Shown: positions 1-38,317 of the stretch, in pieces | How positions within the stretch are numbered: the first letter of the stretch is position 1 | How the letters are laid out: each line of letters starts with the position of its first letter | Virus record (IMG/VR): IMGVR_UViG_3300009285_000031 | Span: 1 to 38,317 of that record | Source: a virus | Direction: 5' to 3' (one strand) | Length of the DNA stretch: 38,317 nucleotides | Program-made: the position numbers and the translations under genes | The notes under the pieces: model-generated | What the model was told of the DNA's origin: nothing | The model's input: the letters and a program-made list of their open reading frames with translations, nothing else | Database searches by the model: none

Positions 1-73
1 GGGTATCTGGACCTCCGGGGCACGGCGGTGACCTCGCTCGGGTCACTGCAGTCTGTCGGCGGGTATCTGGACC
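1..73. repeat. Terminal redundancy: identical to 38245-38317. This is the signature of a circular or terminally redundant contig.
   Basis: Base-by-base comparison of the first 73 nt with the last 73 nt shows an exact match. Confidence 0.9.
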
Positions 74-137
74 TCGAGGGCACGGCGGTGACCTCGCTCG
101 GGTCACTGCAGTCTGTCGGCGGGTATCTGGACCTCCT
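1..137 (+). repeat. 60-bp tandem repeat, about 2.3 copies (1-60, 61-120, partial 121-137). It lies in frame inside the wrap-around ORF.
   Basis: The unit gggtatctggacctcCGgggcacggcggtgacctcgctcgggtcactgcagtctgtcggc is repeated. Copy 2 differs only at CG->GA (Arg->Glu). Each unit encodes a 20-aa repeat, GYLDL(R/E)GTAVTSLGSLQSVG. Confidence 0.9.
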
Positions 138-213
138 CATACGATGGTTTTGTTTTTTAAACTATCTGGCATCTGTACTTCGAAGGCGCGGCGGTCACAG
201 ATGGACAAGATAG
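1..213 (+). CDS. 3' part of the wrap-around ORF (continues from 37939..38317). Leucine-rich-repeat-like 20-aa repeat protein with a hydrophobic and basic C-terminal tail.
   Basis: Frame 1 is open from position 1 to TAG at 211-213 and is in phase with the ORF that runs off the 3' end. The repeat pattern LxxLxxVGGyLDLxGTxVTS resembles an LRR. Confidence 0.6.
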   Translation, partial: GYLDLRGTAVTSLGSLQSVGGYLDLEGTAVTSLGSLQSVGGYLDLLIRWFCFLNYLASVLRRRGGHRWTR

Positions 214-265
214 ATTGGTTTCTCGTTGGGTGGTTATTCGGAGGATTAATGGTGGAGGTTTTGCG

Positions 266-520
266 ATGGGTCCATTAATGTGGTTTTTTTTCTGGTATTT
301 TATTGCGACTGCTGTTGCCCTGCTGATATTTATTGCGGTAATAAATCTCGGTAAACACCGGGTGTTCTGCGGGTACTGTGGATCAGAGATCACAGATGAT
401 CTGGGACACGGTTGCCGTGGATTGAGAGAGGCACGAGGGAGAGCAATCAAAGAAGCGAAAGAAAATTCAGATCGGGAAGCGAGGCTTAACCATGCGAGGA
501 AAAACGCTCGACGAAATTGA
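266..520 (+). CDS. Small membrane protein (hypothetical).
   Basis: ORF 215..520. The internal ATG at 266 is preceded by GGTGGAGG. There is a hydrophobic segment (LMWFFFWYFIATAVALLIFIAVINL) followed by a basic tail. Confidence 0.5.
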   Translation: MGPLMWFFFWYFIATAVALLIFIAVINLGKHRVFCGYCGSEITDDLGHGCRGLREARGRAIKEAKENSDREARLNHARKNARRN

Positions 521-665
521 CGCCATGGTCTGGGACGGAGAGAACTGGGTTGAACGTGAAAAAATCCCGTGCGACGAGTGCTCGCGAAACTGCCGGCAAT
601 CGATAAAGGCGTACAACCACTTCGCATGCCGGTCTGGGGAGAGAGCTATCAACCAGGAGGAATAA
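492..665 (+). CDS. Small Cys-containing hypothetical protein (57 aa, below the ORF-track cutoff).
   Basis: Hand-translated as MRGKTLDEIDAMVWDGENWVEREKIPCDECSRNCRQSIKAYNHFACRSGERAINQEE. Its stop is coupled to the next start (TAATG). Confidence 0.3.
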   Translation: MRGKTLDEIDAMVWDGENWVEREKIPCDECSRNCRQSIKAYNHFACRSGERAINQEE

Positions 666-871
666 TGCCATTCTGCGGAAATTGCAAATCATGTCACGAA
701 AATTGTCGTAACCACGACCCTTGTCTAACGTGCTGGTCTGATTTTTTAGAAACAAGAGTGAAAACTAAATTCAGTAAAAAACGTTCGGCAATTTATAATC
801 CTAATCACAATGATCCTTTAAGCATAAAACGTAAGAAAAAACTGAAATTGGTTGCCGGCGTCAGGTTTTGA
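665..871 (+). CDS. Cys-rich small protein (hypothetical, possibly zinc-binding).
   Basis: ATG at 665 is preceded by AGGAGG. The protein begins MPFCGNCKSCHENCRNHDPCLTCW. Confidence 0.5.
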   Translation: MPFCGNCKSCHENCRNHDPCLTCWSDFLETRVKTKFSKKRSAIYNPNHNDPLSIKRKKKLKLVAGVRF

Positions 872-1008
872 TTGTATATTGTTCTCATGATTCGCAAAAT
901 CATTGTTGAAAAATAACTCCCTCGGCGTCTCGCACCTAATGCGGGTGTCTCTGTGTTTTCTTGCGAATCATCACAGATACAGCCGAGGGAATTTTTTTAG
1001 GAATTCTA

Positions 1009-1695
1009 ATGGCTCGACCAAAAAAAGAAGGTCTTGATTATTTTCCTGTTGATGTAGTCTTCGACGAAAAAATTGAGTCAATTGAACTGATTCACCACAA
1101 CGACGGGCTTGTATGGGTTTTAAGATTTTGGCAAAAAGCATACAAAGCAATGACAGGGCTCGTCGATTTTAATGGATTATTCGCCGAATTATTCTCGAAT
1201 AAATGTAGAATAACTATTGAAAAACATCAAGAAATACTAAAAACGGCAATTGCGGTCGATTTTTGTCATGAGGTTGAGACTGGAATTTATACATCAAATG
1301 GCATTCAAAAAAGAATATCATCTGTTTCAAAAGATCGTTCTGATGCAATATTAAGACAGAATGAAAAGAAAAAGAAGAGTAAAGTAAAGAAGAGTAAAGT
1401 AAAGAAGAGTAAAGTAAAGGATTGCCCTGGTTATTCGGTGAATAATAAAAATATGACACATCCTACATTCGAAGAGTTCGAAAAATATTGCATCGACCAC
1501 CGGCATAAAAGCATCGCTCGACAGGCATATGATGGGTACGCGGTTGCAGACTGGCACGATTCCAGGGGAAAGAAAATCAAGAATTGGAAACAGAAAGTGA
1601 TCCATGTGTGGTTCAGGCAGGATAATGAGGACGGGAAACAAAAAGAAACTCAGATGGAAATGATGGAACGGCTTCAGAGGGAGGGAAAAATATGA
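1009..1695 (+). CDS. Replication organiser-like protein with a DUF4373 (Lin1244/Lin1753-like) N-terminal domain.
   Basis: The N-terminus MARPKKEGLDYFPVDVVFDEKIESIELIHHNDGLVWVLRFWQKAY matches the pattern I know for DUF4373 phage replisome organisers. The internal ATG at 1009 was preferred over the ORF-track start at 961. Confidence 0.55.
   Translation: MARPKKEGLDYFPVDVVFDEKIESIELIHHNDGLVWVLRFWQKAYKAMTGLVDFNGLFAELFSNKCRITIEKHQEILKTAIAVDFCHEVETGIYTSNGIQKRISSVSKDRSDAILRQNEKKKKSKVKKSKVKKSKVKDCPGYSVNNKNMTHPTFEEFEKYCIDHRHKSIARQAYDGYAVADWHDSRGKKIKNWKQKVIHVWFRQDNEDGKQKETQMEMMERLQREGKI
1372..1416 (+). repeat. 15-bp tandem repeat x3 (aagaagagtaaagta), encoding (KKSKV)x3 inside the DUF4373-like gene.
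   Basis: Three perfect, directly adjacent copies read from the sequence. Confidence 0.9.
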
Positions 1696-2138
1696 ATATC
1701 AGAAACTACGACTATCTCGGCCTTTTGAATGAAATAGCTATTGCATCAGATCGTCAATTTTCTGAAGTCCAAACGATGTCACTAGTCGATGAGTTAAAAA
1801 AAATTGATTGGAAAGACGCTTATAGAATAATAGTTAGATTTGTTCGACAGCCTTCTCTTCCAAAAAACATTTACGGATCTCTCATATCAGCGATTGAGTA
1901 CATAAAATACGAAAATAAAAAGAAACTTGAAAAATCAGAACCATCATGGAAACCGGCAACCGATGATATGGCTACGCCTGAAGAGTTTATTTTAACGATG
2001 AAAATAATTGGAAAATTATCATCGTGTGAAAACGCAAGGAAAAACCTTGAAGATTTCGCAACTGAAATGAACGATGCCATAGATCGCAAAAACCTGACAG
2101 GGTATTTAATGGAAATTGACAAAGGTATTACGGTTTAA
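1692..2138 (+). CDS. Hypothetical protein.
   Basis: 148-aa ORF whose start overlaps the upstream stop (ATGA). AT-rich like its neighbour. Confidence 0.55.
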   Translation: MNIRNYDYLGLLNEIAIASDRQFSEVQTMSLVDELKKIDWKDAYRIIVRFVRQPSLPKNIYGSLISAIEYIKYENKKKLEKSEPSWKPATDDMATPEEFILTMKIIGKLSSCENARKNLEDFATEMNDAIDRKNLTGYLMEIDKGITV

Positions 2139-2144
2139 AAATAT

Positions 2145-2336
2145 ATGACGCAACAATCAGATCATCAATGCGAGTGCGGATCGTGGTATCACGACGGCGG
2201 GGTATGCAAGTGCGGAAAGTCCGTCTTCGTTCTTCCGGTGTTTTATGCCGGGAAAGAGTCTGAATTCGATATGACCAAAAGGGGTCCTCGCGGCGCAGGG
2301 TGGAATAAAAAACAGCACAAAGTTGAATGGAAATAA
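2145..2336 (+). CDS. Small hypothetical protein with a Cys cluster (CECGSWYHDGGVCKCG).
   Basis: 63-aa ORF tightly spaced within the operon. Confidence 0.4.
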   Translation: MTQQSDHQCECGSWYHDGGVCKCGKSVFVLPVFYAGKESEFDMTKRGPRGAGWNKKQHKVEWK

Positions 2337-2351
2337 CAGAACGGAGGAGAT

Positions 2352-3230
2352 ATGAAACCTGGAATTTATTACAATGTCCCGATGGAAGAGTACAAAAAAT
2401 GGCCTGGGGTGCACAAGTCGATGTTTCATTCAATTCTTCGGTCCGGGTTGCAATTGAAGCACGACACCGAAAACGAACCAGAGCCGACCGCCATCATGGT
2501 TTTCGGAAATCTGGTCGATTGCCTGCTGTTCGAACCGGCGCTTTTTTCGTCCCGGTACAAGCTCGCCCCAGATACATACCCGGCGATCGTAAAAAAGGTT
2601 CAGATCGACAAGCCGTGGAACTGGAACGCCAACTACTGCAAGGAGTGGCGCGACGAACAGCCGGAAGGCGTGGAGGTCGTAACCGGAGGAGAGCTTTCCA
2701 GGGCGTCGACAATCAAAAACAGGGTTTTAAACCACCCGGACGCCGGAAGGTGGCTTTTAAGGCCACAAAGACAGGTGAGCCTCTTCTGGGTCGATCCAGA
2801 GACCGATCTGCCCTGTAAGGGGCGGATAGACGCCTTGCCGGAGGATTTGAGCCGTATCGTGGACTTGAAAGTCACCGACGACCCGCTTCCGGGATCATTT
2901 TCCAGAATTGTGAACAATTTTTTGTATCACGCCGGAGGAGCGTTTTACCATGACGGTTTTTTCCTGGCGCAGGGAAAAGACCCGGGGCAGGGGCCGCAGA
3001 TACCGTTTTCTTTCATCGCTGCCGAAGCGGATGCCCCCTTCGACGTGGTGACATACGACCTCGGACCGGAGTCGTTCGACGCTGGACGCATCGCTTACCG
3101 CCATGCGCTGGCGCGATACAAAGAAATCACGGACTCGAACGAGTACTTGGGGTACTCGAATGTGACCGAAGAAATTGAGATCCCGCGGTGGGCGCTCAAC
3201 AGAATTCAGATGGAGGGAATAATCGAATGA
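2352..3230 (+). CDS. PD-(D/E)XK exonuclease, RecE-like (DUF3799-type).
   Basis: RBS GGAGGAG lies upstream. The motifs GNLVDCLLFEP and GRIDAL...IVDLKVT (D...D-x-K) fit the PD-(D/E)XK core, and the gene sits in a recombination module. Confidence 0.65.
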   Translation: MKPGIYYNVPMEEYKKWPGVHKSMFHSILRSGLQLKHDTENEPEPTAIMVFGNLVDCLLFEPALFSSRYKLAPDTYPAIVKKVQIDKPWNWNANYCKEWRDEQPEGVEVVTGGELSRASTIKNRVLNHPDAGRWLLRPQRQVSLFWVDPETDLPCKGRIDALPEDLSRIVDLKVTDDPLPGSFSRIVNNFLYHAGGAFYHDGFFLAQGKDPGQGPQIPFSFIAAEADAPFDVVTYDLGPESFDAGRIAYRHALARYKEITDSNEYLGYSNVTEEIEIPRWALNRIQMEGIIE

Positions 3231-3976
3231 ACACTCAAAACCTAGTAAAACCTGAAGTCGTGGAAAATGTTGAAAATCCTGTCGATCGCATCATGCTGGC
3301 CGTAGGGCTTGCAGGTCTCGGGGGTCCCGGGCAGATGAAAAAAGATTTGACCGAAAACCTTTCTATTCATCAGGCTGTAATCGATTTTGTAAACGAGCAT
3401 TTTGTCGAGGGGATAGATTACGGCAAGGGTGATCCACGGTCAGAAAAAAAATCATTGCTTAAGCCCGGAGCGGAAAAAATCTGTAAGGCGTTCAACACTC
3501 ACCCTCACTGGACTGTAGACAAAGATATGTGGGAGATCCTTGGACGCCCGACGAATACGGCGTTTTTTACCTGCCATATAATCCACAATGTAACCGGCGC
3601 TATCATTGGAGAGGGTCGTGGCGCATGCACAATCGGGGAGAAGTATAACGGGCAGCCGGCGCGCGATACGAACGGATCAATCAAGATTGCAAAAAAAAGG
3701 GCGATGGTTGACGCCGCGCTCGATGCCTTCATGTTGTCGGAGAGATTCACTCAGGATATGGACGAAATAAAATCTTTCATCGATGAAAAAAAGCTTCTTT
3801 ATGAAGCCGTCCAAAAAATGCGTTCAGGAATAAAATCGGATTTGACCGACAGTATGTTCATTCAAAAGGTGTGTTCTCAAACTATACACCAAAAATCAAT
3901 TTCAACCCGTAAGCAGCTGGAGATGGTGAACGAAGCCGTAAGCCTATACGATTTCGCAACCGGCGAAAAAAATTGA
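3227..3976 (+). CDS. Putative single-strand annealing or recombination protein.
   Basis: The start overlaps the exonuclease stop (ATGA) and the gene lies between the exonuclease and RusA. The segments LLKPGAEKICKAF and IKIAKKRAMVDAALDAF resemble annealing proteins. The call is mainly positional. Confidence 0.35.
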   Translation: MNTQNLVKPEVVENVENPVDRIMLAVGLAGLGGPGQMKKDLTENLSIHQAVIDFVNEHFVEGIDYGKGDPRSEKKSLLKPGAEKICKAFNTHPHWTVDKDMWEILGRPTNTAFFTCHIIHNVTGAIIGEGRGACTIGEKYNGQPARDTNGSIKIAKKRAMVDAALDAFMLSERFTQDMDEIKSFIDEKKLLYEAVQKMRSGIKSDLTDSMFIQKVCSQTIHQKSISTRKQLEMVNEAVSLYDFATGEKN

Positions 3977-4432
3977 ATGGATGTGAAAATTGGTGGGGCT
4001 GTAATGGACATTCTATTTACCGTTCCAGCGGTTCCGGTTGCGCAGCCAAGGCAACGGCACGCTATTGCAAAGGGAGGATTCATCACGAATTACACCCCGG
4101 CGGCGCATCCGGTAAACCAGTTTAAGGCGGCGGTAGGGTTCGCATCGAAACAGGTCTATTCCGGGCCTGTTTTGGATTGCGCCCTGTCGGTTGACATAGT
4201 GGCGGTTTTCCCAAGGCCGAAAAGCATGGTTAAGAAAAACAAGCCTATGAACCGGGAGTGGAAAAAGTCAAAGCCGGATATAGACAATATTGAGAAGAGC
4301 GTGTTCGACGCTCTGAATGGCGTACTATGGCGCGACGACAGTTTGGTATGCTCAGGAAGTACAATGAAATTTATCGCATCCGGAGAAGAACAGCCACATG
4401 TTGAAATAAGAGTTGTTTCGCTTGAAAAATAA
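3977..4432 (+). CDS. rusA: RusA-family Holliday junction resolvase.
   Basis: The motifs AQPRQRH, KPDIDNIEKSVFDALNGVLWRDDSLV and a size of about 140 aa are typical of RusA. The true start may be ATG 4004 (MDILF), which is preceded by GGTGGGG. Confidence 0.85.
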   Translation: MDVKIGGAVMDILFTVPAVPVAQPRQRHAIAKGGFITNYTPAAHPVNQFKAAVGFASKQVYSGPVLDCALSVDIVAVFPRPKSMVKKNKPMNREWKKSKPDIDNIEKSVFDALNGVLWRDDSLVCSGSTMKFIASGEEQPHVEIRVVSLEK

Positions 4433-4559
4433 TTGAAATAAATCTTGCACGATAGAATAATGTAGTGTATGTTACATAATATGAAAACAAAAACGTATTT
4501 CGCATAATGGGTGTTGGTTGACATATTGTTTTTCTTTTTGAGTTATAGGAGTTTGCGCT

Positions 4560-4796
4560 ATGTATTTAAACAGCGATGAGGTTCTTCAGGATGCTATCGA
4601 GCAAGGTTTAATAAAATTTGGTCGCAGAGGTTCAAATAAAGTTGCTGTGTGCTGTTCACAAAGTGTAACCGTAAGCATCGAATATGTTTTTGATCTATAT
4701 CGACGCGCAAACTCAGTCAATTTGGTAGAAAAACAAAACGATCAACCAACACAGGCAGTACGCAAGCCGGAGGAACCGGCCAGCGCACATGCCTAA
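4560..4796 (+). CDS. Hypothetical protein.
   Basis: 78-aa ORF with RBS TAGGAG. It follows a 127-bp AT-rich spacer that contains TTGACA. Confidence 0.45.
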   Translation: MYLNSDEVLQDAIEQGLIKFGRRGSNKVAVCCSQSVTVSIEYVFDLYRRANSVNLVEKQNDQPTQAVRKPEEPASAHA

Positions 4797-4847
4797 ACCG
4801 TTGGGCGAAATGCCCGTTTTGAAAACCATTTATTATAGGCGGCGACA

Positions 4848-5063
4848 ATGCAATCAATAGAACGTCGGTATATGAACGATCCTTTAATCCATAAATTGGT
4901 TGATTTGCTTACACAGCAAATTGACGAGCTTAAATTAACTCCGTCAGAGATAAGAGAGTGTGCCGTGTTGGCGGCAATCAACCATGAACGTAGAAGGCTG
5001 CCGCAGTATTTTGCGGAACAAAACGGGCACATCGCCCAACAGGCCGAGGTTGACATAACATAA
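4848..5063 (+). CDS. Hypothetical protein.
   Basis: 71-aa ORF on the same strand as its neighbours. Confidence 0.4.
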   Translation: MQSIERRYMNDPLIHKLVDLLTQQIDELKLTPSEIRECAVLAAINHERRRLPQYFAEQNGHIAQQAEVDIT

Positions 5064-5130
5064 TCACGTTACGGTCAACCATTGGCCGGGACGTTGTAGT
5101 CAATAACGCCCTCTGGAGATTGTAAGCGTA

Positions 5131-5844
5131 ATGAGAACATTTAAATTACTCGATCTTTTTTGCTGTGCAGGGGGCGCTTCGGCTGGCTATGCAAAAGCGG
5201 GGTTCGAATGCGTTGGGGTTGACATTAACAATCAACCGAGATATCCGTTTGAATTTCACCAGGCCGACGCCTTCGAGTATCTGCATCAATACGGGGAACA
5301 TTTTGACGTTATACATGCAAGTCCTCCATGTCAAAGATACAGTCAGCTTACTCCTAAAGAGTATCGCGGAAACCATCCTGATTATATCGACCTGATCAGA
5401 TCGGACTTACTGACACTTGGGAAACCTTACGTAATAGAGAATGTGCCAGGGGCAAGGGCATTGCTTAAAAGCCCGCTTATGCTTTGTGGAACAATGTTCG
5501 GGTTGCGTATCCGCAGGCATCGCTTTTTCGAAATAGTACCCAGGATAGCGCCCCCGCTTCTAGCTTGCGATCATACGTTTTATCCGGTCCTGATCTCTGG
5601 TACTCACAAGCGTAAAGGCGGGCGATTCGAGTATTCGGCACAATCGTGTCGTGATGCAAGTGGGCTACATTGGATGACTCGCAAGGAAATGGATGAGGCT
5701 ATACCGCCCGCCTTTACTTGCTTCATTGGAGAGCAGCTCGTTGCACAGTTGAATGTGGAGTCGGGCGTTACATGCCTACAACACAGTATAGCAGGCTCGC
5801 AAAGCCTCGGCCCAAATGCCGAAGCGGCACTTCTGCTATGCTAG
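5131..5844 (+). CDS. DNA (cytosine-5) methyltransferase, short form.
   Basis: Motif I LDLFCCAGGAS, motif IV ASPPCQRYS and motif VI YVIENVPG are all present. Confidence 0.85.
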   Translation: MRTFKLLDLFCCAGGASAGYAKAGFECVGVDINNQPRYPFEFHQADAFEYLHQYGEHFDVIHASPPCQRYSQLTPKEYRGNHPDYIDLIRSDLLTLGKPYVIENVPGARALLKSPLMLCGTMFGLRIRRHRFFEIVPRIAPPLLACDHTFYPVLISGTHKRKGGRFEYSAQSCRDASGLHWMTRKEMDEAIPPAFTCFIGEQLVAQLNVESGVTCLQHSIAGSQSLGPNAEAALLLC

Positions 5845-5847
5845 TCC

Positions 5848-5888
5848 TTGTACGCCATTTGTAAACCTTTGGAGATTGTAGGCGGCGC
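5848..5888 (+). repeat. Left arm of the long-range helix that brackets the radical SAM gene.
   Basis: TTGTACGC-ca-TTTGTAAACCTT-tggaga-TTGTAG-GCGGCGC is complementary to 6688-6728, segment by segment. Confidence 0.8.
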
Positions 5889-6749
5889 ATGAAAATCGCA
5901 AGAGTGTTCCCGGTACAAACAGCGGCCACGCCAGTGGATCAACTGGCATTTGTGGACTGCGAGCCTGGTCTATTCGCTCCAGAGGTTGACGAGGTACACG
6001 TAAGCGTGGCCTTCTCTTGGCACATGCAACGGGCCGAGCAGTTGGCCGAGGCCTGGTCGCACGTCGCGCCGGTGCAGATCGGAGGGCCTGCCTTCAACAA
6101 ACCCGGCGCAGCATTCGTGCCCGGTCGATATGTTCGTGCTGGATACACAATAACGTCGCGTGGCTGTCCGAATCGCTGCTGGTTTTGCTCTGTCTGGCAC
6201 CGTGAACCCGGCCTTTTGGAACTGCCGATTGTCGATGGTACGAACATTCTCGACGACAACCTGCTGGCATGTTCTGAGCGGCATGTACGCGATGTTTTTG
6301 CGATGCTATCGAGGCAGCGCGGGCGTGTGGAGTTTACGGGCGGACTTGAAGCTGCGAGGCTTCAGGCTTGGCACGTAGAGCTTCTCGCCAAGTTGCGGCC
6401 CGCTCAGATGTTTTTCGCGCTGGATACTCCCGACGATGAAGAGCCGCTCAGAAACGCCTCTCGTATGCTGCGGGAGGCCGGGTTCACGCGTCAACAGATG
6501 CGAGCATATTGCCTTATCGGGGGGCCACGCGACACGCTCGAACAAGCTGAGGTGCGGCTGCGCCTATGTGTCGAATTGGGCTTTTTCCCCATGGCGACGC
6601 TATGGCGCGACCAGAAAGGTATTACAGACCCGCAGTGGCGTGCGTTTCAACGTGAGTGGGCTCGGCCCTCAATCATCTATCGGAAATGCGCCGCTGAAAA
6701 CAGTGGAAGGTTTACAAACAGCGTACAACAGGCGCAGCTTGCAATTTGA
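5889..6749 (+). CDS. Radical SAM enzyme of unknown specificity.
   Basis: The CxxxCxxC cluster in TSRGCPNRCWFCSVW lies after an N-terminal domain of about 90 aa. The ORF is 286 aa. Confidence 0.8.
   Translation: MKIARVFPVQTAATPVDQLAFVDCEPGLFAPEVDEVHVSVAFSWHMQRAEQLAEAWSHVAPVQIGGPAFNKPGAAFVPGRYVRAGYTITSRGCPNRCWFCSVWHREPGLLELPIVDGTNILDDNLLACSERHVRDVFAMLSRQRGRVEFTGGLEAARLQAWHVELLAKLRPAQMFFALDTPDDEEPLRNASRMLREAGFTRQQMRAYCLIGGPRDTLEQAEVRLRLCVELGFFPMATLWRDQKGITDPQWRAFQREWARPSIIYRKCAAENSGRFTNSVQQAQLAI
6688..6728 (+). repeat. Right arm of the long-range helix that brackets the radical SAM gene. It lies inside the 3' end of the ORF.
   Basis: GCGCCGC-TGAAAA-cagtgg-AAGGTTTACAAA-ca-GCGTACAA is the reverse complement of the 7-, 12- and 8-bp segments of 5848-5888. 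Confidence 0.8.
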
Positions 6750-6792
6750 GTACAAACAGCAAGCGTGCTCCGGGACGTTATGCGGAAATAAT

Positions 6793-6929
6793 GGGGCTTT
6801 CCGATGGTTGTAGGCGGCGATGGGAACAGAGACCGGAGCATGGTGCTACCTCGGACCGGTGAGCATTACCGAGGGGATGTCGTCGCGTCGGCATCCAGCT
6901 TAGTCGCCGCTGAACACTATGGAGGCCCC
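6793..6929 (+). ncRNA. Candidate structured RNA (bracket-motif element A).
   Basis: The region has no ORF. It has an outer helix (6793-6801/6921-6929), TTGTAG (6808-6813), a 7-bp helix (GCGGCGA 6814-6820 / TCGCCGC 6904-6910) and TGAACA (6911-6916). There is an inner hairpin CCTCGG/CCGAGG (6849-6854/6869-6874). Confidence 0.5.
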
Positions 6930-7109
6930 TTTACGTTCACATAACACGCAAAGTAATCAATAGGCCCGGCCTGTGCCGATAGGGTTAACATGGCCGCACG
7001 GTAAAGCACTTAAGGTGGGCGTACTGTGACTCACGAGTGCCGGGCCTACAGCTTACATTTGCGAACACGTTAGGCGAAATAAAAAATATTTTTCAATTTT
7101 TGTTTCTTT

Positions 7110-7631
7110 ATGAAAATTATATTATTCATGGCAACATCTTTAAATGGAATGATCGCCGGCAAGGATGGCAACGAGGATTTTTTGTCGCACGCAAACTGGG
7201 AGTCCTTTGGCAAATTAGCTAAAGAGCATGGTTGTTTTATCATCGGCAGAAAAACATACGAGGCTGTTCAAAAATGGCCATATTATAATTATAACGATAT
7301 CGAAGCGAAACTAAAAGTAGTTGTTTCCACTGGCAAAGATTTAAAATTGGCACCACCATTTTTGGTTGTCAATTCGCCAAAGGGCGCTATTGAAAAAGCC
7401 GTTGCCATGAATTTTGAGAGCGCAATTCTTACGGGTGGAAGCACAATCAACAGTGCGTTTTTAAACGAAAATTTAATCGACGAAGTAGTGATAAATATTG
7501 AGCCTGCGATTGTTGGTTGTGGTATTCCTCTTTTTGCCGAGAAGGATATAAAAAAGCGTCTGACTTTTGTTGAGTCCGTAAGAATTGCCAATGATATATT
7601 GCAAGTTAAATATAAGGTGAACAAAATTTGA
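7110..7631 (+). CDS. Dihydrofolate reductase-family protein (RibD C-terminal domain type).
   Basis: The start MKIILFMATSLNGMIAGKDG, then IIGRKTYE, LTGGSTINSAFL..LIDEVVINIEPAIVGCGIPLF and a size of 173 aa are typical of RibD_C/DHFR-like reductases. The gene is visibly AT-rich compared with its flanks. Confidence 0.7.
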   Translation: MKIILFMATSLNGMIAGKDGNEDFLSHANWESFGKLAKEHGCFIIGRKTYEAVQKWPYYNYNDIEAKLKVVVSTGKDLKLAPPFLVVNSPKGAIEKAVAMNFESAILTGGSTINSAFLNENLIDEVVINIEPAIVGCGIPLFAEKDIKKRLTFVESVRIANDILQVKYKVNKI

Positions 7632-7676
7632 AAAATAGTTTGCCGAACTAAATTATAAACTTACGGGAGGCTTTTA

Positions 7677-8126
7677 ATGACACCAGCAGCATTATCCGCA
7701 TTGTTAAGTGGAGATATTGAGAACGCCATCATCGCATCAACACCGGGCGGCATCGAGGCGCAAGAGGCCGGTGGTCAACGTGACCTATGTACAAGTTCGA
7801 AGCTCCCTAAAATATTCAATGGTGGTAGCCGTTCCGAACTTGAGGTTATGGGAGTAGTGTTTGGTGAAGATTTCGATGACCTGTTCATAAATGTTACGTT
7901 GCCGCCCTCGTGGAAAATCGAGGCTACCGATCATAGCATGTGGTCTGATTTAGTTGACGATAAGGGGGAAGTCCGCGCAAATATCTTTTATAAGGCGGCA
8001 TTCTACGATCGGAGTGCGTTCATCAGCACCGTTCGGCAAAAGGATAATGTAGGGTCACCGGCCAACAATACACAACAAACGCTACACGCAAGCCCTGAAG
8101 GGACATTCGAAGCGCACGCCGGGTAG
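7677..8126 (+). CDS. Hypothetical protein.
   Basis: 149-aa ORF with RBS GGGAGG. Confidence 0.55.
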   Translation: MTPAALSALLSGDIENAIIASTPGGIEAQEAGGQRDLCTSSKLPKIFNGGSRSELEVMGVVFGEDFDDLFINVTLPPSWKIEATDHSMWSDLVDDKGEVRANIFYKAAFYDRSAFISTVRQKDNVGSPANNTQQTLHASPEGTFEAHAG

Positions 8127-8180
8127 CGTCGGACGTTGCAATTGTCAATTCACAATATTATAGTTTTTGGAGGCTGTTAT

Positions 8181-8381
8181 ATGTTTAAAATCGGCGATTT
8201 AGTCATACCAGTTACGAGGGAATGGGACAAGAAACGGTATACCGTGCTCGATGTTTTTGTGTCTGAAAAAAGCGGTGAGCGGTTAGTGCAAGTTGGTTTT
8301 ATCGGTAGTGTCGGCACTCCAATGGCTTCTTTAATAGATGAGCGGTTGTTTGAGGCCGCCCCCAAAAAAGAAGCTGAGTAA
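8181..8381 (+). CDS. Small hypothetical protein.
   Basis: ATG at 8181 is preceded by GGAGG. The protein begins MFKIGDLVIPV. Confidence 0.5.
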   Translation: MFKIGDLVIPVTREWDKKRYTVLDVFVSEKSGERLVQVGFIGSVGTPMASLIDERLFEAAPKKEAE

Positions 8382-8641
8382 TCTTGACAACAGCATACAA
8401 CAACCGTATGGCGTTCGTTTCACACATGCCGAAGCGGCACGTCGCCATACTTTTCCGTTTCCTGTAATAGCGGGCGAGATGAATCTGACGACGAAGGAGA
8501 CCGGCTAATGTGGAGCAAGGGTTCGAGACGTAATGGGAAATTTGTTTGTGGTTTTAACAGTTGCGCCTATCATAGTGCTGCTGTTAAGCGTAATAAGTGC
8601 TCACGGTATGATAAAGCCGAGGGCGACGATTGTTTTACCAC

Positions 8642-8676
8642 CAGCTACCGCCGACCTCTGAAATCGGCGGTAGCTG
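8642..8676. other. Perfect 13-bp stem with a 9-nt loop, not followed by a U-tract.
   Basis: CAGCTACCGCCGA-cctctgaaa-TCGGCGGTAGCTG, read directly from the sequence. Confidence 0.8.
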
Positions 8677-8698
8677 CGCATAGTCGAAGGCCGAAATA

Positions 8699-8790
8699 AT
8701 GTTACGGATTATAGCATAAATCGGAAGCACACACGACGGATTGTTGGAAAGTTGTATACACGCAATAGATAACGCCTGTTAAGGAGGGAG
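8699..8790 (+). pseudogene. Degenerate duplicate of the 5' end of the NeuB-like gene at 9411.
   Basis: 8706-8740 matches 9418-9452 at 33 of 35 positions, and weaker similarity continues downstream. It translates as MLRIIA*IGSTHDG, compared with MTRIIAEIGSTHDG in the intact gene. Confidence 0.65.
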
Positions 8791-8793
8791 TAA

Positions 8794-9054
8794 GTGCCAT
8801 ACAATGGCCGCTGTGGAAAAATAAGGACCGATGGGTGCGAATCAAACTGTGGAATGTGTTATGGTTCGACAAGATTTACACCAGCCAAAGAATTAAAAAG
8901 TGGGTATATGGGATATTCAATTGAGTGGTTGGAAAGGCACGCTGCCGGATGCGGTGTTAGCGTGGAGCAATATATTGCATACTGGGAAAGTTCTGGACTG
9001 GCAATGGATGTGCATTCCGAAGGGATGCCAAATCCGTATGGAATTGTTGATTGA
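8794..9054 (+). CDS. Hypothetical protein.
   Basis: GTG start preceded by AAGGAGGGAG. The ORF is 86 aa. Confidence 0.5.
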   Translation: MPYNGRCGKIRTDGCESNCGMCYGSTRFTPAKELKSGYMGYSIEWLERHAAGCGVSVEQYIAYWESSGLAMDVHSEGMPNPYGIVD

Positions 9055-9117
9055 AGACGCGAGCGCAGGACGTGGTGGTGGCACCGGTTATGGTCACTCA
9101 AAGAAAGGTGGCTCCAG

Positions 9118-9414
9118 TTGAGAGACAAATGTTTAGATTTTTTGCGTGAAGCAAGAGCTGTTATTAGCGAAGAGCAAAGCTCGGGTACTCATAGTAGTCC
9201 GCAGGATGTAACATTAACCGCGATTGATACGGCAATTTTGTGGCGTTGTCACGATTTGCATTTCCGGGAACCAGTCGTGAATGAGAGCCTCGAGCCTTGG
9301 AGCGTTCGCAATAATCAAGTTAACAAACACTACACGCATGGGCCGATGCGGCCACGTTACAAAGTAAATTCTGAAGTTGTCGGCAAGAATTCAAACAGAA
9401 GACGCAAAAAATGA
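9118..9414 (+). CDS. Hypothetical protein (start uncertain).
   Basis: 98-aa ORF whose stop overlaps the NeuB-like start (ATGA). The only start available is TTG. Confidence 0.35.
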   Translation: MRDKCLDFLREARAVISEEQSSGTHSSPQDVTLTAIDTAILWRCHDLHFREPVVNESLEPWSVRNNQVNKHYTHGPMRPRYKVNSEVVGKNSNRRRKK

Positions 9415-10046
9415 CAAGGATTATAGCAGAAATCGGAAGCACGCACGACGGAAAGCTGGCGAACTGTATGAAGGCAATAGGCTGCGCTGCGGAGGCCGGC
9501 GTGCAGGATGTTAAGTTCCAGTTGTTGGAGAAGGAGCACGCCAAAAACGGGAACGTCTCAATCTGTCCATCGTGGCTACCAGAGCTTGTGAAATACGGTA
9601 GATCTTCCGATGTAAATGTTTTCGCTTCGGCATGGTCGTTGCAGTCTATCGTTGCACTTGCAGACTCGGGAGCGACATCGATAAAGTTTGCGTATTCTGC
9701 AAGATTGGAGCAAGGATTAATTGATACGGCGCAGACTCATTTTAAAGAAGTAATCGTTTCTTCCGACGTTATGACCGGCCCGCTACCGGGAGTAATAAAC
9801 CTGTTCTGCATACCGCAGTATCCTGTTTATTTCAAAGTCGATTTCGCCGAAATATTCAACGCAGGATTCGACGGGTTTTCCGACCATACTCTCGGAATCA
9901 ACCAAACCATCGACGCCATTCGGGCAGGTGCGCGAATTATCGAGAAGCACGTCTGCCAATGTCCCGGCAGCAAGTGCCCGGATGCTCGATTCGCAATATC
10001 GTGGGATCAAGTAAAGCTACTTAAGCGTGAGGCGGAATCGATATGA
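9411..10046 (+). CDS. NeuB-family nonulosonic acid synthase-like protein. It is short, with the TIM-barrel part only.
   Basis: The motifs IIAEIGSTHDG, AGVQDVKFQ and FSDHTLGINQTIDAIRAGARIIEKH are present. At 211 aa there is no room for the usual C-terminal SAF domain. Confidence 0.65.
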   Translation: MTRIIAEIGSTHDGKLANCMKAIGCAAEAGVQDVKFQLLEKEHAKNGNVSICPSWLPELVKYGRSSDVNVFASAWSLQSIVALADSGATSIKFAYSARLEQGLIDTAQTHFKEVIVSSDVMTGPLPGVINLFCIPQYPVYFKVDFAEIFNAGFDGFSDHTLGINQTIDAIRAGARIIEKHVCQCPGSKCPDARFAISWDQVKLLKREAESI

Positions 10047-10660
10047 AAATCCTTGTCATAGGCAGCGAGGGGTCGACAGGTAGGAGGTATTGCAAAATAC
10101 TGGAAGAGATGGGGATCTCGGTATTGAAGTACGACATCGAAGACGTGAAAAATCCGCTTCCAGGATACGACAAGGTGATAATTGCGACTCCAACGGAAAC
10201 GCATCGGGAGTATTATTATATGTTACCTAAAACTGAATGGCAAAACATTCTTATCGAAAAACCTGCGTTTTCAAAAATTCCAGACCTTATCGTAGGATAT
10301 ATGTATTCTGGCATTGAGGCGAAGATGGTCTGCAATTGGGCTTTCGTTTTTCACGATGAAATTCTTCAGCCCGGCAAGCATCTTGTTTTTTACGATTGTT
10401 CAAACCACGGAAAAGAAGGGTACTGGTTTGACACTTGCCAGTTACACATCCTTTCAAACGGGAGAGGAACAATTGCGGAGTCGGCGGATGCGTTCAATGC
10501 CTCGATTGACGACAAAGAGGTAACAAGGACGATGATCGAGGCATCCTATGTCCGAATGATTGATTCGTGGATTTATCGCCCGGAAGAGTTGTGGAACGTT
10601 CAGGATTTAATACCGGAACTTTCTTACATTATCCGAAAGCAGGAAATTGAAAATGGATAA
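10043..10660 (+). CDS. Gfo/Idh/MocA-like NAD(P)-dependent oxidoreductase.
   Basis: There is an N-terminal Rossmann start (MKILVIGSEGSTGRRY), then ATPTETH and ILIEKP (the EKP motif). Confidence 0.5.
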   Translation: MKILVIGSEGSTGRRYCKILEEMGISVLKYDIEDVKNPLPGYDKVIIATPTETHREYYYMLPKTEWQNILIEKPAFSKIPDLIVGYMYSGIEAKMVCNWAFVFHDEILQPGKHLVFYDCSNHGKEGYWFDTCQLHILSNGRGTIAESADAFNASIDDKEVTRTMIEASYVRMIDSWIYRPEELWNVQDLIPELSYIIRKQEIENG

Positions 10661-11216
10661 AAGCAAGTTCGTCGTCGGAATTCAGGTGCGTTCTACAAGC
10701 ACGAGATTTCCGGGAAAGTGCAGCCGGGTTATTAATGGAGCGGAAATGTGGAGAAGTATCTTTTGTGAATGCCGGAGCACCGGGATAGACTGCAGAATGC
10801 TCGTTCCGAAAAATGATAAGCTCGTTTCGGAACTCGAAATGTTCGACAAAGAATCTATAATCACCGGCCCGGAAAACTCCCCTCTTCAGAGGTTTCAAAA
10901 CCTGCTCGCGGCAAGCACGGCAAAAAATATCATCCGTATCACCGCTGACTGCCCGTTAATTGTATCGTGGATGATTCTTGACATGGCCCACCAGTTCGAG
11001 CGAGATAATCGAACGTTCATGTACAACGAACTTGACGGGGTGGACGTGCAGATTGCCAGCAGGAATATTTTCTTTTATCCTCGATATTTAGATGAAGAGC
11101 ACGTTTTCAACATGGAGAAAATAAAAGAGCACAGACTGTATACAAAGTGGGAAATGCACCTATCTGTCGATACTAAAGAGCAGTACGAGCATATCAAATT
11201 TATTACGGGAGGATAA
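10653..11216 (+). CDS. Cytidylyltransferase-family protein (SpsF / acylneuraminate cytidylyltransferase-like).
   Basis: IQVRSTSTRFPGK and IIRITADCPLI match the CTP-transferase type 3 pattern. The ATG at 10653 was preferred over the TTG at 10647. Confidence 0.55.
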   Translation: MDKSKFVVGIQVRSTSTRFPGKCSRVINGAEMWRSIFCECRSTGIDCRMLVPKNDKLVSELEMFDKESIITGPENSPLQRFQNLLAASTAKNIIRITADCPLIVSWMILDMAHQFERDNRTFMYNELDGVDVQIASRNIFFYPRYLDEEHVFNMEKIKEHRLYTKWEMHLSVDTKEQYEHIKFITGG

Positions 11217-12356
11217 ATGATTTTTGGAGGAGCGTCAACATTTTCGAAAATGCACTGCAATTATCCGGAGAATATTCCGGAGTCGATTACCAGATCAAGT
11301 GGCCAATTTTTAGAGTTCGATGATGGAAAAGACGTTTTCGACACCGTTTCCGCCCTTGGAGCACGACTGGTCGATTGCGAACCGTCGGGCGGAATGGTGT
11401 CGCTTCCCCATAAAAGCGAAAAGATTCTTGCTCGTATGCTTTGTGGACTTTTCCCATTTGTCGAAATGGTGCGGTATGGCTGCAATGGTGCCGACGCAAC
11501 TGAGGGTGCTATCCGATACGCGCGGGCGCACACCGGTAAAAAATACGTAATCAGTTGCGGATACCACTCCTGCCAAAGCGCGTTTACGATGAATACCCCT
11601 CCATCGCTCGGGTGTATTCCCGGGTACATCGTCCAGGCAAACGATTTTAATGCGGTGATAAAGCTGCTGAATGGAGTTGACAGCGATCTAATCAGGCACC
11701 CCGAAGGCGTCGCCGCAGTAATCGTGGAACCGGTAACGCTCGATCTCGATGTCAGAGAGCAGTTGGAGGAAATACGCTCAATCACGAAAAAAAAAGGAAT
11801 CGTTCTTATTTTCGACGAGATCATTACCGGGTTTCGAGTTCCGACGAGATCGATTTCAACATGGTACGGCATTGCCCCGGACCTTATCACGCTCGGGAAA
11901 GCGCTCGGTGGCGGGTATCCGCTATCGATCATAGGCGGCCCGCGCGCCATCATGGACAAGCCGGTGTTCCACTCGTACACGTTCGCAGGGCTTCCGACTG
12001 CTCTTAACAACGCGATAAATATATGCAATATCAGAGATGTTGAATTCATCGATTTCTGGGACCGTTCAGATAAATTCATGTACGACTTCAACAATCTACC
12101 TTTTGAAATAAAGCTGAAGGGGTACGCAACCCGCGGAGTCTGGACCGGCCCCGAAATCGTGAAGTTTATCTTCTGGCAAGAGATGTTCAAAAAAGGGGTT
12201 CTGCTCGGACCGGCGTTCTTCCCGAGAATGGGGTGGACAAAAGAAGAGTATGGGCTGTTGTTGCAAAAGTCAGTAGAAACCCTCAAAGAAATACGAGACA
12301 AAGAAATTTGTCTCGTCGGGAGAATGCCTGCATCAATTTTCAAGAGGAACTCATGA
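11217..12356 (+). CDS. Class III PLP-dependent aminotransferase (related to glutamate-1-semialdehyde aminomutase).
   Basis: The motifs IFDEIITGFRV and LITLGKALGGGYPLS (PLP lysine) are present. The ORF is 379 aa. Confidence 0.8.
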   Translation: MIFGGASTFSKMHCNYPENIPESITRSSGQFLEFDDGKDVFDTVSALGARLVDCEPSGGMVSLPHKSEKILARMLCGLFPFVEMVRYGCNGADATEGAIRYARAHTGKKYVISCGYHSCQSAFTMNTPPSLGCIPGYIVQANDFNAVIKLLNGVDSDLIRHPEGVAAVIVEPVTLDLDVREQLEEIRSITKKKGIVLIFDEIITGFRVPTRSISTWYGIAPDLITLGKALGGGYPLSIIGGPRAIMDKPVFHSYTFAGLPTALNNAINICNIRDVEFIDFWDRSDKFMYDFNNLPFEIKLKGYATRGVWTGPEIVKFIFWQEMFKKGVLLGPAFFPRMGWTKEEYGLLLQKSVETLKEIRDKEICLVGRMPASIFKRNS

Positions 12357-12649
12357 TGGAGAAATGGATTGAAGCCAATAAAGCGTTGCCCCGATCAGGC
12401 GAGCGTGTTTTAGTTTACGGAATAAAACTACATAAGGTTACGATAGCGTGGTATAGTGAATTCAAAGAATGGCATTCGTTTGACGTTGGCCACAACGACA
12501 AAATATGGATGTTGAATGATTTTATAACGCATTGGAAAAAACTCCCTACACGTCCAAATGTAAAATGCCCTCACGATACCATTTTCGTATCTAACAATAA
12601 AGACGTTGTTTTATGTCAAGATTGCGGTAAGCATTTTAAAAAGAAGTAA
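12353..12649 (+). CDS. DUF551-domain protein with a C-terminal zinc-ribbon-like CxxC.
   Basis: The sequence WIEANKALPRSGERVLVYG...ITHWKKLPTRP fits the DUF551 pattern. The start overlaps the upstream stop. Confidence 0.6.
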   Translation: MMEKWIEANKALPRSGERVLVYGIKLHKVTIAWYSEFKEWHSFDVGHNDKIWMLNDFITHWKKLPTRPNVKCPHDTIFVSNNKDVVLCQDCGKHFKKK

Positions 12650-12708
12650 AAAAGATATGAGAATAAAATTAGTTTCTGTCGATTCGAAAAACTATTCAAG
12701 AGGAACAC

Positions 12709-13134
12709 ATGAAGCATAAAATCAAGCTCACCGATGTTTATTTGTTCAATTATTCAGACATGTTACTTCTGTATGGGTGTCTTTCGGAACGACCAAAAGT
12801 TGCAAACATCAGTCACGACGGAAAACTTCCTAAATTTGGAGATCATGTCGCCTTTGTTGAAAGTAAGCCGTATCGTGAATGGTATATAATCAAGGTCATG
12901 GTTGACGGAACCTGGATGAGCTGCGGAAATGTTTACATTACGAAAAACAATGAGATCGGAATTTTCATCCTGAAGTATTACCAGCGACGAGGTATCGCCC
13001 TGTCGGTAGTAAAAAGAATATCGACCGGGAAAGAGGTTTTTGCGAACATCGCGCCGAAGAATTATCCATCGCAGAAGCTTTTCAAGAAACTCGGGTTCGT
13101 TCACATTCAAAATACGTACAGGCGGTCAAAATGA
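12709..13134 (+). CDS. GNAT-family N-acetyltransferase (putative).
   Basis: The acetyl-CoA motif A-like sequence YQRRGIALSVV and the C-terminal KLFKKLGF are present. The ORF is 141 aa. Confidence 0.5.
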   Translation: MKHKIKLTDVYLFNYSDMLLLYGCLSERPKVANISHDGKLPKFGDHVAFVESKPYREWYIIKVMVDGTWMSCGNVYITKNNEIGIFILKYYQRRGIALSVVKRISTGKEVFANIAPKNYPSQKLFKKLGFVHIQNTYRRSK

Positions 13135-14153
13135 ACTATTTCATTTCAGGCGGAACCGGAACCATCGGGAAAGAGCTGGTTTCTCAACTGTTGTCAAAGG
13201 AAAATCTACTTCACCCAACGGAGAAAATCGTCATCTACTCACGCGACGAGGCGAAGCAGGCGGCAATGGCTGAAACATTCCCGCCGGGAGGAGCGTGTGG
13301 CATGCGGTACATCGTCGGCGATATATGCGACTACGACAGGCTCGTCTACGGAATGGAGGGCGCCCATGTCGTCATTCACGCTGCGGCAATGAAGAGAATC
13401 GACGCCTGCGAATACAACCCGATCGAGAGCCTGCGCGTGAACGTGACCGGATCTCTGAACGTCGCCAGAGCATGTATCGAGTGCGGAGTAAAGCAGGCTA
13501 TTTTTCTATCGACCGACAAGGCGTGTAACCCGTGTTCTGCTTATGGCGCACAGAAGGCGGCGATTGAGCGTCTATGGATCGGAATGAACAACATGACATC
13601 GAAGACGTGCTTCAACGTTGCGAGGTATGGGAATGTCTTCGGGTCTCGTGGATCGGTCATCGATAAGTGGAAAGCTGCCGCAGCCGCCGGCAAGGCGCTC
13701 ACAATAACTTCAACAGAAATGACAAGATTTTTTTGGAATATCGATGAGGCCGCATCGTTCATTATCAACCGCGTTGCAGATGCGGGCAGGAATTTTGATC
13801 GCGGCCTCATCTATATCCCTAAAATGAAGGCGCAGAAAATCGTCGATGTCGCTCTGTCGATCGGAAAAGAGATCAACGTCGTCGGGTTGCGATGCCCGGA
13901 AAAAATGAATGAAGATCTCATCAGTGAAGTAGAAGGCATGAGTGGATACGACCAGGGAGATTTTTACATCATTTACCCGATGCAACACGATTGGGCTGCG
14001 GATATCGGGACGAGAGGTAAGAATTGCGAAGACGGGTTCAGGTTATCTTCGTCAATCAACACAGGAGAATTTTGCGACACAAAACAATGCGATTCGCGGG
14101 ATTGCGGTGTTTGCAAAGTGGGTTATGGTAGAATTTGCGATAAACGTACTTAA
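13131..14153 (+). CDS. Nucleotide-sugar 4,6-dehydratase of the PseB/FlaA1/CapD family.
   Basis: The motifs ISGGTGTIGKEL, VIHAAAMKRIDACEYNP, STDKACNPCSAYGAQK and ARYGNVFGSRGSVI are present. Confidence 0.85.
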   Translation: MNYFISGGTGTIGKELVSQLLSKENLLHPTEKIVIYSRDEAKQAAMAETFPPGGACGMRYIVGDICDYDRLVYGMEGAHVVIHAAAMKRIDACEYNPIESLRVNVTGSLNVARACIECGVKQAIFLSTDKACNPCSAYGAQKAAIERLWIGMNNMTSKTCFNVARYGNVFGSRGSVIDKWKAAAAAGKALTITSTEMTRFFWNIDEAASFIINRVADAGRNFDRGLIYIPKMKAQKIVDVALSIGKEINVVGLRCPEKMNEDLISEVEGMSGYDQGDFYIIYPMQHDWAADIGTRGKNCEDGFRLSSSINTGEFCDTKQCDSRDCGVCKVGYGRICDKRT

Positions 14154-14217
14154 AAGCAAGGCGGTTTCGCCGAGGCTCCCGGTTGCTCGACTCTTCCGCC
14201 GTTCGGAGGAGAAACAG

Positions 14218-14246
14218 GCCCCGGCGGCAACCGGGGCTTTTTTTAT
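14218..14246 (+). terminator. Rho-independent terminator at the convergence point of the plus and minus gene blocks.
   Basis: GCCCCGG-cggcaa-CCGGGGC followed by TTTTTTTAT. Confidence 0.7.
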
Positions 14247-14863
14247 ATTGCACCTGTAAAAGATGCTATCGTGAACCAATCAGTGGTGTTGTATTGTTGG
14301 AACAAAAGATTTAATACTGAGCAGGTGCTGCTTTTAACTAAAATCCTCCAAGCTCCATCCCATGAAACACCAGGAGCCGGCGCATTAAGCTCGATTGCTC
14401 CGTCAACAGGGACCCTCACAGAACCCTCTTCTGCGATGCTTGCTTTTATAACCCACGTAGTCGCGGAATATTTCTCAAACCATACCCCGTCATCGTTGTT
14501 TGGTTTTCTTCCCAGTCTCCACGTTCCATCTGTAGCGTCGGCTCCGAAATAAACCGTACCGCTGTTTAAATTCATCCCGACATTTCCGCTGATCGCCAAA
14601 GCACCAAACGCAACCGACGATGCGGCTACGTGCCCTACGTTAAATGTGTTTACAACTGTCAACTGATTCACGCTGGCGCTCTGCATGGCGGAAACCACCG
14701 CCGAAGCAAAGGCAATCGTGGCAACCTTTAAAGTCCCGCACCCGAGGTCGGCGGTACTGGCGCTCGATATCGCCGTAATTATCGCGTCAAAGTTCTCATT
14801 CATCGTCGTAGCGTTTGACGCCTGCCCGTTTACAAACACATTGGGAATTGAAGGGTCTGCCAT
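14243..14863 (-). CDS. Tail fibre or receptor-binding-like protein.
   Basis: The N-terminus PNVFVNGQASNATTMNENFDAII is typical of phage fibre N-termini. It is the last gene of the structural operon. Confidence 0.5.
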   Translation of the reverse strand: MADPSIPNVFVNGQASNATTMNENFDAIITAISSASTADLGCGTLKVATIAFASAVVSAMQSASVNQLTVVNTFNVGHVAASSVAFGALAISGNVGMNLNSGTVYFGADATDGTWRLGRKPNNDDGVWFEKYSATTWVIKASIAEEGSVRVPVDGAIELNAPAPGVSWDGAWRILVKSSTCSVLNLLFQQYNTTDWFTIASFTGAI

Positions 14864-14873
14864 GTTGTTCTCC

Positions 14874-16823
14874 TTATTTTCTGTTTAAAAGCCCGGCGAT
14901 CCCGAGTCCGGCCCCTGCCGCCGCTCCGGTCCCGGCTGTAAGACCGACGGTGTGAAACATCTGCGCCGGGGACTTCGGAACTGAAATTTCCTTTTCCACT
15001 TCGGAACGAGACAGGAAGTTTCCTCTCTTGTCAATATATCCTATGTGCCCGGTCGGAATTGAAAACGTGTCGTTGAAATATTCCTGTTTCAACCGATCTT
15101 GAATCTCCGGTGTTTCACCTTTCAGAATCGCGTCTCGGTGCCCCCGGAATCCACCGGTATAAATCTTACCGGTCGCCGGATCGCGGATCGCTGTTGTCCC
15201 GACGAACTGCTCCGCAGCATCTCCGATACCACCGACGCTCCCGGCCTGCCCTTTGAAAACTTCCTGCGATGGCCTGATTTTTACTACATGTGTGCTTCCG
15301 TCAGGGGTGTTGTACCAAAGAAAACCATCCTGAACGCTATTCGAAAAACTCCTGCGCGTTCCCACCATGTCGATGTTTTGAATTCCTCCGTGGCGTTCGG
15401 CAGCGTCGGCTATCGCCTGTATGGTCTGCGGGGAAAGCTCCTGTTGAGCGGCTCCTCCGACTGCGCCACGTTCGTTTTTCAACAGGTCTGCGATTCCGCT
15501 GTTTCCAACCGGGTTTCTTCCCTGCAACGATTTTCCGGTTTTCATAAGAAGCGCCGGACCGCGCCCCTGCTCCGCAAGTTTTTTGAGAAGAAGGACTCCG
15601 CCGGTTCCTGCCAAAACTTCAGGGCTTTGTAATGCCGCAGCCCCCATTGTCCCGGAGCCGCCGACAAGCATGTTCGACATCGAGAAAATCTTATTCGGGT
15701 TTACTGTCCTCGATGCCGCATCAGACGCGGCGTTGGAAATATCGATCAGCTCTTTTGCCTGCTTGTTCAAGTCTGCGGCCTCGGGAGAAATTTCCCGGAT
15801 TTTATTCACCGCCGAATGATAAAGCTCTTTTCTGATCGACCGGTCGAGGTTGTCTGCTTCGCTTACCGCCGGACCTGTTTTAAACAGGTTCCCGTCCGGG
15901 TCGAGTTTCCGCTTGAAATCGATTATCGCGTCGATGCCCTGCGGACCGGTCCCGGCCATCCCTCGATTTGTAGCTCCGGCGATGATGTTGTCGATTACTG
16001 CCTGTGCCTGACCCTCTTTGCCGACAGCGGCGATGTCGTCGAGCTTATCCATGGCGTCCATAATGATGTCGTCTACAAACTGCCCCTGCGGAGCCGCAGG
16101 AGACTGCGCGATGCCTGCAAGTATTTCGTCTGCTTTACCCACCCGCCCGGTCGCCATCATAGAAGCGTTATCCGCCATTTTCGAGAAATTCCCGGTCAAT
16201 GATTCAAGATTGTATTTCGAGATGTTTTTGAGGATGTTCTGCTTCTTGAGATCGAGCCGTCCGCCGTACCCTTTTTGTGCAATCGCTTTCGGTATTTTCA
16301 TTTGCCCGCCGAGAGCAGAGATTCCGGCCTGCTCAATACCTCTTCCGGCGGCCCCTGCAGCCTTCGAGGCAACGGCAGGCACCTTCGCGGCGACCCCCGC
16401 CGCCGGGATGAGCGTAGAGGCCGTCCCTGCGATCGAGGCGAGGTTCTTAAATTCTTCCGGAGCGCGTTTCTCTGTAAAATTTAATGCGGTTCCGATCGCC
16501 CCGGCAGTTCCAGGCATTGCTTTAGCAAACCCCTTCCCGGCCAGTTCTGCCAGCTCTTTCACACCGGGTACGTTTGCGGGGTACGCCATCATGGATTTTC
16601 CGGCACCGGCGGCCGTGGAAAGAAGACGGTTGATGCCGGTCCCGCTTTTCTGCTGACTGGCGATAGTTTCACCGGCGGCCTTTTCGATGTCGGCCTGAAC
16701 CCGTTGACCGTACCTTTGCTTTGTTTCACGTGGAACTGTCGGCGTCGGATTTGCCTGTCCGGACATCGCCTCAAGCTCTTCGAGTTCGAGCAGTTCGAGT
16801 TCTTCGGATTCGGTGAGTGGCAT
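14874..16823 (-). CDS. Large Gly/Ala-rich virion protein (putative internal or ejection protein) with a C-terminal hydrophobic segment.
   Basis: 649-aa ORF with an acidic N-terminus. It ends in GLTAGTGAAAGAGLGIAGLL and lies in the distal structural block. Confidence 0.4.
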   Translation of the reverse strand: MPLTESEELELLELEELEAMSGQANPTPTVPRETKQRYGQRVQADIEKAAGETIASQQKSGTGINRLLSTAAGAGKSMMAYPANVPGVKELAELAGKGFAKAMPGTAGAIGTALNFTEKRAPEEFKNLASIAGTASTLIPAAGVAAKVPAVASKAAGAAGRGIEQAGISALGGQMKIPKAIAQKGYGGRLDLKKQNILKNISKYNLESLTGNFSKMADNASMMATGRVGKADEILAGIAQSPAAPQGQFVDDIIMDAMDKLDDIAAVGKEGQAQAVIDNIIAGATNRGMAGTGPQGIDAIIDFKRKLDPDGNLFKTGPAVSEADNLDRSIRKELYHSAVNKIREISPEAADLNKQAKELIDISNAASDAASRTVNPNKIFSMSNMLVGGSGTMGAAALQSPEVLAGTGGVLLLKKLAEQGRGPALLMKTGKSLQGRNPVGNSGIADLLKNERGAVGGAAQQELSPQTIQAIADAAERHGGIQNIDMVGTRRSFSNSVQDGFLWYNTPDGSTHVVKIRPSQEVFKGQAGSVGGIGDAAEQFVGTTAIRDPATGKIYTGGFRGHRDAILKGETPEIQDRLKQEYFNDTFSIPTGHIGYIDKRGNFLSRSEVEKEISVPKSPAQMFHTVGLTAGTGAAAGAGLGIAGLLNRK

Positions 16824-16825
16824 TT

Positions 16826-17815
16826 TTACCTCAATGTTCCTGCGGCTTTTTTGGCCCTCAATTCCTCAAGGCGTTTCTTTTTCGCGGCGTCGAGTCCTCC
16901 CGCTGCAGGCTCCCCGGATGGCGCAGGCGCAGGAGTCTCTCCGCCGCCGCCGCTGATAAACGTCTGAAGTCTCGACAATTCCCTGTCAAACGCCTCCGGC
17001 TTCCCGGCCAAGTCTAGGGCGCTGCTGGCGTCAGAGATGATTTTTATATCCTTGTCGCTCATTGGACCTTTCAAATACTTGAGATTATCTAGGGTGGCGA
17101 GGCTTTTAAGCTTGTTTACCTGCTTTTTAAAATCACGGGATTCTGTCGGCAGGAATGATGTCACCTGACCGGCAGCGACTCCGCTGTATTTTCCAGGGTG
17201 GTTTTTAACGATCTCAATCTGCGTGATGAGGTTGTTTTTCAGTTCGGCTTTCCCGGTTTCGTCGGCTTCGGCTTTTTTCTCCACCTTCTCCTTCCCGGCG
17301 GCTATCTTGCTTCCCGCAATTTCTTCAGCCGATTCTATCCGCTGCCCAGCGACTTTTTCCGTAGAAGATAGCCGCGCCGCAAGCAATTCACGCGCCAGGT
17401 CCGGTTTTCCTTTTTCGATGAGGAACTGCACGCCCTTTTCAGGCCCGGCGTTTTTAAGCATCAGCTTCTCTGTCGGTGTCAGGTCGGGTAGCTGGTCAAC
17501 TCCGGCTCGCCACTCGTCGGAGAAGCCTTTCTCGCGGGTATACTGCTCCTCTTCCCTCTCCCCGGACCGCAATTGAGATCCGGCGACCTTCTCTTTCAAA
17601 GCCCGGTCCATCGCCGCAAGCTTCCGGTCCTCTTCGTCCATACTCGACTTCTTCGCCCTGTCCTCCTGCTGCTGGAAAACCTGCTCGGCCCCCATGGCGG
17701 TATTTCCTGGGGATGCGCCACGTGTTGCTATCGTCTCTGCAACGCCGAGTATCGGAAGGCCGTACCGGCGGAAAGCCTCGAACATCCGTTTCGATTTTTC
17801 GTCAGGATCGTTCAT
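16826..17815 (-). CDS. Coiled-coil-rich virion-associated hypothetical protein.
   Basis: 329-aa ORF, K/E-rich and translationally coupled to its neighbours. Confidence 0.4.
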   Translation of the reverse strand: MNDPDEKSKRMFEAFRRYGLPILGVAETIATRGASPGNTAMGAEQVFQQQEDRAKKSSMDEEDRKLAAMDRALKEKVAGSQLRSGEREEEQYTREKGFSDEWRAGVDQLPDLTPTEKLMLKNAGPEKGVQFLIEKGKPDLARELLAARLSSTEKVAGQRIESAEEIAGSKIAAGKEKVEKKAEADETGKAELKNNLITQIEIVKNHPGKYSGVAAGQVTSFLPTESRDFKKQVNKLKSLATLDNLKYLKGPMSDKDIKIISDASSALDLAGKPEAFDRELSRLQTFISGGGGETPAPAPSGEPAAGGLDAAKKKRLEELRAKKAAGTLR

Positions 17816-18195
17816 GTAATATACCCCTGCTGCGTTCTGCGTGGTATTCTCGATGTCGTTGTTCCGCCGCCTGTCTGGGTGGTCGGGTACATGCGGTCTG
17901 CCTCATACTGTGCCGCTCCCTGCATTCCAACCTGCCCGACGCCTTGCAAGATGTCGCTCCATGCGGTGTTCGGAGCGGTCGGCTGTTTTACGTTGGGGTT
18001 GACGTACGGCTCTCCTTCGGTACCAAGAGAGCGCGCCATAGCCTGCCGGAGCGCCAGCCGCTCCTGCTTTTCCTTCTCCTCTTCCGCTGCCTTTTCCTGC
18101 TCTCGCTGGCTTTTTGCCTTTGATGCTGCAGACGCCCCACCGCCTACAAGGCTGGCAAGGGCCGCAAGCCCCATAATAATTGTACCTGGGTCCAT
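17812..18195 (-). CDS. Hypothetical protein with an N-terminal transmembrane segment.
   Basis: The start IIMGLAALASLVGGGASAA is followed by a charged region. Confidence 0.4.
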   Translation of the reverse strand: MDPGTIIMGLAALASLVGGGASAASKAKSQREQEKAAEEEKEKQERLALRQAMARSLGTEGEPYVNPNVKQPTAPNTAWSDILQGVGQVGMQGAAQYEADRMYPTTQTGGGTTTSRIPRRTQQGYIT

Positions 18196-18196
18196 G

Positions 18197-19291
18197 TTAT
18201 CCTCCCTGTCCGTAAAGAGCGGACGGATTTATTAAGTCGTCAAATTCTTTCCAGATCGCCGTGATATCGTCTTTCAATTCAGGAGCCTCGGCAAGGGTGA
18301 GAACAATTTGATTTCTCAAAGTTGTCTGGTCAGAGATATATTTCTGCATATCCTCGTATCCTCGACCAGACTTGCCCATTTCATACGAGTCTTTTTCAAG
18401 TTGGGTAAGGTTTGTGGTGTCAACAGGCGTGTTGCTCACCCCGTACTGATACATCAGATCGGTTCTGGTTTTTACAGCCGCCTGATTCGTTTCGAGCGTG
18501 TCCTGCAGCTCCATCCGCCCGCGAGTAAGAAGATCTTGATACCCGGAAAGTGAAAGCTGAAATTCGCGTGCTTCCCTGTTTTCGGCCGATACCTCTTCCC
18601 GTTCAAGCGCTCCTTGCCTCTCCTGCCATGCCCGCTCCCGATCCGCATCGGCAAAGCCCGCTTCCTTCGACCAGTAGTCGAAATCAAGTTTTGATTGCGC
18701 CTGGGCCGCCGCGTCATCGATTTGCAGTTGTCTTTGGTTCGACTCTTCGAGCGACAGGCCGTACTCTCTCACGTTCTGCAATTTCTGTTCTGCAAACTGA
18801 TCTTCCGAAAGGCCCATTCTACGGGCTTCCGCCTGCTCTTCAGCCGTCAACCTTCGCTCTGTCAACCTGTTGACCTCTGCGTTTTGGGACGCTTGCCAGG
18901 TTTGAGTCCCTTCCCTTTCCCCGGTCTGGAACTTGCGCTCTTCGGCCGCCTGTCCACCGGCGAACTCTTGAGACCCTACCCGCTCTCCGGTCTGCCACGT
19001 CCGCGCCCGCTCGGCCTCCGCACGCTGCTCTTCGGCTCCGGCTTCGGCGATGTCGATGCCTCCAAGGCGCTGACGCTCTCCCTCTCTCGCTTCGATATCG
19101 GCTTTATTGGTCTGGGCTTCGGCAAACCCGGTACCACCGGCGAAGCCGCGACCGGCGAGGCTGCGCTGCATCGCTTCCTGTTGCAGCTTTCGGTTTTTCG
19201 CTTCCTCGTCGCGCACTCGTTGGCGCTGAAGATCGTACTGGTTATTCTGCGGGGCCGCAGGCGCTCCGTTGACGGTAGTGGTGGCCATCAA
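18197..19291 (-). CDS. Q/E/R-rich low-complexity virion protein (putative internal protein).
   Basis: 364-aa ORF with recurring (W/F)QTGER motifs. Confidence 0.4.
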   Translation of the reverse strand: MMATTTVNGAPAAPQNNQYDLQRQRVRDEEAKNRKLQQEAMQRSLAGRGFAGGTGFAEAQTNKADIEAREGERQRLGGIDIAEAGAEEQRAEAERARTWQTGERVGSQEFAGGQAAEERKFQTGEREGTQTWQASQNAEVNRLTERRLTAEEQAEARRMGLSEDQFAEQKLQNVREYGLSLEESNQRQLQIDDAAAQAQSKLDFDYWSKEAGFADADRERAWQERQGALEREEVSAENREAREFQLSLSGYQDLLTRGRMELQDTLETNQAAVKTRTDLMYQYGVSNTPVDTTNLTQLEKDSYEMGKSGRGYEDMQKYISDQTTLRNQIVLTLAEAPELKDDITAIWKEFDDLINPSALYGQGG

Positions 19292-19830
19292 TACCCCCTC
19301 TGCATCATACGGCGTAGAGCGGCCTGTTCCTGGTCGTATGGAGTGATTTTTTTCTGCAGTCCCGCACCGGTCGTACTTCTGCCGGTGATGTCGCGCTCAG
19401 ATTGAATATTGCTCGATGACGGCCTCGTCGGCATGCTCAAATTGTAATCGTATTCCGGGATCTGCGGAGTTTCGACGCTGCGTCGCATCGAATCGATTAT
19501 TCGCTGTTGTTCTATTTCTGATCCTTGTTGAGGTTGAGCCTGTCCGTACGTTTGAACCGTTTTTAACGGATTGATTGAAATAGGGGCCGCCGGCGGCTTT
19601 GCAGCGGCTATTTTTTCTTCTTCTTTTTTCGTTTCTTTATATTCGTCGTATTTTTTCTGACTTTGAATGAATTCTTTTCCCCCGGTCCATTCGGAAATAT
19701 CTTTTTCGTCTGTTTCTACCCATTGAGCCGGTAAATTACCCACATCTAAATCAGATGTAGCAAGGTCGTTGGGCGGGGATTGCCAGATGTACCATTTCCC
19801 GTTTTCGTACTTAAACCTGTTTTCAGCCAT
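19288..19830 (-). CDS. Hypothetical protein.
   Basis: 180-aa ORF coupled into the operon. Confidence 0.45.
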   Translation of the reverse strand: MAENRFKYENGKWYIWQSPPNDLATSDLDVGNLPAQWVETDEKDISEWTGGKEFIQSQKKYDEYKETKKEEEKIAAAKPPAAPISINPLKTVQTYGQAQPQQGSEIEQQRIIDSMRRSVETPQIPEYDYNLSMPTRPSSSNIQSERDITGRSTTGAGLQKKITPYDQEQAALRRMMQRGY

Positions 19831-19831
19831 C

Positions 19832-21646
19832 TTACCTCACCCCTCTCAAAGTGTAATGCATCGATATTTTGTAAAGCTTGAAATATTGCCCGACGGCATT
19901 CGTGGAGAACTTGAGCTGAATCGACCGGCTTACAACGTTTATCGGTACCCGAAAAACCTTCTGACCTGCAGTCGATCCCCACTTGTCAACTCCCCAGATG
20001 AATGTCCCCCACAACGATCCGTCGTTGCTCACGTCGGCGTTGAAACTACCTATTGTATCGGTGTGATAATCGGTGTTCCACGAGACTTCAACGTTCCAAC
20101 TTCCCGACACGTCGAGGGTTACGAGCGCGTACCGCCACACCTTCCAGTTGTCCCGGTGCTCATCGAGTCCGTGAATGTGCATCGTTTTGAAATACGAATC
20201 AATTGCGGCCCCGTTGTCGTCGTGCCCGTAATCGAGCCTGTGGATATACCCTGAATAATCTGACCCGTAAATCGTTCCGGCGAGGTTACAAAAGTCCTTT
20301 ATCGCCATACCGGTAAATCGCGACCATGCGCCAACCCCGACGGCATCTTTTCCCCTGACGAAATCGTATTGATAAATTCGATTATTCGTCGTTCCGGAAA
20401 GGTAAGGAACTGAGACCCATACCTTGTTTTTATACGTGATCGCCGTAGTGTTTTTGAGATAGGCCAGTACCCAGCTTTCAACGTCCGGCTCGACAGGATA
20501 AGTAAGGGCGGTCGAGTTCATCACGCCCATCTGAACCTGGCTTAAATCGTATACGCCGCCCTTGTTGAGCATCATGAGGAATGTTGAAAACCGGCACATT
20601 ACCTGAGGGCTGACCGATCCGTAAGAAAGATCGAGTTCTATCAGCGACCAGTTTGCCGGTGTGGAGTCCGGCATGTAAAGAACGAATACCTTTCCATTGC
20701 CGAACCCGTCTTCTTTTGCTATGACGAGTCCGTCGTTGTAAATCGCAAGTCCTCGGATCGTATACCCGTCACCGTCTCCTACACGGATATAATCCGACGG
20801 GTCCCACGCTTCCGGAGAGTTGATCTCGGAGTAATACAGGTTCGTCGTCGCCTCAGTCGCCCCGAACATGTACCCGCCATGGTACAGAAAGATGTTGATT
20901 GCCGGAGGGGTCTTCGACACGATGGCCGTATCTCTCGCCGTGGTAAGGGTGGCGTGAACGTCGCTCACCGAAACTCCGGCCGTAACCGTGTCGAGAAGGT
21001 AGTCATCACGGTAAACTGAAACGTAATTTATTCCGTGAGATACCGGGATCGCGTCGAAGGCGATGTTTACAGGAGAGCAGGTGTTCGTTATCGTGAACGT
21101 CTTCACCGGCGAGGCCGCGCTTTCGACGTTCGTCGAATTTATGAAAGCGAACCTATAAGAGTAGTCTACAACTCCGGCCGACCCGGCAAGGGTGCTGTTT
21201 CCGGAAACTATCGCCGATGCTGCTGCCGTCCCAGGGGTCGCCACTCCCCACACCGTAAAATCGGTGCCATCGTATTTGTACTTCGATGTCCCGTTGCTCA
21301 TGAAGGCGTAGTTTTGAGCATTTTCAGAATGAATGCGAACCCCGGCAGAGAATACGTCGGTCGAGCCGGTGATCGCCACAAGTGCGGTTCCGGACAATTC
21401 ATAAACGGTGCTGTACGCTGCAAGCAAAACCGATCCGGAATTCGACCGGTATGTATGGATCATATCGAGCGCTCCGGACGCGGCGTTTGAATTTACTTTC
21501 GCGTACCCGTTTCTTGTCCCGACGGCTCCAACGTCATCAAAAACGACGTTCTGCAGGTCAGGAGACTCGTTAGGCTCCCCTTGCAGCGCCGATATTTTAT
21601 TATTCAGGCCGCCGTCGAACTTGTTTATAACGAAACTGTATTTCAT
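19832..21646 (-). CDS. Putative tail (tubular or nozzle-like) protein.
   Basis: 604-aa ORF directly downstream of the adaptor-like gene. The N-terminus is INKFDGGLNNKISALQGEPNESPDLQNVVFDDVGAVGTRNGY. The call rests on position and general resemblance only. Confidence 0.4.
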   Translation of the reverse strand: MKYSFVINKFDGGLNNKISALQGEPNESPDLQNVVFDDVGAVGTRNGYAKVNSNAASGALDMIHTYRSNSGSVLLAAYSTVYELSGTALVAITGSTDVFSAGVRIHSENAQNYAFMSNGTSKYKYDGTDFTVWGVATPGTAAASAIVSGNSTLAGSAGVVDYSYRFAFINSTNVESAASPVKTFTITNTCSPVNIAFDAIPVSHGINYVSVYRDDYLLDTVTAGVSVSDVHATLTTARDTAIVSKTPPAINIFLYHGGYMFGATEATTNLYYSEINSPEAWDPSDYIRVGDGDGYTIRGLAIYNDGLVIAKEDGFGNGKVFVLYMPDSTPANWSLIELDLSYGSVSPQVMCRFSTFLMMLNKGGVYDLSQVQMGVMNSTALTYPVEPDVESWVLAYLKNTTAITYKNKVWVSVPYLSGTTNNRIYQYDFVRGKDAVGVGAWSRFTGMAIKDFCNLAGTIYGSDYSGYIHRLDYGHDDNGAAIDSYFKTMHIHGLDEHRDNWKVWRYALVTLDVSGSWNVEVSWNTDYHTDTIGSFNADVSNDGSLWGTFIWGVDKWGSTAGQKVFRVPINVVSRSIQLKFSTNAVGQYFKLYKISMHYTLRGVR

Positions 21647-22281
21647 TCACCCGTCTCCATCGGATCGTATTCGTTTACAACAGAATACATGTTTCTGTCT
21701 CGTCGCTGCTGCCAATCATGCTCGATGTCTTTCAGTCCTTCGTTCCATTCGTTTTTGAACGCGATCGCGGTTTCTTTCATTTCCTGATCCTTGAGGAACA
21801 TTCTCCATAGCGCGAAATCGGCGATATGCTGACCGTAGTCCTCCGGGATCGACCACCCCGTCGAAGCGGTGGTAACGGCGTCTGGATATCCTCGATACAT
21901 CGTTTTGAGGGTTTTCGCCGATGCCGGTATTGGAGAAAGATTTATCTCCTCCCCATACACATAATAATATCTCGGATTTCCTGTTGTGGTAACTCCGCCG
22001 TACGCCTCACCCTCTATTTTACCAATATCGTTGTGGTTTACACACTTCAACGAGACTTCGTCCCATGTGGCCCTGGTTATCACACCTGCGGGGGCAGAGT
22101 ACCCTCCGCGAACCCCGATGGAGGTTGTCGTCGTATGTGATTTTTCAATGAGGCCGATCTTTTTCGCGATTATTGATTCACCCATACTCATGTACTGGTA
22201 AATTTCGGCCTCACCCCAGAACGTGGTTTCAGACTCGTCGCACTGGTTGCGTATCAGCGTGTAAACATCTGATGGCGTCAT
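21643..22281 (-). CDS. Putative head-tail adaptor or connector protein.
   Basis: 212-aa ORF between the head-proximal genes and the tail protein. The call is positional. Confidence 0.35.
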   Translation of the reverse strand: MTPSDVYTLIRNQCDESETTFWGEAEIYQYMSMGESIIAKKIGLIEKSHTTTTSIGVRGGYSAPAGVITRATWDEVSLKCVNHNDIGKIEGEAYGGVTTTGNPRYYYVYGEEINLSPIPASAKTLKTMYRGYPDAVTTASTGWSIPEDYGQHIADFALWRMFLKDQEMKETAIAFKNEWNEGLKDIEHDWQQRRDRNMYSVVNEYDPMETGE

Positions 22282-22634
22282 TATTCGTCCCTTTTTGTTT
22301 TATCTATTATTTCTCTGGACACCGTTTTCGACGCGAACTTTTTCAGGTACTCGTCAAGTTCTTCCTGCGTGTCGAATTCAGCCCCGTCGAGATTGCAGAT
22401 GAACTTTCCTTCCGGAGCCTCCTCTTTCCCGCTCGCTTCGATCGGTTCTATTACCAGCATTTTCGGAACCGGCTTCCCGTCTTTTCCCGCCGGACTCATT
22501 CGCCCGAGAAACTCGATCGCGTCCCTCCGCTGCATCGTAATGCTCTTCCAGGCTGGAATTTTTACCGGGTTATCCCGATACGTGTCAATGTAGTCAACCG
22601 TTCCAACGTTTACCACTTTAACCATCTGTGCCAT
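22281..22634 (-). CDS. Hypothetical protein.
   Basis: 117-aa ORF with RBS GGAGGAGG upstream on the minus strand. Confidence 0.5.
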   Translation of the reverse strand: MAQMVKVVNVGTVDYIDTYRDNPVKIPAWKSITMQRRDAIEFLGRMSPAGKDGKPVPKMLVIEPIEASGKEEAPEGKFICNLDGAEFDTQEELDEYLKKFASKTVSREIIDKTKRDE

Positions 22635-22696
22635 ACTTTCCTCCTCCGTAAAAGTTATTTATTCCGCATCGGTGTGCCGATTCCGTGCGGATGTAA

Positions 22697-23041
22697 TCAA
22701 TAATAGCAATGCACCACCGCTGCAAACGCCGCGGCGGTAGCCGTGTTCAAAGACAGGCAAACCTTGATATACGGGAGCAGGTTCATGTCCGCACTCACCG
22801 TAATGTTTCCCGTAGTTGCCGACGCGATCGAACTCACGTCGTTTATCGCTAGAGTCCTGAACGTCCCATCAGAAGCGTCGGACCCTTTCAGGTAAACCGT
22901 CACCGTCGAAGACGCAAGGCCGATTGACGCGGTTGGCAATTCCACCGAAACGAACTTAAACGACGCGACGTTTATCGCGCTGCTTTCGCTGTATCCGTCT
23001 GCTATTGTCGCCGCTATTTTCTGCATGTACCTTTCAGGCAT
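22697..23041 (-). CDS. Small Ser/Thr/Ala-rich structural-module protein.
   Basis: 114-aa ORF coupled to the upstream fibre gene. Confidence 0.45.
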   Translation of the reverse strand: MPERYMQKIAATIADGYSESSAINVASFKFVSVELPTASIGLASSTVTVYLKGSDASDGTFRTLAINDVSSIASATTGNITVSADMNLLPYIKVCLSLNTATAAAFAAVVHCYY

Positions 23042-23042
23042 T

Positions 23043-24599
23043 TTAATCTCCTTTAAAAACTTTATAAATGAAACTTCTTTTTCTTGATGCCGATACCGTC
23101 GGAAACGTCCAGTTGGTATTTCCGCCCCAGTTCAGGCTCGTTCCGTCGTTTGCGGTGATTTCAGCAGACGCCGCGCTATCCTGCGGGTTTTGATAAGTCA
23201 GTGTAATTATTCCAGGGATCGACAGATTGAAGGCAGTCCCAAGAATAGTTGATCTCCACTGCGTCAAAGCGCCGGCCGACCCATTCAGGTTTGTGTCGGT
23301 AACGTTTGACAATGTAAGCGTTCCGCCTGCGAGTACGGTGATTGTCCTCGATGTCGCCTTGGTCATTATCAACCTGTAGAGGGTGGTGCTTACAGAAAAT
23401 GAAGCATCCCCGGAACATGTTGTTGAAAAATTACCAGTTAAAGTTCCTTCCGTTACTGTAAAATCGTGAACGCTTAAAGCATCGGCAAGCGTAATGGTTT
23501 TTCCTGATGCATTAATAATAAGATCATAAAACAGTTTTGCATTGCTTGTTATTGTTGAAGTATTTGTAATGGTTACTTTTGATGTTCCGGGATCAATTGT
23601 ATGGTTACTTCCAAACGTCCAGTTGCCAGAACATGTCCATTGTGACGATTGAAAATTTTCAGATATCGTACAAGATGCATTGTATACAGAACCTGCAAAA
23701 GACGTAACCGAAAAAGTTCCTGAACTATAATCAAGTGTAACATTATTAGTTGTGGTAAACGCTCCGGATCTGAATGATCCACAAATTATATTTTGTCCGT
23801 TAAAGTCAAATGTTCCAGTACTGTTTGCATTTGCAACGGCAATGTCTAAATTTGCTGTACCTGCATTTATTGCGCCTGTTAATTGAAATGTCCATCCTGT
23901 TTTCGACGCGCCTGATTCAACTAATATTAATGGAGTATTTGTTGTTGTTATCGATGGAAGGGTTACAGTAATTGAATTTTCACCAACTTGAAAATTAATT
24001 GCTTGTGATCCAGATATGGCATATCCGCTTCCCAACGATGTAAATGCCGATGGTCCGGTTAAAACAAATTTAAGCGTTTTATTGTTTACCAAAGAAGAAG
24101 ATGCACCCATAATAAAAGGGGTGGTTACGTTTGAATATACACTTGCAGCATTGCCATTATTAGCGATCTTGGCATTTACACCTAAAATCAACATTTTAAA
24201 CGCGCACCCTTTATCGTCGTCAATCACCATCGCGGTCGTACCGTTCATCGTTACGACACAACTTGTTGCCGTTACCGTTCCGACTCCTGAGCCAACATGA
24301 AAAGTGGCCGAAGCGCCGCTCATGGTGATTCCGTTGCCTAAATTCAATGTCCCGATCCCATCGAAAGACACGTTGCCGTTTGCGCACGTAATCGAATACC
24401 CTGAAAACGTCATGTTGCCCGAATAGGTGGCTGCAACCGTAACGCTGTTCACGCTCAAGCTTTCTGTCGCAGTGGCATTCACGACAGACGTGTTATCAAA
24501 AACCAGGTCGTCTGTTGTAAGAAATGCTCCGGACCCGCTATAGTTGGCCACATCGTTTAAGTCGGTTGATGCTGCGCTTGACCATGTTCGTGTCGCCAT
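23043..24599 (-). CDS. Ser/Thr/Asn/Gly-rich fibre or spike protein (beta-helix-like composition).
   Basis: 518-aa ORF with repetitive short beta-strand-like segments (TVTATSCVVTMNGTT, ITVTLPSITTTNT). The central part is visibly AT-rich. Confidence 0.5.
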   Translation of the reverse strand: MATRTWSSAASTDLNDVANYSGSGAFLTTDDLVFDNTSVVNATATESLSVNSVTVAATYSGNMTFSGYSITCANGNVSFDGIGTLNLGNGITMSGASATFHVGSGVGTVTATSCVVTMNGTTAMVIDDDKGCAFKMLILGVNAKIANNGNAASVYSNVTTPFIMGASSSLVNNKTLKFVLTGPSAFTSLGSGYAISGSQAINFQVGENSITVTLPSITTTNTPLILVESGASKTGWTFQLTGAINAGTANLDIAVANANSTGTFDFNGQNIICGSFRSGAFTTTNNVTLDYSSGTFSVTSFAGSVYNASCTISENFQSSQWTCSGNWTFGSNHTIDPGTSKVTITNTSTITSNAKLFYDLIINASGKTITLADALSVHDFTVTEGTLTGNFSTTCSGDASFSVSTTLYRLIMTKATSRTITVLAGGTLTLSNVTDTNLNGSAGALTQWRSTILGTAFNLSIPGIITLTYQNPQDSAASAEITANDGTSLNWGGNTNWTFPTVSASRKRSFIYKVFKGD

Positions 24600-24602
24600 A
24601 AG

Positions 24603-25169
24603 TTACTCTTTCCAAGAAATAATATTTCCGGGAGTACCCCAAGGATACGTCGCCTGGAATACCCAGGTTTCGCTGTAGCATCCAGTTCCGGTAATACCGT
24701 CACCGACAACGTGTTGGCCCTGAACATGCCCGTAGACCGGCGTACCTATCGTTATGTCAATCTTCTCTGCAAACAACAAATCCCGCTCTGTTGCAAAGTA
24801 GTTTAGCACATGCGTCAGAAGATTGTCAGACTCGGATGCGAAGGGCCGATAATACGATTTGTAATTATCGAGAACAGTTCTTCCTGATCCGGCAATTGAA
24901 TATGACGATGCATTGTCTCGATCATATATACATCCTACTTCAAGAATGGCAAAATCATTAGAAAGGCTCGTTTGTGCCTTTACAAGAAAATATCCGTACA
25001 CGACGCCCGCAGCCTGGGAATCGGGAACTCCGATCACCTCACGGATATACGGTAGATTTCCGGCACCTATTGCAGCCGCCATATTAGGGCGACAGACTTT
25101 TACGGACCCGGAGATATCTCCCTGGTAATCAGTTTCAATTCCTTGCGCAAGATCAATTAATGTGGACAT
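24603..25169 (-). CDS. Hypothetical structural-module protein.
   Basis: 188-aa ORF. Confidence 0.45.
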   Translation of the reverse strand: MSTLIDLAQGIETDYQGDISGSVKVCRPNMAAAIGAGNLPYIREVIGVPDSQAAGVVYGYFLVKAQTSLSNDFAILEVGCIYDRDNASSYSIAGSGRTVLDNYKSYYRPFASESDNLLTHVLNYFATERDLLFAEKIDITIGTPVYGHVQGQHVVGDGITGTGCYSETWVFQATYPWGTPGNIISWKE

Positions 25170-25174
25170 TGTTT

Positions 25175-25459
25175 TTACCTCTCGTTTTGTATTTTAAACA
25201 GCAAATCGCGAATTTCGCGAATATCCTCTTTTATTTCAGAGAATCTGTTGTTGATTTCTTCTTTCAGTCCGTCGATATGGGAATGACAGTCTGCTTTCAG
25301 GACATAGTCATCCTTTTTTACTTCCGGCTTAACTTCCGGCTTTTTTGATCCACCGAACCACGGTCGAAATTTGCATGCCATAAACGCTATTACAATGGCG
25401 GCTGTCGGCCATGGGGCGGCGGAGAAGAACCGTTCAAGAATCCTGTAAATCTCATCCAT
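25175..25459 (-). CDS. Small membrane-anchored coiled-coil protein (possible lysis-related protein).
   Basis: One hydrophobic segment (WPTAAIVIAFMACKF) is followed by a charged helix. Confidence 0.35.
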   Translation of the reverse strand: MDEIYRILERFFSAAPWPTAAIVIAFMACKFRPWFGGSKKPEVKPEVKKDDYVLKADCHSHIDGLKEEINNRFSEIKEDIREIRDLLFKIQNER

Positions 25460-25470
25460 GCTAATCTTTA

Positions 25471-25896
25471 CTAATCTTTAACGAAACAACTAAGCGTATC
25501 GAGAACGGACGCTTTGCCGGTTTTGGGAATCATATCGACCGAAATGTAATGTATTTCGATGTCGATGTTCTCATTTAAATAGGCAAGCCTGTCGCCGATG
25601 TGCCTCTCGATCTTTTCGTCATATTCCGGATTGATCCCGTGCTCAAGTCCGGCATAACGATTTCCAATTATTATCGGCTTTCCTGATTCGTCCTTCGAGC
25701 AGAACTTCAGAGAGAGTATTCGCTCCTGCTTCTGCGATGCGGAAACCAATTCCTCGATCTCGTCAACAATTCTTTTCAATTTCCCTTTTGTTTTGTTGAG
25801 GGCATAAACCACCTCGAAGGCGAGTTCCGTTTCAGAATTCAGCGTCGCTTCGATTTTTGCCGAAAGTTCGCGAACTTCAATCCGTGTCATTTCCAC
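25471..25896 (-). CDS. Hypothetical protein.
   Basis: 141-aa ORF. Confidence 0.45.
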   Translation of the reverse strand: MEMTRIEVRELSAKIEATLNSETELAFEVVYALNKTKGKLKRIVDEIEELVSASQKQERILSLKFCSKDESGKPIIIGNRYAGLEHGINPEYDEKIERHIGDRLAYLNENIDIEIHYISVDMIPKTGKASVLDTLSCFVKD

Positions 25897-26345
25897 TTTG
25901 CTTCTCCTCTTAAATGTTCGTAATTGCCTTTTATCTCGTTGACGTTCTTAAATCTCAACAGCTTCCTGATGAACCCGTATGAGTCCGTCGATATTCCCCG
26001 CCATTCCCTCTCCTTTTCAAGTTCCACCCAAAACCCCTTGACGGGCGAATAAATTATTGAATAATCGGGCTGTCCTTTATAATAATTGCAGCATGGCAAA
26101 CCGTTTTTTATCAGTTCGAGAGGCTCGCTCAACATTACATCCCAATCGATGTATAAAATGTCGTCATACCTCATTAGTATGTCGAATCTATACAGATCGG
26201 AGAGTTTTACAGGGTTCTCCACTTTTGCAAACTTGAATATTGCCACGTCATGGTAAAACTCTCTGACGCTCTCCATGCATCGAAGAACCTTTTCGGGTGC
26301 GTCTCCATATATAATTTGAACGGTTTTCATATTATGCATGCACAA
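25887..26345 (-). CDS. Putative glycosyltransferase, GT32-like with a DXD motif.
   Basis: LSDLYRFDILMRYDDILYIDWDV resembles the SD..R..iL...GG.Y.D.D signature. The start is ambiguous (26345, 26339 or 26330). Confidence 0.4.
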   Translation of the reverse strand: MCMHNMKTVQIIYGDAPEKVLRCMESVREFYHDVAIFKFAKVENPVKLSDLYRFDILMRYDDILYIDWDVMLSEPLELIKNGLPCCNYYKGQPDYSIIYSPVKGFWVELEKEREWRGISTDSYGFIRKLLRFKNVNEIKGNYEHLRGEAKWK

Positions 26346-27861
26346 TCTTTACTGCGTCCCCGGTTCGATACAGCATTCCAGTAGTTAAACCGCCGGCGAC
26401 CGCTGCTGCGTTGTCGGCGAATTCCTGGCACGTTCCCACGGTGGCCCTTCCCATCGTCATGTTTCCGTTTGAAAGATCGACGGTCGCCCTCTCTGTGGCA
26501 TTCTGCCTGAAGCTGAAAACGTGTGAGGATACGTCATAATAAAGACCGGTATCGGCATCTTCTTGAACTTTTATTATATAATTTGAAGCATTGTGGAATG
26601 TCAATGTATTGATGTCGGTTATATTATTATCCTTTACACTAATAGTTCCATTATAACTAATTCTCATTCTCTCGGCTAACCCACCACCATCCTCATAATA
26701 GGTTTTAAACAGCAGATCACCATGAGGATGGGTATTGCCCATCCCTGTGCCGACGGCTTCAATCGTTGACAACACCACAACAGTACCATATAAATCTTCA
26801 GTAACGAACTCTAATCCTGTTCCCATTCCGTCAGCAGCATCACCTGATGTAAAATGAGATAATCTGGCTGCATATGTTACTGAGTCCGTCACCGCATCCT
26901 CCACGCTCGACTCAAGGCGTCTTTGAGCGGATGATGTTCCTATACCTACATTACCATCTGTATAGTATAAATCAGAGATAAATCTCTGCCAATGATAGTC
27001 AGCTCCCATGCCATGCGCCGTACCGTCATCATTTACTTTTTCTAATGACTCTACTAATATATAGATACCATACGCGGATGCGTGATTCGTCCATGCAACC
27101 ACATTACTACCGGATATAGATAGCTGCGGGTTGTTTCCTGATGTACCACTCATCGACACCGCTCTAGCTACCCATGTTGTTGTATTTTGTATATAATGTA
27201 CAATGTAAAGTGCCCCCGAGTCCGTTGATGTTGTTCCAGTCGTCAGAGATATTTTATAATTATAGTTTACATTTAGCGTTGTACCGTGTTCGAGGTTCAG
27301 GGTTACGTTGAAACCATTAACCACTCCAGCCCCGGTAGTTATACCAGATGTCTGATGATATTTTCTCCCCCCGAATTGAGCAGATCCGTTAACGGTTAAC
27401 GTTTCAGCGGGAGAAGTGGTTCCGATTCCAAGTCGAGTATTTGCGACATCGTAATAAAGGTTGCTTTCGTTGAACGCCGTTGCCGAAGAGGCGTATGGAA
27501 TATATGGCGTAGAGACTCCGTGAGCAGCAGGGGCAGCGCCAACGTCTGAATATGTCAACCCGTGAGCAGCCCACGCCGCTTCTGTTCCGTTTGACTTTAA
27601 AAAATATCCGTTTGTTCCTATCGGAAGTCGCCGCCACTTTGGAGTAGCTGTCTGTCCGGTAATAATATCACCTCTGGTGACGGTCCCCGCCGTGGTGTCT
27701 CCGTGAGTAGCGGAAAGGAAATCGTGGTTCAAACCTGTCACGTCACCAGTAAACGACACCGCACCGGTAACGGTCTGCGCAGCAGTGCCGTTCTTACGAA
27801 GATAGCGGTTGTCGTTGTACTTGAGGTTGCTTACCCTCTGCGTGTCAGATGCGAATTGCAT
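26332..27861 (-). CDS. Tail or head fibre protein.
   Basis: 509-aa ORF. The segments NTRLGIGTTSPAETLTVNG and GNVGIGTSS are typical of phage fibre shafts. Confidence 0.6.
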   Translation of the reverse strand: MQFASDTQRVSNLKYNDNRYLRKNGTAAQTVTGAVSFTGDVTGLNHDFLSATHGDTTAGTVTRGDIITGQTATPKWRRLPIGTNGYFLKSNGTEAAWAAHGLTYSDVGAAPAAHGVSTPYIPYASSATAFNESNLYYDVANTRLGIGTTSPAETLTVNGSAQFGGRKYHQTSGITTGAGVVNGFNVTLNLEHGTTLNVNYNYKISLTTGTTSTDSGALYIVHYIQNTTTWVARAVSMSGTSGNNPQLSISGSNVVAWTNHASAYGIYILVESLEKVNDDGTAHGMGADYHWQRFISDLYYTDGNVGIGTSSAQRRLESSVEDAVTDSVTYAARLSHFTSGDAADGMGTGLEFVTEDLYGTVVVLSTIEAVGTGMGNTHPHGDLLFKTYYEDGGGLAERMRISYNGTISVKDNNITDINTLTFHNASNYIIKVQEDADTGLYYDVSSHVFSFRQNATERATVDLSNGNMTMGRATVGTCQEFADNAAAVAGGLTTGMLYRTGDAVKIVHA

Positions 27862-27862
27862 T

Positions 27863-28102
27863 TTATGTGCCGAAAATCATGACCTGGAACGTTGCTGCCG
27901 ACGCGGCGGTACACGCGATTATCGATCCTCCGGTATGGCTGATATTCGCCTGCGTTGCGCTGTTATCAACGACAAAAAATATGCTGTTGAATCCTGCGTT
28001 TGCCGAAGATCCTGCCGCCCCGTCCGTCATTGTCAACGTTCCGACCCTGACACGGCACGCGCCGAAAACGTCTTCATGAGATACCGTAAAAGTGTTTGCC
28101 AT
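27863..28102 (-). CDS. Small Ser/Thr/Ala-rich hypothetical protein.
   Basis: 79-aa ORF. Confidence 0.4.
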   Translation of the reverse strand: MANTFTVSHEDVFGACRVRVGTLTMTDGAAGSSANAGFNSIFFVVDNSATQANISHTGGSIIACTAASAATFQVMIFGT

Positions 28103-28114
28103 TTTTCAATCCTT

Positions 28115-29170
28115 TCAAAACAAGAGATGAAGTTTCCCGCCGACCGACTTTTCAAGCATCGACGGCATCCGTTTATACATGCAGAATATCTGCAGCGCGG
28201 ATTTTAAATCCATCTGCAGAATCTGTTTGATATTTCCCTCGTGATAGGCTCCCATGATTCCGCCTTCGGTCGCATTGATCCACAACTGAGGATTGTTCCC
28301 GGTCCCGCCGCACGCCATGAAGTCAAACCAGTTTTTAAATCCGAAATACGACTGCCACGTCCATACGCGGTTCCCGAAAACGTCAATCCATGGGATAACA
28401 CCGGAGAATTTCTCGTTGTACCAGCAATCCCAGGCGTGGAATTTGTGGTCGTATGAGAAACAGAGATCCATCCCGACAAAGATGGGGACCGAGCATCCGA
28501 GAATCGCCCTTGAAAAGTACAGCGCCGCACCCATCACGTTCCCGCCGACGTTGAAGCCCGGGACTTTCGAGATATCAACAATTTTGAAAATCTCCTTCGC
28601 AAGCTCTTCAGATGCGCACGGGGTGGTATACCACAAAATCGGACCTCTCCACCTTTTAATGAAATCCGGATGAGTCCCGTGGTACGCGACAAGCGTCCGG
28701 TTCTCCGTCTTCTGCCAGTACCAGTCAGGTGTGTCGGCGTGCGCTCCGCCTTCCGACATCTCTTTGATGCAGATGTCTCCGGCGTCAAGGATAAGGTAAA
28801 AATCATCAGGTCGCATCAGGTTGCGATCTTCCATGAACGGGAAGTTGTGAACATTCGTCACCATCCTGACATCCTGGCGCCCGATCGATCTGTCTCCGTC
28901 GCCGATAAGATCTTTCCAGTTTCTCGAAAGCGACGGACCCGCCCCTGCGAGGATAACCGGACGACCGGCGCAAGCCTCGAAAACCTGATACGCGCTATCT
29001 TTAATGAAATCATGGGTTCCGGAGTTCACCTTCGTCTGTTCAATCCACTGCTTTTCCCACGTCTTTACCGTAACCCCGTCATTGCGAACCGCATTGTTCC
29101 AGGCAGCCTCTTTGCCGAGAGGTATGCCCTCAATGTACGGGCTGTATTGCAGAGTCATTTCAACTTGCAT
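28115..29170 (-). CDS. Maf/DUF115 (MptE-like) family protein, a putative nonulosonic-acid glycosyltransferase.
   Basis: The motifs GRPVILAGAGPSLSRN, MRPDDFYLILDAGD and VGGNVMGAALYFSRAILGCSVPIFVGMDLCFS match the conserved blocks I associate with the DUF115/Maf flagellin-glycosylation family. Confidence 0.55.
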   Translation of the reverse strand: MQVEMTLQYSPYIEGIPLGKEAAWNNAVRNDGVTVKTWEKQWIEQTKVNSGTHDFIKDSAYQVFEACAGRPVILAGAGPSLSRNWKDLIGDGDRSIGRQDVRMVTNVHNFPFMEDRNLMRPDDFYLILDAGDICIKEMSEGGAHADTPDWYWQKTENRTLVAYHGTHPDFIKRWRGPILWYTTPCASEELAKEIFKIVDISKVPGFNVGGNVMGAALYFSRAILGCSVPIFVGMDLCFSYDHKFHAWDCWYNEKFSGVIPWIDVFGNRVWTWQSYFGFKNWFDFMACGGTGNNPQLWINATEGGIMGAYHEGNIKQILQMDLKSALQIFCMYKRMPSMLEKSVGGKLHLLF

Positions 29171-29189
29171 ATTTCTCCTCGTTTGTTAA

Positions 29190-29211
29190 GTGGCGGGAGT
29201 TACCCCGCCAC
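29190..29211 (-). other. 8-bp GC hairpin between the decoration-like gene and the Maf-like gene (possible attenuator).
   Basis: GTGGCGGG-agttac-CCCGCCAC. There is no clear U-tract on the minus strand. Confidence 0.35.
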
Positions 29212-29220
29212 CATTATTCC

Positions 29221-29718
29221 TTACGCGCAATTCACAAACACGGTGAACGTGCAGAGCGCCGTTGCCGCCGACGCGGCGGTAAGCGCCACACCGACGAACG
29301 GGTAAAGATTCCCAGTTGTCGCCGAACGAGAACGGAAAGCACCGCTACCATCAAGCGCAACGCCCTGACCGGCAGTCGTTCCGGAATTGGAATAACACGC
29401 CGGGACCGCCCCCTTGACGACGACCCAGCCGTAATTACGAGCCGGGATGTCGTTGTGGTACACGACGCCGCCAATATCAAAATCGCCCGCAGTCGAGCTG
29501 ACCGTAAGGCTGTACCCGGATGTCGCCGATGCGTTGGCGCCGATCCGTACCATTGCGTAACCGACTGACGCGGTGGAAGAGGATTTGTTGTAGATGTACT
29601 GATACTTCAAACCTCCACTCCATCGTTCGGTCCCGATTTCAACGGAGTTCGTCGCCGTTACCTGGCTGACACTCTCCTCGATTATTTGCTGCAGTCCACT
29701 GATACTCATGGCTTTCAC
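29221..29718 (-). CDS. Putative capsid decoration or auxiliary head protein (Ser/Thr/Ala/Gly-rich).
   Basis: 165-aa ORF immediately downstream of the major capsid gene. The call is positional. Confidence 0.4.
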   Translation of the reverse strand: MKAMSISGLQQIIEESVSQVTATNSVEIGTERWSGGLKYQYIYNKSSSTASVGYAMVRIGANASATSGYSLTVSSTAGDFDIGGVVYHNDIPARNYGWVVVKGAVPACYSNSGTTAGQGVALDGSGAFRSRSATTGNLYPFVGVALTAASAATALCTFTVFVNCA

Positions 29719-29725
29719 CCCTTTC

Positions 29726-30643
29726 TTAAACGAGCGCGGTCATCATACCGTGCATTCTGTTGTTGTTGGACGTCATCGCACCGGTCCAGAAAATCTGCGC
29801 CACTTTGACGTTCTGGTTTGTCGGCTGACGGAATCCGGAGAATCGGAAATTCTCATCCTTGTGGGCGATGAGCTGAATATAGTTCTCATTGACAACGTAC
29901 AAGTATCCGCTGTCAAGGTGCGAATCGACTACGACGGGAATGCCGTTGAAGATCAGATTTTTGAACCCGGCCTTCAGGGTTTCCTCGTCGGCAAAACGCT
30001 GCTGCGGCTGAATTGCCGCCCACAAGTCGTCGAATTGATCCTGTTTGAGAAACACCACGGTCGGCGAATCGCTGTCAACCGTGCAGTCTCCGAGCAACGC
30101 CTGAAGAGAAGAAGGTGTAAGTGCGGTGGTCGTCGAATCGACGTGGCCTTGCCACCATGAGTACGTCCCCTTGGCGATGGTTCCGTGCGTGCCGGTTGCC
30201 GCGCAGATCATCTTTAGACCCTCGAAGGTGTTCGTGGTTGTCCCGTCACCGAAAATGGCGGTCCCGAGCTTATCTTTGAGGGTTTTCTCCGCCATCTGCA
30301 CCTTTGCCTTCAGGTGATTGATGATCGCGTTCTTCCCCGCGTTCTTCAGCTCGTCGAGGCGGGTAATCTGAATCGATGCGTATGCCTGTTTCCAGTCCCA
30401 TATCGCATCGGTGATCTGCTGGTTGTCATCGGTAAGCAGGGTTCCTGAACCGCTGTACCATCCCGCGCTCGTGGTCTGAGCATAGGCGAGAGGTTGGGTA
30501 ATCTGCGTGCCGCCATCGACGGTATCGTACCATCCGCGCTTTTTTGCTCTCTGCAATGCCGCGTTGCTGGCGAAAATATTGTCAACCAGCTTCGGTATCA
30601 GATATTTCTGAGTCAGTGCAGAGATTTCGGCTGTCAATGCCAT
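29726..30643 (-). CDS. Major capsid protein.
   Basis: 305-aa ORF downstream of the scaffold-like gene. The N-terminal pattern LIPKLVDNIFASNAALQRAKK...GGTQITQPL and the overall layout are typical of phage major capsid proteins. Confidence 0.75.
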   Translation of the reverse strand: MALTAEISALTQKYLIPKLVDNIFASNAALQRAKKRGWYDTVDGGTQITQPLAYAQTTSAGWYSGSGTLLTDDNQQITDAIWDWKQAYASIQITRLDELKNAGKNAIINHLKAKVQMAEKTLKDKLGTAIFGDGTTTNTFEGLKMICAATGTHGTIAKGTYSWWQGHVDSTTTALTPSSLQALLGDCTVDSDSPTVVFLKQDQFDDLWAAIQPQQRFADEETLKAGFKNLIFNGIPVVVDSHLDSGYLYVVNENYIQLIAHKDENFRFSGFRQPTNQNVKVAQIFWTGAMTSNNNRMHGMMTALV

Positions 30644-30657
30644 AAGACAATCTCCTG

Positions 30658-31554
30658 TTAAGTTTTGAGTTCCGAGGCCATCCGGCGGGCAATGTCATTA
30701 TACGACATCCCCGGCTGATAGCCGCCCTTTTGCGGGGCACCACCTGGGGATGCTCCGCCTTGTACCACCCCCGCCCTGTTCGCGGCCTGTTTCGCGGCTG
30801 CCGCCTTTTTCAAAGCGTCCGCCCTCGCGTTCGTCCCGTTCTGCGGTCCCATGAAAGCCCAGTATGCATGGTCAAGGCTTGAGATTCCGCTTTCCAGAGC
30901 GAACCTTACGATCTGCTGCTGCAGCGTCCCGGTCCCGTCGTCGAATTCCCAATCGTGGTCAGGGTGGTCTGCCTTGAGCTTTTGAGCGCTCTCCTGCAAA
31001 CGCCTGTCGTATTCAAGGTTGATTCGTTCGGTGTTGTGGCTCTTCAGCTCTTCGATCTCGCTTTTCAATTGCGAGTAAAGCTGAACATTGGGGCCACCGG
31101 GCTGCTGTCCCTGAGACTGCATCTCCTGGATTGTCGCAGCGATTTTTTCCGCCAGCTGCGGGTTGCTCTTGAGCATTTTGTCGAACTCGTCATAGTGCCC
31201 GTACTGTTTCTTCAGTCCGTCAAGCTGTTGCTGAAGCTGAGTACGCTCAGTTTTGAAGCGTCCCATTTCCTGCTCGTATGAAAATCCTTTCTGGGCGAGA
31301 TTGGTCAGCTCTTCCCTGGTTTTCGGAACGTATGGCTGTCCGCGATACTTCAGCGCCCATTGCTTTCCGTCGAAAACCTGCTGTTGTCCCTGGCTGTTTG
31401 TCTTCTGATCACCTGCCTGAGGCTGTCCTCCCGGCTGCTGGCCGTCGGCCTGCTGTTGCGGTTGCGATCCACCTTGAGGCTGGTCACTCTGCGGCTGTCC
31501 GCCTACATCGTCAGTCAGTTCGCCTTCCATCTCTATCCCGTCATTATCTGCCAT
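30658..31554 (-). CDS. Scaffolding protein (putative).
   Basis: A Q/G/P-rich acidic N-terminus is followed by long coiled-coil-like segments. The gene lies between the portal and the capsid gene. Confidence 0.55.
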   Translation of the reverse strand: MADNDGIEMEGELTDDVGGQPQSDQPQGGSQPQQQADGQQPGGQPQAGDQKTNSQGQQQVFDGKQWALKYRGQPYVPKTREELTNLAQKGFSYEQEMGRFKTERTQLQQQLDGLKKQYGHYDEFDKMLKSNPQLAEKIAATIQEMQSQGQQPGGPNVQLYSQLKSEIEELKSHNTERINLEYDRRLQESAQKLKADHPDHDWEFDDGTGTLQQQIVRFALESGISSLDHAYWAFMGPQNGTNARADALKKAAAAKQAANRAGVVQGGASPGGAPQKGGYQPGMSYNDIARRMASELKT

Positions 31555-31601
31555 AAGTCAATCCTCCGATTAAAAAATTACGTAGTTGCCGCTACCGTTA
31601 C

Positions 31602-31820
31602 TCACATTTCGTTTGGTCCGGCGAATTGCACGCCGCCGCCCTTCGGGACCTCGCCAACATTGTTGACGATCTCGCCAGATGCGCTCATGCCCTGCTCGCC
31701 GCCCTTCGGCGACTGAAGCGGACCGCCGGAAGAAAGGCTTCCACCGCTTTCGCTTTTCATCCCGCCATCGCCGACATCGCTATCGCCGTTGCCGGCGAAA
31801 CTTACACCCTTATCACTCAT
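31602..31820 (-). CDS. Small Gly/Ser-rich hypothetical protein.
   Basis: 72-aa ORF. Confidence 0.35.
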   Translation of the reverse strand: MSDKGVSFAGNGDSDVGDGGMKSESGGSLSSGGPLQSPKGGEQGMSASGEIVNNVGEVPKGGGVQFAGPNEM

Positions 31821-31842
31821 ATCGATACCCCTTTCAAAAGGT

Positions 31843-32202
31843 TTAAATGACTGACACCTGACCGCGTTGCGCCCTGGCTCCGCCGCTCATGTTGCCGAGC
31901 ATGGGGTTGACCCCGCGCCCGCCTCCCGGGGCCTGCGCCTGCGGCATACCTGGCTGCTGCGATTGCTCCTCTGCTTGTGGAGCCATATTCGATCCGTCCC
32001 CTGCCTTTTTTCCGAGAGCCTGAACAAACTGGCTCATGATCGACTGCAACTCCGTAGCCGCCGGGTCCCCCTGCTCCGACAGTGCTGCGATGTAGGTTCC
32101 GATCGTTCGCACCGCATCGAGTATCGGGTTTTCCGGAGGGGTCTGACCGCCACCGTCCTGCGCCATCTGCTGTTCACCTTGCATTTCTTCAGGCATTTGC
32201 AT
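31843..32202 (-). CDS. Hypothetical head-module protein.
   Basis: The start at 32202 (MQMPEE) is preceded by AGGGAA and was preferred over 32241, which overlaps the portal gene more deeply. Confidence 0.4.
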   Translation of the reverse strand: MQMPEEMQGEQQMAQDGGGQTPPENPILDAVRTIGTYIAALSEQGDPAATELQSIMSQFVQALGKKAGDGSNMAPQAEEQSQQPGMPQAQAPGGGRGVNPMLGNMSGGARAQRGQVSVI

Positions 32203-34054
32203 TTTGATTCCCTGGTTCCGGCGCAGGAGGTCCGCCGCCACCCGGCGGGGGCATCGCTGCCGCCTGTTTCTCTTCCATACGCTGTTCTACCTGTTCGGCG
32301 TTCGGCCATTCCAGCGTTTCGAGCAGTTCTTTTCCGTCAATGACCTGCGAGTCGAACAGTTTGAAAGCGATATTCGCCCGGGTAGTCTTCGCCCATGGCA
32401 TAGCCGTACCGCCCATGATTTTGATATCCATTAGCCCCTTTGTCGGAGCGCTCGTTGTGTACGTCGGTTCCGCCATGTAGCTCTGCGTCTGCGGGTCGAA
32501 CACGTAATTTTTTTTATTGAGAACGAATTGCCCTTTGTCGGTTTCCTCGATGAAGAACTCGAAATACTCCGGCCACACGTTGCTCTTGCCGGTGATGCGC
32601 GCTACGCGCGGCTCCCGGTAGAACTGCATCATGAGCGCCATGATCTGCGTGCCAAGCTGCTGAAGCGAAACCTGCAAATTACGCTCTTTTGCGCGTATTC
32701 GCGTTTGTGAAGCCTCTTGCAGGTTTTCGATTGCCGATGCCGCGGTGATGCCGGCCGGGCGGCGCCCTTGTGAAATCTCCGAGATCCCGCTTATCTGCTC
32801 AGCCTGCGTGATGAGAGTCCGGTAAATCTCCATCATTCCGGATTGCAGGCCGGGAGGAAAATCGCGCCTGACAGAATCTTTTTTCCCGGCAGCTACCTTG
32901 ATTACCGCAGACACCTGATTGGTGATAGTCTCTGGATCGACTCCTGAATCCTCCTCGACAATCCATATCGGATTCGCCATGAGCTGCATCACGTCGAAAA
33001 TGTGCGCGAGAGTTTTATTGATGATCTTCTGCGTCGGCATGAGAGACTTGGCTTCGCCCTCGCCGTAGAAATCGCCCGGGAGAATCGTGTCGATGATCCG
33101 GACGAAGGGCTTTTTTCCGTGTGCATACGGTGCCTCAACCGATTGCAAGAGCAGGTTTTGGTTCGGTAGTATCGTGATGAGCTTTCCTTTTGGGAATTTC
33201 TTCCTCACGACTTTCTCAACATTTCCGTTGCCGTCGTCCCGCTGCTCCTCGATGAGCGATTCGTCGTCGATCCAGCATTCTGCGACATCGCATAGCTTTC
33301 TATCGTCCGCCGACTCTCCCATGCCGGCCATGCCTTTAGGCGAGTACTGGTCGGTAGGGCTTACGAGCTTCAGGTCATCGGATTTCGATACCTTTTCAGT
33401 CCCGTCCTTTGCACTGTCCGCCTTGATCATATCAACCATGTCGGGGAAGAGGCGACGCAGCAGGCCAACCGGTTTCTGCGTCTTGTGCACCACCCACCCG
33501 CAGTTTTTCGTGAAATCCTGGCACCCTCGGGGAACGTAGATGTCTCGTGGGTCAACATTCTCAACATTCACGTCGCCGATCCCGTCCTCAAGAGTCGGGT
33601 CCCATGTGACCTTGAGAACTCCGCAGTCGTAAAGCATTGAGCAGAAAATGGCCTCGATGAGCGTGTGATCCATCCCGGAGTTGTCCCACCAGTTTTCAAT
33701 CAGCGTCGCCATGCACTGCGAGAACTGATAGTCTGAAGGGTCACGCGCCATCGGGTTGAAGCCGGGCCGCTGGTCGGTGAGAATGGGAATCGTCGCCTGA
33801 ATAATCTGACGGATGATATTCATTACTGGTTTGCTGCGGGCGTTCGCTCCTGTTTTCCATTGCTTCCCTTTGTAAAAGTCGAGCCGATCCTCCCAATCCT
33901 CGTCGAATTTCGACCGGTACGCCTTTCCCTCCTCGATGAGATTGAGAACGAGGCGCACCTCCCGCTCCTCCTCGGCGCCCTGTCCTGCCTGCTGTCGATT
34001 GTCAGGTCCGGCTATGACGGAATTCGGATCTATCGGTCTGGTAGCTTCACGCAT
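32189..34054 (-). CDS. Portal protein.
   Basis: 621-aa ORF downstream of the terminase genes. The N-terminal WEDRLDFYKGKQW motif is typical of portal proteins. Confidence 0.75.
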   Translation of the reverse strand: MREATRPIDPNSVIAGPDNRQQAGQGAEEEREVRLVLNLIEEGKAYRSKFDEDWEDRLDFYKGKQWKTGANARSKPVMNIIRQIIQATIPILTDQRPGFNPMARDPSDYQFSQCMATLIENWWDNSGMDHTLIEAIFCSMLYDCGVLKVTWDPTLEDGIGDVNVENVDPRDIYVPRGCQDFTKNCGWVVHKTQKPVGLLRRLFPDMVDMIKADSAKDGTEKVSKSDDLKLVSPTDQYSPKGMAGMGESADDRKLCDVAECWIDDESLIEEQRDDGNGNVEKVVRKKFPKGKLITILPNQNLLLQSVEAPYAHGKKPFVRIIDTILPGDFYGEGEAKSLMPTQKIINKTLAHIFDVMQLMANPIWIVEEDSGVDPETITNQVSAVIKVAAGKKDSVRRDFPPGLQSGMMEIYRTLITQAEQISGISEISQGRRPAGITAASAIENLQEASQTRIRAKERNLQVSLQQLGTQIMALMMQFYREPRVARITGKSNVWPEYFEFFIEETDKGQFVLNKKNYVFDPQTQSYMAEPTYTTSAPTKGLMDIKIMGGTAMPWAKTTRANIAFKLFDSQVIDGKELLETLEWPNAEQVEQRMEEKQAAAMPPPGGGGPPAPEPGNQNANA

Positions 34055-34355
34055 GCAATTTACTCAATTCACAGTCGCCCGACCCGTCCAGGTCAGGGCA
34101 TTGTTCGATAATCCGGTGCATTTCCCGCTCTGCGTTCGCGTAGCGGTCCGGCTGCTCTCCGGCGCTTATCTTCTCGTTCCCGGTCTCTACGCATCCCGCA
34201 GGAGGTCGAGACTTCGTCATGTGAACCGTCCAAGGAGTGAACACCCTCGCCCGAAGCGCTCCGCATTCGCACCGGCTGCGCTTCTCTTCGGCGGCCTTGA
34301 AATACTCTTCGGCAGTACTCCCGCAGGACGGGCATTTGAATTCGTAAAGCGGCAT
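34047..34355 (-). CDS. FmdB-type zinc-ribbon protein.
   Basis: It begins MPLYEFKCPSCGS...RCECG, the N-terminal CxxC...CxC ribbon. Confidence 0.55.
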   Translation of the reverse strand: MPLYEFKCPSCGSTAEEYFKAAEEKRSRCECGALRARVFTPWTVHMTKSRPPAGCVETGNEKISAGEQPDRYANAEREMHRIIEQCPDLDGSGDCELSKLHA

Positions 34356-34537
34356 TATTTTTCCGCCAACGGTTTTTTGGTTAGGAACCGATTCAACACA
34401 TTGAGAGCCGCGAGGATAGCTGCCGCCGTCTCCGTGGAAACAATCTGCCCCTGCGTTGCGTTGATCAGAACAGCGACAGTGCCGATCGCATTGAGCCAGA
34501 ACGTTTTCGACCTGAACATGCCTTTGAGCGCCTTCAT
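34355..34537 (-). CDS. Small membrane protein (holin-like candidate).
   Basis: 60-aa ORF with two hydrophobic stretches (FWLNAIGTVAVLI, AAAILAALNVL). Confidence 0.35.
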   Translation of the reverse strand: MKALKGMFRSKTFWLNAIGTVAVLINATQGQIVSTETAAAILAALNVLNRFLTKKPLAEK

Positions 34538-34546
34538 AACTCCTCC

Positions 34547-35842
34547 TTATTTGTCATACCAGTCATCGTCAGTCGATTTTACCTGACGAAATTCACCGTC
34601 AAGCAATTTCTGCAAATGCGTCTTTACAACTGGATACGGGCAGAACGCCTTGTCCCGCAGCCATATCGTTTTCACCGTAACATACCGGTTGGCGTCCATG
34701 AGATGATTGTTGAGGTCGAGCGGTTTTGCCGCGGAATAGTTGTCCGGGTCGAAATCTTTGTACTGATACGATTCGTACTCCGCTTCAGTTTCCGGGCACT
34801 TGCCTCTGAAAATCTTATGCGCGTGTGACCTGATAATCGCCAGGTGAACAGAGATCCCGTACTCGATTCCTTTTTCAGTAACCGCATCGATCGGGATACC
34901 TGATTTCTGAAACAGAGCGATGAGTCCCGGCTCCGCGCAGTCGGCGTACCACATCTTGACGCCGTACACCTTTTGGTATTGCTTCGTTATGGTGATCTGC
35001 TCGTCCGGAGTGTGCCCGCTCATTTTGTATTCCGAGACCTGGTAGTCATGCATTCCGTCGTTACTGATGGCGCGGATGGTGAGCGCGAACGGGTCTGTAT
35101 AGCCCCAATCGATCCCGCCGTACACCTGGTACTTCGACATGTCAATCTGAAAAGGATCGGTGTAGTTATGGAAATCAAAGTCGGCATAGACAAGGCCGGC
35201 CATGCGCTCGAACTTCCCCTCGTACCGCATTCCGAACATCCGCGCATCGAGAAGCTCTTTTTGCCGCGCGTACTCTTCGGGAGGGAAATACGGGTTGTCA
35301 ATGCTTCGGAACTGAACTATCTCAACGTCGTCGCGCTTCCCCGCCTTCCACGGCTCGTACAGGTCGCGATAGAGAAACGTGTTGAGCCGGTATGGAGTAG
35401 TTGACAGAAAAATATCAGCCTGTTTCGGTGCGGCGCGGCCCATGAGGTTTATCCATGCCTGCGTGGAGAATAACCCTGCCTCATCTCCCCAGATCGCACG
35501 GCAGTTGGTTATACCCTCGCAGCTCCACTCGTTATCCATCGACCTGATAAAAACCTTCGTGCCGTGATGAAACCGGAACTCCATGTCGCCTTTGAACAAT
35601 GTCCCCATGTCGGAATGCAATCTCATAAATGCAGGGAGAGTTGAACTGGTCAACAGCTTGTAAGTCGGAGCGCACACGATCATGCAGTCGTCTTTGTCGG
35701 TGTACTCGCTCGCCTTCATCCGGTGCCAGAGTGACCCTGAAAAAGTCTTACCGGATTGAATCCCGGCAACCGCGGCAGTGATGCGCTTGCCGGAAAAGAG
35801 CGCCTGCTTCTGAAATTTGTGAAGAGTGATTTCTTTACTCAT
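34547..35842 (-). CDS. terL: Terminase large subunit.
   Basis: Walker A AGIQSGKTFSG, Walker B-like AIWGDEAGLF and a C-terminal nuclease-like region are present. The start at MSKEITL (35842) was preferred. Confidence 0.9.
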   Translation of the reverse strand: MSKEITLHKFQKQALFSGKRITAAVAGIQSGKTFSGSLWHRMKASEYTDKDDCMIVCAPTYKLLTSSTLPAFMRLHSDMGTLFKGDMEFRFHHGTKVFIRSMDNEWSCEGITNCRAIWGDEAGLFSTQAWINLMGRAAPKQADIFLSTTPYRLNTFLYRDLYEPWKAGKRDDVEIVQFRSIDNPYFPPEEYARQKELLDARMFGMRYEGKFERMAGLVYADFDFHNYTDPFQIDMSKYQVYGGIDWGYTDPFALTIRAISNDGMHDYQVSEYKMSGHTPDEQITITKQYQKVYGVKMWYADCAEPGLIALFQKSGIPIDAVTEKGIEYGISVHLAIIRSHAHKIFRGKCPETEAEYESYQYKDFDPDNYSAAKPLDLNNHLMDANRYVTVKTIWLRDKAFCPYPVVKTHLQKLLDGEFRQVKSTDDDWYDK

Positions 35843-36233
35843 GTTTATCGCCGCATAAAGGACGAACGCGGCTTCCAAGCTCCATCAACTTTAATCCGTC
35901 CGAATCTTTGATGATGACAGGCTCAATGCCGGAGATGTTCAGAGACTTACTATCTGTCCATCCCATATTTTTCAAAACGAAAATTGGCCCAGCAGGAGAA
36001 GTAGAGTTGACACGCTCCTCGTATTTACCCTCAATTCTCAACATCGCTCTTTTTATTGTGTCCGAAAAGGCTTTCTTTTTTTCGTATTCGTAAATCGTAC
36101 CGCGACTGTTGAATCCAAGGGCGAGAGCGAGTCCGCATATGGTTTTGAACTCTTCTTTGTCGTCAAAGTATTTGTCAATTAACACCTGCATTTCTTCAGG
36201 CGAGTTGAATATCGGTGGTCGTCCTGTTTGCAT
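35835..36233 (-). CDS. terS: Terminase small subunit.
   Basis: The segments GRPPIFNSPEEMQVLIDKYF, CGLALALGF and FVLKNMGWTD resemble small-terminase HTH proteins. The gene is directly upstream of TerL. Confidence 0.6.
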   Translation of the reverse strand: MQTGRPPIFNSPEEMQVLIDKYFDDKEEFKTICGLALALGFNSRGTIYEYEKKKAFSDTIKRAMLRIEGKYEERVNSTSPAGPIFVLKNMGWTDSKSLNISGIEPVIIKDSDGLKLMELGSRVRPLCGDKHE

Positions 36234-36466
36234 TACCAGATATCCTCGTAAGAAGTTTCGCTGCCTTGTGACATTCTGGCGGCGATCTTCCGCTCATGGT
36301 CGGCGGTGAGGTATACGGTTTTTCCGTTGAGCGGCTTCGGCTGTCGCGAGGCATCGATTTTATCAGCGGGCGGCCTACCTTTTACCGGCATCGAGATCCG
36401 CACCAGGATATACAGTGAGGCGAGAGATATGAGGTAGAGCGGGGCGATCAGTAGGACATCATGCAT
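36233..36466 (-). CDS. Small membrane protein. It is the first gene of the minus-strand operon.
   Basis: The N-terminal hydrophobic segment is LLIAPLYLISLASLYILV. RBS AGGAGGAGG lies upstream. Confidence 0.5.
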   Translation of the reverse strand: MHDVLLIAPLYLISLASLYILVRISMPVKGRPPADKIDASRQPKPLNGKTVYLTADHERKIAARMSQGSETSYEDIW

Positions 36467-36490
36467 GCGGTACCTCCTCCTTTGGTATCA

Positions 36491-36519
36491 ATTATAATAC
36501 CGACCACGTTAAAAATCAA
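36491..36519 (-). promoter_or_regulatory. Sigma70-like promoter for the minus-strand operon.
   Basis: The minus strand reads TTGATT, a 17-nt spacer, TATAAT, then AGGAGG and the ATG at 36466. Confidence 0.4.
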
Positions 36520-36526
36520 GGTTGTT

Positions 36527-36617
36527 CACAACTTATTAACATTTTATTAACAAGTAGTCCACAAGTTATCAACGCACACCATCCTCTCAAATCGTTGTTA
36601 TTAACAAGTTACCAACA
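36527..36617. promoter_or_regulatory. Cluster of iteron-like repeats and palindromes (candidate origin or operator array).
   Basis: TTATTAACA occurs three times (36533, 36544, 36598). ACAAGTTAYCAAC occurs twice (36561-36573, 36604-36616). There is a palindrome TTGTTAtTAACAA (36595-36607). The sequences TTGTTCACA and TAGTCCACA resemble DnaA boxes. Confidence 0.5.
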
Positions 36618-36652
36618 ATCGCCCCTGTGTTCTGGCTTGAACACACTTTTTT

Positions 36653-36692
36653 GTTTTGTTAGCAAAAGTACCTTGTGTTTTGTTAGCAAAAG
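36653..36692. promoter_or_regulatory. Two direct copies of a 16-mer, GTTTTGTTAGCAAAAG, each with internal dyad symmetry (operator-like).
   Basis: The copies lie at 36653-36668 and 36677-36692. The second overlaps the putative -35 element. Confidence 0.5.
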
Positions 36693-36711
36693 CAGTATAT
36701 TTAAGTATGAT
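36683..36711 (+). promoter_or_regulatory. Putative rightward promoter.
   Basis: TTAGCA, a 17-nt spacer, then TATGAT. It is followed by the palindrome GTTGATgATCAAC (36714-36726). Confidence 0.3.
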
Positions 36712-36765
36712 CAGTTGATGATCAACCGGACCGGCGGAACCGTGGAACTGAACAGGGAGAAGAAA

Positions 36766-36951
36766 ATGACAGTACCAACCTACAGAGGAGCAACGCCAAT
36801 GCTAAACGGGGCAGCCGTTGAGATTGCGTACGAAACGTGCGACGGCTTCGGAACGCCACGGTATAAAATCCGTGGTAGTGATAAGTGGTATTCTGGAGGA
36901 TTTGCGATGAGGGGATATGACCACCAAATAGAATTAACCGAAATAAAATAA
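36766..36951 (+). CDS. Small hypothetical protein (61 aa).
   Basis: ATG at 36766 is preceded by GGGAGAAG. The longer track ORF starting at 36595 would read through the regulatory repeats. Confidence 0.45.
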   Translation: MTVPTYRGATPMLNGAAVEIAYETCDGFGTPRYKIRGSDKWYSGGFAMRGYDHQIELTEIK

Positions 36952-36973
36952 CCACCAAGTCCCGGCGATCCGG
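36947..36973 (+). repeat. Copy 1 of a 27-bp repeat that spans the stop codon and a hairpin.
   Basis: AATAACCACCAAGTCCCGGCGATCCGG, compared with 37161-37187 (26 of 27 identical). Confidence 0.85.
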
Positions 36974-36991
36974 TAGAACAGGAAGAAGAAA

Positions 36992-37165
36992 ATGAATGAC
37001 CAGGTTATTATCTACAGAGCGGCTGCTGGTAAATATCGAGTGGTTACCAACCAAATATCGCCCGACAACCGCCCATCGATCGAGTCAAAGTCATGGCCGT
37101 CAATTCGCTCCGCTAAAGCGGAGAGCAAAAAATCAGGCTATGATATCTGTCAGATCGATAAATAA
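36992..37165 (+). CDS. Small hypothetical protein (57 aa, below the ORF-track cutoff).
   Basis: Hand-translated as MNDQVIIYRAAAGKYRVVTNQISPDNRPSIESKSWPSIRSAKAESKKSGYDICQIDK. RBS GGAAGAAG lies upstream. The flanking motifs match those of the previous ORF. Confidence 0.4.
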   Translation: MNDQVIIYRAAAGKYRVVTNQISPDNRPSIESKSWPSIRSAKAESKKSGYDICQIDK

Positions 37166-37187
37166 CCACCAGGTCCCGGCGATCCGG
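37161..37187 (+). repeat. Copy 2 of the 27-bp repeat. Here it forms a 7-bp hairpin, GTCCCGG-cgat-CCGGGAC.
   Basis: AATAACCACCAGGTCCCGGCGATCCGG. Confidence 0.85.
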
Positions 37188-37203
37188 GACATACTATACG
37201 AAA

Positions 37204-37391
37204 AATGGCGTTCTTTTAAATTGTAGGCGCGACGGTGCACCAGGGAAGTAGACGATCACGGATGCGTTATCACCGTAAGGGAGTATAGGTCTGCACCGAT
37301 CTACATGTTTCCGTAAGGTGGCTCGTAATGGCTCGGGCTATGTGATGCTACGTAGCGGGTGGTCGCGCTGAAAATAAGGAAGAACGCCATT
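37204..37391 (+). ncRNA. Candidate structured RNA (bracket-motif element B).
   Basis: It has a 12-bp outer helix (AATGGCGTTCTT 37204-37215 / AAGAACGCCATT 37380-37391), TTGTAG (37221-37226), a 7-bp helix (GCGCGAC 37227-37233 / GTCGCGC 37362-37368) and TGAAAA (37369-37374). Inner helices include GGTGCA/TGCACC. No credible ORF lies here. Confidence 0.55.
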
Positions 37392-37458
37392 CATCGTATA
37401 ACAGCCGCAAGTGTCAATTAAAACGTGCCACTGTGCGGCGTACACAGGAAGGAAAAAA

Positions 37459-37638
37459 ATGGAAAAGAAAAAAACGGGTCGTCCGAGTAGCTATCAAGAA
37501 GGGACGGTAACGGTCGGATGCCGCATCCCGGCATCGTGGTTCAAACTGCTTCCGAAGCCGTACACAAGGTGGCTTGTCGAGGCGATACTGAACCATATTC
37601 AGAAAACTTTGCCGTTCAAAGGGAGGAAAAATGGTTGA
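37459..37638 (+). CDS. Small basic protein (possibly DNA-binding).
   Basis: ATG at 37459 follows GGAAGGAAAAAA. The protein begins MEKKKTGRPSSYQEG. Confidence 0.45.
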   Translation: MEKKKTGRPSSYQEGTVTVGCRIPASWFKLLPKPYTRWLVEAILNHIQKTLPFKGRKNG

Positions 37639-37939
37639 TATCATGTCTGCATCGTATTCGATCGATTCGAAGGCCGACGCGAAAAGGTGTGTATTTGCGT
37701 TTATCTCGATGGTAACCGATCTCGTCCGCTCCGATCATCCGGAACTGAACATCAATGATACGAACGTCACTCTTCGGGCTGGCGTTGCGAACACCGTTGA
37801 GGCAGTGGTTGTCATAAATGACAGGCCCCGCACTTCTCTTTTTACGATCACGGCGTCGGTCAGATATCCGGTTGTCACGTACAAAATCATACCGACCGGT
37901 AGCAACCTGGACGACGTTTTAATAGAGGAGGTTTTCTGA
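37631..37939 (+). CDS. Hypothetical protein.
   Basis: 102-aa ORF with RBS GGGAGGAAAAATG. Confidence 0.55.
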   Translation: MVDIMSASYSIDSKADAKRCVFAFISMVTDLVRSDHPELNINDTNVTLRAGVANTVEAVVVINDRPRTSLFTITASVRYPVVTYKIIPTGSNLDDVLIEEVF

Positions 37940-38317
37940 TGTGTCGAGGAATTGGAGCTATCGCCCTGCAACGAGATCAAAGGCTTGTTTTTAAAAGCGG
38001 GATTAATTCTCACTCGGAAATCAGGAGGGTTTGCGGAGTCGCCGACCTGAAACCAGGAGAGCAGGTAAATCTGGAGGCGCTTCCCGGAAATAATTTCGAC
38101 GACTACAAAAACTGGACCATCCACGTAGATCACGACGGTGAGCCGCCGAAATGGTTTATCGATGACCGGGTCGAAACAGAGTCCCGCTTCAGGGATTTTT
38201 TTGAGAGCGAACTCAAAGAGGTTGTCGCAACAGGTAAATACGGCGGGTATCTGGACCTCCGGGGCACGGCGGTGACCTCGCTCGGGTCACTGCAGTCTGT
38301 CGGCGGGTATCTGGACC
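37939..38317 (+). CDS. 5' part of the wrap-around ORF encoding the LRR-like repeat protein (continues at 74..213 after the overlap is removed).
   Basis: ATG at 37939 follows GAGGAGG. The frame stays open to the end of the window and enters the 60-bp repeats in phase at 38245. Confidence 0.6.
   Translation, partial: MCRGIGAIALQRDQRLVFKSGINSHSEIRRVCGVADLKPGEQVNLEALPGNNFDDYKNWTIHVDHDGEPPKWFIDDRVETESRFRDFFESELKEVVATGKYGGYLDLRGTAVTSLGSLQSVGGYLD
38245..38317. repeat. Terminal redundancy: identical to 1-73.
   Basis: Exact 73-nt match to the start of the window. Confidence 0.9.

Follow-up and report, generated by a model that had tools for sequence, protein, structure and literature searches.

Complementary brackets around phage early genes probably mark the ends of mobile, integron-like cassettes

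Clusters of attC sites that lack an integrase (CALINs) were first reported from virulent phages in 2023, in a handful of genomes (Qi et al. 2023, PMC9892861), where they carry methyltransferase cargo (PMC9892861). A cluster counts as a CALIN when two or more sites share an orientation inside 4 kb and no integrase lies close by. The PeSL cassettes of T4-type phages are small accessory genes flanked by stem-loops in hyperplastic early regions that undergo modular shuffling (PMC2839356, PMC4122927); PeSLs themselves are local promoter and stem-loop motifs recombined through homology. At the RNA level, the processing stems of rRNAs and the early RNase III sites of phage T7 bracket a functional unit within a polycistronic transcript by a roughly 22-bp stem interrupted by internal loops. 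Finally, CTX-type phages fold their single-stranded attP by annealing inverted segments that lie far apart, thereby creating a mismatch-containing site for the recombinase XerCD. The window analyzed here is the whole 38,317-nt stretch of IMG/VR record IMGVR_UViG_3300009285_000031, a podovirus-like phage from groundwater, and it shares features with each of these systems.

The early region of this phage contains an array of at least eight gene cassettes at about 4513–8400. The cassettes begin with GTT and finish with AAC, like integron core sites, and are arranged head to tail on one strand, most of them separated by imperfect attC-like hairpins (45–125 nt, compared with about 55–140 nt in integrons and CALINs). 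As in authentic attC sites (7 of 9), the bottom strand of these linkers usually folds better (14 of 18). Six consecutive GTT...AAC brackets with hairpins between them span 4513–7649, and further junctions are found at 8137 and in a degenerate mini-array near 36.9–37.4 kb; megablast matched neither region to any of 50,697 phage records. With at least six junctions on one strand between 4750 and 8137 and no integrase found among the tested ORFs, the array falls within the CALIN definition, and it further resembles integrons and CALINs in its DNA methyltransferase cargo, carried by a phage without integrase, and in GC content that varies between neighbors (38% in cassette W6 versus 58% in W4). 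We conclude that the brackets are probably the complementary ends of mobile gene cassettes, which form an integron-like array in a phage early region without an integron integrase.

All features of the array are given on the + strand. Just 5' of it lies a promoter-like site (TTGAAA-17-AATAAT, 4433–4461; a consensus match only). Promoter-like sites on this strand were confined to the region upstream of the array (4401–4508) except for weak 9-of-12 matches at 7628 and 8136, in a number equal to the shuffle expectation, and no terminator-like site was found on it between 4300 and 8600. Cassette W1 (4513–4750) has the bracket GTTGGTTGA...TCAACCAAC enclosing a 78-aa ORF (4560–4796); its termini (GTTGGTTGA/ATCAACCAAC) recur on other cassettes in contig L024, with a one-base variant (GTTGGTTAAC/GTCAACCAAC) in contig L025. 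The attC-like hairpin between W1 and W2 (4751–4799) has fold energies of -28.2 kcal/mol for the top and -37.7 kcal/mol for the bottom strand. W2 (4800–5040; bracket GTTGGGCGAAATGCCCGTTTTG / CAAAACGGGCACATCGCCCAAC) carries an ORF at 4848–5063 with the inner module TTATAGGCGGCGA-ca-ATG, and the hairpin after it (5041–5092) has a first loop of 1x5 and a one-base bulge in the 3' arm. W3 (5093–5782; bracket GTTGTAGTCAATAACGCCC / GGGCGTTACATGCCTACAAC) encodes a C5 DNA methyltransferase (5131–5844) and is separated by a linker hairpin (5783–5846; AGTATAGCAG...CTGCTATGCT) from W4, the radical SAM cassette, which is followed by the W4/W5 hairpin (6730–6776; GCGCAGCTTGC...GCAAGCGTGC). W5 (6777–6945) reads GTTATGCGG...GGGGC...TTGTAGGCGGCGA...TCGCCGCTGAACA...GCCCC...CATAAC, and its 27-aa ORF (6820–6903) exactly occupies the space between the inner arms. 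After a long hairpin (6946–7068; arms 6950–6970 / 7039–7059) comes a canonical GTTAGGC and W6 (7069–7649), which has an AT-rich bracket (arms 7083–7104 / 7620–7641) around a RibD_C/DHFR-like ORF (7110–7631) and no hairpin behind it. The array is taken to extend to about 8400 because a further linker (8074–8136), 74% identical to the one following a cassette in L004/L027, is succeeded by GGAC|GTTGCAATTG at 8137. At the left junction, an AAC|GTT palindrome and a 3-bp duplication were both considered and dropped, as the window's junctions read GGGAC, ACC or CAC before GTT.

The bracket of the radical SAM cassette was the starting point of this analysis, and its letters read exactly as the first-pass annotation had recorded them. 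The left arm (5848–5888) is TTGTACGC-ca-TTTGTAAACCTT-tggaga-TTGTAG-GCGGCGC and the right arm (6688–6728) is GCGCCGC-TGAAAA-cagtgg-AAGGTTTACAAA-ca-GCGTACAA, so that a long-range bracket of 8, 12 and 7 bp exists, with an ATG at 5889 and GGAGA inside the 6x6 loop, as stated. While the complementary arms are thus present, the inner helix is 9 bp rather than 7: a repeat search returned arms of 5848–5890 and 6686–6728, and the inner helix (GCGGCGCAT/ATGCGCCGC) therefore includes the AT of the start codon. From the outside inward, the full left arm (5847–5890) comprises helix 1 (cTTGTACGC, whose first base is C here and G in relatives), a CA mismatch, helix 2 (TTTGTAAACCTT), a loop holding the Shine-Dalgarno sequence TGGAGA and TTGTAG, and helix 3 (GCGGCGCAT). 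The full right arm (6686–6729) returns through helix 3' (ATGCGCCGC), a purine-rich loop (TGAAAACAGTGGA), helix 2' (AAGGTTTACAAA), CA and helix 1' (GCGTACAAC). The radical SAM ORF (5889–6749; 286 aa, CxxxCxxC) reads across this arm, which is therefore coding, and reaches its stop codon inside the linker.

Three brackets with a conserved TTGTAG / TGAA core had been counted in the genome, and the recurrence of this motif is indeed beyond chance: TTGTAG-N7...rc(N7)-TGAA within 2.5 kb occurs three times in the window, against a mean of 0.01 and a maximum of 1 in 300 dinucleotide shuffles. The second occurrence, in W5 (6808–6916), has the inner helix GCGGCGA/TCGCCGC, and the third (37221–37374) has full arms at 37195–37233 and 37362–37400. 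The count itself was too low, since the window holds at least eight brackets, most of them without TTGTAG. A strict scan for TTGTAG-N7...N7'-TGA in the first 15 related loci gave no match outside the window, so this core is not the conserved feature. Its 3' half varies as well, homologous brackets elsewhere reading TGGAAC, AGAAAC, GGGAGC, AGGAGA or ATGAAAA in place of TGAA(A/C)A, and the proposed TTGTAG/TGAAAA helix with G.A and A.G pairs therefore lacks comparative support. TTGTAG looks like a degenerate form of the TTGGAG ribosome-binding site that sister cassettes carry at the same position. Readings of TTGTAG/TGAAAA as a k-turn, hammerhead or C/D box were dropped by inspection because the motif is spaced wrongly for them and its 3' half varies. 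In IMG/VR, the exact 17-mer GGAGATTGTAGGCGGCG was found in the same contig family only, apart from chance matches in coding sequence (EIVGG peptides).

About 29 cassettes from other viral or metagenomic contigs share this architecture, and one of those contigs (L025) has a tandem duplicate cassette. Across the cassettes, the cargo includes C5, MT-A70 and Dam methyltransferases, Lar and radical SAM proteins and is mostly anti-restriction. In all brackets, helix 1 is a 9-bp pairing (GTT.../...AAC) of the cassette's own two core sites. Inward of it follow a conserved A.C mismatch, a helix 2 of 9–12 bp that differs in every cassette, a bubble with purine-rich sequence on either strand, in which the Shine-Dalgarno sequence lies, and helix 3, which is GC-rich and located at the start codon. 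GTT opens 26 of 27 cassettes and AAC closes all 27; position 4 of the core is a purine in 27/27 and position 7 a pyrimidine in 25/27, with a purine at position 5 in only 11/27. The resulting consensus is GTTRKNY, compared with the integron core GTTRRRY (R') and its inverse core RYYYAAC (R'').

Selection on pairing, which the first-pass annotation had argued from covariation, was borne out in two sets of brackets. Among 10 homologous radical SAM brackets, many positions have changed on both sides, for example from TTTGTAAACC/GGTTTACAAA to TTGCGAAAAC/GTTTTCGCAA or TTTGCACAC/GTGTGCAAA, and in the inner helix from GCGGCGC/GCGCCGC to GCAGCGC/GCGCTGC. Among 27 unrelated cassettes, each left arm matches its own right arm and not those of others, own arms scoring 5.19 against 2.99 for foreign arms (out of 6) in helix 1, and 9.30 against 3.74 (out of 11) for helix 2. 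Pairs were counted on end-anchored arms, as a MAFFT alignment of the concatenated arms misplaced helix 2 in three rows. Translation crosses the right arm in each of the three frames (in 10, 8 and 4 cassettes), which places the constraint on nucleotides. Transition mismatches in helix 1 are of the A.C type 12 times and of the G.T type three times, and position 11 has A opposite C in 24/29 brackets; both are signs that folding near the core may take place on the bottom strand. The fold energy of whole brackets has no strand preference (top strand better in 9/20) and so cannot separate an RNA from a DNA reading.

We used three authentic arrays as controls, including a class 1 array (phage P1 MH445380) and the validated attC cluster of phage TJE1. 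In these two, the 5' GTT end of a cassette also pairs with its own inverse core, the match covering 8–12 nt for class 1 cassettes and 8 nt for TJE1. This own-end pairing, a footprint of crossover at G|TT, explains helix 1. The other parts of the bracket differ from integrons: here pairing continues to about 45 nt inward through helices 2 and 3 and the Shine-Dalgarno bubble, which are absent from all three control arrays, and for that reason we only infer a DNA-level role for these two helices. The junction hairpins differ too. In attC sites, a symmetric unpaired central spacer and extrahelical bases on the L'' arm determine which strand is used and how it is oriented with respect to the ORF. 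Their core-adjacent loop is 1x4–5, whereas that of authentic attCs is symmetric, and their single-base bulges lie on the 3' arm in 13/17 cases, the opposite arm relative to the ORF (0/9 authentic sites), compared with 5'-arm bulges in 9/9 authentic sites; core position 5 is G or T. It is possible, though considerably less likely than the cassette reading itself, that the brackets represent an undescribed class of integron-like cassettes of phage early regions, without integrase, in which the gene is looped in a three-helix clamp of about 45 bp. Its outer helix would be the recombination core, its inner helices and purine bubble would make a self-contained folding and expression unit, and its junction hairpins would have inverted polarity relative to bacterial integrons.

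Homologous cassettes on other contigs provided a direct view of the boundaries. W4 has nucleotide homology to nine other contigs, and its left edge falls exactly at 5848 in seven, including L048 (92% identity), L050, L052, L053, L054 and L016. The right edge lies at or just past the AAC at 6729 (6719–6744) in six of the nine and at the next GTT (6779–6787) in three. The flanks are unrelated and the neighboring genes differ; by tblastn, none of the window's neighboring genes adjoin radical SAM homologs. Altogether, the cassette is joined at GTT to at least six different upstream contexts and after AAC to at least five different linkers. The W4/W5 linker travels with it in L016/L052 and L050 and is swapped for other linkers in L048, L049, L051, L053, L054 and L055. 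Because homology stops at the cassette ends and the neighbors differ, these alignments show both bracket ends behaving as exchange points. Exchange at two ends is not predicted by the textbook single crossover at G|TT, nor is the upstream junction of L048, which has no hairpin (AAC-agcc-GTT). Presence or absence of the segment exactly at the bracket had been named beforehand as evidence against an RNA module, and it was found here as exact homology edges and unrelated flanks, though without target-site duplications. For the other cassettes of the window, BLAST against all fetched loci returned no homologs except for one linker, and an exact-protein look-up of the methyltransferase gave the source contig alone, so no population variant was found.

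A portable segment flanked by inverted ends could also belong to a small DNA transposon or MITE family, with the arms as terminal inverted repeats. We give this reading almost no credence: apart from GTT and a few positions the arms vary between copies, the elements stand head to tail in ordered arrays, and neither target-site duplications at the junctions nor a transposase were found. The earlier judgment that these are not transposase-type termini, made from covariation of the outer helices, holds.

Recombination without a dedicated recombinase deserves more weight. Leader, trailer and hairpin might serve as portable homology patches, like PeSLs or lambdoid boundary sequences, at which phage recombination genes or replication slippage swap or delete cassettes, and the likeness to integron cores would then be coincidental. 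A PDDEXK nuclease, RusA and other early recombination functions are encoded beside the array, relatives carry Cas4-like and VRR-NUC nucleases, and a dedicated integrase is absent. Linkers and brackets also reassort independently, with linker families common to several contigs, and PeSL-mediated modular shuffling is documented (PMC2839356, PMC4122927). Nevertheless, a single exchange position (5848) was used in six independent contexts, and the shared sequence there is <10 nt, too short for ordinary homologous exchange. The near-invariant GTT and AAC are likewise hard to reconcile with coincidence. PeSLs differ in having an early promoter at each module boundary, whereas here no cassette has one of its own, each gene is enclosed from end to end by a stem and GTT/AAC cores form the termini. 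Taken together, these observations make recombinase-free shuffling a decidedly improbable account.

The missing integrase counts against the favored reading, mobile integron-like cassettes. No integron integrase was found near any array or among the tested ORFs of the window, and hence no complete integron, which would have attI and an IntI with its extra helix beside the array. The sole tyrosine recombinase near any array (L024, 6944–8131) is generic: it matches Pfam Phage_integrase only, has no integron-integrase family match, and its one NCBIfam match is to the archaeal XerA model at 31 bits (cutoff 220 bits). Most likely, a tyrosine recombinase of the host, of the integron or Xer type, would exchange the cassettes on folded single-stranded DNA, where the long stem would loop out the gene and join the two crossover points of the cassette; template switching at the stem base might be an alternative route. 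The same pairing would arise in the transcript, where the ribosome-binding site needs to stay open, and this could be why the bubble exists. The folded attP of CTX-type phages offers a parallel, although that system has one site per element and integrates into the chromosome rather than forming a cassette array, and similarity to dif is absent here.

The brackets had originally been proposed as a new RNA processing or translational occlusion module without described relatives. Under this proposal the array would be transcribed into one early polycistronic RNA in which each bracket is a processing stem of the RNase III type, as in rRNAs and T7 early RNA, a translational insulator or a closed loop, displaying the Shine-Dalgarno sequence in the bubble and the start codon in helix 3, and mobility would be a mere route of spread. 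All cassettes do lie on one strand behind one promoter-like site without internal terminators, and helices 1 and 2 together make about 22 bp, which would suit RNase III, whose substrates measure at least about 20 bp. The Shine-Dalgarno sequence is always in the internal loop, where it cannot pair because the facing strand is purine-rich (RGGAW), and in most cassettes helix 3 is found at or over the start codon, although some have it about 20 nt ahead of the actual start, which is then served by a Shine-Dalgarno sequence of its own (L024 12603–13090). That authentic integron cassettes are missing helices 2 and 3 also fits an RNA function. Pairs of the T.G type, possible on the sense strand only, are common toward the inner end of helix 2 (39 versus 11), but this excess vanishes under a stricter count (8 versus 6) and sits on conserved motifs, and helix 1 and the A.C mismatch favor the antisense (bottom) strand.

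Translation and family searches weigh against the proposal as well. The right arm is translated in most cassettes (17/22 ORFs have their stop codon past it), which obliges ribosomes to unwind the stem. Rfam gave no match for the whole window at gathering thresholds and chance-level matches only around the brackets at E up to 10, and ARAGORN found no tRNA or tmRNA. Unlike the rRNA and T7 stems, moreover, the brackets have a translated 3' arm and edges that coincide with DNA exchange points. An RNA module by itself leaves the GTT/AAC cores and the exact homology edges unexplained. Since the brackets coincide with portable DNA cassette ends that carry integron-type cores, we regard the RNA module as an unlikely explanation of the whole, less so than recombinase-free shuffling; an RNA-level role of the two inner helices alone is possible.

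As an integron-like array, the locus adds a clean set of at least eight cassettes with anti-restriction genes to the few known integrase-less attC clusters of phages, together with comparative data that place one radical SAM cassette in at least six contexts at an identical base. Four features that were not encountered in the three authentic arrays can be mutated to probe cassette excision without a resident integrase: the stem of about 45 bp that spans the gene, the A.C mismatch kept across cassettes, the bubble holding the Shine-Dalgarno sequence and the reversed polarity of the hairpins. They let one ask whether a single structure serves both recombination and expression, and how ORFs become cassettes. 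Should short cassettes such as 6777–6945 be frames with almost no cargo, the family could reveal how genes are turned into cassettes, an open question of integron biology; if the inner helices are incidental, the locus simply adds a good example to a type of phage accessory-gene array already known.

Besides the main array, the degenerate mini-array near 36.9–37.46 kb, also on the + strand, contains two copies of the hairpin repeat CCACCARGTCCCGGCGATCCGG. The first (36952–36973) is preceded by ...AAATAAC and forms a degenerate junction, and the second (37166–37187) lies immediately 5' of the third TTGTAG bracket. This bracket encloses a degenerate cassette (37193–37402) that reads acTATACGA-aa-AATGGCGTTCTT-ttaaa-TTGTAG-GCGCGAC...GTCGCGC-TGAAAA-taagg-AAGAACGCCATT-ca-TCGTATAAC, its left GTT having mutated to ACT. 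The linker hairpin behind it (37403–37445; CCGCAAGTG...CACTGTGCGG) is 78% identical to the one that precedes the L051 radical SAM cassette.

The first-pass annotation had placed the radical SAM gene between complementary arms at 5848–5888 and 6688–6728 with helices of 8, 12 and 7 bp, a reading that the sequence matches. By repeat search the inner helix is 9 bp (GCGGCGCAT/ATGCGCCGC) and extends into the start codon at 5889 by two bases, and the radical SAM ORF (5889–6749) crosses the right arm to stop 20 nt past it, a point absent from that annotation. The further brackets (matching complementary ends around one gene) are also present, at 6808–6916 and 37195–37233/37362–37400. A scan for TTGTAG-N7...rc(N7)-TGAA returned these three brackets and no others, compared to a mean of 0.01 matches in 300 dinucleotide shuffles, confirming that the triple occurrence is beyond chance. 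The 3' TGAA(A/C)A part of the proposed core is not conserved across homologous brackets. TTGTAG is most simply read as a decayed ribosome-binding site, because TTGGAG fills the same position in sister cassettes (for example, GATTGGAGGCGGCAATG in contig L024). Searches with Rfam and ARAGORN gave no match at the brackets.

We collected relatives of the radical SAM protein from sequence sets of viral, genomic and metagenomic origin. In the L001/L024 contig, successive genes are bracketed by CGTT-N6-(A/C)ATT-helix on the left and helix'-AACA-N6-AAC on the right, with a short imperfect hairpin separating consecutive genes. The main array of the window shows the same layout, with hairpins between plus-strand cassettes W1 (4513–4750, a 78-aa ORF), W2 (4800–5040, a 71-aa ORF), W3 (5093–5782, a C5 DNA methyltransferase), W4 (5847–6729, the radical SAM gene and its reported bracket), W5 (6777–6945, the second bracket) and W6 (7069–7649, an AT-rich RibD_C/DHFR-like gene), and an additional plus-strand junction at 8074–8137. 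Thus, the three brackets originally counted all exist, but more are present and each is part of a cassette array. One promoter-like site lies ahead of the main array, no terminators were found inside it and GC content jumps between neighbouring cassettes. The third bracket (37193–37402) belongs to a degenerate mini-array with hairpin repeats. Upstream of it, the hairpin repeat CCACCARGTCCCGGCGATCCGG occurs at 36952–36973 and 37166–37187, after ...AAATAAC and behind two small ORFs; because this repeat resembles a degenerate junction, the sites look like remnants of a second, decayed mini-array.

The 27-aa ORF of W5 (MGTETGAWCYLGPVSITEGMSSRRHPA, 6820–6903) begins directly after the inner left arm and stops directly before the inner right arm, has no homologue in the fetched loci and could be a micro-protein or a chance reading frame in a nearly empty cassette. 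The first 10 nt of W5 (GTTATGCGGA, 6777–6786) are identical to a cassette start in phage TJE1 (GTTATGCGGACG, ~1066–1075 of L128), which may reflect chance or a shared core-site preference.

Aligning each left arm to the reverse complement of its own right arm revealed one plan common to ~29 cassettes from at least eight contigs. The outermost helix (helix 1) is 9 bp; all 27 cassettes scored have AAC and 26 of them have GTT. It is followed by a 2x2 mismatch whose left strand always has A at position 11, with this A facing C in 24 of 29 brackets. The middle helix (helix 2) is 9–12 bp, and its sequence is unique to every cassette. An internal loop then carries a Shine-Dalgarno motif on its left strand (TGGAG, or TTGGAG/TTGTAG/TTATAG right before helix 3) and RGGAW on its right strand, and the innermost helix (helix 3) is GC-rich (GCGGCGC and variants) and lies at or over the start codon. 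Arms matched their own partners far better than those of other cassettes, both in helix 1 (5.19 versus 2.99 of 6) and in helix 2 (9.30 versus 3.74 of 11). In a set of ten homologous radical SAM brackets, both partners have changed in many pairs; in helix 3, GCGGCGC/GCGCCGC is replaced by GCAGCGC/GCGCTGC and by GCGCAC/GTGCGC. These cassette-specific arms and compensatory changes bear out the earlier proposal that pairing is under selection. All three reading frames are used across the right arm, depending on the cassette, and the constraint is therefore on nucleotides rather than on the peptide.

The bracket edges are also points of exchange. None of the window's neighbour genes lies beside the radical SAM gene in other contigs. 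Nucleotide similarity begins at 5848 in L048 (92% identity), L050, L052, L053, L054 and L016 and stops either just past AAC (6731–6744) or beyond the hairpin that follows, where the next GTT lies (6779–6787). What precedes the cassette varies across at least six contigs, and the one bracket is followed by no fewer than five different hairpins. Such presence/absence at the bracket edges is what had been designated beforehand as refuting an RNA-only reading, although no target-site duplications were found at these edges. In contig L049 (~1190–1245), a radical SAM cassette that is 87% identical to the window's at the amino-acid level retains an intact right arm, but its outer left arm is swapped for unrelated sequence and homology begins at window position 5875; this naturally broken bracket could serve as a natural experiment. 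A junction in L048 (~1245–1280) lacks the hairpin and reads AAC-agcc-GTT (GCACCTAAC-agcc-GTTGTACGCC in full), an arrangement resembling a double-stranded simple site in which inverted arms flank a 6-bp centre. In L025, one small cassette occurs as a tandem duplicate with identical arms (3967–4141 and 4296–4470).

Integrase-less attC clusters, often with methyltransferases, have been described in virulent phages (PMC9892861). As controls we used three authentic arrays: the class 1 array of phage P1 MH445380, the TJE1 cluster and a Vibrio anguillarum chromosomal integron fragment. Every cassette of the P1 array pairs its GTT end with its own inverse core over 8–12 nt and no further (GTTAGCGCCCA, GTTAGACATCAT, GTTGGGCG, GTTAGATGCCA), the corresponding pairing in the validated TJE1 cluster is 8 nt, and no extended bracket was found in the Vibrio fragment. 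Helix 1 is therefore ordinary integron-cassette behaviour, whereas helices 2 and 3 and the bubble, present in window-type cassettes, are not. Bottom-strand folding is better in both window-type hairpins and authentic attC sites. The two kinds differ in shape: the loop beside the core is 1x4–5 in the former and symmetric in the latter, and on the coding strand single-base bulges fall on the 3' arm in 13 of 17 window-type hairpins compared to the 5' arm in 9 of 9 authentic attCs. Neither the window nor the surroundings of any related array yielded an integron integrase; the only tyrosine recombinase found, in L024, belongs to the generic phage integrases. The element is best described as operating in the manner of an integron cassette array. 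It does not count as a canonical one, since two of the features that define attC sites do not hold and it lacks an integrase. Selection on structure and the exclusion of a transposase repeat survive from the earlier interpretation, while its central proposal, a new RNA bracket, is not supported. The gene-spanning three-helix clamp is a new form that merits experimental follow-up.

Close to the core, the balance of evidence favours folded bottom-strand DNA: in helix 1, transition mismatches of A.C type outnumber those of G.T type by 12 to 3, the A-against-C mismatch at position 11 points the same way, and the hairpins fold preferentially on the bottom strand. For the inner part of the bracket the evidence is mixed, and an RNA function (processing, insulation or termination/re-initiation coupling) is a live rival. 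The Shine-Dalgarno motif is unpaired opposite purines in every case, which makes sense only if the transcript, too, folds into the stem. The sense strand is favoured by T.G pairs along helix 2's inner edge, but these lie on conserved motifs and the signal is gone under a stricter count; overall bracket fold energies show no strand bias. Our reading from these sequence patterns is that the bracket is probably first a DNA feature of mobile cassettes and the bubble a probable concession to translation.

Cassette cargo comprises C5, MT-A70 and Dam-type methyltransferases, a Lar restriction-alleviation protein, the radical SAM protein (phrog_9298), a DHFR-like protein and many small ORFs, a content that fits an anti-restriction accessory region. 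Small ORFs in L016 (947–1217), L050 (419–655), L056 (654–881) and L122 (446–850, a Lar-type restriction alleviation protein) run on beyond the right arm and end in Cys-rich tails encoded by long linkers, so the linker is coding there. In L027, the gene for a DUF5131 (Gp37/Gp68-type) protein (3125–3784) lies ~1 kb upstream of the radical SAM cassette, and radical SAM homologues without a bracket (~50–58% identity) are common in the fetched metagenomic contigs.

The window derives from a 38.6-kb groundwater metagenome contig of a podovirus-like phage, with a P22-type portal and large terminase on the minus strand and plus-strand early genes including a Lin1244-type protein, a PDDEXK nuclease and RusA. 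No close relative was found among deposited phages. Sugar-nucleotide genes at 9411–14153 and 28115–29170 (NeuB-like, cytidylyltransferase, class III aminotransferase, GNAT and PseB-type Polysacc_synt_2 dehydratase), together with an MptE-like protein among the late genes, suggest a nonulosonic-acid pathway of pseudaminic or legionaminic type. Genes for a nucleotidyl transferase, an epimerase and a glycosyl transferase are likewise present in TJE1, the phage with the validated attC cluster. Finally, the divergent late/early intergenic region contains two pairs of exact direct repeats, TTATTAACAAGT (36544–36555/36598–36609) and GTTTTGTTAGCAAAAG (36653–36668/36677–36692), which may be operator or iteron sites.

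Follow-up and report, generated by a model that had tools for sequence, protein, structure and literature searches.

An ORF-poor structured segment in a groundwater phage: probable paired ends of a cassette in an integron-like array without integrase

Results

A row of bracketed cassettes in the accessory region

The window, that is, the whole 38,317-nt stretch of viral DNA analysed here (IMG/VR record IMGVR_UViG_3300009285_000031), comes from an uncultivated groundwater phage with a P22-type portal. Its accessory region carries an array of gene cassettes, next to which lie recombination genes for a DUF3799 exonuclease and RusA. From ~4513 to at least 7648, each gene lies within one type of bracket, as do genes of related phage contigs. 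A bracket is made of an outer helix, P1 (GTT plus N6 pairing with N6' plus AAC), a conserved A·C mismatch (AAT/ACA), a second helix, P2, a purine-rich internal loop holding the Shine-Dalgarno (SD) sequence, and, at the start codon, the GC helix P3. Each unit starts at AAC(C)G↓TT (the arrow marks the junction), has a 5' arm of ~45 nt that pairs with a 3' arm of ~45 nt, and is closed by an attC-like hairpin (Table 1).

The GC content of the cassettes varies from 0.36 (C5, with the RibD_C gene) to 0.58 (radical SAM). Their ORFs end 4–30 nt ahead of the next 5' arm; that of the radical SAM gene has its stop codon (6747–6749) inside the closing hairpin, a hairpin type also found downstream of radical SAM homologues in two related contigs (L021 and L023). 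The hairpin that closes the following cassette, element B, likewise has the layout of helix, AAT/ACA and helix.

The best promoter candidate of the region lies just upstream of the first cassette. Overall, promoter-like sites were as numerous as in shuffled sequence and did not recur junction by junction, and no terminator-like site was found on the gene strand within 4500–8500. Given one upstream promoter-like site and no internal terminator-like site, the array is apparently co-transcribed.

Table 1. Features of the cassette array in the window
Feature	Position	Strand	Remarks
Best sigma-70-like promoter match	4433–4461	+	consensus match only; just upstream of first cassette
Cassette C0 bracket	4513–4750	+	ORF 4560–4796
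Cassette C1 bracket	4800–5040	+	ORF 4848–5063
Cassette C2 bracket	5093–5782	+	C5 DNA methyltransferase 5131–5844
Radical SAM bracket, 5' arm	5847–5890	+	P1 CTTGTACGC, CAT, P2, J2/3 GGAGATTGTAG, P3 GCGGCGCAT including start codon
Radical SAM bracket, 3' arm	6686–6729	+	within C-terminal coding region
attC-like hairpin closing radical SAM cassette	6730–6776	+	ends in ..GGGAC; GTT of element A follows
Element A, full extent	6777–6945	+	longer than originally predicted (6793–6929)
Element A, P1 5' strand GTTATGCGGA	6777–6786	+	pairs with 6936–6945 in minimum-energy fold
Element A, mismatch position, 5' side, AAT	6787–6789	+	opposite ACG 6933–6935
Element A, P2 5' strand AATGGGGCTTTCC	6790–6802	+	includes the predicted outer helix strand 6793–6801
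Element A, J2/3 GATGGTTGTAG	6803–6813	+	family '..ATTRTAGG' junction
Element A, P3 5' strand GCGGCGA	6814–6820	+	ATG at 6820 closes strand
Element A, insert (cargo position), 83 nt	6821–6903	+	micro-ORFs only
Element A, P3 3' strand TCGCCGC	6904–6910	+	
Element A, J3/2 TGAACACTA, running on into TGGAGG	6911–6919	+	fits family 3'-arm junction WGAA..GGAxG
Element A, P2 3' strand TGGAGGCCCCTTT	6920–6932	+	
Element A, ACG mismatch position and P1 3' strand TTCACATAAC	6933–6945	+	ends in conserved AAC
Element B, 123-nt hairpin closing element A cassette	6946–7068	+	ends in ..GAACAC; GTT of RibD_C cassette follows
Cassette C5 bracket	7069–7648	+	RibD_C/DHFR-like gene 7110–7631

Element A has all the parts of a bracket

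Element A lies in the spacer behind the radical SAM gene. The original prediction described this spacer as ORF-free and as containing a segment closed by a helix of the kind found around the radical SAM gene. Within 6750–7109 we found no ORF reaching 60 aa, and the gene caller of the source assembly likewise called nothing there. We recovered the predicted outer helix, GGGGCTTTC (6793–6801) with GGAGGCCCC (6921–6929), which has two G·U pairs, the motifs TTGTAG (6808–6813) and TGAACA (6911–6916), and the GCGGCGA/TCGCCGC pairing around an 83-nt insert. The kinship with the radical SAM helix (5847–5890/6686–6729) is real, the inner arm of element A being a paralogue of the radical SAM inner arm. 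What had to be revised is the extent: the described helices stand, but the element runs further out, through an additional helix (GTTATGCGGA/TTCACATAAC) and the AAT/ACG mismatch.

With this extension, all bracket parts are present in element A and correctly spaced. P1 opens with the conserved GTT after the junction ..GGGAC↓GTT, and the mismatch belongs to the family consensus, (A/C)AT opposite ACA or ACG, an invariant A·C on the sense strand. The J2/3 junction, which carries the SD sequence in other cassettes, has lost its GGAG. The ATG at 6820 occupies the position of the radical SAM start codon in the equivalent arm.

Two micro-ORFs are found, 6820–6903 (27 aa) and 6804–6944 (46 aa, through the 3' arm), and element A could be an ordinary small cassette that encodes one of these micro-proteins. 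Small-protein cassettes of 160–175 nt are common among relatives, and the ATG at 6820 is placed like the radical SAM ATG relative to TTGTAGGCGGCG. We nevertheless regard this reading as quite unlikely, as the other cassettes of 160–175 nt all have an SD sequence and an ORF of 57–99 aa, while in element A the GGAG of the radical SAM leader is replaced by CCGATGG and neither ATG has a good SD sequence. Moreover, the 27-aa ORF ends ahead of the 3' arm, unlike all other cassette ORFs, no gene was called, and the related loci yielded no homologous sequence.

The strength of the fold resides in the arms

The segment 6785–6935 folds at -63.6 kcal/mol (z = -3.1; 1 of 200 shuffles as good) and the full element, 6777–6945, at -72.3 kcal/mol (z = -3.57; none of 200 shuffles as good); the whole spacer containing it reaches z = -3.98. 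The 83-nt insert alone gives z = -0.30, and 60 of 200 shuffles fold equally well. Since the insert is at chance level, the significance of the fold lies in the arms and not in the two inner hairpins. The latter, predicted as CCTCGG/CCGAGG and GGATG..CATCC, do appear in the minimum-energy fold. Because its cargo measures only 83 nt, element A has its two arms next to each other, and they make one long rod; a transcript crossing the element would, from the folding model, form a very stable one. The sense strand of element A is 14 kcal/mol more stable than the antisense strand.

This sense-strand stability is what speaks for the reading first put forward, in which element A is the gene of a small stable RNA of about 80–140 nt, excised or presented by the bracket helix; moreover, ORF-less integron cassettes yielding sRNAs have been reported. 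We consider this very improbable. The whole window has no Rfam match at gathering score, and with E values up to 10 over 4400–7800 none overlaps 6750–7109; no promoter- or terminator-like site flanks the element, and the insert adds no structure above chance. The arms common to every cassette account fully for the fold, and our searches (see below) turned up no homologue of the whole element from which covariation could be read. Neither a tRNA nor a tmRNA was detected with ARAGORN. The folding of element A is what any empty cassette of this type would show, and annotating it as an RNA gene should therefore await evidence of a transcript.

A weak Rfam match, to Ocean-VII, was seen nearby on the minus strand (5577–5606), far below its gathering score.

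Searches for relatives of the element were negative. The 360-nt spacer, used as a blastn query, matched nothing among the roughly 100 related loci; an exact-pattern scan with the 5' arm of element A and a scan with a hairpin B pattern gave 0 matches each, and the bracket pattern with an insert of 70–100 nt gave two, both irrelevant and in GC-rich coding DNA. In one contig from a second sample (L193), a RibD_C gene identical to that of the window is preceded by hairpin B and the 3' arm of element A. The contig differs from the window at 16 positions, 15 of which fall in its first 115 nt and are mostly transversions; we treated these differences as an unreliable contig end and not as evidence on compensation.

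We also considered several other identities for element A. A retron ncRNA was discarded because there is no reverse transcriptase, an intrinsic terminator because there is no T-run, and a BHB splicing motif because AAT and ACA are opposed and do not form staggered bulges. At ~170 bp, non-coding and with long terminal inverted repeats, element A resembles a MITE or REP; this was rejected as well, since the window has a single copy and none was found in about 100 related loci, and since there is no target-site duplication, the flanks being CGGGAC and ACGCA. Unlike those of a MITE or REP, its arms are those of the neighbouring gene-bearing cassettes.

The bracket arms covary

We aligned 25 distinct brackets from the window and its relatives without gaps (alignment A1). 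Pairing was found in 88.7% of the cells, vs 57.3% after shuffling, and the covariation score was 0.763 vs 0.18; 0 of 500 shuffles reached either value. When partners were slid by 1–3 columns, pairing held in only 33–39% of cells. P1 was paired in 94.7% of its cells, with changes on both sides at 5 of its 9 pairs, and the AAC and GTT triplets were invariant or nearly so across the 25 brackets.

A strict-register scan found 30 brackets on the gene strand vs 1 on the other strand, and only 8 chance-like matches in a control of 714 kb of unrelated viral loci. The negative control comprised 82 loci matched by the junction pattern, none of which bears a bracket. The type-1 hairpin pattern gave three matches, two by chance in coding DNA and one in a contig already in the set.

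Cassettes recur with breakpoints at conserved blocks

The radical SAM cassette recurs, at 75–92% nucleotide identity, in contigs otherwise unlike the window. The homology begins exactly at ..G↓TTGTACGCC and stops at AAC↓AG or, past the hairpin, at AAC(C)G↓TT. Two contigs (L019 and L027) share the same cassette and hairpin and then carry differing cassettes downstream of GTT. In a further relative (L002), one cassette and its hairpin, 329 nt together, are repeated exactly in tandem, and the repeat ends within AAC↓GTT on either side. The junction is located to AAC(C)G↓TT rather than to one phosphodiester bond, and breakpoints occur at several conserved blocks: AAC↓AG, G↓TT and inside J2/3 (L020 and L022). 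No bracket surrounds radical SAM homologues at or below 60% identity. These comparisons suggest that the cassettes are mobile; homologous recombination at short conserved motifs could give identical breakpoints.

A search of isolate phage DNA returned nothing, and protein searches returned only distant terminase and radical SAM relatives, hence no cultured relative. Searches of viral contigs guided by the C5 methyltransferase and RibD_C proteins found nothing, and a genome scan found only short MAG contigs and bracket-less homologues, so that no host was identified.

Such breakpoints call to mind the PeSLs (promoter-early stem-loops) of T4-type phages, which place a strong sigma-70 early promoter and a terminator stem-loop between genes (PMC2839356, PMC4122927). 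As with PeSLs (Arbiol et al. 2010; Comeau et al. 2014), phage accessory genes of unknown function are flanked here by repeated structured motifs, indels and replacements among relatives end in the motifs, and no dedicated recombinase is known. The boundary motifs might thus serve expression, and shuffling might be a side effect of Erf- or exonuclease-type phage recombination acting on short shared sequence, with no structure-specific enzyme. The arrays do lie beside recombination modules (besides the DUF3799 exonuclease and RusA of the window, contig L003 has ERF and contig L004 a Cas4-like nuclease near related arrays), the breakpoints fall at several conserved blocks rather than at one point, and PeSL mini-circles form without a dedicated recombinase (PMC2839356). 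However, unlike PeSLs, the array junctions do not each have a promoter or a terminator-like stem-loop, the sequence shared at a junction is only ~6 nt, and the pairing and covariation of the cassette ends and the strand-specific mismatch bias (see below) would go unexplained. We therefore hold this explanation to be unlikely.

Mismatches favour the bottom strand

Counted over hairpins and brackets together, isolated mismatches read A·C on the sense strand, and hence G·T on the bottom strand, rather than the reverse in a ratio of 29:4 (hairpins 20:1, brackets 9:3). Of 20 hairpins, 14 are more stable as the bottom strand; element A and hairpin B deviate from this, both folding better as the sense strand. 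G·U is not enriched among the non-Watson-Crick cells (11 G·T vs 17 A·C). That the sense strand has A·C in place of G·U (29:4) speaks against selection acting on the sense transcript. For attC sites, 1.24 vs 0.39 G:T mispairs and a more stable bottom strand have been published (PMC5027507), and the bottom-strand G·T bias of the array sites is this published attC signature.

The bias bears on whether the bracket works in the sense RNA. In the polycistronic transcript, a cistron's 5' leader would then pair with its own 3' end, and P3 would hide the start codon until opened by ribosomes, either on terminating a short way upstream or on passing through the 3' arm; or else a two-turn RNase III site would release end-paired, stabilised mRNAs. 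Element A would be a cistron-less hairpin acting in processing, as a stabiliser or as a decoy. Long-range RNA pairings are indeed known, such as tac-fbi in hok mRNA, the coat–replicase translation coupling of MS2, and the RNase III processing stems of rRNA and T7, and attC structures reduce translation of downstream integron cassettes. Several features of the array fit: P3 is always at or beside the start codon with the SD sequence in the internal loop, ORFs stop 4–30 nt before the next 5' arm in an array that is apparently co-transcribed, P1, mismatch and P2 together span ~21–24 bp as in RNase III substrates, and element A is the better fold as sense RNA. Like hok tac-fbi, the helix of 5' leader and 3' end encloses an ORF and covers the initiation region. 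The test of the array as a long-range mRNA helix gave strong compensatory change, yet G·U was not favoured. In contrast to hok tac-fbi, which acts at the RNA level and tolerates G·U, the array has mismatches that point to the bottom strand, and its arms travel with the gene between genomes. The invariant non-Watson-Crick position is itself a sense-strand A·C, and hairpins are more stable as antisense. Moreover, the 3' arms and hairpins lie within translated sequence, so that ribosomes would repeatedly melt them. Radical SAM homologues of other phages do without the bracket, and a role in RNA alone leaves the AAC↓GTT-exact breakpoints and the duplication unexplained. We find a bracket acting in sense RNA conceivable but doubtful.

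Discussion

Element A may best be understood, on balance and from sequence comparison, as the paired ends of an ORF-less or micro-ORF cassette in an integron-like array without integrase, whose brackets and hairpins would be DNA-level recombination signals. According to this model, which we favour with modest confidence, brackets and hairpins would be read as folded single-stranded DNA, with the bottom strand preferred as in integron attC sites, which would allow excision, insertion and duplication of cassettes at AAC↓GTT. In this view, element A would represent a cassette whose cargo was lost or never present, and its stable RNA fold a by-product.

If this is true, an environmental phage lineage keeps accessory genes as integron-like cassettes without an integron integrase, with a radical SAM enzyme, a DHFR-like reductase and DNA methyltransferases among the cargo. 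This would bear on the origin of cassettes and attC sites and on the shuffling of accessory and anti-defence genes by phages. The arms also provide a signature that can be searched for, GTT-N6-AAT-helix ... helix-ACA-N6-AAC.

Comparison with known systems

A short conserved motif at a fixed distance ahead of some start codons is known from Cluster K mycobacteriophages (SAS/ESAS). The ATTRTAGG-GC-rich motif of the array, e.g., TTGTAGGCGGCG, likewise keeps a fixed distance from start codons; unlike it, SAS has no 3'-end partner and no tie to cassette boundaries.

The likeness to integron cassettes and to CALINs (attC-site clusters that lack an integrase) goes further. The units are co-directional, mostly single-gene and promoterless behind one promoter-like site; each is closed by an imperfect hairpin flanked by AAC ... 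GTT, the sole invariant bases, and the cassette start (GTT N6) is complementary to the box ahead of its own hairpin (N6' AAC). As in attC sites, the bottom strand is the more stable and carries G:T mispairs at most array sites, and, as in integrons, there are ORF-less cassettes and duplication and shuffling at the level of the junction. In phages, attC clusters without integrase are known, often with methyltransferases (Qi et al. 2023, PMC9892861), and the array cargo resembles that of phage CALINs in including DNA methyltransferases. A CALIN needs no integrase, whereas a complete integron needs IntI. Among the scanned ORFs of the window, small ORFs being partly covered, none belonged to an integrase family. 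Near related arrays, the search for an integron integrase turned up only one generic tyrosine recombinase (L025), which scored 31 bits vs a cut-off of 220 with the XerA/integron-integrase model and has no tRNA gene beside it.

The total length of attC sites has an upper bound of ~141 bp. Published attC sites measure 57–70 bp and 133 bp (PMC5027507), and site spans in the window are ~61–137 bp. From AAC to GTT, the hairpins measure 35–154 nt overall and 47, 49, 52, 64 and 123 nt in the window, a few sites of relatives lying beyond the canonical range. Of the extended attC core consensus, RYYYAAC/GTTRRRY, the GTTRRRY part fits only 5 of the 25 cassette starts in alignment A1, which locally follow GTTG(K)NNGC; the consensus as published is a loose one too.

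The geometry, in contrast, departs from attC. The spacer of the array sites is very asymmetric (1 nt vs 4–5 nt), and a conserved bulge of 1 nt, sometimes 3 nt, interrupts the 3' arm of the top strand, corresponding to the AAC arm of the bottom strand, whereas the extrahelical bases of canonical attC sites are on the arm opposite the bottom-strand AAC (PMC5027507; Nivina et al. 2016). When compared with attC geometry (extrahelical bases and an unpaired central spacer), the array hairpins did not conform. Unlike integrons, the array has cassette ends that are complementary over ~45 nt (P1, P2 and P3) rather than ~7 bp, and a P3 at every start codon with the SD sequence in a loop, which resembles translational control. 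Also unlike attC sites, one A·C mismatch module is common to brackets and hairpins, and translation of the upstream ORF runs through hairpins of up to ~150 nt, which encode its C-terminal part.

Tentatively, and as a possibility we rate below an integron-like array, the cassettes may represent a phage system that is so far undescribed: each accessory gene lies in a self-complementary bracket of ~45 nt closed by GTT/AAC, bracket and hairpin share one module (a helix, a conserved bottom-strand G·T wobble and a helix), the bulge geometry is the opposite of that in canonical attC, and there is no integron integrase. It would be a structure-specific recombination system for single-stranded DNA, apart from IntI/attC. 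Pairing of the bracket would loop out the gene and join the flanking sites, and element A would again be an empty cassette. Overall, the array sites bear the attC-type bottom-strand signature, but they have a different geometry and long complementary arms for which integrons offer no known parallel.

Bracket architecture of the cassette array

Between 4500 and 9000 in the window, the longest inverted repeat (5848-5890 with 6686-6728) lies around the radical SAM (rSAM) ORF, and further inverted repeats surround a 71-aa ORF and the RibD_C gene. The strongest promoter-like match is located just upstream of the array, and no terminator-like sites were found inside it. The unit after the RibD_C cassette (7649-8134; ORF 7677-8126) has neither a GTT start nor a preceding hairpin, indicating that the array is not perfectly regular; an attC-like site (~8067-8135) follows this unit.

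Features of the cassette array, its hairpins and the surrounding genome
Feature	Sequence	Position	Strand	Remark
C0	window	4513-4750
C1	window	4800-5040
C2	window	5093-5782		C5 methyltransferase
C3	window	5847-6729		rSAM
rSAM hairpin	window	6730-6776		directly before element A; bulged
Element A	window	6777-6945
Hairpin B	window	6946-7068		element A's own, 123 nt, directly after it
C5	window	7069-7648		RibD_C
Additional units	window	to about 8460
Bulged hairpin	L001 (related contig)	4851-4924
Bulged hairpin	L021 (related contig)	546-679
Replication initiator, DUF3799 nuclease, RusA, then accessory genes	window	1-14.2 kb	plus
P22-type portal, terminase, gp3-like small terminase	window		minus

The anatomy of the brackets, i.e., the paired 5' and 3' arms around each cassette, was derived from cassette junctions of the window and of relatives retrieved via the rSAM protein. 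Cassettes meet at ..RAAC(C)G|TT. P1 pairs GTT+N6 with N6'+AAC and is followed by (A/C)AT in the 5' arm and ACA/ACG in the 3' arm, by P2 (8-12 bp), by a large, purine-rich internal loop whose 5' side (..ATTRTAGG) contains the SD and whose 3' side (WGAA..AAGGWRG) approximates a direct repeat of it, and by P3, a GC-rich helix at or next to the start codon. This near repetition, with both sides purine-rich and SD-like, occurs at 5871-5881 / 6695-6706 and in the equivalent loops of all cassettes; in the related contig L019, for example, the two sides read TGAAATTATAGG and AGAAAATCAAGG.

In a gap-free alignment of 25 distinct brackets, 88.7% of the P1+P2 cells are paired, compared with 57.3% after shuffling, and two-sided changes occupy 158 cells, compared with 51. 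The covariation score (0.763 vs 0.18) was reached by 0 of 500 shuffles, and when partners were shifted by 1-3 columns, pairing fell to 33-39% of cells. A strict-register scan of 477 kb detected 30 gene-strand brackets and a single one on the opposite strand, while 714 kb of unrelated viral loci gave only 8 chance-like matches. The positions of P3 and of the SD favour the main rival explanation, a role of the sense RNA in coupling translation or in RNase III processing.

Inter-cassette hairpins and strand bias

Downstream of every 3' arm comes a hairpin (35-154 nt) with the module also seen in the brackets: helix, AAT/ACA (or AAAAT/ACTTC), helix. The cassette ORFs continue across the 3' arm and the greater part of this hairpin, in at least two frames, and stop 4-30 nt ahead of the next GTT. 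After a 6-7-bp basal helix, the hairpins carry a conserved single-base (sometimes 3-nt) bulge, always on the arm adjoining the downstream GTT.

To count mismatches, each arm was aligned to the reverse complement of its partner and isolated transition mismatches were scored. The ratio of sense A·C to sense G·T was 20:1 in hairpins and 9:3 in brackets; with the conserved motif excluded, that of the hairpins was 8:1 by our own reading of the alignments. The "AAT/ACA loop" is itself an invariant A·C beside a T-A pair, that is, a G·T wobble on the bottom strand, and the bottom strand was the more stable in 14 of 20 hairpins. G·U shows no enrichment among the brackets' non-Watson-Crick cells. This mismatch spectrum argues against the sense-RNA role; brackets and hairpins probably serve instead as recombination signals that are structure-specific and recognised on single-stranded DNA.

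Cassette-level mosaicism

In relatives at 75-92% nucleotide identity, homology is limited to window 5848 to about 6744-6787; the rSAM cassette sits between unrelated flanks, and none of the other window proteins turns up again nearby. The left breakpoint is ..G|TTGTACGCC in six contigs, and the right one is AAC|AG or, past the hairpin, AAC(C)G|TT. Contigs L019 and L027 have this cassette and its hairpin in common and then continue with different cassettes. An exact tandem duplication of a whole cassette with its hairpin (L002, 3964-4292 / 4293-4621; period 329 nt) has both end points within AAC|GTT, the site at which the mosaicism occurs. GC content per cassette varies from 0.36 to 0.58. Since brackets are absent from rSAM homologues of ≤60% identity, which occur in ordinary, compact operons of phages, the arms belong to the cassette system and not to the gene. 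A model of regulatory motifs plus general recombination, as for the promoter-early stem-loops (PeSL) of T4-type phages, accounts for the varied breakpoints but leaves the end-to-end covariation unexplained.

In the rSAM cassette of the related contig L020 (~1150-1245), the P1 and P2 5' strands have been lost and the preceding ..CACAACAGG joins J2/3 directly; the 3' arm is complete, making this cassette a natural half-bracket.

Element A

The original prediction described, in an ORF-free spacer (6750-7109), an outer helix, a GC helix and an 83-nt insert with inner hairpins, related to the helix enclosing the rSAM gene. The spacer indeed lacks ORFs of ≥60 aa, and the source assembly's gene caller made no call there. 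The outer helix (GGGGCTTTC at 6793-6801, paired with GGAGGCCCC at 6921-6929), TTGTAG (6808-6813), TGAACA (6911-6916), the GC helix (GCGGCGA 6814-6820 with TCGCCGC 6904-6910) and the insert (6821-6903) are all present at the coordinates given. All bracket parts are found in register, and the inner arm (TTGTAGGCGGCG .. CGCCGCTGAAC) is paralogous to that of the rSAM cassette, which bears out the proposed kinship.

Folding exceeded chance for 6785-6935 (z = -3.1), for the full element (z = -3.57; 0/200 shuffles as good) and for the 360-nt spacer, which forms two long stems (z = -3.98). The insert folded alone gave z = -0.30; thus the signal comes from the arms and not from the two inner hairpins. 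The sense strand folds more stably than the bottom strand in both element A (-72.3 vs -57.9 kcal/mol) and hairpin B (-49.0 vs -44.2 kcal/mol), opposite to the family trend, and element A's own preference favours the sense-RNA role.

The ATG at 6820 occupies the canonical start position, but GGAG is lost. Its 27-aa ORF ends ahead of the 3' arm, unlike every other cassette ORF, while a 46-aa ORF (6804-6944) runs through that arm. Relatives' cassettes of 160-175 nt all have an SD, together with an ORF encoding 57-99 aa. No homologue was found by blastn of the spacer against ~100 related loci, and no copy by exact-pattern scans of the viral collection. In a second sample, contig L193 carries the 3' arm and hairpin B upstream of an identical RibD_C gene, in a stretch that is an unreliable contig end. 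L193 differs from the window by one base over 1750 nt otherwise identical; its positions 1-115 (= window 6915-7029), spanning the 3' arm of element A and one half of hairpin B, show 15 differences, mostly transversions. The cause is either an artefact at the end of the assembly or recombination with its breakpoint at the apex of the hairpin.

The original observation is thus confirmed and extended; its reading as a small stable RNA, for which an Rfam scan gave no match, is not supported. We propose that element A represents a cassette that is empty or has decayed, and whose RNA rod would be a by-product.

Genome context

The window covers almost an entire 38.6-kb contig, which was assembled from a groundwater metagenome and belongs to a tailed phage; no close relatives of this phage were found among isolate phages. 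Rfam and tRNA searches of the window gave no match; a weak Ocean-VII RNA hit in the methyltransferase gene (5577-5606, minus strand; 19.7 bits vs a gathering score of 53.5, E = 0.015) is probably due to chance. Genes of a nonulosonic-acid-type sugar pathway (NeuB, CTP_transf_3 cytidylyltransferase, aminotransferase, GNAT/FR47 acetyltransferase, nucleotide-sugar epimerase) and an MptE-like/DUF115 protein encoded within the virion module lie at 9411-14153 (plus) and 28115-29170 (minus). This domain is that of Maf-type nonulosonic-acid transferases, and the combination suggests possible glycosylation of virion proteins.

Comparison with integron attC sites

Cassette ends that are complementary over 45 nt, with P3 located at the start codon, are not known to us from integrons. 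None of the window ORFs scanned matched an integrase family. In contig L025, a generic tyrosine recombinase (1944-3131) precedes a related array by 1.5 kb, followed by a stretch (~3150-3215) resembling a tRNA 3' fragment, with no ARAGORN call; they are probably a lysogeny integrase and its attachment site.

Integron attC sites have 1.24 vs 0.39 G:T mispairs, and their bottom strand is the more stable and the one recombined (PMC5027507); the mismatch and strand bias of the array corresponds to this signature. Phages are reported to contain attC clusters that lack an integrase and often include methyltransferases (PMC9892861). However, GTTRRRY fits only 5 of 25 cassette starts, the hairpin spacer is 1 nt on one side and 4-5 nt on the other, and the bulge is on the bottom-strand arm bearing AAC, whereas the extrahelical bases of canonical attC sites are on the opposite arm. 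The most fitting classification of element A is as a cassette without an ORF, in an integron-like array that lacks an integrase and has non-canonical sites; with lower probability, the array is a distinct recombination system.

Follow-up and report, generated by a model that had tools for sequence, protein, structure and literature searches.

We propose that an uncultured groundwater phage encodes its own pathway for a CMP-activated, pseudaminic-like and probably tailored sugar, which is destined for a protein of its virion. We hold this reading with moderate confidence; product, acceptor and host are unproven. It builds on an operon of nonulosonic acid enzymes and on a Maf-like gene located among the capsid genes, the latter being previously unnoticed. 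Together, these suggest the virus coating its own particle with a bacterial-type sugar.

Genome and operon organisation

The window, i.e. the whole stretch of 38,317 nt that was analysed, represents a complete, podophage-like genome of about 38.2 kb. Positions 1-73 are repeated identically at 38245-38317, and the genome length is 38,244 bp. Neither an integrase nor a repressor was found in the phage genome, and a PADLOC search returned no matches. The biosynthetic interval, 9411-14153 on the plus strand, contains seven closely packed ORFs, followed by a terminator:

9411-10046, plus strand: miniature NeuB-type (PEP-condensing) nonulosonic acid synthase, 211 aa (Pfam NeuB, fold, motifs)
10043-10660, plus strand: miniature Gfo/Idh/MocA-family NAD(P) oxidoreductase, 205 aa (family profile, motifs)
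10653-11216 (alternative TTG start at 10647), plus strand: SpsF/KdsB-type CTP-transferase (CTP_transf_3, PF02348), 187-189 aa
11217-12356, plus strand: class III (HemL-like) PLP aminotransferase, 379 aa (Pfam Aminotran_3)
12353-12649, plus strand: DUF551 protein with a C-terminal Cys-rich motif, 98 aa (Pfam DUF551, E 7.5e-6)
12709-13134, plus strand: minimal GNAT N-acetyltransferase, 141 aa (Pfam FR47)
13131-14153, plus strand: PseB/FlaA1-type UDP-GlcNAc 4,6-dehydratase with an extra Cys-rich C-terminal tail, 340 aa (Polysacc_synt_2)
14216-14239, no strand assigned: intrinsic terminator, a GC-rich hairpin (9-bp stem, 7 GC pairs) and a T-run, TTTTTTTAT

Neighbouring ORFs overlap by 4-14 bp or directly abut, and the genes appear intact and translationally coupled. 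The operon is closed by the strong terminator, with convergent transcription units on either side. Within this window it forms the end of the early/middle plus-strand block and lies outside the late block; the early region additionally codes for a DNA methylase, a radical-SAM-like protein and a DHFR-like protein. A preliminary description of the sequence had reported six co-directional, mostly overlapping enzyme genes here, taking up about one eighth of the genome. The six enzyme ORFs lie exactly where it had placed them and the interval of 4,743 bp amounts to 12.4% of the genome, but the DUF551 ORF between aminotransferase and GNAT had been overlooked. This ORF is probably an unrelated insertion outside the pathway: the gene is located elsewhere in the genome in two related loci (L005/L006), is missing at the operon position in another (L002), and its product is unrelated to the protein of ~97-99 aa occupying the same position in other lineages.

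Enzymes encoded by the operon

Each enzyme could be assigned to a family and fold with intact catalytic motifs, and profile or structure searches bore out all families named in the preliminary description, with one qualification for the oxidoreductase. The NeuB-like protein matches Pfam NeuB (PF03102, E 3e-19), with matches to TIGR03569 and TIGR03586 far under their cut-offs; its assignment is also backed by alignment to PDB entries. It consists of the TIM barrel alone, without the SAF/AFP domain; its AF2 model (pLDDT 97.6) has NeuB, SpsE and PseI as top Foldseek matches (TM-score 0.79-0.85 on the query), and H12, K35, Q37, K92, S157, H159, E178, K179, H180 and D191 are invariant among 47 homologues. 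In N. meningitidis NeuB the SAF domain supplies an Arg that binds the substrate, and its absence counts against the reading we favour.

The oxidoreductase, searched as a single sequence, stays under the threshold for Gfo/Idh/MocA (E 0.0038), but its family profile matches Gfo/Idh/MocA inositol dehydrogenase structures in the PDB at E 5e-16. The motifs GxxGxxG, ATPTxxH and EKP are invariant in the family, as are the individual residues G7, G10, R15, H54 and E72-K73-P74. In the short phage clade the usual catalytic His found in relatives is replaced by Gln, which likewise speaks against our preferred reading. The gene is always linked to those of the CTP-transferase and the aminotransferase, forming a conserved trio. 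The CTP-transferase scores 24.9 bits against PF02348 (cut-off 22.6), its best NCBIfam matches being KdsB models and subfamilies (E 2.5e-8) and its best PDB match the cytidylyltransferase 6oew; R13-x2-S16-x-R18-x-P20-x-K22 and D99-C100-P101 do not vary among homologues. A single polypeptide joins it to the aminotransferase in larger phages (L072, 678 aa), which ties the two activities together.

The aminotransferase had been described as class III and not DegT-type, and this holds (Aminotran_3, PF00202, E 3.9e-24). It is the sole aminotransferase in the genome. GSA aminomutases are closest to it in both NCBIfam and the PDB, and neither the PLP lysine K228 nor D200 varies among 19 homologues. 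The phage clade stands apart from HemL as well as from the aminotransferases of bacterial nonulosonic acid loci. Class III enzymes are omega-transaminases acting on aldehydes or ketones distant from a carboxylate. As the trio occurs alongside a DegT aminotransferase in bacteria and larger phages, which argues against a simple replacement of PseC, the class III enzyme could act late in the pathway, in tailoring.

The GNAT matches FR47 (34.2 bits, cut-off 22.1), with weaker matches to Acetyltransf_1/3/7, and the acetyl-CoA motif QRRGIA is seen directly in its sequence. Nothing in its profile searches pointed specifically to PseH; in relatives, the GNAT at the corresponding cassette position reaches 79.6 bits against TIGR03585 PseH (cut-off 93.1). 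The dehydratase matches Polysacc_synt_2 at E 6e-71 and H. pylori FlaA1/PseB (2gn4) as best PDB entry at E 2.9e-59, with the catalytic STDK...Y...K residues aligned. Its best NCBIfam model is TIGR03589 PseB (282 bits, E 5.8e-84, cut-off 408), with FnlA (167 bits) and LegB (41 bits) well below, suggesting an enzyme of Pse-type rather than Leg-type.

Proposed pathway

A nonulosonic acid pathway is the sole reading that uses the PseB-type dehydratase, the aminotransferase, the acetyltransferase, the NeuB-type synthase and the KdsB/SpsF-type CTP-transferase jointly, and this combination supports the pathway proposed in the preliminary description. The exact sugar is undetermined, since all scores against the equivalog models PseB, PseI, PseF and PseH remain under the curated cut-offs. 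Two canonical steps are without an assigned enzyme, as profile searches of the window found no DegT (PseC) homologue and, in line with the earlier account, no PseG/LegG-type hydrolase.

The substrates of the individual steps are inferred from enzyme families. The PseB-type enzyme would convert UDP-GlcNAc to UDP-4-keto-6-deoxy-HexNAc, to which an amino group would be added by the class III aminotransferase or by a host PseC. The GNAT may then N-acetylate the amine, and loss of the nucleotide would require an enzyme of the host or one not yet identified. The miniature NeuB would condense the hexose with PEP to a nine-carbon 2-keto-3-deoxy acid, with the SpsF/KdsB-type enzyme predicted to perform its CMP activation. 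The most probable role of the oxidoreductase is oxidation of a hydroxyl in the side chain of the CMP-sugar, comparable to ElaA acting on C8 of CMP-legionaminic acid; the outcome could be a keto derivative, or one that is epimerised or carries a further amino group.

A Maf-like gene in the head module

Which sugar is made, which protein accepts it and how the phage profits are matters of inference; for the acceptor, a second region of the genome is informative:

28115-29170, minus strand: Maf-like (MptE-like/DUF115) candidate nonulosonic acid glycosyltransferase, 351 aa (PF01973, fold)
29221-29718, minus strand: p165, Ser/Thr-rich protein (S+T content, synteny)
29726-30643, minus strand: major capsid protein (phrog_9953 major head protein, E 5.6e-54)

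The Maf-like gene lies inside the head module, as the second gene after that of the major capsid protein. Its product scores 44.8 bits against PF01973 (cut-off 34.6), and Foldseek with the AF2 model (pLDDT 94.7) places the Maf glycosyltransferase 5MU5 on top (E 1.9e-7) and MptE next, human sialyltransferases matching at weaker E-values. In a sequence-profile search of the PDB, 5mu5 was the sole significant match (E 6.5e-5). The protein is 351 aa long, against 632-666 aa in bacterial Maf, and spans the central domain of the latter alone, with a TM-score of 0.50 on the query; the missing regions are the ones thought to bind flagellin. PF01973 is the core domain of Maf (bioRxiv 10.1101/2020.06.03.131540).

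Of 80 related viral contigs, about 70 have the gene order scaffold-MCP-p165-Maf, with the p165 gene always between capsid gene and Maf-like gene. p165 has an S+T content of 21.8% (homologue mean 20.2%, background ORFs 14.7%) and no match in Pfam, PHROG or the PDB; the capsid protein is 28-30% identical to those of Myxococcus Mx8/Mx9 and Stenotrophomonas BUCT555. The Maf-like protein, whose gene is transcribed together with those of the head, would move the sugar onto Ser/Thr residues of a virion protein, conceivably the adjoining p165 or the capsid protein. p165 could be the glycan acceptor or else a head accessory protein, and the major capsid protein is the other candidate for acceptor. Decoration of the virion, one of the two uses raised in the preliminary description, thus gains support from a Maf-type gene at a conserved position in the capsid module; this evidence is circumstantial and the acceptor remains unproven.

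Distribution among phages

The cassette had been regarded as very unusual. This is true for deposited genomes, as neither the aminotransferase nor the Maf-like gene is present in any of the 50,697 phage records searched, but not for metagenomes, in which related aminotransferases turn up on at least 146 IMG/VR contigs. The 80 viral loci fetched from these share the same gene set, in places dispersed: where NeuB is absent from the cassette it is found elsewhere in the genome (L294 and contigs of L014, L019, L027 and L030). More than 120 NeuB-like clusters of 205-260 aa derive from phage-sized contigs. The Maf-like gene shares contigs with the cassette in at least 15 cases among the matches listed, plus L034 and L037. 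The seven genes are conserved and co-occur.

Alternative explanations

It is possible, though we consider it only tentatively, that the trio is merely a late tailoring module acting on a host-made or phage-boosted acid of pseudaminic or legionaminic type, with CMP activation, side-chain oxidation, ketone transamination and GNAT acetylation leading to a triamino nonulosonic acid, e.g. an 8-amino form, and the host providing C4 transamination (PseC) and UDP release (PseG). An 8-amino nonulosonic acid has reportedly been found in the Tenacibaculum maritimum O-antigen. That larger phages and one bacterial locus have the trio beside a complete NeuB and a distinct DegT enzyme fits this, as does the omega-transaminase chemistry of class III enzymes. 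Further support comes from ElaA, a Gfo/Idh/MocA enzyme oxidising CMP-legionaminic acid at C8 (PMC13656337), and from the CTP-transferase::aminotransferase fusion, which resembles the CTP_transf_3::reductase fusion of prophage-carried EpaA (PMC12053666). However, the host would already have to own the full pathway, rendering phage PseB, GNAT and NeuB largely redundant; the small-phage aminotransferase clade is separate from the DegT-containing loci, so its function may have shifted, and the Gln replacing the catalytic His in the short oxidoreductase counts against this reading too. Remodelling of the host by the CMP-sugar (flagellin, pili, S-layer, LPS or capsule), via the phage Maf-like protein or host transferases, is unlikely but cannot be dismissed; masked receptors would block superinfection or spare progeny from loss on debris. 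Bacterial Maf enzymes do glycosylate flagellins (bioRxiv 10.1101/2020.06.03.131540), EpaA/EpaB modify the host capsule (PMC12053666), and the operon closes the early/middle block. Against this stand the fixed place of the Maf-like gene between p165 and the remaining head genes, typical of morphogenesis genes and unlike host-conversion morons, its shortness relative to bacterial Maf, and other lineages in which the cassette lies directly 3' of tail genes on the late strand; without a detected integrase or repressor, lysogenic conversion is improbable.

A nucleotide sugar for DNA hypermodification, cell-wall interference by a 2,4-diamino-2,4,6-trideoxyhexose or a small-molecule anti-defence metabolite appears very improbable. 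Phages can glycosylate modified bases, and the methylase, radical-SAM-like and DHFR-like proteins of the early region would suit such a role, but neither a hydroxymethyl-pyrimidine synthase nor a DNA glycosyltransferase was detected, PADLOC gave nothing, and NeuB synthase, CMP-transferase and Maf-like transferase specify ulosonic acid chemistry and a protein acceptor. Finally, the short ORFs might be decaying, non-functional remnants of a captured bacterial cluster, as four enzymes are strongly miniaturised (211, 205, 187-189 and 141 aa, 25-40% below the length of characterised homologues) and all equivalog scores fall short. This reading is disfavoured and hardly credible: the short forms are kept at 35-70% identity across dozens to hundreds of phage contigs with invariant catalytic residues, the AF2 models of the NeuB-like and Maf-like proteins are very confident, and the genes are intact and apparently coupled.

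Comparison with known systems

The same trio as in the phage, with a DegT enzyme besides, is present in a nonulosonic acid locus of a CPR bacterium (Jacksonbacteria), and the LPS locus of Legionella serogroup 6 carries it as well (PMC3694923). In ElaABC, a CTP-transferase works with the Gfo/Idh/MocA C8 oxidase on CMP-Leg (PMC13656337), and SpsF is genetically required for the use of Leg, not for its synthesis (PMC7439481). EpaA/EpaB are the only phage-borne nonulosonic acid enzymes with experimental documentation that we found. Known Maf enzymes have flagellins and not virions as their targets; this, and the restriction of the phage protein to the central Maf domain, weigh against the proposed modification of the virion.

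Genome setting and layout of the sugar operon

The two ends of the window are repeated (1-73 = 38245-38317), and the contig, which originates from a groundwater metagenome, therefore represents a complete, circularly assembled genome of ~38,244 bp. A plus-strand block encodes a replication initiator and ExoVIII-like, RusA, DNA methylase, radical-SAM-like and DHFR-like proteins, and a minus-strand block encodes TerS, TerL, portal, scaffold-like, major capsid, SU10-type adaptor and tail proteins. Searches of the window revealed no integrase, repressor or tRNA, and PADLOC yielded no matches in it. Just upstream of the sugar operon, the plus-strand region 5131-7631 contains genes for a DNA methyltransferase (5131-5844), a radical-SAM-like protein (5889-6749, lying in a GC-rich island, 0.58) and a RibD_C/DHFR-like protein (7110-7631), which may form a nucleotide or DNA modification module. 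A 172-aa ORF runs across the circular junction (37939-38317 continuing into 1-213, plus strand) and consists in part of 20-aa tandem repeats, GGYLDLxGTAVTSLGSLQSV, leucine-rich-repeat-like in appearance; the true repeat copy number is possibly above the assembled one, because the assembly broke inside the 60-nt repeat.

The preliminary description, made from the sequence alone, had proposed a six-gene nonulosonic acid operon at 9411-14153. Profile searches confirm the sugar genes and their family assignments at this position, and all six enzymes are present; the count falls short by one, a seventh ORF encoding a DUF551 protein having been omitted. The absence of PseG holds among the window ORFs scanned, none of which matches the PseG/glycosyltransferase-28 type family. 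The aminotransferase was also placed correctly in class III and not in the DegT type: it matches Aminotran_3, it is the sole aminotransferase, and no window ORF matches DegT seeds or Pfam DegT, leaving PseC unidentified.

Features of the sugar operon, with profile-search support
9411-10046, plus strand: NeuB-like synthase, 211 aa (PF03102, E 3e-19)
10043-10660, plus strand: Gfo/Idh/MocA oxidoreductase, 205 aa (E 0.0038, weak for a single sequence)
10653-11216 (alternative start 10647), plus strand: CTP_transf_3 transferase, 187-189 aa (24.9 bits, cut-off 22.6; best named models KdsB)
11217-12356, plus strand: Aminotran_3 aminotransferase, 379 aa (E 3.9e-24; best named models GSA aminomutase)
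12353-12649, plus strand: DUF551 protein, 98 aa (E 7.5e-6)
12709-13134, plus strand: GNAT (FR47) acetyltransferase, 141 aa (34.2 bits, cut-off 22.1)
13131-14153, plus strand: Polysacc_synt_2 protein, PseB-like dehydratase, 340 aa (E 6e-71; best model TIGR03589 PseB, 282 bits)
14216-14239: GC-rich hairpin with T-run, closing the sugar unit between the operon and the convergent late genes

Neighbouring ORFs of the operon abut or overlap by 4-14 bp, the sole exception being a gap of 59 bp. The DUF551 ORF resembles an insertion specific to this genome; close relatives have DUF551 elsewhere or are without it at that position. We rejected its equation with a conserved protein of ~97-99 aa that other lineages carry at this position, the two being unrelated.

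Dehydratase and acetyltransferase

All equivalog-level models of the pathway enzymes score below their cut-offs. For the dehydratase, the TIGR03589 PseB model is nevertheless the best (E 5.8e-84, cut-off 408 bits), followed by FnlA with 167 and LegB with 41 bits. Over its whole length the protein can be aligned to H. pylori FlaA1/PseB (2gn4; E 2.9e-59), and the catalytic residues STDK...Y...K coincide. Judged from sequence, the predicted dehydratase is clearly closer to the inverting PseB than to the LegB or PglF types, its stereochemistry being inferred, so that a pseudaminic-type skeleton would be likelier than a legionaminic one. Its C-terminus (14070-14153) forms a Cys-rich tail (...CDTKQCDSRDCGVCKVGYGRICDKRT) absent in the homologues of related phages (285-321 aa), which may be a metal-binding or interaction module.

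The GNAT protein of the window shows generic GNAT matches only and no NCBIfam match, including the PseH model TIGR03585. The cassette GNAT of a related phage (locus L008) reaches 79.6 bits on TIGR03585 (cut-off 93.1), and BLASTP detects no similarity between the two acetyltransferases. Either the host or a protein not recognised as such may take over the function of PseG.

Conserved active sites in miniature enzymes

Four of the operon proteins are 25-40% shorter than their characterised homologues. We ruled out the reading of these short proteins as decaying remnants or pseudogenes by their conservation at 35-70% identity and their intact active sites. Miniature NeuB proteins of 205-260 aa form >120 database clusters, all on phage-sized contigs, and in 47 of these clusters the metal- and PEP-binding residues of the NeuB family are invariant (GS-H, KFQ, K92, GxSDH, EKH, PD). 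The AlphaFold model of the window protein (pLDDT 97.6) retains the TIM barrel and wholly lacks the SAF domain; in the PDB it best matches NeuB of N. meningitidis and Leptospira, SpsE of B. subtilis and PseI of C. jejuni, with TM-scores on the query of 0.79-0.85 for NeuB/SpsE/PseI and DAHP and KDO8P synthases well behind. The TIGR03586 score of the protein is 67.5 bits (cut-off 340).

The assignment of the oxidoreductase is supported by a family profile of 30 homologues, which retrieves Gfo/Idh/MocA structures from the PDB at E 5e-16, the Rossmann glycines, ATPTxxH and the EKP motif being invariant in the family. Alignment reveals a clade of short (~200-aa) phage proteins with Gln at the usual catalytic His position; longer members, including those of larger phages and of a bacterial locus, keep the His. 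This substitution hints at a putatively altered chemistry. The CTP-transferase keeps the invariant CTP-binding loop R-x2-S-x-R-x-P-x-K and the DCP motif; it matches PF02348 just above threshold, with KdsB subfamilies best and no match to TIGR03584 (PseF). In the class III aminotransferase the PLP lysine K228 and D200 are kept.

Possible roles of the class III aminotransferase

As the class III enzyme is the only aminotransferase in the genome, it may catalyse the C4 transamination. Against this role stands its co-occurrence with a DegT enzyme elsewhere: larger phages carry DegT together with the trio of Gfo/Idh/MocA oxidoreductase, CTP-transferase and class III aminotransferase (AT), and so does a CPR bacterial locus with the order PseB-DegT-...-Gfo-CTP-...-AT-...-NeuB-GNAT. 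In the Legionella serogroup 6 LPS locus, an aminotransferase and a CTP-transferase lie beside PseG, GNAT, DegT and CapD (PMC3694923). Late tailoring of the sugar is the other role to be considered. Two systems offer the nearest precedents for a mechanism. In ElaABC, ElaB makes CMP-Leg, the Gfo/Idh/MocA enzyme ElaA oxidises the C8-OH and an SDR reduces the ketone (PMC13656337); in prophage EpaA/EpaB, the enzyme that reduces the ketone carries a fused CTP_transf_3 domain (PMC12053666). The trio of the phage could, by analogy, oxidise the CMP-sugar and then aminate it. In a crude NJ tree without support values, the small-phage aminotransferases form their own clade, apart from HemL and from the clade of DegT-containing loci, so that either role, C4 step or late tailoring, remains possible; we slightly prefer a dual or shifted role. 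There is precedent for 8-amino nonulosonic acids, and a non-canonical product is predicted in either case.

Orthology to HemL was rejected: all HemL models score far below cut-off (134 versus 486 bits), the clade in the NJ tree is separate and the genomic context consists of sugar genes. Loci of housekeeping-type enzymes recovered in the genome scan lack the cassette partners nearby.

A putative Maf-like transferase gene in the head module

A phage unrelated to the window phage, carrying DNA polymerase A (L171:3362-10648), has PseB, GNAT and miniature NeuB genes beside a gene for a full-length 597-aa Maf protein (PF01973, E 3.4e-36), suggesting that the combination has spread to other phage backbones; class III aminotransferase and CTP-transferase are absent within 10 kb there. 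An iterative search with this 597-aa protein identified a window ORF of 351 aa (28115-29170, minus strand), which scores 44.8 bits on PF01973 (MptE-like, formerly DUF115/MAF_flag10; gathering threshold 34.6). PF01973 is the catalytic core of Maf enzymes, which O-glycosylate Ser/Thr of flagellin with pseudaminic acid, legionaminic acid, Neu5Ac or Kdo (bioRxiv 10.1101/2020.06.03.131540). The model of the phage protein (pLDDT 94.7) has the Magnetospirillum Maf glycosyltransferase 5MU5 as top Foldseek match (E 1.9e-7), followed by the archaeal MptE kinase and, at much weaker E-values, by human CMP-sialic-acid-dependent sialyltransferases; in a search of the PDB with its sequence profile, 5mu5 is the sole significant match (E 6.5e-5). 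The protein thus has the central modified GT-A domain of MAF_flag10/DUF115 (PF01973). It does not have the full-length Maf architecture (~600-670 aa with N- and C-terminal domains, in a flagellar locus), and only the central part of 5MU5 is matched. The presence of a putative Maf-like transferase gene in the same genome supports and extends the nonulosonic acid interpretation of the preliminary description.

The Maf-like gene is the second gene downstream of the one for the major capsid protein (29726-30643); a single ORF lies in between and encodes a Ser/Thr-rich protein, p165 (29221-29718, minus strand; 21.8% Ser+Thr). p165 has no database match and can be assigned to no known decoration protein. 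The order scaffold-capsid-p165-Maf is kept in ~70 of 80 related viral contigs. Also in the virion module, a 152-aa ORF (25887-26345, minus strand) shows a sub-threshold match to Gly_transf_sug (DXD sugar-binding region; E 0.0035) and could be a second glycosylation enzyme or a chance match.

Distribution in viruses

Relatives of the aminotransferase are present on at least 146 IMG/VR contigs and those of the Maf-like protein on 186, by which measure the putative system is common in viromes. At least 15 contigs are shared by both sets, a co-occurrence counted among the matches listed only (80 each), and the loci L034 and L037 hold both genes within a single locus.

The ORF content of 80 retrieved aminotransferase loci falls into three arrangements. 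The window type has the miniature NeuB within the cassette. A commoner arrangement reads PseB-Gfo-CTP-AT-(small protein)-GNAT and follows the tail genes. Larger phages carry GNAT, methyltransferase, Gfo, a CTP_transf_3::Aminotran_3 fusion, PseB, DegT and a full-length NeuB with SAF domain. The fusion was confirmed in L072 (678 aa), and we take it, on the strength of the predicted domain composition, to mean that the two putative activities are functionally linked. Fusions of ~670-690 aa occur in L072:7128-14856 and similar loci among L060-L091, on contigs of up to 77 kb.

Our assumption that most relatives, having the commoner arrangement, are missing NeuB would have weakened the case for a nonulosonic acid; it proved wrong, NeuB being encoded elsewhere in the genome. 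In L294:1820-2869 a 349-aa NeuB gene adjoins the terminase gene, ~17 kb from the other sugar genes, and the pathway genes are therefore split among three places of a ~40 kb genome. Phage NeuB sequences, used as queries in a scan, retrieved the contigs of L014, L019, L027, L030 and others. We regard it as good evidence of a functional connection that all seven functions co-occur, also where their genes are scattered.

Among 50,697 deposited phage records, a nucleotide search with the operon found no match. tblastn searches with the aminotransferase, the Maf-like protein, the PseB-like protein and a full-length phage NeuB retrieved only host-contaminant HemL, one megaphage PseB-like match, or nothing, the aminotransferase and Maf-like genes being present in none of the records. 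No cultured relative or host could be identified from these records; the system is absent from cultured phages and has therefore been overlooked. Housekeeping HemL, which shares the pattern IFDE[IV]ITG, dominated a scan of genome contigs with the aminotransferase alignment; one phage-like MAG contig emerged from it, and a bacterial counterpart did not. On a contig of 131,964 bp (L006, Ga0393988_04765) there is a relative nearly identical to the ~39 kb phage; it could be a prophage in a host chromosome, which would reveal the host, or a concatemer.

Purpose and significance of the system

Our analyses establish a real, coherent and conserved system assembled from known enzyme families, with unprecedented composition, miniaturisation and biological setting; we interpret it as nonulosonic-acid glycosylation encoded by the phage together with a transferase of its own. 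Without virion, chemical or host data, the evidence points to virion glycosylation as its purpose, because the Maf-like gene is fixed in the head module beside a small Ser/Thr-rich protein and because lysogeny functions are apparently absent. The main rival explanation is remodelling of the host surface, which would fit what Maf and EpaAB do in bacteria and is favoured by the position of the biosynthetic operon in the early/middle block of the genome; the fixed place of the transferase gene among the head genes is what inclines us to decoration of the virion. DNA modification, defence and HemL-type metabolism find no support as further readings, given the missing PADLOC match and the separate HemL clade.

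With virion glycosylation as the preferred purpose, we tentatively propose a model, in which our confidence stays somewhat below even, according to which a lineage of small environmental phages devotes seven genes, ~15% of the genome, to 'viral sialylation', a miniaturised system, complete and self-contained, that makes an undescribed tailored nonulosonic acid, and a minimal Maf attaches this sugar to the capsid surface. The sugar would possibly be an additionally aminated (triamino) derivative of pseudaminic type, generated via the Gfo/Idh/MocA, CTP-transferase and class III aminotransferase module.

Sialic, pseudaminic and legionaminic acids, together the nonulosonic acids, are regarded as cell-surface sugars of animals and bacteria. 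If our model is true, this would be the first virus particle with a coat of nonulosonic acid, a Maf-type transferase would for the first time have a substrate other than flagellin, and a virus-made capsid nonulosonic acid would represent a new class of virion modification. This could affect the charge and stability of the particle, its adsorption to mucus or to surfaces other than the host, receptor mimicry, and recognition by lectins, antibodies or depolymerases. The minimised enzymes, i.e. the 211-aa SAF-less NeuB, the ~200-aa Gfo/Idh/MocA protein, the 187-aa CMP-transferase and the 351-aa Maf, are attractive for structural work and for the chemo-enzymatic synthesis of bacterial sialic-acid analogues. 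Furthermore, the system points to a function for the widespread uncharacterised trio of Gfo/Idh/MocA, SpsF-like and HemL-like proteins that bacterial nonulosonic-acid loci contain, among them the Legionella serogroup 6 LPS locus.

Comparison with known systems

By family and fold, and with every enzyme below the equivalog cut-offs, the phage gene set resembles the CMP-pseudaminic acid pathway of Helicobacter and Campylobacter (PseB, PseC, PseH, PseG, PseI, PseF) in its predicted PseB/FlaA1-type dehydratase, GNAT, synthase of NeuB/PseI fold and CTP_transf_3 protein and, like it, reads from UDP-GlcNAc to a CMP-nonulosonate. In contrast to that pathway, it has neither a DegT-type PseC nor PseG, its NeuB is without SAF, it adds the class III aminotransferase and the Gfo/Idh/MocA protein, and it is virus-encoded and strongly miniaturised. 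The legionaminic acid pathway of Bacillus subtilis (SpsM, C, D, G, E, F) also begins from a UDP-linked sugar, and its SpsE and SpsF types are the nearest named relatives of the phage synthase and CTP-transferase; it differs in using DegT (SpsC) and the PseG-like SpsG and in having no class III aminotransferase, Gfo/Idh/MocA or Maf.

In gene content and fusion pattern alone, the trio resembles the C8-tailoring modules ElaABC (Acinetobacter KL49, Vibrio vulnificus) and EpaAB, in which a CTP-transferase and a Gfo/Idh/MocA enzyme are combined with a third enzyme acting on the keto intermediate. EpaA fuses CTP_transf_3 to this third enzyme as the larger phages fuse it to the aminotransferase, and EpaAB is also phage-carried. 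The third enzyme of the phage is a PLP aminotransferase and not an SDR or aldo-keto reductase, for which reason we expect the sugar to be aminated and not epimerised. Prophages with EpaAB, unlike the window phage, lack genes for the core pathway and for a transferase; what they alter is a sugar made by the host and destined for its capsule.

With Maf of Magnetospirillum magneticum (5MU5), the phage transferase shares the PF01973 core and the same-genome link to nonulosonic-acid biosynthesis genes. Compared to bacterial Maf it has about half the length (351 versus 632-666 aa), matches the central domain only and is encoded among capsid-module genes and not in a flagellar locus, its presumed acceptor being a virion protein.

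To our knowledge, neither a nonulosonic acid nor a NeuB, CMP-transferase or Maf-type enzyme has so far been reported for phage virions. Mycobacteriophages glycosylate capsid and tail, and giant viruses glycosylate their fibrils with virus-made bacillosamine or viosamine, these systems employing hexose or deoxy-amino-hexose donors and GT-A/GT-B transferases. As proposed here for the window phage, viral sugar-pathway and transferase genes in those systems serve to decorate the virus's own particle.

Follow-up and report, generated by a model that had tools for sequence, protein, structure and literature searches.

We propose that a widespread lineage of uncultured podophages with a P22-type portal and an SU10-type adaptor coats its capsids with sugars resembling sialic acids (pseudaminic/legionaminic-type or Kdo), using a domain-stripped Maf glycosyltransferase encoded in a fixed cassette of decoration protein, transferase and small protein. 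The proposal in its full form is tentative, and we place it slightly short of an even chance; if correct, it would provide the first non-flagellin substrate of a Maf and the first phage particle decorated with a nonulosonic acid. Its central step, the attachment of a nonulosonic acid or Kdo to proteins of the head surface by a minimal Maf-type enzyme in the cytoplasm, is in our judgement about evenly balanced between right and wrong. Since the transferase gene is always found among capsid-surface genes, and often together with sugar genes, it is probable that the phages give their own heads a sugar coat. Both the virion protein as acceptor (from genomic context) and the identity of the transferred sugar are inferred.

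The gene lies in a window of 38,317 nucleotides, by which we mean the whole stretch of viral DNA that was analysed; it belongs to an uncultured phage from groundwater. The transferase ORF (28115..29170, minus strand) encodes 351 aa and is a putative PF01973 (DUF115/Maf-type) CMP-ulosonic-acid O-glycosyltransferase, consisting of the Maf central catalytic domain only. An earlier note on this DNA had recognized the conserved blocks of the DUF115 (Maf) family in this frame. The ORF was found to be exact, the quoted strings (ILAGAGPSLSRN, RPDDFYLILDAGD and FNVGGNVMGAALYF...FVGMDLCF) are all present in the protein, and the family assignment was borne out by profile and structure searches. The PF01973 profile (MptE-like/DUF115; Maf_flag10 domain) matched the transferase with 44.8 bits (gathering score 34.6, E 1.5e-11), and with a score above gathering and this E value the match is not due to chance. 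Among the matches listed, a precomputed PF01973 match was present in all but one of 120 transferase homologues, and proteins named 'motility associated factor glycosyltransferase' at NCBI matched the family profile with E values of ~1e-23 to 1e-24 (positions 36-331 and 36-296), in a search that gave 5,529 PF01973 relatives. No match to the transferase was found in NCBIfam or PHROGs. When its AlphaFold (AF2) model (pLDDT 95.4) was submitted to Foldseek, the best match was the Maf 5mu5 (E 1.5e-7, TMq 0.50, 303 columns), with ST8SiaIII sialyltransferases ranking below it. The central domain has a modified GT-A-like fold that resembles 5MU5 and the sialyltransferases, as is characteristic of Mafs.

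Four motifs (AGAGPSL, LDAG, GGNV...GMDL and NATEGG) are common to the phage transferase and the annotated Mafs. By mutagenesis, the first catalytic acid of Mafs was identified as MmMaf E324, equivalent to CbMaf D272 and GkMaf D285, and the second as MmMaf D415, equivalent to CbMaf D357 (10.1101/2020.06.03.131540). The first acid corresponds to D129 of the phage protein, located in LILDAG and invariant in 51 transferase sequences with 38-76% identity, as are GPS 78-80 and E302-G303-G304; in a HMMER comparison of the family profile with 5mu5_A (E 6.1e-5), D129 was aligned onto MmMaf E324. Because the 5mu5 alignment ended short of MmMaf D415, the equivalence of D235 (in VGMDL, the GxDL motif) with this residue is inferred only; D235 is at least 90% conserved in the phage clade, lines up with the Asp of the GQDL motif in annotated Mafs, and sits 23-24 residues past the GGS/GGN motif, the same spacing as between S334 and D357 in CbMaf.

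One active-site position differs. Ala mutants of CbMaf S334 and GkMaf S356 are inactive (10.1101/2020.06.03.131540), and where Mafs have this essential Ser the phage clade has N211 (GGNV), conserved to at least 90%, and a sister phage clade has His (GGHV). Ser was found at the equivalent column in 12 of the 13 aligned Maf-length proteins (581-981 aa); only three of these 13 are confirmed as named Mafs. Given the replacement of the essential Ser by Asn or His, the chemistry or the donor could differ in the phage clades.

Compared with the Mafs of Magnetospirillum magneticum (5MU5), Clostridium botulinum, Geobacillus kaustophilus, Aeromonas caviae (Maf1) and Shewanella (Maf-1/Maf-2), the phage enzyme has the same PF01973 family membership, GT-A-like core, GxGPS nucleotide loop, catalytic acids and ATEGG motif, but at 351 aa versus ~600-630 aa it is about half their size. 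It covers only residues ~195-450 of the 600-630-aa Mafs, without the flanking N-terminal domain, without the C-terminal TPR domain and without a GlfM partner. In bacterial Mafs, acceptor specificity resides in the C-terminal TPR domain or in the separate factor GlfM (10.1101/2023.12.03.569772), and the absence of both argues against flagellin as the target of the phage enzyme. The gene setting is also different, a phage head-gene module instead of a flagellar glycosylation island, as is the presumed acceptor, a capsid-surface protein instead of flagellin. In none of the loci examined is the transferase encoded with flagellin or flagellar genes, and it lies instead between capsid-decoration and adaptor genes; NeuB-/PseB-type sugar genes, on the other hand, are genomically linked in both systems. 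On its sequence, the phage protein is probably a minimal Maf-type glycosyltransferase with predicted catalytic activity.

Relatives of the transferase were found at no fewer than 100 metagenomic loci from groundwater, freshwater and marine samples, and 171 IMG/VR contigs carry the gene. About 100 related loci were used for comparison, 84 of them for counts of gene presence. The order capsid, p160 (the decoration protein described below) and PF01973 on one strand was observed in 80 of the 80 loci having upstream sequence, and the same head-gene order is kept in the more distant sister clade with the GGHV motif. The head module of the window includes a portal protein of P22/SU10 type (32189..34054, minus strand; phrog_156, E 6.9e-50; PF16510 and PF23899 on the identical gene of the source contig). 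Between the portal and capsid genes lies a scaffolding-like gene (30658..31554, minus strand; 298 aa) with a Gln/Gly-rich N-terminus, weak sub-threshold matches of coiled-coil type and homologues in 28 of the 84 loci. An SU10-type head-to-tail adaptor (21643..22281, minus strand; PF24175, E 1.3e-17), present in 73 of 84 loci, ends the head-decoration interval. Median identity to the window protein was 39% for the transferase, 48% for the capsid protein and 32% for the portal, and the divergence of the transferase correlates with that of the capsid protein (rho 0.41) and the portal (rho 0.53). From these comparisons the transferase is a core head-module gene. A recently acquired accessory gene (moron) was considered and rejected, since its divergence tracks capsid and portal and its position never varies.

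The gene appears to be confined to uncultured phages. Neither megablast with 10 kb of the late region nor tblastn with the window transferase and its marine homologue P0097 gave any hit in 50,697 GenBank phage records, so that at the sensitivity of these searches no cultured phage carries it. In the distant L100 clade the transferase domain occurs with both p160 and p85, the small protein encoded downstream, whereas none of the three was detected in BUCT555, ppBjS10J-1, MW202803 and Mx8, which share the capsid family; this contrast involves four outgroup phages only, which are not phylogenetically independent. A scan of genome contigs for the host gave only MAG contigs with inconsistent bin taxonomy (Saccharibacteria, Glaciecola, Actinomycetota, Sphingomonadales), and the window holds no tRNA genes.

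The fixed position bears on whether a real Maf-type transferase might instead act on a host acceptor (flagellin, pilin or an S-layer protein) and change the surface of the infected or lysogenic cell, with superinfection exclusion, or progeny not being trapped on debris, as possible gains. A host target had also been raised as the alternative in the earlier note. All characterised Mafs modify flagellin and some of the relatives are temperate, one of them (L003) with an integrase, but we consider a host acceptor unlikely. The domain or partner that confers flagellin recognition is lacking, and the head-module position, the same in 80 of 80 loci and the sister clade, is unlike that of lysogenic-conversion genes, which are usually variable and come with promoters of their own. 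A search of the minus strand upstream of the transferase gave no sigma-70-like promoter, and late expression just ahead of lysis would leave little time to remodel an exported structure.

Acceptors on the head itself, which we favour, are to be sought among the neighbouring genes. Those that the earlier note had called capsid and decoration-like genes were both confirmed. The major capsid protein (29726..30643, minus strand; 305 aa; phrog_9953, E 5.6e-54) was found in 80 of 84 related loci. The gene between capsid and transferase encodes p160 (29221..29709, minus strand), with 162 aa from ATG or 165 aa from a GTG at 29718. An AF2 model of p160, built from an 18-sequence alignment and of moderate confidence (pLDDT 70.5), matched in Foldseek, always with probability 1.0, the HFTV1 capsid 8qsy, the base of the phi29 head fibre gp8.5 (6qyy, 6qvk), Pam3 8hdt_G, T1 9kzj_I and the TW1 stabilising protein 5wk1_K; TM values with 8qsy, 6qyy, 8hdt_G, 9kzj_I and 5wk1_K were 0.5-0.7. 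The modeled fold is thus of the capsid decoration/cement type. With the beta-tulip decoration/cement proteins (lambda gpD, TW1 gp56, T1, Pam3 and the phi29 gp8.5 base) p160 shares its fold, its size, a disordered arm at the N-terminus and a gene placed directly behind that for the capsid, whereas sequence similarity to them is undetectable. We know of no beta-tulip decoration protein with a dedicated glycosyltransferase gene adjoining, and in the HFTV1 paper, which was consulted for capsid glycosylation, none is reported. A 153-aa 'coat protein' chain (6yfl) retrieved with the p160 profile from the PDB (E 0.0015) was judged compositional and dropped.

A p160 homologue is found at the same position in 73 of 84 loci. 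Its composition is 22% Ser+Thr, with conserved Ser/Thr columns at S15, T18, T20, S61, S64, S67, S71 and T132, and from its context p160 is the most likely acceptor and our leading candidate. Ser/Thr-richness is, however, common among phage surface proteins and does not discriminate acceptors. The major capsid protein is an alternative or additional candidate: an STTT..T run at residues 170-176 is at least 94% Ser/Thr over 78 sequences, whereas transferase-less relatives (the same four outgroup phages) have it in weaker form or not at all.

Downstream of the transferase the earlier note had placed a fibre gene, which was not confirmed. The adjoining gene is not a fibre but encodes p85 (27863..28102, minus strand), a conserved ORF of 79 aa and 23% Ser+Thr, with ORFs of 79-92 aa at the same position in 75 of 84 loci. 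It was detected in the sister clade, not in the transferase-less relatives, and had no match among PDB sequences or in Pfam; by hhalign, homology between p160 and p85 was not detectable (probability 0.8%). p85 could act as another decoration protein, serve as an acceptor or confer specificity. The next gene, the putative fibre gene of the earlier note, encodes a Ser/Thr-rich 509-aa protein (26332..27861, minus strand; 20.8% Ser+Thr) and belongs to the variable accessory content of the interval between head and adaptor; homologues were found in only 3 of 84 loci, with no Pfam match above threshold and no match in PHROGs or to PDB sequences. A 518-aa protein likewise had no sequence relatives in the PDB.

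Between the stop codon of the decoration gene and the ribosome-binding site of the transferase lies a GC-rich hairpin (29190..29211, minus strand) with an 8-bp stem containing 7 G-C pairs. In 47 of 73 loci the decoration gene is followed by a hairpin of similar stability (z below -2; median z -3.0), in some of them with T-runs after it. The hairpin of the window is probably an attenuator or an mRNA-stabilising element. With this hairpin just upstream, the level of the transferase is probably below that of the capsid and decoration proteins, which fits an enzyme needed in smaller amounts.

The earlier note had also proposed that a cluster at 9411-14153 makes the CMP-sugar donor. This was only partly upheld: the nonulosonic-acid-type genes are real, and the pathway that they form in the window is, as judged from its genes, incomplete, with neither a PseG/NeuC-type hydrolase nor a DegT-type aminotransferase found in the cluster. 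Six sugar genes are present on the plus strand, in an order conserved in the relative L093/L006 with 53-68% identity. The first encodes a short NeuB-family (nonulosonic/ulosonic acid) synthase (9411..10046; 211 aa; PF03102, 69.9 bits) without the C-terminal SAF domain and with an intact N-terminus, for which the PseI and NeuB TIGRFAM scores are far under the equivalog cut-offs; its L093 orthologue has 215 aa (53% identity). It is followed by a GFO/IDH/MocA-like protein (10043..10660; 205 aa; 60% identity in L093) with an N-terminal PF01408 match below cut-off (E 0.0038), and by a CTP_transf_3 cytidylyltransferase (10647..11216; 56% identity) with 24.9 bits to PF02348 (cut-off 22.6) and weak KdsB-family matches, which would supply the CMP-activated sugar. 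The remaining three are a class-III (HemL-like) aminotransferase (11217..12356; PF00202, 85.5 bits; 63% identity), of a family also found in the sugar cassette of L116, a GNAT N-acetyltransferase (12709..13134; PF08445, 34.2 bits; 57% identity), and a PseB-like UDP-GlcNAc 4,6-dehydratase (13131..14153; 68% identity) with 239.5 bits to PF02719 and, below the cut-off of 407.75, 281.8 bits to TIGR03589. PseB, NeuB and cytidylyltransferase of the window are all under the NCBIfam equivalog cut-offs. An unrelated DUF551 ORF also lies inside the cluster.

The related loci were searched for sugar genes by iterative HMM, and for PseB also by an alignment-based scan; the co-occurrence of PF01973 with NeuB/PseB genes that the earlier note had suggested surveying was indeed observed. 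A NeuB gene 7.0-8.7 kb upstream of the transferase and on the same strand, at the head of the late operon, was found in 19 of the 36 loci whose upstream flank reached 9 kb or more, and PseB-like genes were found after the tail genes in L003 and L102, in the latter followed by a GFO_IDH_MocA gene. One late-operon NeuB gave tblastn matches in only 2 of 50,697 GenBank phage records. When 97 representative ORFs of the flanks were scanned with Pfam, NeuB was the only sugar gene found within 10 kb of the transferase, and a cytidylyltransferase was found in few related loci (flanks limited to 10 kb). An exact-8-mer scan of viral contigs gave nothing for the window NeuB, and 7 loci for the window PseB.

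In the mechanism that we envisage, the transferase would be translated late in infection from the head-gene transcript, probably at a level under those of the capsid and decoration proteins, and would take a CMP-activated 8- or 9-carbon 2-keto-3-deoxy acid in the cytoplasm. This donor could be a pseudaminic/legionaminic-type sugar made by the phage cluster (PseB-like, aminotransferase, GNAT, NeuB-like and cytidylyltransferase) or, if the phage has only part of the pathway, a CMP-sugar of the host, for example CMP-Kdo. The donors accepted by the Maf of C. botulinum include Neu5Ac and Kdo, which makes host CMP-Kdo a plausible fallback (10.1101/2020.06.03.131540). The sugar would be O-linked to Ser/Thr of head-surface proteins, p160 being the likeliest and the capsid protein and p85 also candidates, and the head of the released virion would bear an acidic glycan coat, with possible benefits for stability, shielding or adhesion. 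Phage heads assemble in the cytoplasm, and the expected likeness to Mafs is cytoplasmic action on a self-assembling structural protein before it exits the cell. According to PMC4065374, Mafs glycosylate in the cytoplasm, ahead of export.

Two readings in which no virion protein would be glycosylated must also be weighed. That the protein has a non-enzymatic role in head assembly or structure, or binds a nucleotide sugar without transferring it, while the sugar genes serve another purpose, e.g. host surface polysaccharide, would agree with its being as universal and conserved as the core virion proteins, with the replaced Maf Ser and with the lack of a matching PHROGs family. Structure alone would, however, not need four active-site motifs and both catalytic acids to be (nearly) invariant at 38-76% identity; the upstream hairpin suggests expression under the capsid and decoration proteins, many relatives have NeuB in the same operon, and we give this reading little probability. 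We think equally little of another PF01973 chemistry or a non-protein acceptor, that is, MptE-like pyrophosphoryl transfer (pterin/folate) or sugar onto DNA, lipid or polysaccharide: the Pfam family is named after archaeal MptE (8SD5; 6-hydroxymethyl-7,8-dihydropterin pyrophosphokinase), which shares the nucleotide-binding loop of the transferase, resembles it in its Rossmann-like core and is the second-best Foldseek match of the transferase model (8sd5, E 8e-5), the window encodes a RibD_C/DHFR-like protein (7110-7631) and the relatives are rich in DNA-modification genes (Mom, Tet_JBP, methylases), but the family profile matched 8sd5_A without significance (E 0.28) and only at positions 65-98 (~35 residues, the nucleotide-binding loop), whereas Mafs align over ~260-295 positions and have the NATEGG and GxDL motifs in common with the transferase. 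MptE is moreover a protein of ~215-240 aa with another substrate and pathway and no tie to sugar or capsid genes; the transferase gene belongs to the head module and not to the early metabolic set, it is NeuB rather than folate genes that recurs in its company, and the sole folate-like gene (RibD_C) is ~20 kb off on the opposite strand.

The closest precedent for glycosylation of the head by the phage itself is found in mycobacteriophages, which have actinobacterial hosts, glycosyltransferases of other families and hexose-type glycans, and whose virion glycosylation to our knowledge involves no nonulosonic-acid pathway. The capsids of mycobacteriophages Che8 and Rita are covalently glycosylated by phage-encoded glycosyltransferases (Freeman et al. 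2023 Cell Host Microbe, as cited in PMC11256854). The novelty for tailed phages that the earlier note had suggested therefore does not extend to capsid glycosylation as such; for a Maf-type or nonulosonic-acid version, no description was found in the literature. What the proposal has in common with Che8 and Rita is that a glycosyltransferase encoded by the phage acts in the cytoplasm on capsid proteins of that phage, so that the virion becomes coated with glycan. According to PMC11256854, the glycosyltransferase genes of Maravista are near the 3' end of the genome, in contrast to the fixed head-module position of the transferase described here.

Phage particles are generally taken as unglycosylated, and the mycobacteriophages were the only documented exception found among tailed phages. 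If our proposal is true, a second and mechanistically unrelated system exists in more than 100 metagenomic relatives from several habitats, and capsid glycosylation has more than one origin. Nine-carbon acidic sugars would alter the surface charge of the capsid, its adsorption to particles and mucus and its recognition by antibodies or lectins, and could bias the recovery of such phages in viromes. The glycan may be required for the head to assemble or to be stable, as in flagellar filaments; alternatively, it might provide mimicry or a shield where the particle is recognised by the host or in the environment. The donor and acceptor specificity of Mafs has so far been studied with flagellins only, and a natural Maf reduced to its catalytic domain, paired with an acceptor that is small and soluble, would lend itself well to such studies; it could also be used to modify proteins or virus-like particles at specific sites in a sialylation-like manner. 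The NeuB and PseB genes of viral contigs would then, at least in this clade, serve the building of the virion and not the reprogramming of the host surface.

The window comprises nearly the entire length of a 38,574-bp groundwater-metagenome contig, with a phage gene set that includes a P22/SU10-type portal, an SU10-type adaptor and a terminase. Early genes and sugar genes occupy the plus strand (about 1-14150), and the late genes lie convergent with them on the minus strand (14243-36233). The transferase reading frame is located exactly where the earlier note had placed it (28115-29170, minus strand; 351 aa, ATG start, GAGGAG ribosome-binding site) and contains the blocks quoted there, AGAGPSL, PDDFYLILDAGD and VGGNVMGAALYF...FVGMDL. 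The proposed DUF115 homology was confirmed by Pfam (PF01973, MptE-like/DUF115; score 44.8 bits, with the gathering threshold at 34.6; E 1.5e-11), and no match was found in NCBIfam or PHROGs. The upstream neighbours are also those that had been named, the major head protein (29726-30643, minus strand; phrog_9953, E 5.6e-54) and a decoration-type protein, p160 (29221-29718). The fibre gene assumed downstream could not be verified: the adjoining gene is a 79-aa reading frame (p85, 27863-28102), followed by a 509-aa protein without informative match that is present in just 3 of 84 related loci (designated below by L-numbers).

The interval from p85 to the adaptor (22697-27861) is a variable insertion zone, holding Ser/Thr-rich proteins of 509 aa (21% Ser+Thr) and 518 aa (29%) in the window, 1100-aa and 726-aa proteins with DUF2341 and LVIVD matches in L004, and small genes only in L002 and L003; the insertion-zone proteins may form head fibres or be surface accessories of another kind. 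The early region (7110-7631 and 5131-6749) encodes a RibD_C/DHFR-like reductase (E 1.2e-18), and also a 237-aa protein matching just the first ~80 of the 324 positions of a C5 cytosine methylase model, a 286-aa protein that weakly matches radical-SAM, RusA (3977-4432) and a DUF3799 PDDEXK protein (2352-3230).

An AlphaFold model of the transferase, built from an alignment of 51 metagenomic homologues (38-76% identity to the window protein), reached pLDDT 95.4 and pTM 0.93. When this model was compared with the PDB by Foldseek, the structure-based check advised earlier, the best match was the Maf glycosyltransferase of Magnetospirillum magneticum (5MU5, E 1.5e-7), followed by the archaeal MptE kinase (8SD5, E 8e-5) and human ST8SiaIII sialyltransferases (E 2.5e-3). 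With the family profile 5MU5 was also reached by sequence (E 6.1e-5), the invariant D129 being aligned to Magnetospirillum E324; MptE showed similarity in the nucleotide loop alone, and non-significantly (E 0.28). When 1.84 billion representatives were searched exhaustively with the profile, 5,529 relatives reached E 1e-3 or lower, among them proteins of ~600-630 aa whose residues ~195-450 cover nearly the whole profile; two of these (Thermotalea, Alicyclobacillus) bear the NCBI name motility associated factor glycosyltransferase. Four motifs in the profile alignment are common to the transferase family and the Maf-length relatives: (A/G)(A/S)GPSL..N; (L/V/I)D(A/G)G, which holds D129; GG(S/N/H)V...G.D(L/F), which holds D235; and (N/D)ATEGG.

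The activity of the Magnetospirillum Maf needs E324 and D415, and that of the C. botulinum Maf the equivalent D272 and D357 as well as S334 (Khairnar et al., 10.1101/2020.06.03.131540). Across the 51 aligned phage-family sequences D129 is invariant and D235 nearly so. The position of the Maf Ser is occupied by Asn (N211) in the window's clade and by His in the more distant sister phage clade (GGHV), with Ser present in 12 of the 13 Maf-length proteins aligned. The transferase corresponds to the Maf central domain only, without the N-terminal domain and without the C-terminal TPR domain; in Shewanella, flagellin is bound by the TPR domain of Maf-1 and, for Maf-2, by a separate factor, GlfM (10.1101/2023.12.03.569772). 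By fold, profile and motif matches the transferase is a genuine Maf-branch relative with a largely intact active site, though atypical in two respects, one essential Maf residue being replaced and only the central domain being present.

At least 153 homologues of the transferase were found, nearly all on phage-size contigs (up to about 40 kb) and none named beyond "hypothetical protein". We fetched 83 related loci and compared them with the window's proteins (84 loci including the window). The capsid protein, a ~160-aa protein and the PF01973 protein occur in the same order and on one strand in all 80 loci with upstream sequence, the remaining four starting too close to a contig end for gene order, and a 79-92-aa reading frame directly follows the transferase in 75 of the 84. 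In the GGHV group, which scores 177 bits with the profile, the genes likewise run portal, scaffold, capsid, 165 aa, PF01973, 77 aa, adaptor. Relative to the window, the median identity is 48% for the major capsid protein, 39% for the transferase, 32% for the portal and 28% for the adaptor, and the values for the transferase correlate with those for the capsid protein (rho 0.41) and for the portal (rho 0.53). By this divergence, in line with core virion proteins, and by the correlated identities, the transferase is a long-standing, vertically inherited gene of the head module; recent acquisition as an accessory gene (moron) was rejected. Searches of 50,697 GenBank phage records found no cultured member of the clade.

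The p160 model was of moderate quality (pLDDT 70.5), and its best Foldseek matches were all capsid decoration or cement proteins (probability 1.0): the Haloferax virus HFTV1 capsid, the base of the phi29 head fibre gp8.5, the cyanophage Pam3 cement protein, the phage T1 decoration protein, the TW1 capsid-stabilising protein and, more weakly, lambda gpD. Ser+Thr make up about 22-23% of p160 and of p85, against a window median of 11%. Ser/Thr columns conserved in p160 across the clade are S15, T18, T20, S61, S64, S67, S71 and T132, and a Ser/Thr run at capsid residues 170-176 is likewise conserved. Distant cultured-phage relatives of the capsid protein (<=30% identity) include Mx8, Mx9, Stenotrophomonas BUCT555 and Bradyrhizobium ppBjS10J-1. 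With clade profiles, no transferase, p160 or p85 was found in Mx8, BUCT555 or ppBjS10J-1, nor in the uncultured Manatee Spring podovirus MW202803, and the capsid Ser/Thr run is degraded in these four outgroups; all three proteins were detected in the distant GGHV clade. By this joint absence and joint presence, p160, transferase and p85 behave as one cassette, in a comparison with few and phylogenetically non-independent outgroups.

A GC-rich hairpin (29190-29211, minus strand) separates the stop codon of p160 from the start of the transferase. A comparably stable hairpin (z below -2) was found at the equivalent position in 47 of 73 loci (L004-L015 and others), conserved in position but not in sequence, and in some relatives it precedes a T-run, as in intrinsic terminators. 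The hairpin would fit abundant capsid/decoration transcripts with reduced read-through into the enzyme gene. In three close relatives, L004 (~9920-9970), L005 (~9890-9935) and L006 (~9905-9945), the decoration gene is followed by a micro-ORF of 12-14 codons; its product has M/V-G-C-G and then a Lys/Gly-rich tail (e.g. MGCGKKKKGKPK), and the window has none.

The claim that the same genome makes the sugar donor (9411-14153, plus strand) held in part: a CMP-pseudaminic-acid-like route would need six enzyme types, of which five are present, but no PseG/NeuC-type hydrolase was found in the window's cluster. The genes run in the order NeuB-family synthase (9411-10046), GFO/IDH/MocA-like protein (a weak match), CTP_transf_3 cytidylyltransferase, class-III aminotransferase, GNAT and PseB-like 4,6-dehydratase. 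The aminotransferase class is unusual for such a route, and all matches fall below the NCBIfam equivalog cut-offs, so that the exact sugar cannot be named. The synthase is short (211 aa), with an intact N-terminus, no C-terminal SAF domain and internal deletions. In L006 and L093 the six genes are kept in order at 53-68% identity (transferase 73%), and L093 encodes a 215-aa orthologue of the short NeuB (2558-3205, 53% identity). This conservation suggests selection on the short NeuB, which appears to be a selected minimal form rather than a pseudogene. A DUF551 reading frame (12233-12649, E 7.5e-6) lies between aminotransferase and GNAT in the window, overlapping the aminotransferase 3' end; by tblastn it has no counterpart in the collinear cluster of L093, where the aminotransferase and GNAT genes abut.

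A survey of DUF115/NeuB co-occurrence, as the earlier note had suggested, found NeuB in 19 of the 36 loci whose upstream flank was 9 kb or longer. In these, members of the more distant clade (~40% identity), the NeuB gene is full-length (305-357 aa) and shares the strand of the transferase, at a distance of 7.0-8.7 kb on its upstream side and just before the terminase; as a rough base rate, tblastn of one such NeuB matched 2 of 50,697 GenBank phage records. PseB-like and GFO/IDH/MocA genes follow the tail genes in L003 and L102, and besides NeuB no sugar genes were found in the 10-kb flanks of the transferase to which this survey was limited. Since the C. botulinum Maf accepts Neu5Ac and Kdo (10.1101/2020.06.03.131540), host CMP-Kdo or other host CMP-sugars are, by analogy, plausible donors.

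We propose, with about an even chance of being right, that the transferase is a minimal Maf-type enzyme which, in the cytoplasm and while heads are being assembled, O-links a nonulosonic acid or Kdo from its CMP-activated form to proteins of the head surface; transferase activity, donor and acceptor are all inferred. Candidate acceptors would be p160 first, then the capsid protein and p85. Cytoplasmic action is proposed because Mafs work there and phage assembly requires it; flagellin is modified by Maf before chaperone binding and export (PMC4065374). That the target is instead host flagellin, pilin or S-layer protein seems improbable, given that acceptor-recognition domains are missing from the transferase, its position in the head module is invariant and its expression is late. 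A non-catalytic structural role, slightly less probable still, sits poorly with invariant catalytic motifs and with the hairpin upstream of the gene. MptE-like or non-protein-acceptor chemistry, which we rate equally low, is opposed by motifs shared with Mafs at large, the non-significant MptE sequence match and the linkage to NeuB.

Like the Mafs, to which it is related, the transferase is a PF01973 protein, but it lacks three of the Maf-defining features tested (conserved Ser, acceptor-binding domains, flagellar context), and we have therefore filed it as an enzyme that works like a Maf, not as a flagellin Maf. Virions of the mycobacteriophages Che8 and Rita are glycosylated by phage-encoded enzymes (Freeman et al. 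2023, as cited in PMC11256854), and the statement that such a system had not been described for tailed phages was therefore too broad. In full-text searches, whose coverage excluded most subscription-journal papers, no paper was found that links Maf/DUF115 to phage particles or nonulosonic acids to phage capsids, and BFVD held only uncharacterised "MptE-like" proteins from uncultured phages.

Related loci were also seen elsewhere. A distant PF01973 homologue (27% identity) on a 65.6-kb contig of a bacterial (Sphingomonadales) MAG (L089, 6494-20749) has PseB-like, cytidylyltransferase and NeuB genes around it, in what is probably an island for cellular glycosylation, and might be used as an outgroup. 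On other podophage contigs, whose portal and capsid genes are distantly related (L116, 8827-16785, the one annotated; also L110 and L125), the structural operon includes a sugar cassette that separates the head genes from a Gp53-like tail-fibre gene. In L116 the cassette comprises NeuB, a PseB-like gene, an aldo/keto reductase, a class-III aminotransferase, two proteins without assigned function (302 and 438 aa) and a CTP_transf_3 gene; no PF01973 was found there with the family profile, and the 302-aa or 438-aa protein may be a different transferase. Longer PF01973-like reading frames (raw length about 425-890 aa; phage-profile scores of 28-92 bits) occur on eight viral contigs of 24-110 kb (L135, L139, L141, L157, L160, L177, L179, L183), the longer of which may be prophage regions, and lie 2-4 kb from a PseB-like gene in seven of them (~6 kb in L177). 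The pairing of Maf-like transferases with sugar clusters may extend to viruses outside this one clade.

Follow-up and report, generated by a model that had tools for sequence, protein, structure and literature searches.

A small ORF-less element with self-complementary ends in a phage genome: a probable inserted cassette of an integron/CALIN-like family

Sequence features of element B

The element analysed here, B, occupies positions 37193–37402 of the window, i.e. of the whole stretch of viral DNA that was studied (38,317 nt), and directly follows an intergenic hairpin at the end of the small ORF 36992–37165 (Table 1). It had initially been annotated as a candidate phage small RNA of about 190 nt closed by nested helices, and the terminal helices and repeated motifs on which this annotation was based can all be read in the sequence: AATGGCGTTCTT (37204–37215) is the exact reverse complement of AAGAACGCCATT (37380–37391) and gives a perfect 12-bp outer helix, TTGTAG stands opposite TGAAAA, GCGCGAC (37227–37233) pairs with GTCGCGC (37362–37368) in a GC helix of 7 bp, and the interior contains CCGTAAGG twice, the palindrome GCTACGTAGC and the complementary pair GGTGCA/TGCACC. 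An inverted-repeat search extended the arms to 37195–37233 and 37362–37400 (39 nt, 77% complementary). In folding, the 188-nt stretch of B beats 200 of 200 shuffled sequences on both strands (z-scores -4.5 and -4.0). The interior (37234–37361) folded alone, however, exhibits no excess over shuffles (z +0.46 on the + strand and -0.10 on the - strand), so the helices previously listed inside B, although GGTGCA/TGCACC is indeed present, are at the level of chance, and the entire fold signal of B resides in its terminal inverted repeat. The interior contains no ORF of at least 20 aa starting after the core, in agreement with the earlier view that B carries no plausible gene, and no homologs of it were identified in any fetched locus or viral contig collection.

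The sequence TTGTAGGCG, a "bracket core" proposed to be common to B and two other loci, occurs at exactly three sites on the + strand of the window (5876, 6808 and 37221), and a copy of CGCTGAA[A/C]A is found downstream of each of them (at 6692, 6908 and 37366). Five inverted repeats (at least 19/22 matches, within 1.6 kb) were detected in the window versus none or one in shuffles, and four of the five correspond to bracketed units of the type described below. The sole other strong inverted repeat (24 nt, 88% complementary, 13730–13753 and 13801–13824, 47 nt apart) lies within the PseB-like ORF 13131–14153. Genes for sugar-nucleotide metabolism at 9411–14153 (a NeuB-like synthase, a cytidylyltransferase, a class III aminotransferase, a GNAT acetyltransferase and a PseB-like dehydratase/epimerase) resemble a module for the biosynthesis of a nonulosonic acid of the pseudaminic or legionaminic acid type. 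At the end of the window an exact 17-nt direct repeat, CGGCGGGTATCTGGACC (38241–38257 and 38301–38317, 60 nt apart), lies within an ORF that runs off the sequence and may encode a repeated protein motif.

Searches for known RNAs gave no explanation for the bracket, in line with the initial annotation. With Rfam 15 at the gathering score there were no matches in the window, and none above threshold in six loci; permissive searches returned only chance-level matches (E≤10 around B, E≤5 across the array of related units), and the scan for tRNA and tmRNA returned none.

Table 1. Coordinates of element B, of its neighbourhood and of the sister units in the window
Feature	Position	Strand	Description
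Unit D	4800..5040	+	GTTGGGC…GCCCAAC; core TTATAGGCGGCGA before ATG 4848; ORF 71 aa
Unit E	5093..5782	+	GTTGTAG…CTACAAC; core TGGAGATTGTAAGCG; cargo C5 DNA methylase-like ORF 5131-5844
Unit A	5847..6729	+	cTTGTAC…GTACAAC, 43-nt arms; cargo radical-SAM-like ORF 5889-6749
Unit C	6777..6945	+	GTTATGC…CATAAC; core GTTGTAGGCGGCG then ATG; sole ORF 27 aa
Long hairpin spacer, C to F	6946..7068	+	CGCAAAGTAA…TAGGCCCGGC…GCCGGGCCTA…TTACATTTGCG-AACAC
Unit F	7069..7648	+	GTTAGGC…GCCGAAC, AT-rich arms; cargo RibD_C/DHFR-like ORF 7110-7631
Probable unit G	8135..8401	+	GTTGCAA…ATACAAC, weaker arms; ORF 8181-8381; hairpin 8402-8455 follows
Resident intergenic hairpin, directly 5' of the insertion	37160..37192	+	AAATAAC-CACCA-GGTCCCGG-CGAT-CCGGGAC-AT
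Unit B, left arm	37193..37233	+	ACTATACGA (degenerate GTTATACGA end box), AA mismatch, helix 2 ATGGCGTTCTT, loop TTAAA + TTGTAG, then GC clamp GCGCGAC
Unit B, cargo/interior	37234..37361	+	without ORF ≥20 aa after the core, excess folding or homologs
Unit B, right arm	37362..37402	+	GTCGCGC, loop TGAAAA + TAAGG, helix 2' AAGAACGCCAT, CA mismatch, TCGTATAAC (a …YAAC end box)
attC-like hairpin inserted along with B	37403..37439	+	A-GCCGCAAGTG…CACT-G-TGCGGC

Sister units in the window

The phage carries at least eight integron-like cassettes: B itself and a co-oriented array of at least seven units of the bracket architecture on the + strand (4800–8401), among them D, E, A, C, F and probably G. 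Complete protein genes, the longest of 297 aa, lie within the brackets of the sister units, and the cargo of the family in the window and in other contigs includes methyltransferases (C5, MT-A70, Dam), a radical-SAM protein and a DHFR-like protein. The base composition of the arms follows that of the cargo (36% GC in F, 58% GC in A). Cargo ORFs read through the right arm, and the frames across the AAC boundary are mixed, which led us to reject a constant reading frame at this point; a methylase gene split by intron-like elements A and C was likewise rejected, in view of the missing downstream coding continuation. The C5 methylase-like ORF of unit E (237 aa) aligns with no more than positions 1–81 of the 324 in the Pfam model, overruns the AAC end of its unit by 62 nt into the spacer hairpin, and may be truncated or highly diverged.

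Architecture of the units and covariation of their arms

All catalogued units of the contigs L003, L004, L006 and L029 start with GTT[A/G] and end with AAC, as do D, E, C, F and G in the window; A has CTT on the left, and B has ACT on the left and AAC on the right. The full 7-nt consensus is GTTRRRY/RYYYAAC, and all positions of the GTTRRRY box are matched in about 5 of 18 left ends (GTTGGGC, GTTAGGC twice, GTTAGGT and GTTGGGT), the rest deviating at position 5 or 6. The two ends of a unit pair over 20–43 nt: the terminal 9 nt of either end form the outermost helix, next to it is a 2x2 mismatch, which in 8 of 13 units has AA in the left arm and CA in the right arm (an A is invariant at column 11), and inside the mismatch lies a helix of 9–12 bp, whose sequence is different in every unit but remains complementary. 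The 5' side of the internal loop that follows is purine-rich and SD-like (TTGGAGG in L3d, L3g, L4b, G and L29s; TTGTAGG or TTATAGG in A, B, C, D and L3e), and the innermost element is a GC-rich clamp (GGCGGCG/CGCCGCC), usually a few bases upstream of the cargo start codon, so that loop and clamp lie just 5' of the cargo ORF in most sister units. Element B matches this layout exactly save its first two bases, AC and not GT, and its "core" thus corresponds to the SD-like loop and the GC clamp of a cassette 5' UTR. The 3' loop TGAAAA is not conserved in the sister units; a K-turn or loop E formed by TTGTAG/TGAAAA was dropped for this reason and because of the SD-like character of the 5' loop (TTGGAGG/TTGTAGG).

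That the bracket helices differ between loci yet stay complementary had been noted initially for three elements, and it extends to 13 units, in which 93.8% of the cells are paired (a percentage that is partly due to construction, since the units were found by complementarity) and 16 of 20 pairs are changed on both sides. The way in which the units were collected does not account for their constant register, their fixed mismatch or their GTT/AAC ends. The covariation score of the 13 units is 0.90, versus 0.21 for shuffles and at most 0.16 for slid registers. Among the 260 cells of the arms there are only 3 G-U cells, and on the coding strand A·C mismatches (7) are no rarer than G·T (3). This scarcity of G-U pairs and the GTTR…/…YAAC ends, which are like the core (R') and inverse-core (R'') boxes at integron cassette boundaries, point to a feature that operates at the DNA level. 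Complementary cassette ends with a fixed mismatch constitute a structural rule that has not been reported previously.

Units in other contigs

Homologs of the radical-SAM-like ORF of unit A were identified among viral contigs, and the closest of them (in L003, L004, L006 and L029, the last from a MAG) are still enclosed by the bracket, in which substitutions in one arm are compensated in the other, e.g. GGCGGCGC/GCGCCGC to GGCAGCGC/GCGCTGC; distant homologs are without it. L003/L020, L004, L006 and L029 contain arrays of 2–7 bracketed units. L003 and L029 share a unit that is 92% identical and is followed by unrelated hairpins, and the window and L029 have the hairpin after the radical-SAM unit in common and different units beyond it. 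Since units and hairpins reassort in this way, both GTT| and AAC| behave as breakpoints, and the ORF and the attC-like hairpin are not strictly linked as they are in integrons, where ORF and attC travel together and crossover takes place at the one point G|TT. In L004 one 175-nt unit is present twice with identical sequence (3897–4071 and 4226–4400), i.e. as a tandem cassette duplication.

A pattern scan of viral contigs for the helix-plus-core of B gave no matches. The scan for the 17-nt core GGAGATTGTAGGCGGCG gave 8 matches, only one of which is a true unit (on L003's own contig); the other 7 lack a cassette context and were dismissed as chance matches. BLAST searches against GenBank phages gave no match for the B region or the array. 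The genome scan identified no host, its sole bracket-carrying locus being a 2.3-kb MAG contig binned as Pirellulales.

The empty site and the insertion of B

The metagenome scan revealed only two short contigs of a near-identical phage, and one of them, L027 (88% nucleotide identity over 1.7 kb), provides an empty site exactly at window positions 37193–37439, where the window has 247 extra nt. The sequence of L027 across the empty site is …CCGGGACAT|GTAGAAGGAAAAAAAATGG, or, in the orientation of the window, …GGTCCCGGCGATCCGGGACAT|GTAGAAGGAAAAAAAATGGAAAAG, so that the conserved intergenic hairpin passes straight into the next gene. The insertion consists of the bracketed unit 37193–37402 and a 37-nt imperfect hairpin (37403–37439). 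B is absent also from L001, a more distant relative (TerL 87% identical).

The resident hairpin (37160–37192) is kept in L027, and the CCGGGAC with which it ends also precedes GTT at other unit junctions. At the right junction of B the resident GTA… sequence is retained, and comparison with the empty site revealed no target-site duplication. Placement of B after a resident hairpin ending in CCGGGAC, with the resident GTA… kept, is what one would expect of a cassette that has inserted at an attC-like site.

Other features of this region were also observed. The 28-nt repeat AAATAACCACCARGTCCCGGCGATCCGG occurs at 36946–36973 and at 37160–37187, each time 3' of one of two small ORFs, and in L027 (reverse strand, 1–330) an entirely different small ORF replaces the window ORF 36992–37165 between the same conserved hairpins, which, as judged from the sequence, appears to be a second cassette-like gene swap beside B. 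Where the small terminase gene and the early genes diverge, iteron-like direct repeats (TTATTAACA-type, with 11-nt spacing) and a 20-nt tandem pair (TTKTGTTTTGTTAGCAAAAG) are present at 36522–36618 and 36649–36692, which could be operator or origin sequences.

Junction hairpins

The segments from AAC to the next GTT are 45–120 nt long and form imperfect hairpins. Typically a single base (A) separates AAC from the stem, and 4–8 bases (…GGGAC, …AAAC or …GAACC) separate the stem from GTT; the right junction of B lacks the usual spacer of 4–5 nt. Ten junctions (51–102 nt) folded as single-stranded DNA gave z-scores of -2.0 to -5.9 versus shuffles, and the hairpin that came in with B, which has one extrahelical G on the coding strand, gave -2.2 and -3.5. 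AAC and GTT pair with each other at the hairpin base in several junctions, and stop codons are frequently located inside the hairpin. In bulged junctions the bulged bases lie mainly on the 5' arm of the bottom strand (the 3' arm of the coding strand), whereas the experimentally validated attC of TJE1, folded identically, has them on the 3' arm of the bottom strand, i.e. on the opposite one. In attC sites it is the extrahelical bases on this arm that determine the choice of strand. In order, orientation and size range the AAC…GTT junctions agree with the attC sites of integrons.

Proposed mechanism and alternative explanations

The interpretation that we favour, and regard as probable though by no means certain, is that B represents the self-complementary ends of a small inserted DNA cassette devoid of ORFs, which belongs to an integron/CALIN-like family and is moved by recombination. 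Membership of B in the cassette family and its status as an insertion are well supported. The architecture, the covarying arms, the polymorphism of the B insertion and the reshuffling of units relative to hairpins are observed; beyond these, a recombination mechanism of the integron-integrase type, acting on folded single strands, can be proposed with moderate confidence. According to this model, the B cassette would have been inserted between two early phage genes, directly 3' of the resident intergenic hairpin, and single-stranded DNA would fold into structures at whose GTT and AAC boundaries recombination moves or exchanges units. The likeliest agent would be an integron-integrase-like tyrosine recombinase, encoded by the host or by a helper, since no such recombinase was found among the window ORFs scanned. 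The bracket might hold the two cassette ends together, or lengthen the attC stem in a circular intermediate, and its pairing in the transcript might also sequester the region around the ribosome-binding site of the cargo. B itself is probably a decayed or selfish "empty" unit without recognisable cargo, and its left box, ACT and not GTT, suggests that the unit may now be immobile. It is possible that cassettes are exchanged by ordinary homologous recombination at the conserved boundaries.

The main rival is a role of the bracket in RNA processing or translation, and such a role is not exclusive of one in DNA. As an explanation of B, we consider it rather doubtful that the bracket acts in RNA, with the 5' UTR and the 3' end of each cistron pairing into a rod in a polycistronic early transcript, which would serve as a processing or stabilising site of the RNase III type and mask the ribosome-binding region; B would then be a processing site without a gene, and the shuffling of cassettes would be ordinary homologous recombination at conserved boundary sequences. 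The position of the SD-like loop and the GC clamp next to start codons in most units, the orientation of all units with transcription and the lack of a + strand terminator between the promoter-like site 36683 and B are in agreement with such a rod, as are the ORFs that run through the right arm, where ribosomes would open the stem, and the behaviour of both unit boundaries as recombination breakpoints. It is also in line with matches to the type II hammerhead ribozyme found at equivalent intergenic positions in L001. The termini of the units (near-invariant GTT/AAC, save CTT in A and ACT in B), however, have no rationale in RNA, G-U pairs are as rare as described above, with more A·C mismatches than G·T on the transcribed strand, an ORF-less unit has appeared or disappeared as one discrete piece of DNA along with its hairpin, and the composition of the arms travels with cargo of widely differing GC content. 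The hammerhead matches themselves (L001, minus strand, 4426–4485 and 4754–4810; 36.3 and 33.5 bits, E-values 1.7e-5 and 9.2e-5) score just under the Rfam gathering score of 37 and are unrelated to B; they lie in spacers between small early ORFs, syntenic to the hairpin repeats of the window and to B, and suggest that intergenic mRNA cleavage may be used in this group of phages.

That B is a stand-alone structured RNA gene of about 190 nt, whose bracket motif recurs in two other RNAs, as the initial annotation had it, is largely refuted. The fold of the whole element (z -4.5) and the threefold occurrence of the motif in the window would fit this reading, but the interior is no more structured than shuffles and has no homolog anywhere searched, B is a discrete insertion absent from the 88%-identical L027 and from L001, neither a promoter nor a terminator specific to it was detected, no Rfam family matches it, and one of the presumed sister RNAs encloses a protein-coding ORF of 861 nt; the location of the core 5' of cargo starts, the GTTR…/…YAAC ends and the rarity of G-U pairs also speak against it. 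Its small size (~210–250 bp), long terminal inverted repeats, lack of ORFs and insertion polymorphism would equally suit a MITE-like non-autonomous transposon with terminal inverted repeats bound by a transposase acting in trans, an explanation that we find highly improbable: the arms differ between copies save GTTR/YAAC, and covary, whereas a repeat recognised by a transposase would be conserved, the junctions of B lack a target-site duplication, no transposase was found among the window ORFs scanned, and the inserted segment is asymmetric, with the additional 37-nt hairpin on one side only. It is also conceivable, if quite unlikely, that the units form a distinct class of phage-borne cassettes and not a classical integron, with the paired ends as the substrate, crossovers at GTT and AAC, and reversed hairpin polarity; in that case a recombinase or mechanism other than IntI would act on the folded single-stranded DNA of replicating phage genomes, and an ORF-less unit like B would represent its most reduced, selfish form.

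How small accessory genes, for instance those of methylases and metabolic enzymes, are taken up and shuffled by phages is still only partially understood, and the window contains a dense array of integron-type cassettes together with a fresh insertion polymorphism. If the end-pairing rule reflects a recombination substrate, it would provide a searchable signature of cassette exchange in phages as well as a substrate for biochemistry. For annotation, our analysis cautions that a long "rod" structure between phage genes may be a pair of cassette ends and not an RNA gene.

Comparison with known systems

Several known systems were considered and dropped, namely retrons, CRISPR repeats, dif/Xer modules and REP/RAYT elements, which either lack their defining partner genes here or predict conserved, not covarying, arms; for a retron msr-msd ncRNA in particular, no reverse transcriptase was found in the ORFs neighbouring B, and elsewhere the bracket encloses protein genes. 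The Correia/nemis elements of Neisseria and ERIC are palindromic intergenic repeats or MITEs, which serve as RNase III substrates when transcribed. Like B, they are short, ORF-less, long imperfect palindromes, intergenic in operons and able to form a rod in the transcript. Unlike the units described here, they occur in many near-identical copies with conserved terminal inverted repeats and TA duplications, whereas each of our units has its own arm sequence and GTT/AAC ends, and most carry a gene. PeSL-type "mobile regulatory cassettes" are said to have been described by Arbiol et al. in 2010 in the hyperplastic regions of T4-type phages. They likewise consist of small accessory ORFs of the early region flanked by repeated stem-loop sequences, which apparently mediate modular shuffling; in contrast to our units, however, a conserved promoter and stem-loop is repeated between the genes, with neither cassette-specific end pairing nor GTT/AAC boxes.

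The closest relationship is to integrons. The first report of integron-type sites in phages dates from 2023, when clusters of attC sites without an integrase (CALINs), often with methyltransferase cargo, were found in phages and some of their attC sites were found to recombine with IntI1 (Qi et al. 2023, PMC9892861). No integron integrase or other tyrosine recombinase was identified among the window ORFs scanned, so only the CALIN category fits; a recombinase beside the L003 array matches the generic Phage_integrase family and not the integron-integrase model. Our family departs from integron cassettes in that the ends of its units pair over 20–43 nt beyond the 7-nt box (no bracket of at least 17/22 matches was found at the cassette ends of the canonical phage-borne arrays of TJE1 and Vibrio phage p16), the full GTTRRRY is matched by only about a quarter of its boxes, its junction spacers measure 1 nt on one side and 4–8 nt on the other, its bulges lie on the arm opposite to that in the validated TJE1 attC, and its units and hairpins reassort independently. 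On the other hand, like integron cassettes and CALINs, it consists of promoterless, co-oriented and mostly single-ORF units in tandem, with GTT… 5' and …AAC 3' of each ORF, and with imperfect AAC-to-GTT hairpins of ~45–120 nt that possess unpaired spacers and extrahelical bases (attC sites typically measure 57–141 nt). As in CALINs, no integron integrase was found nearby, the cargo is rich in DNA methyltransferases as in those of phages (PMC9892861), and in B one unit with its hairpin was inserted beside a resident hairpin, as an integron cassette would be. Among known systems, integron cassettes and CALINs come nearest to the family, which departs from them in several tested respects.
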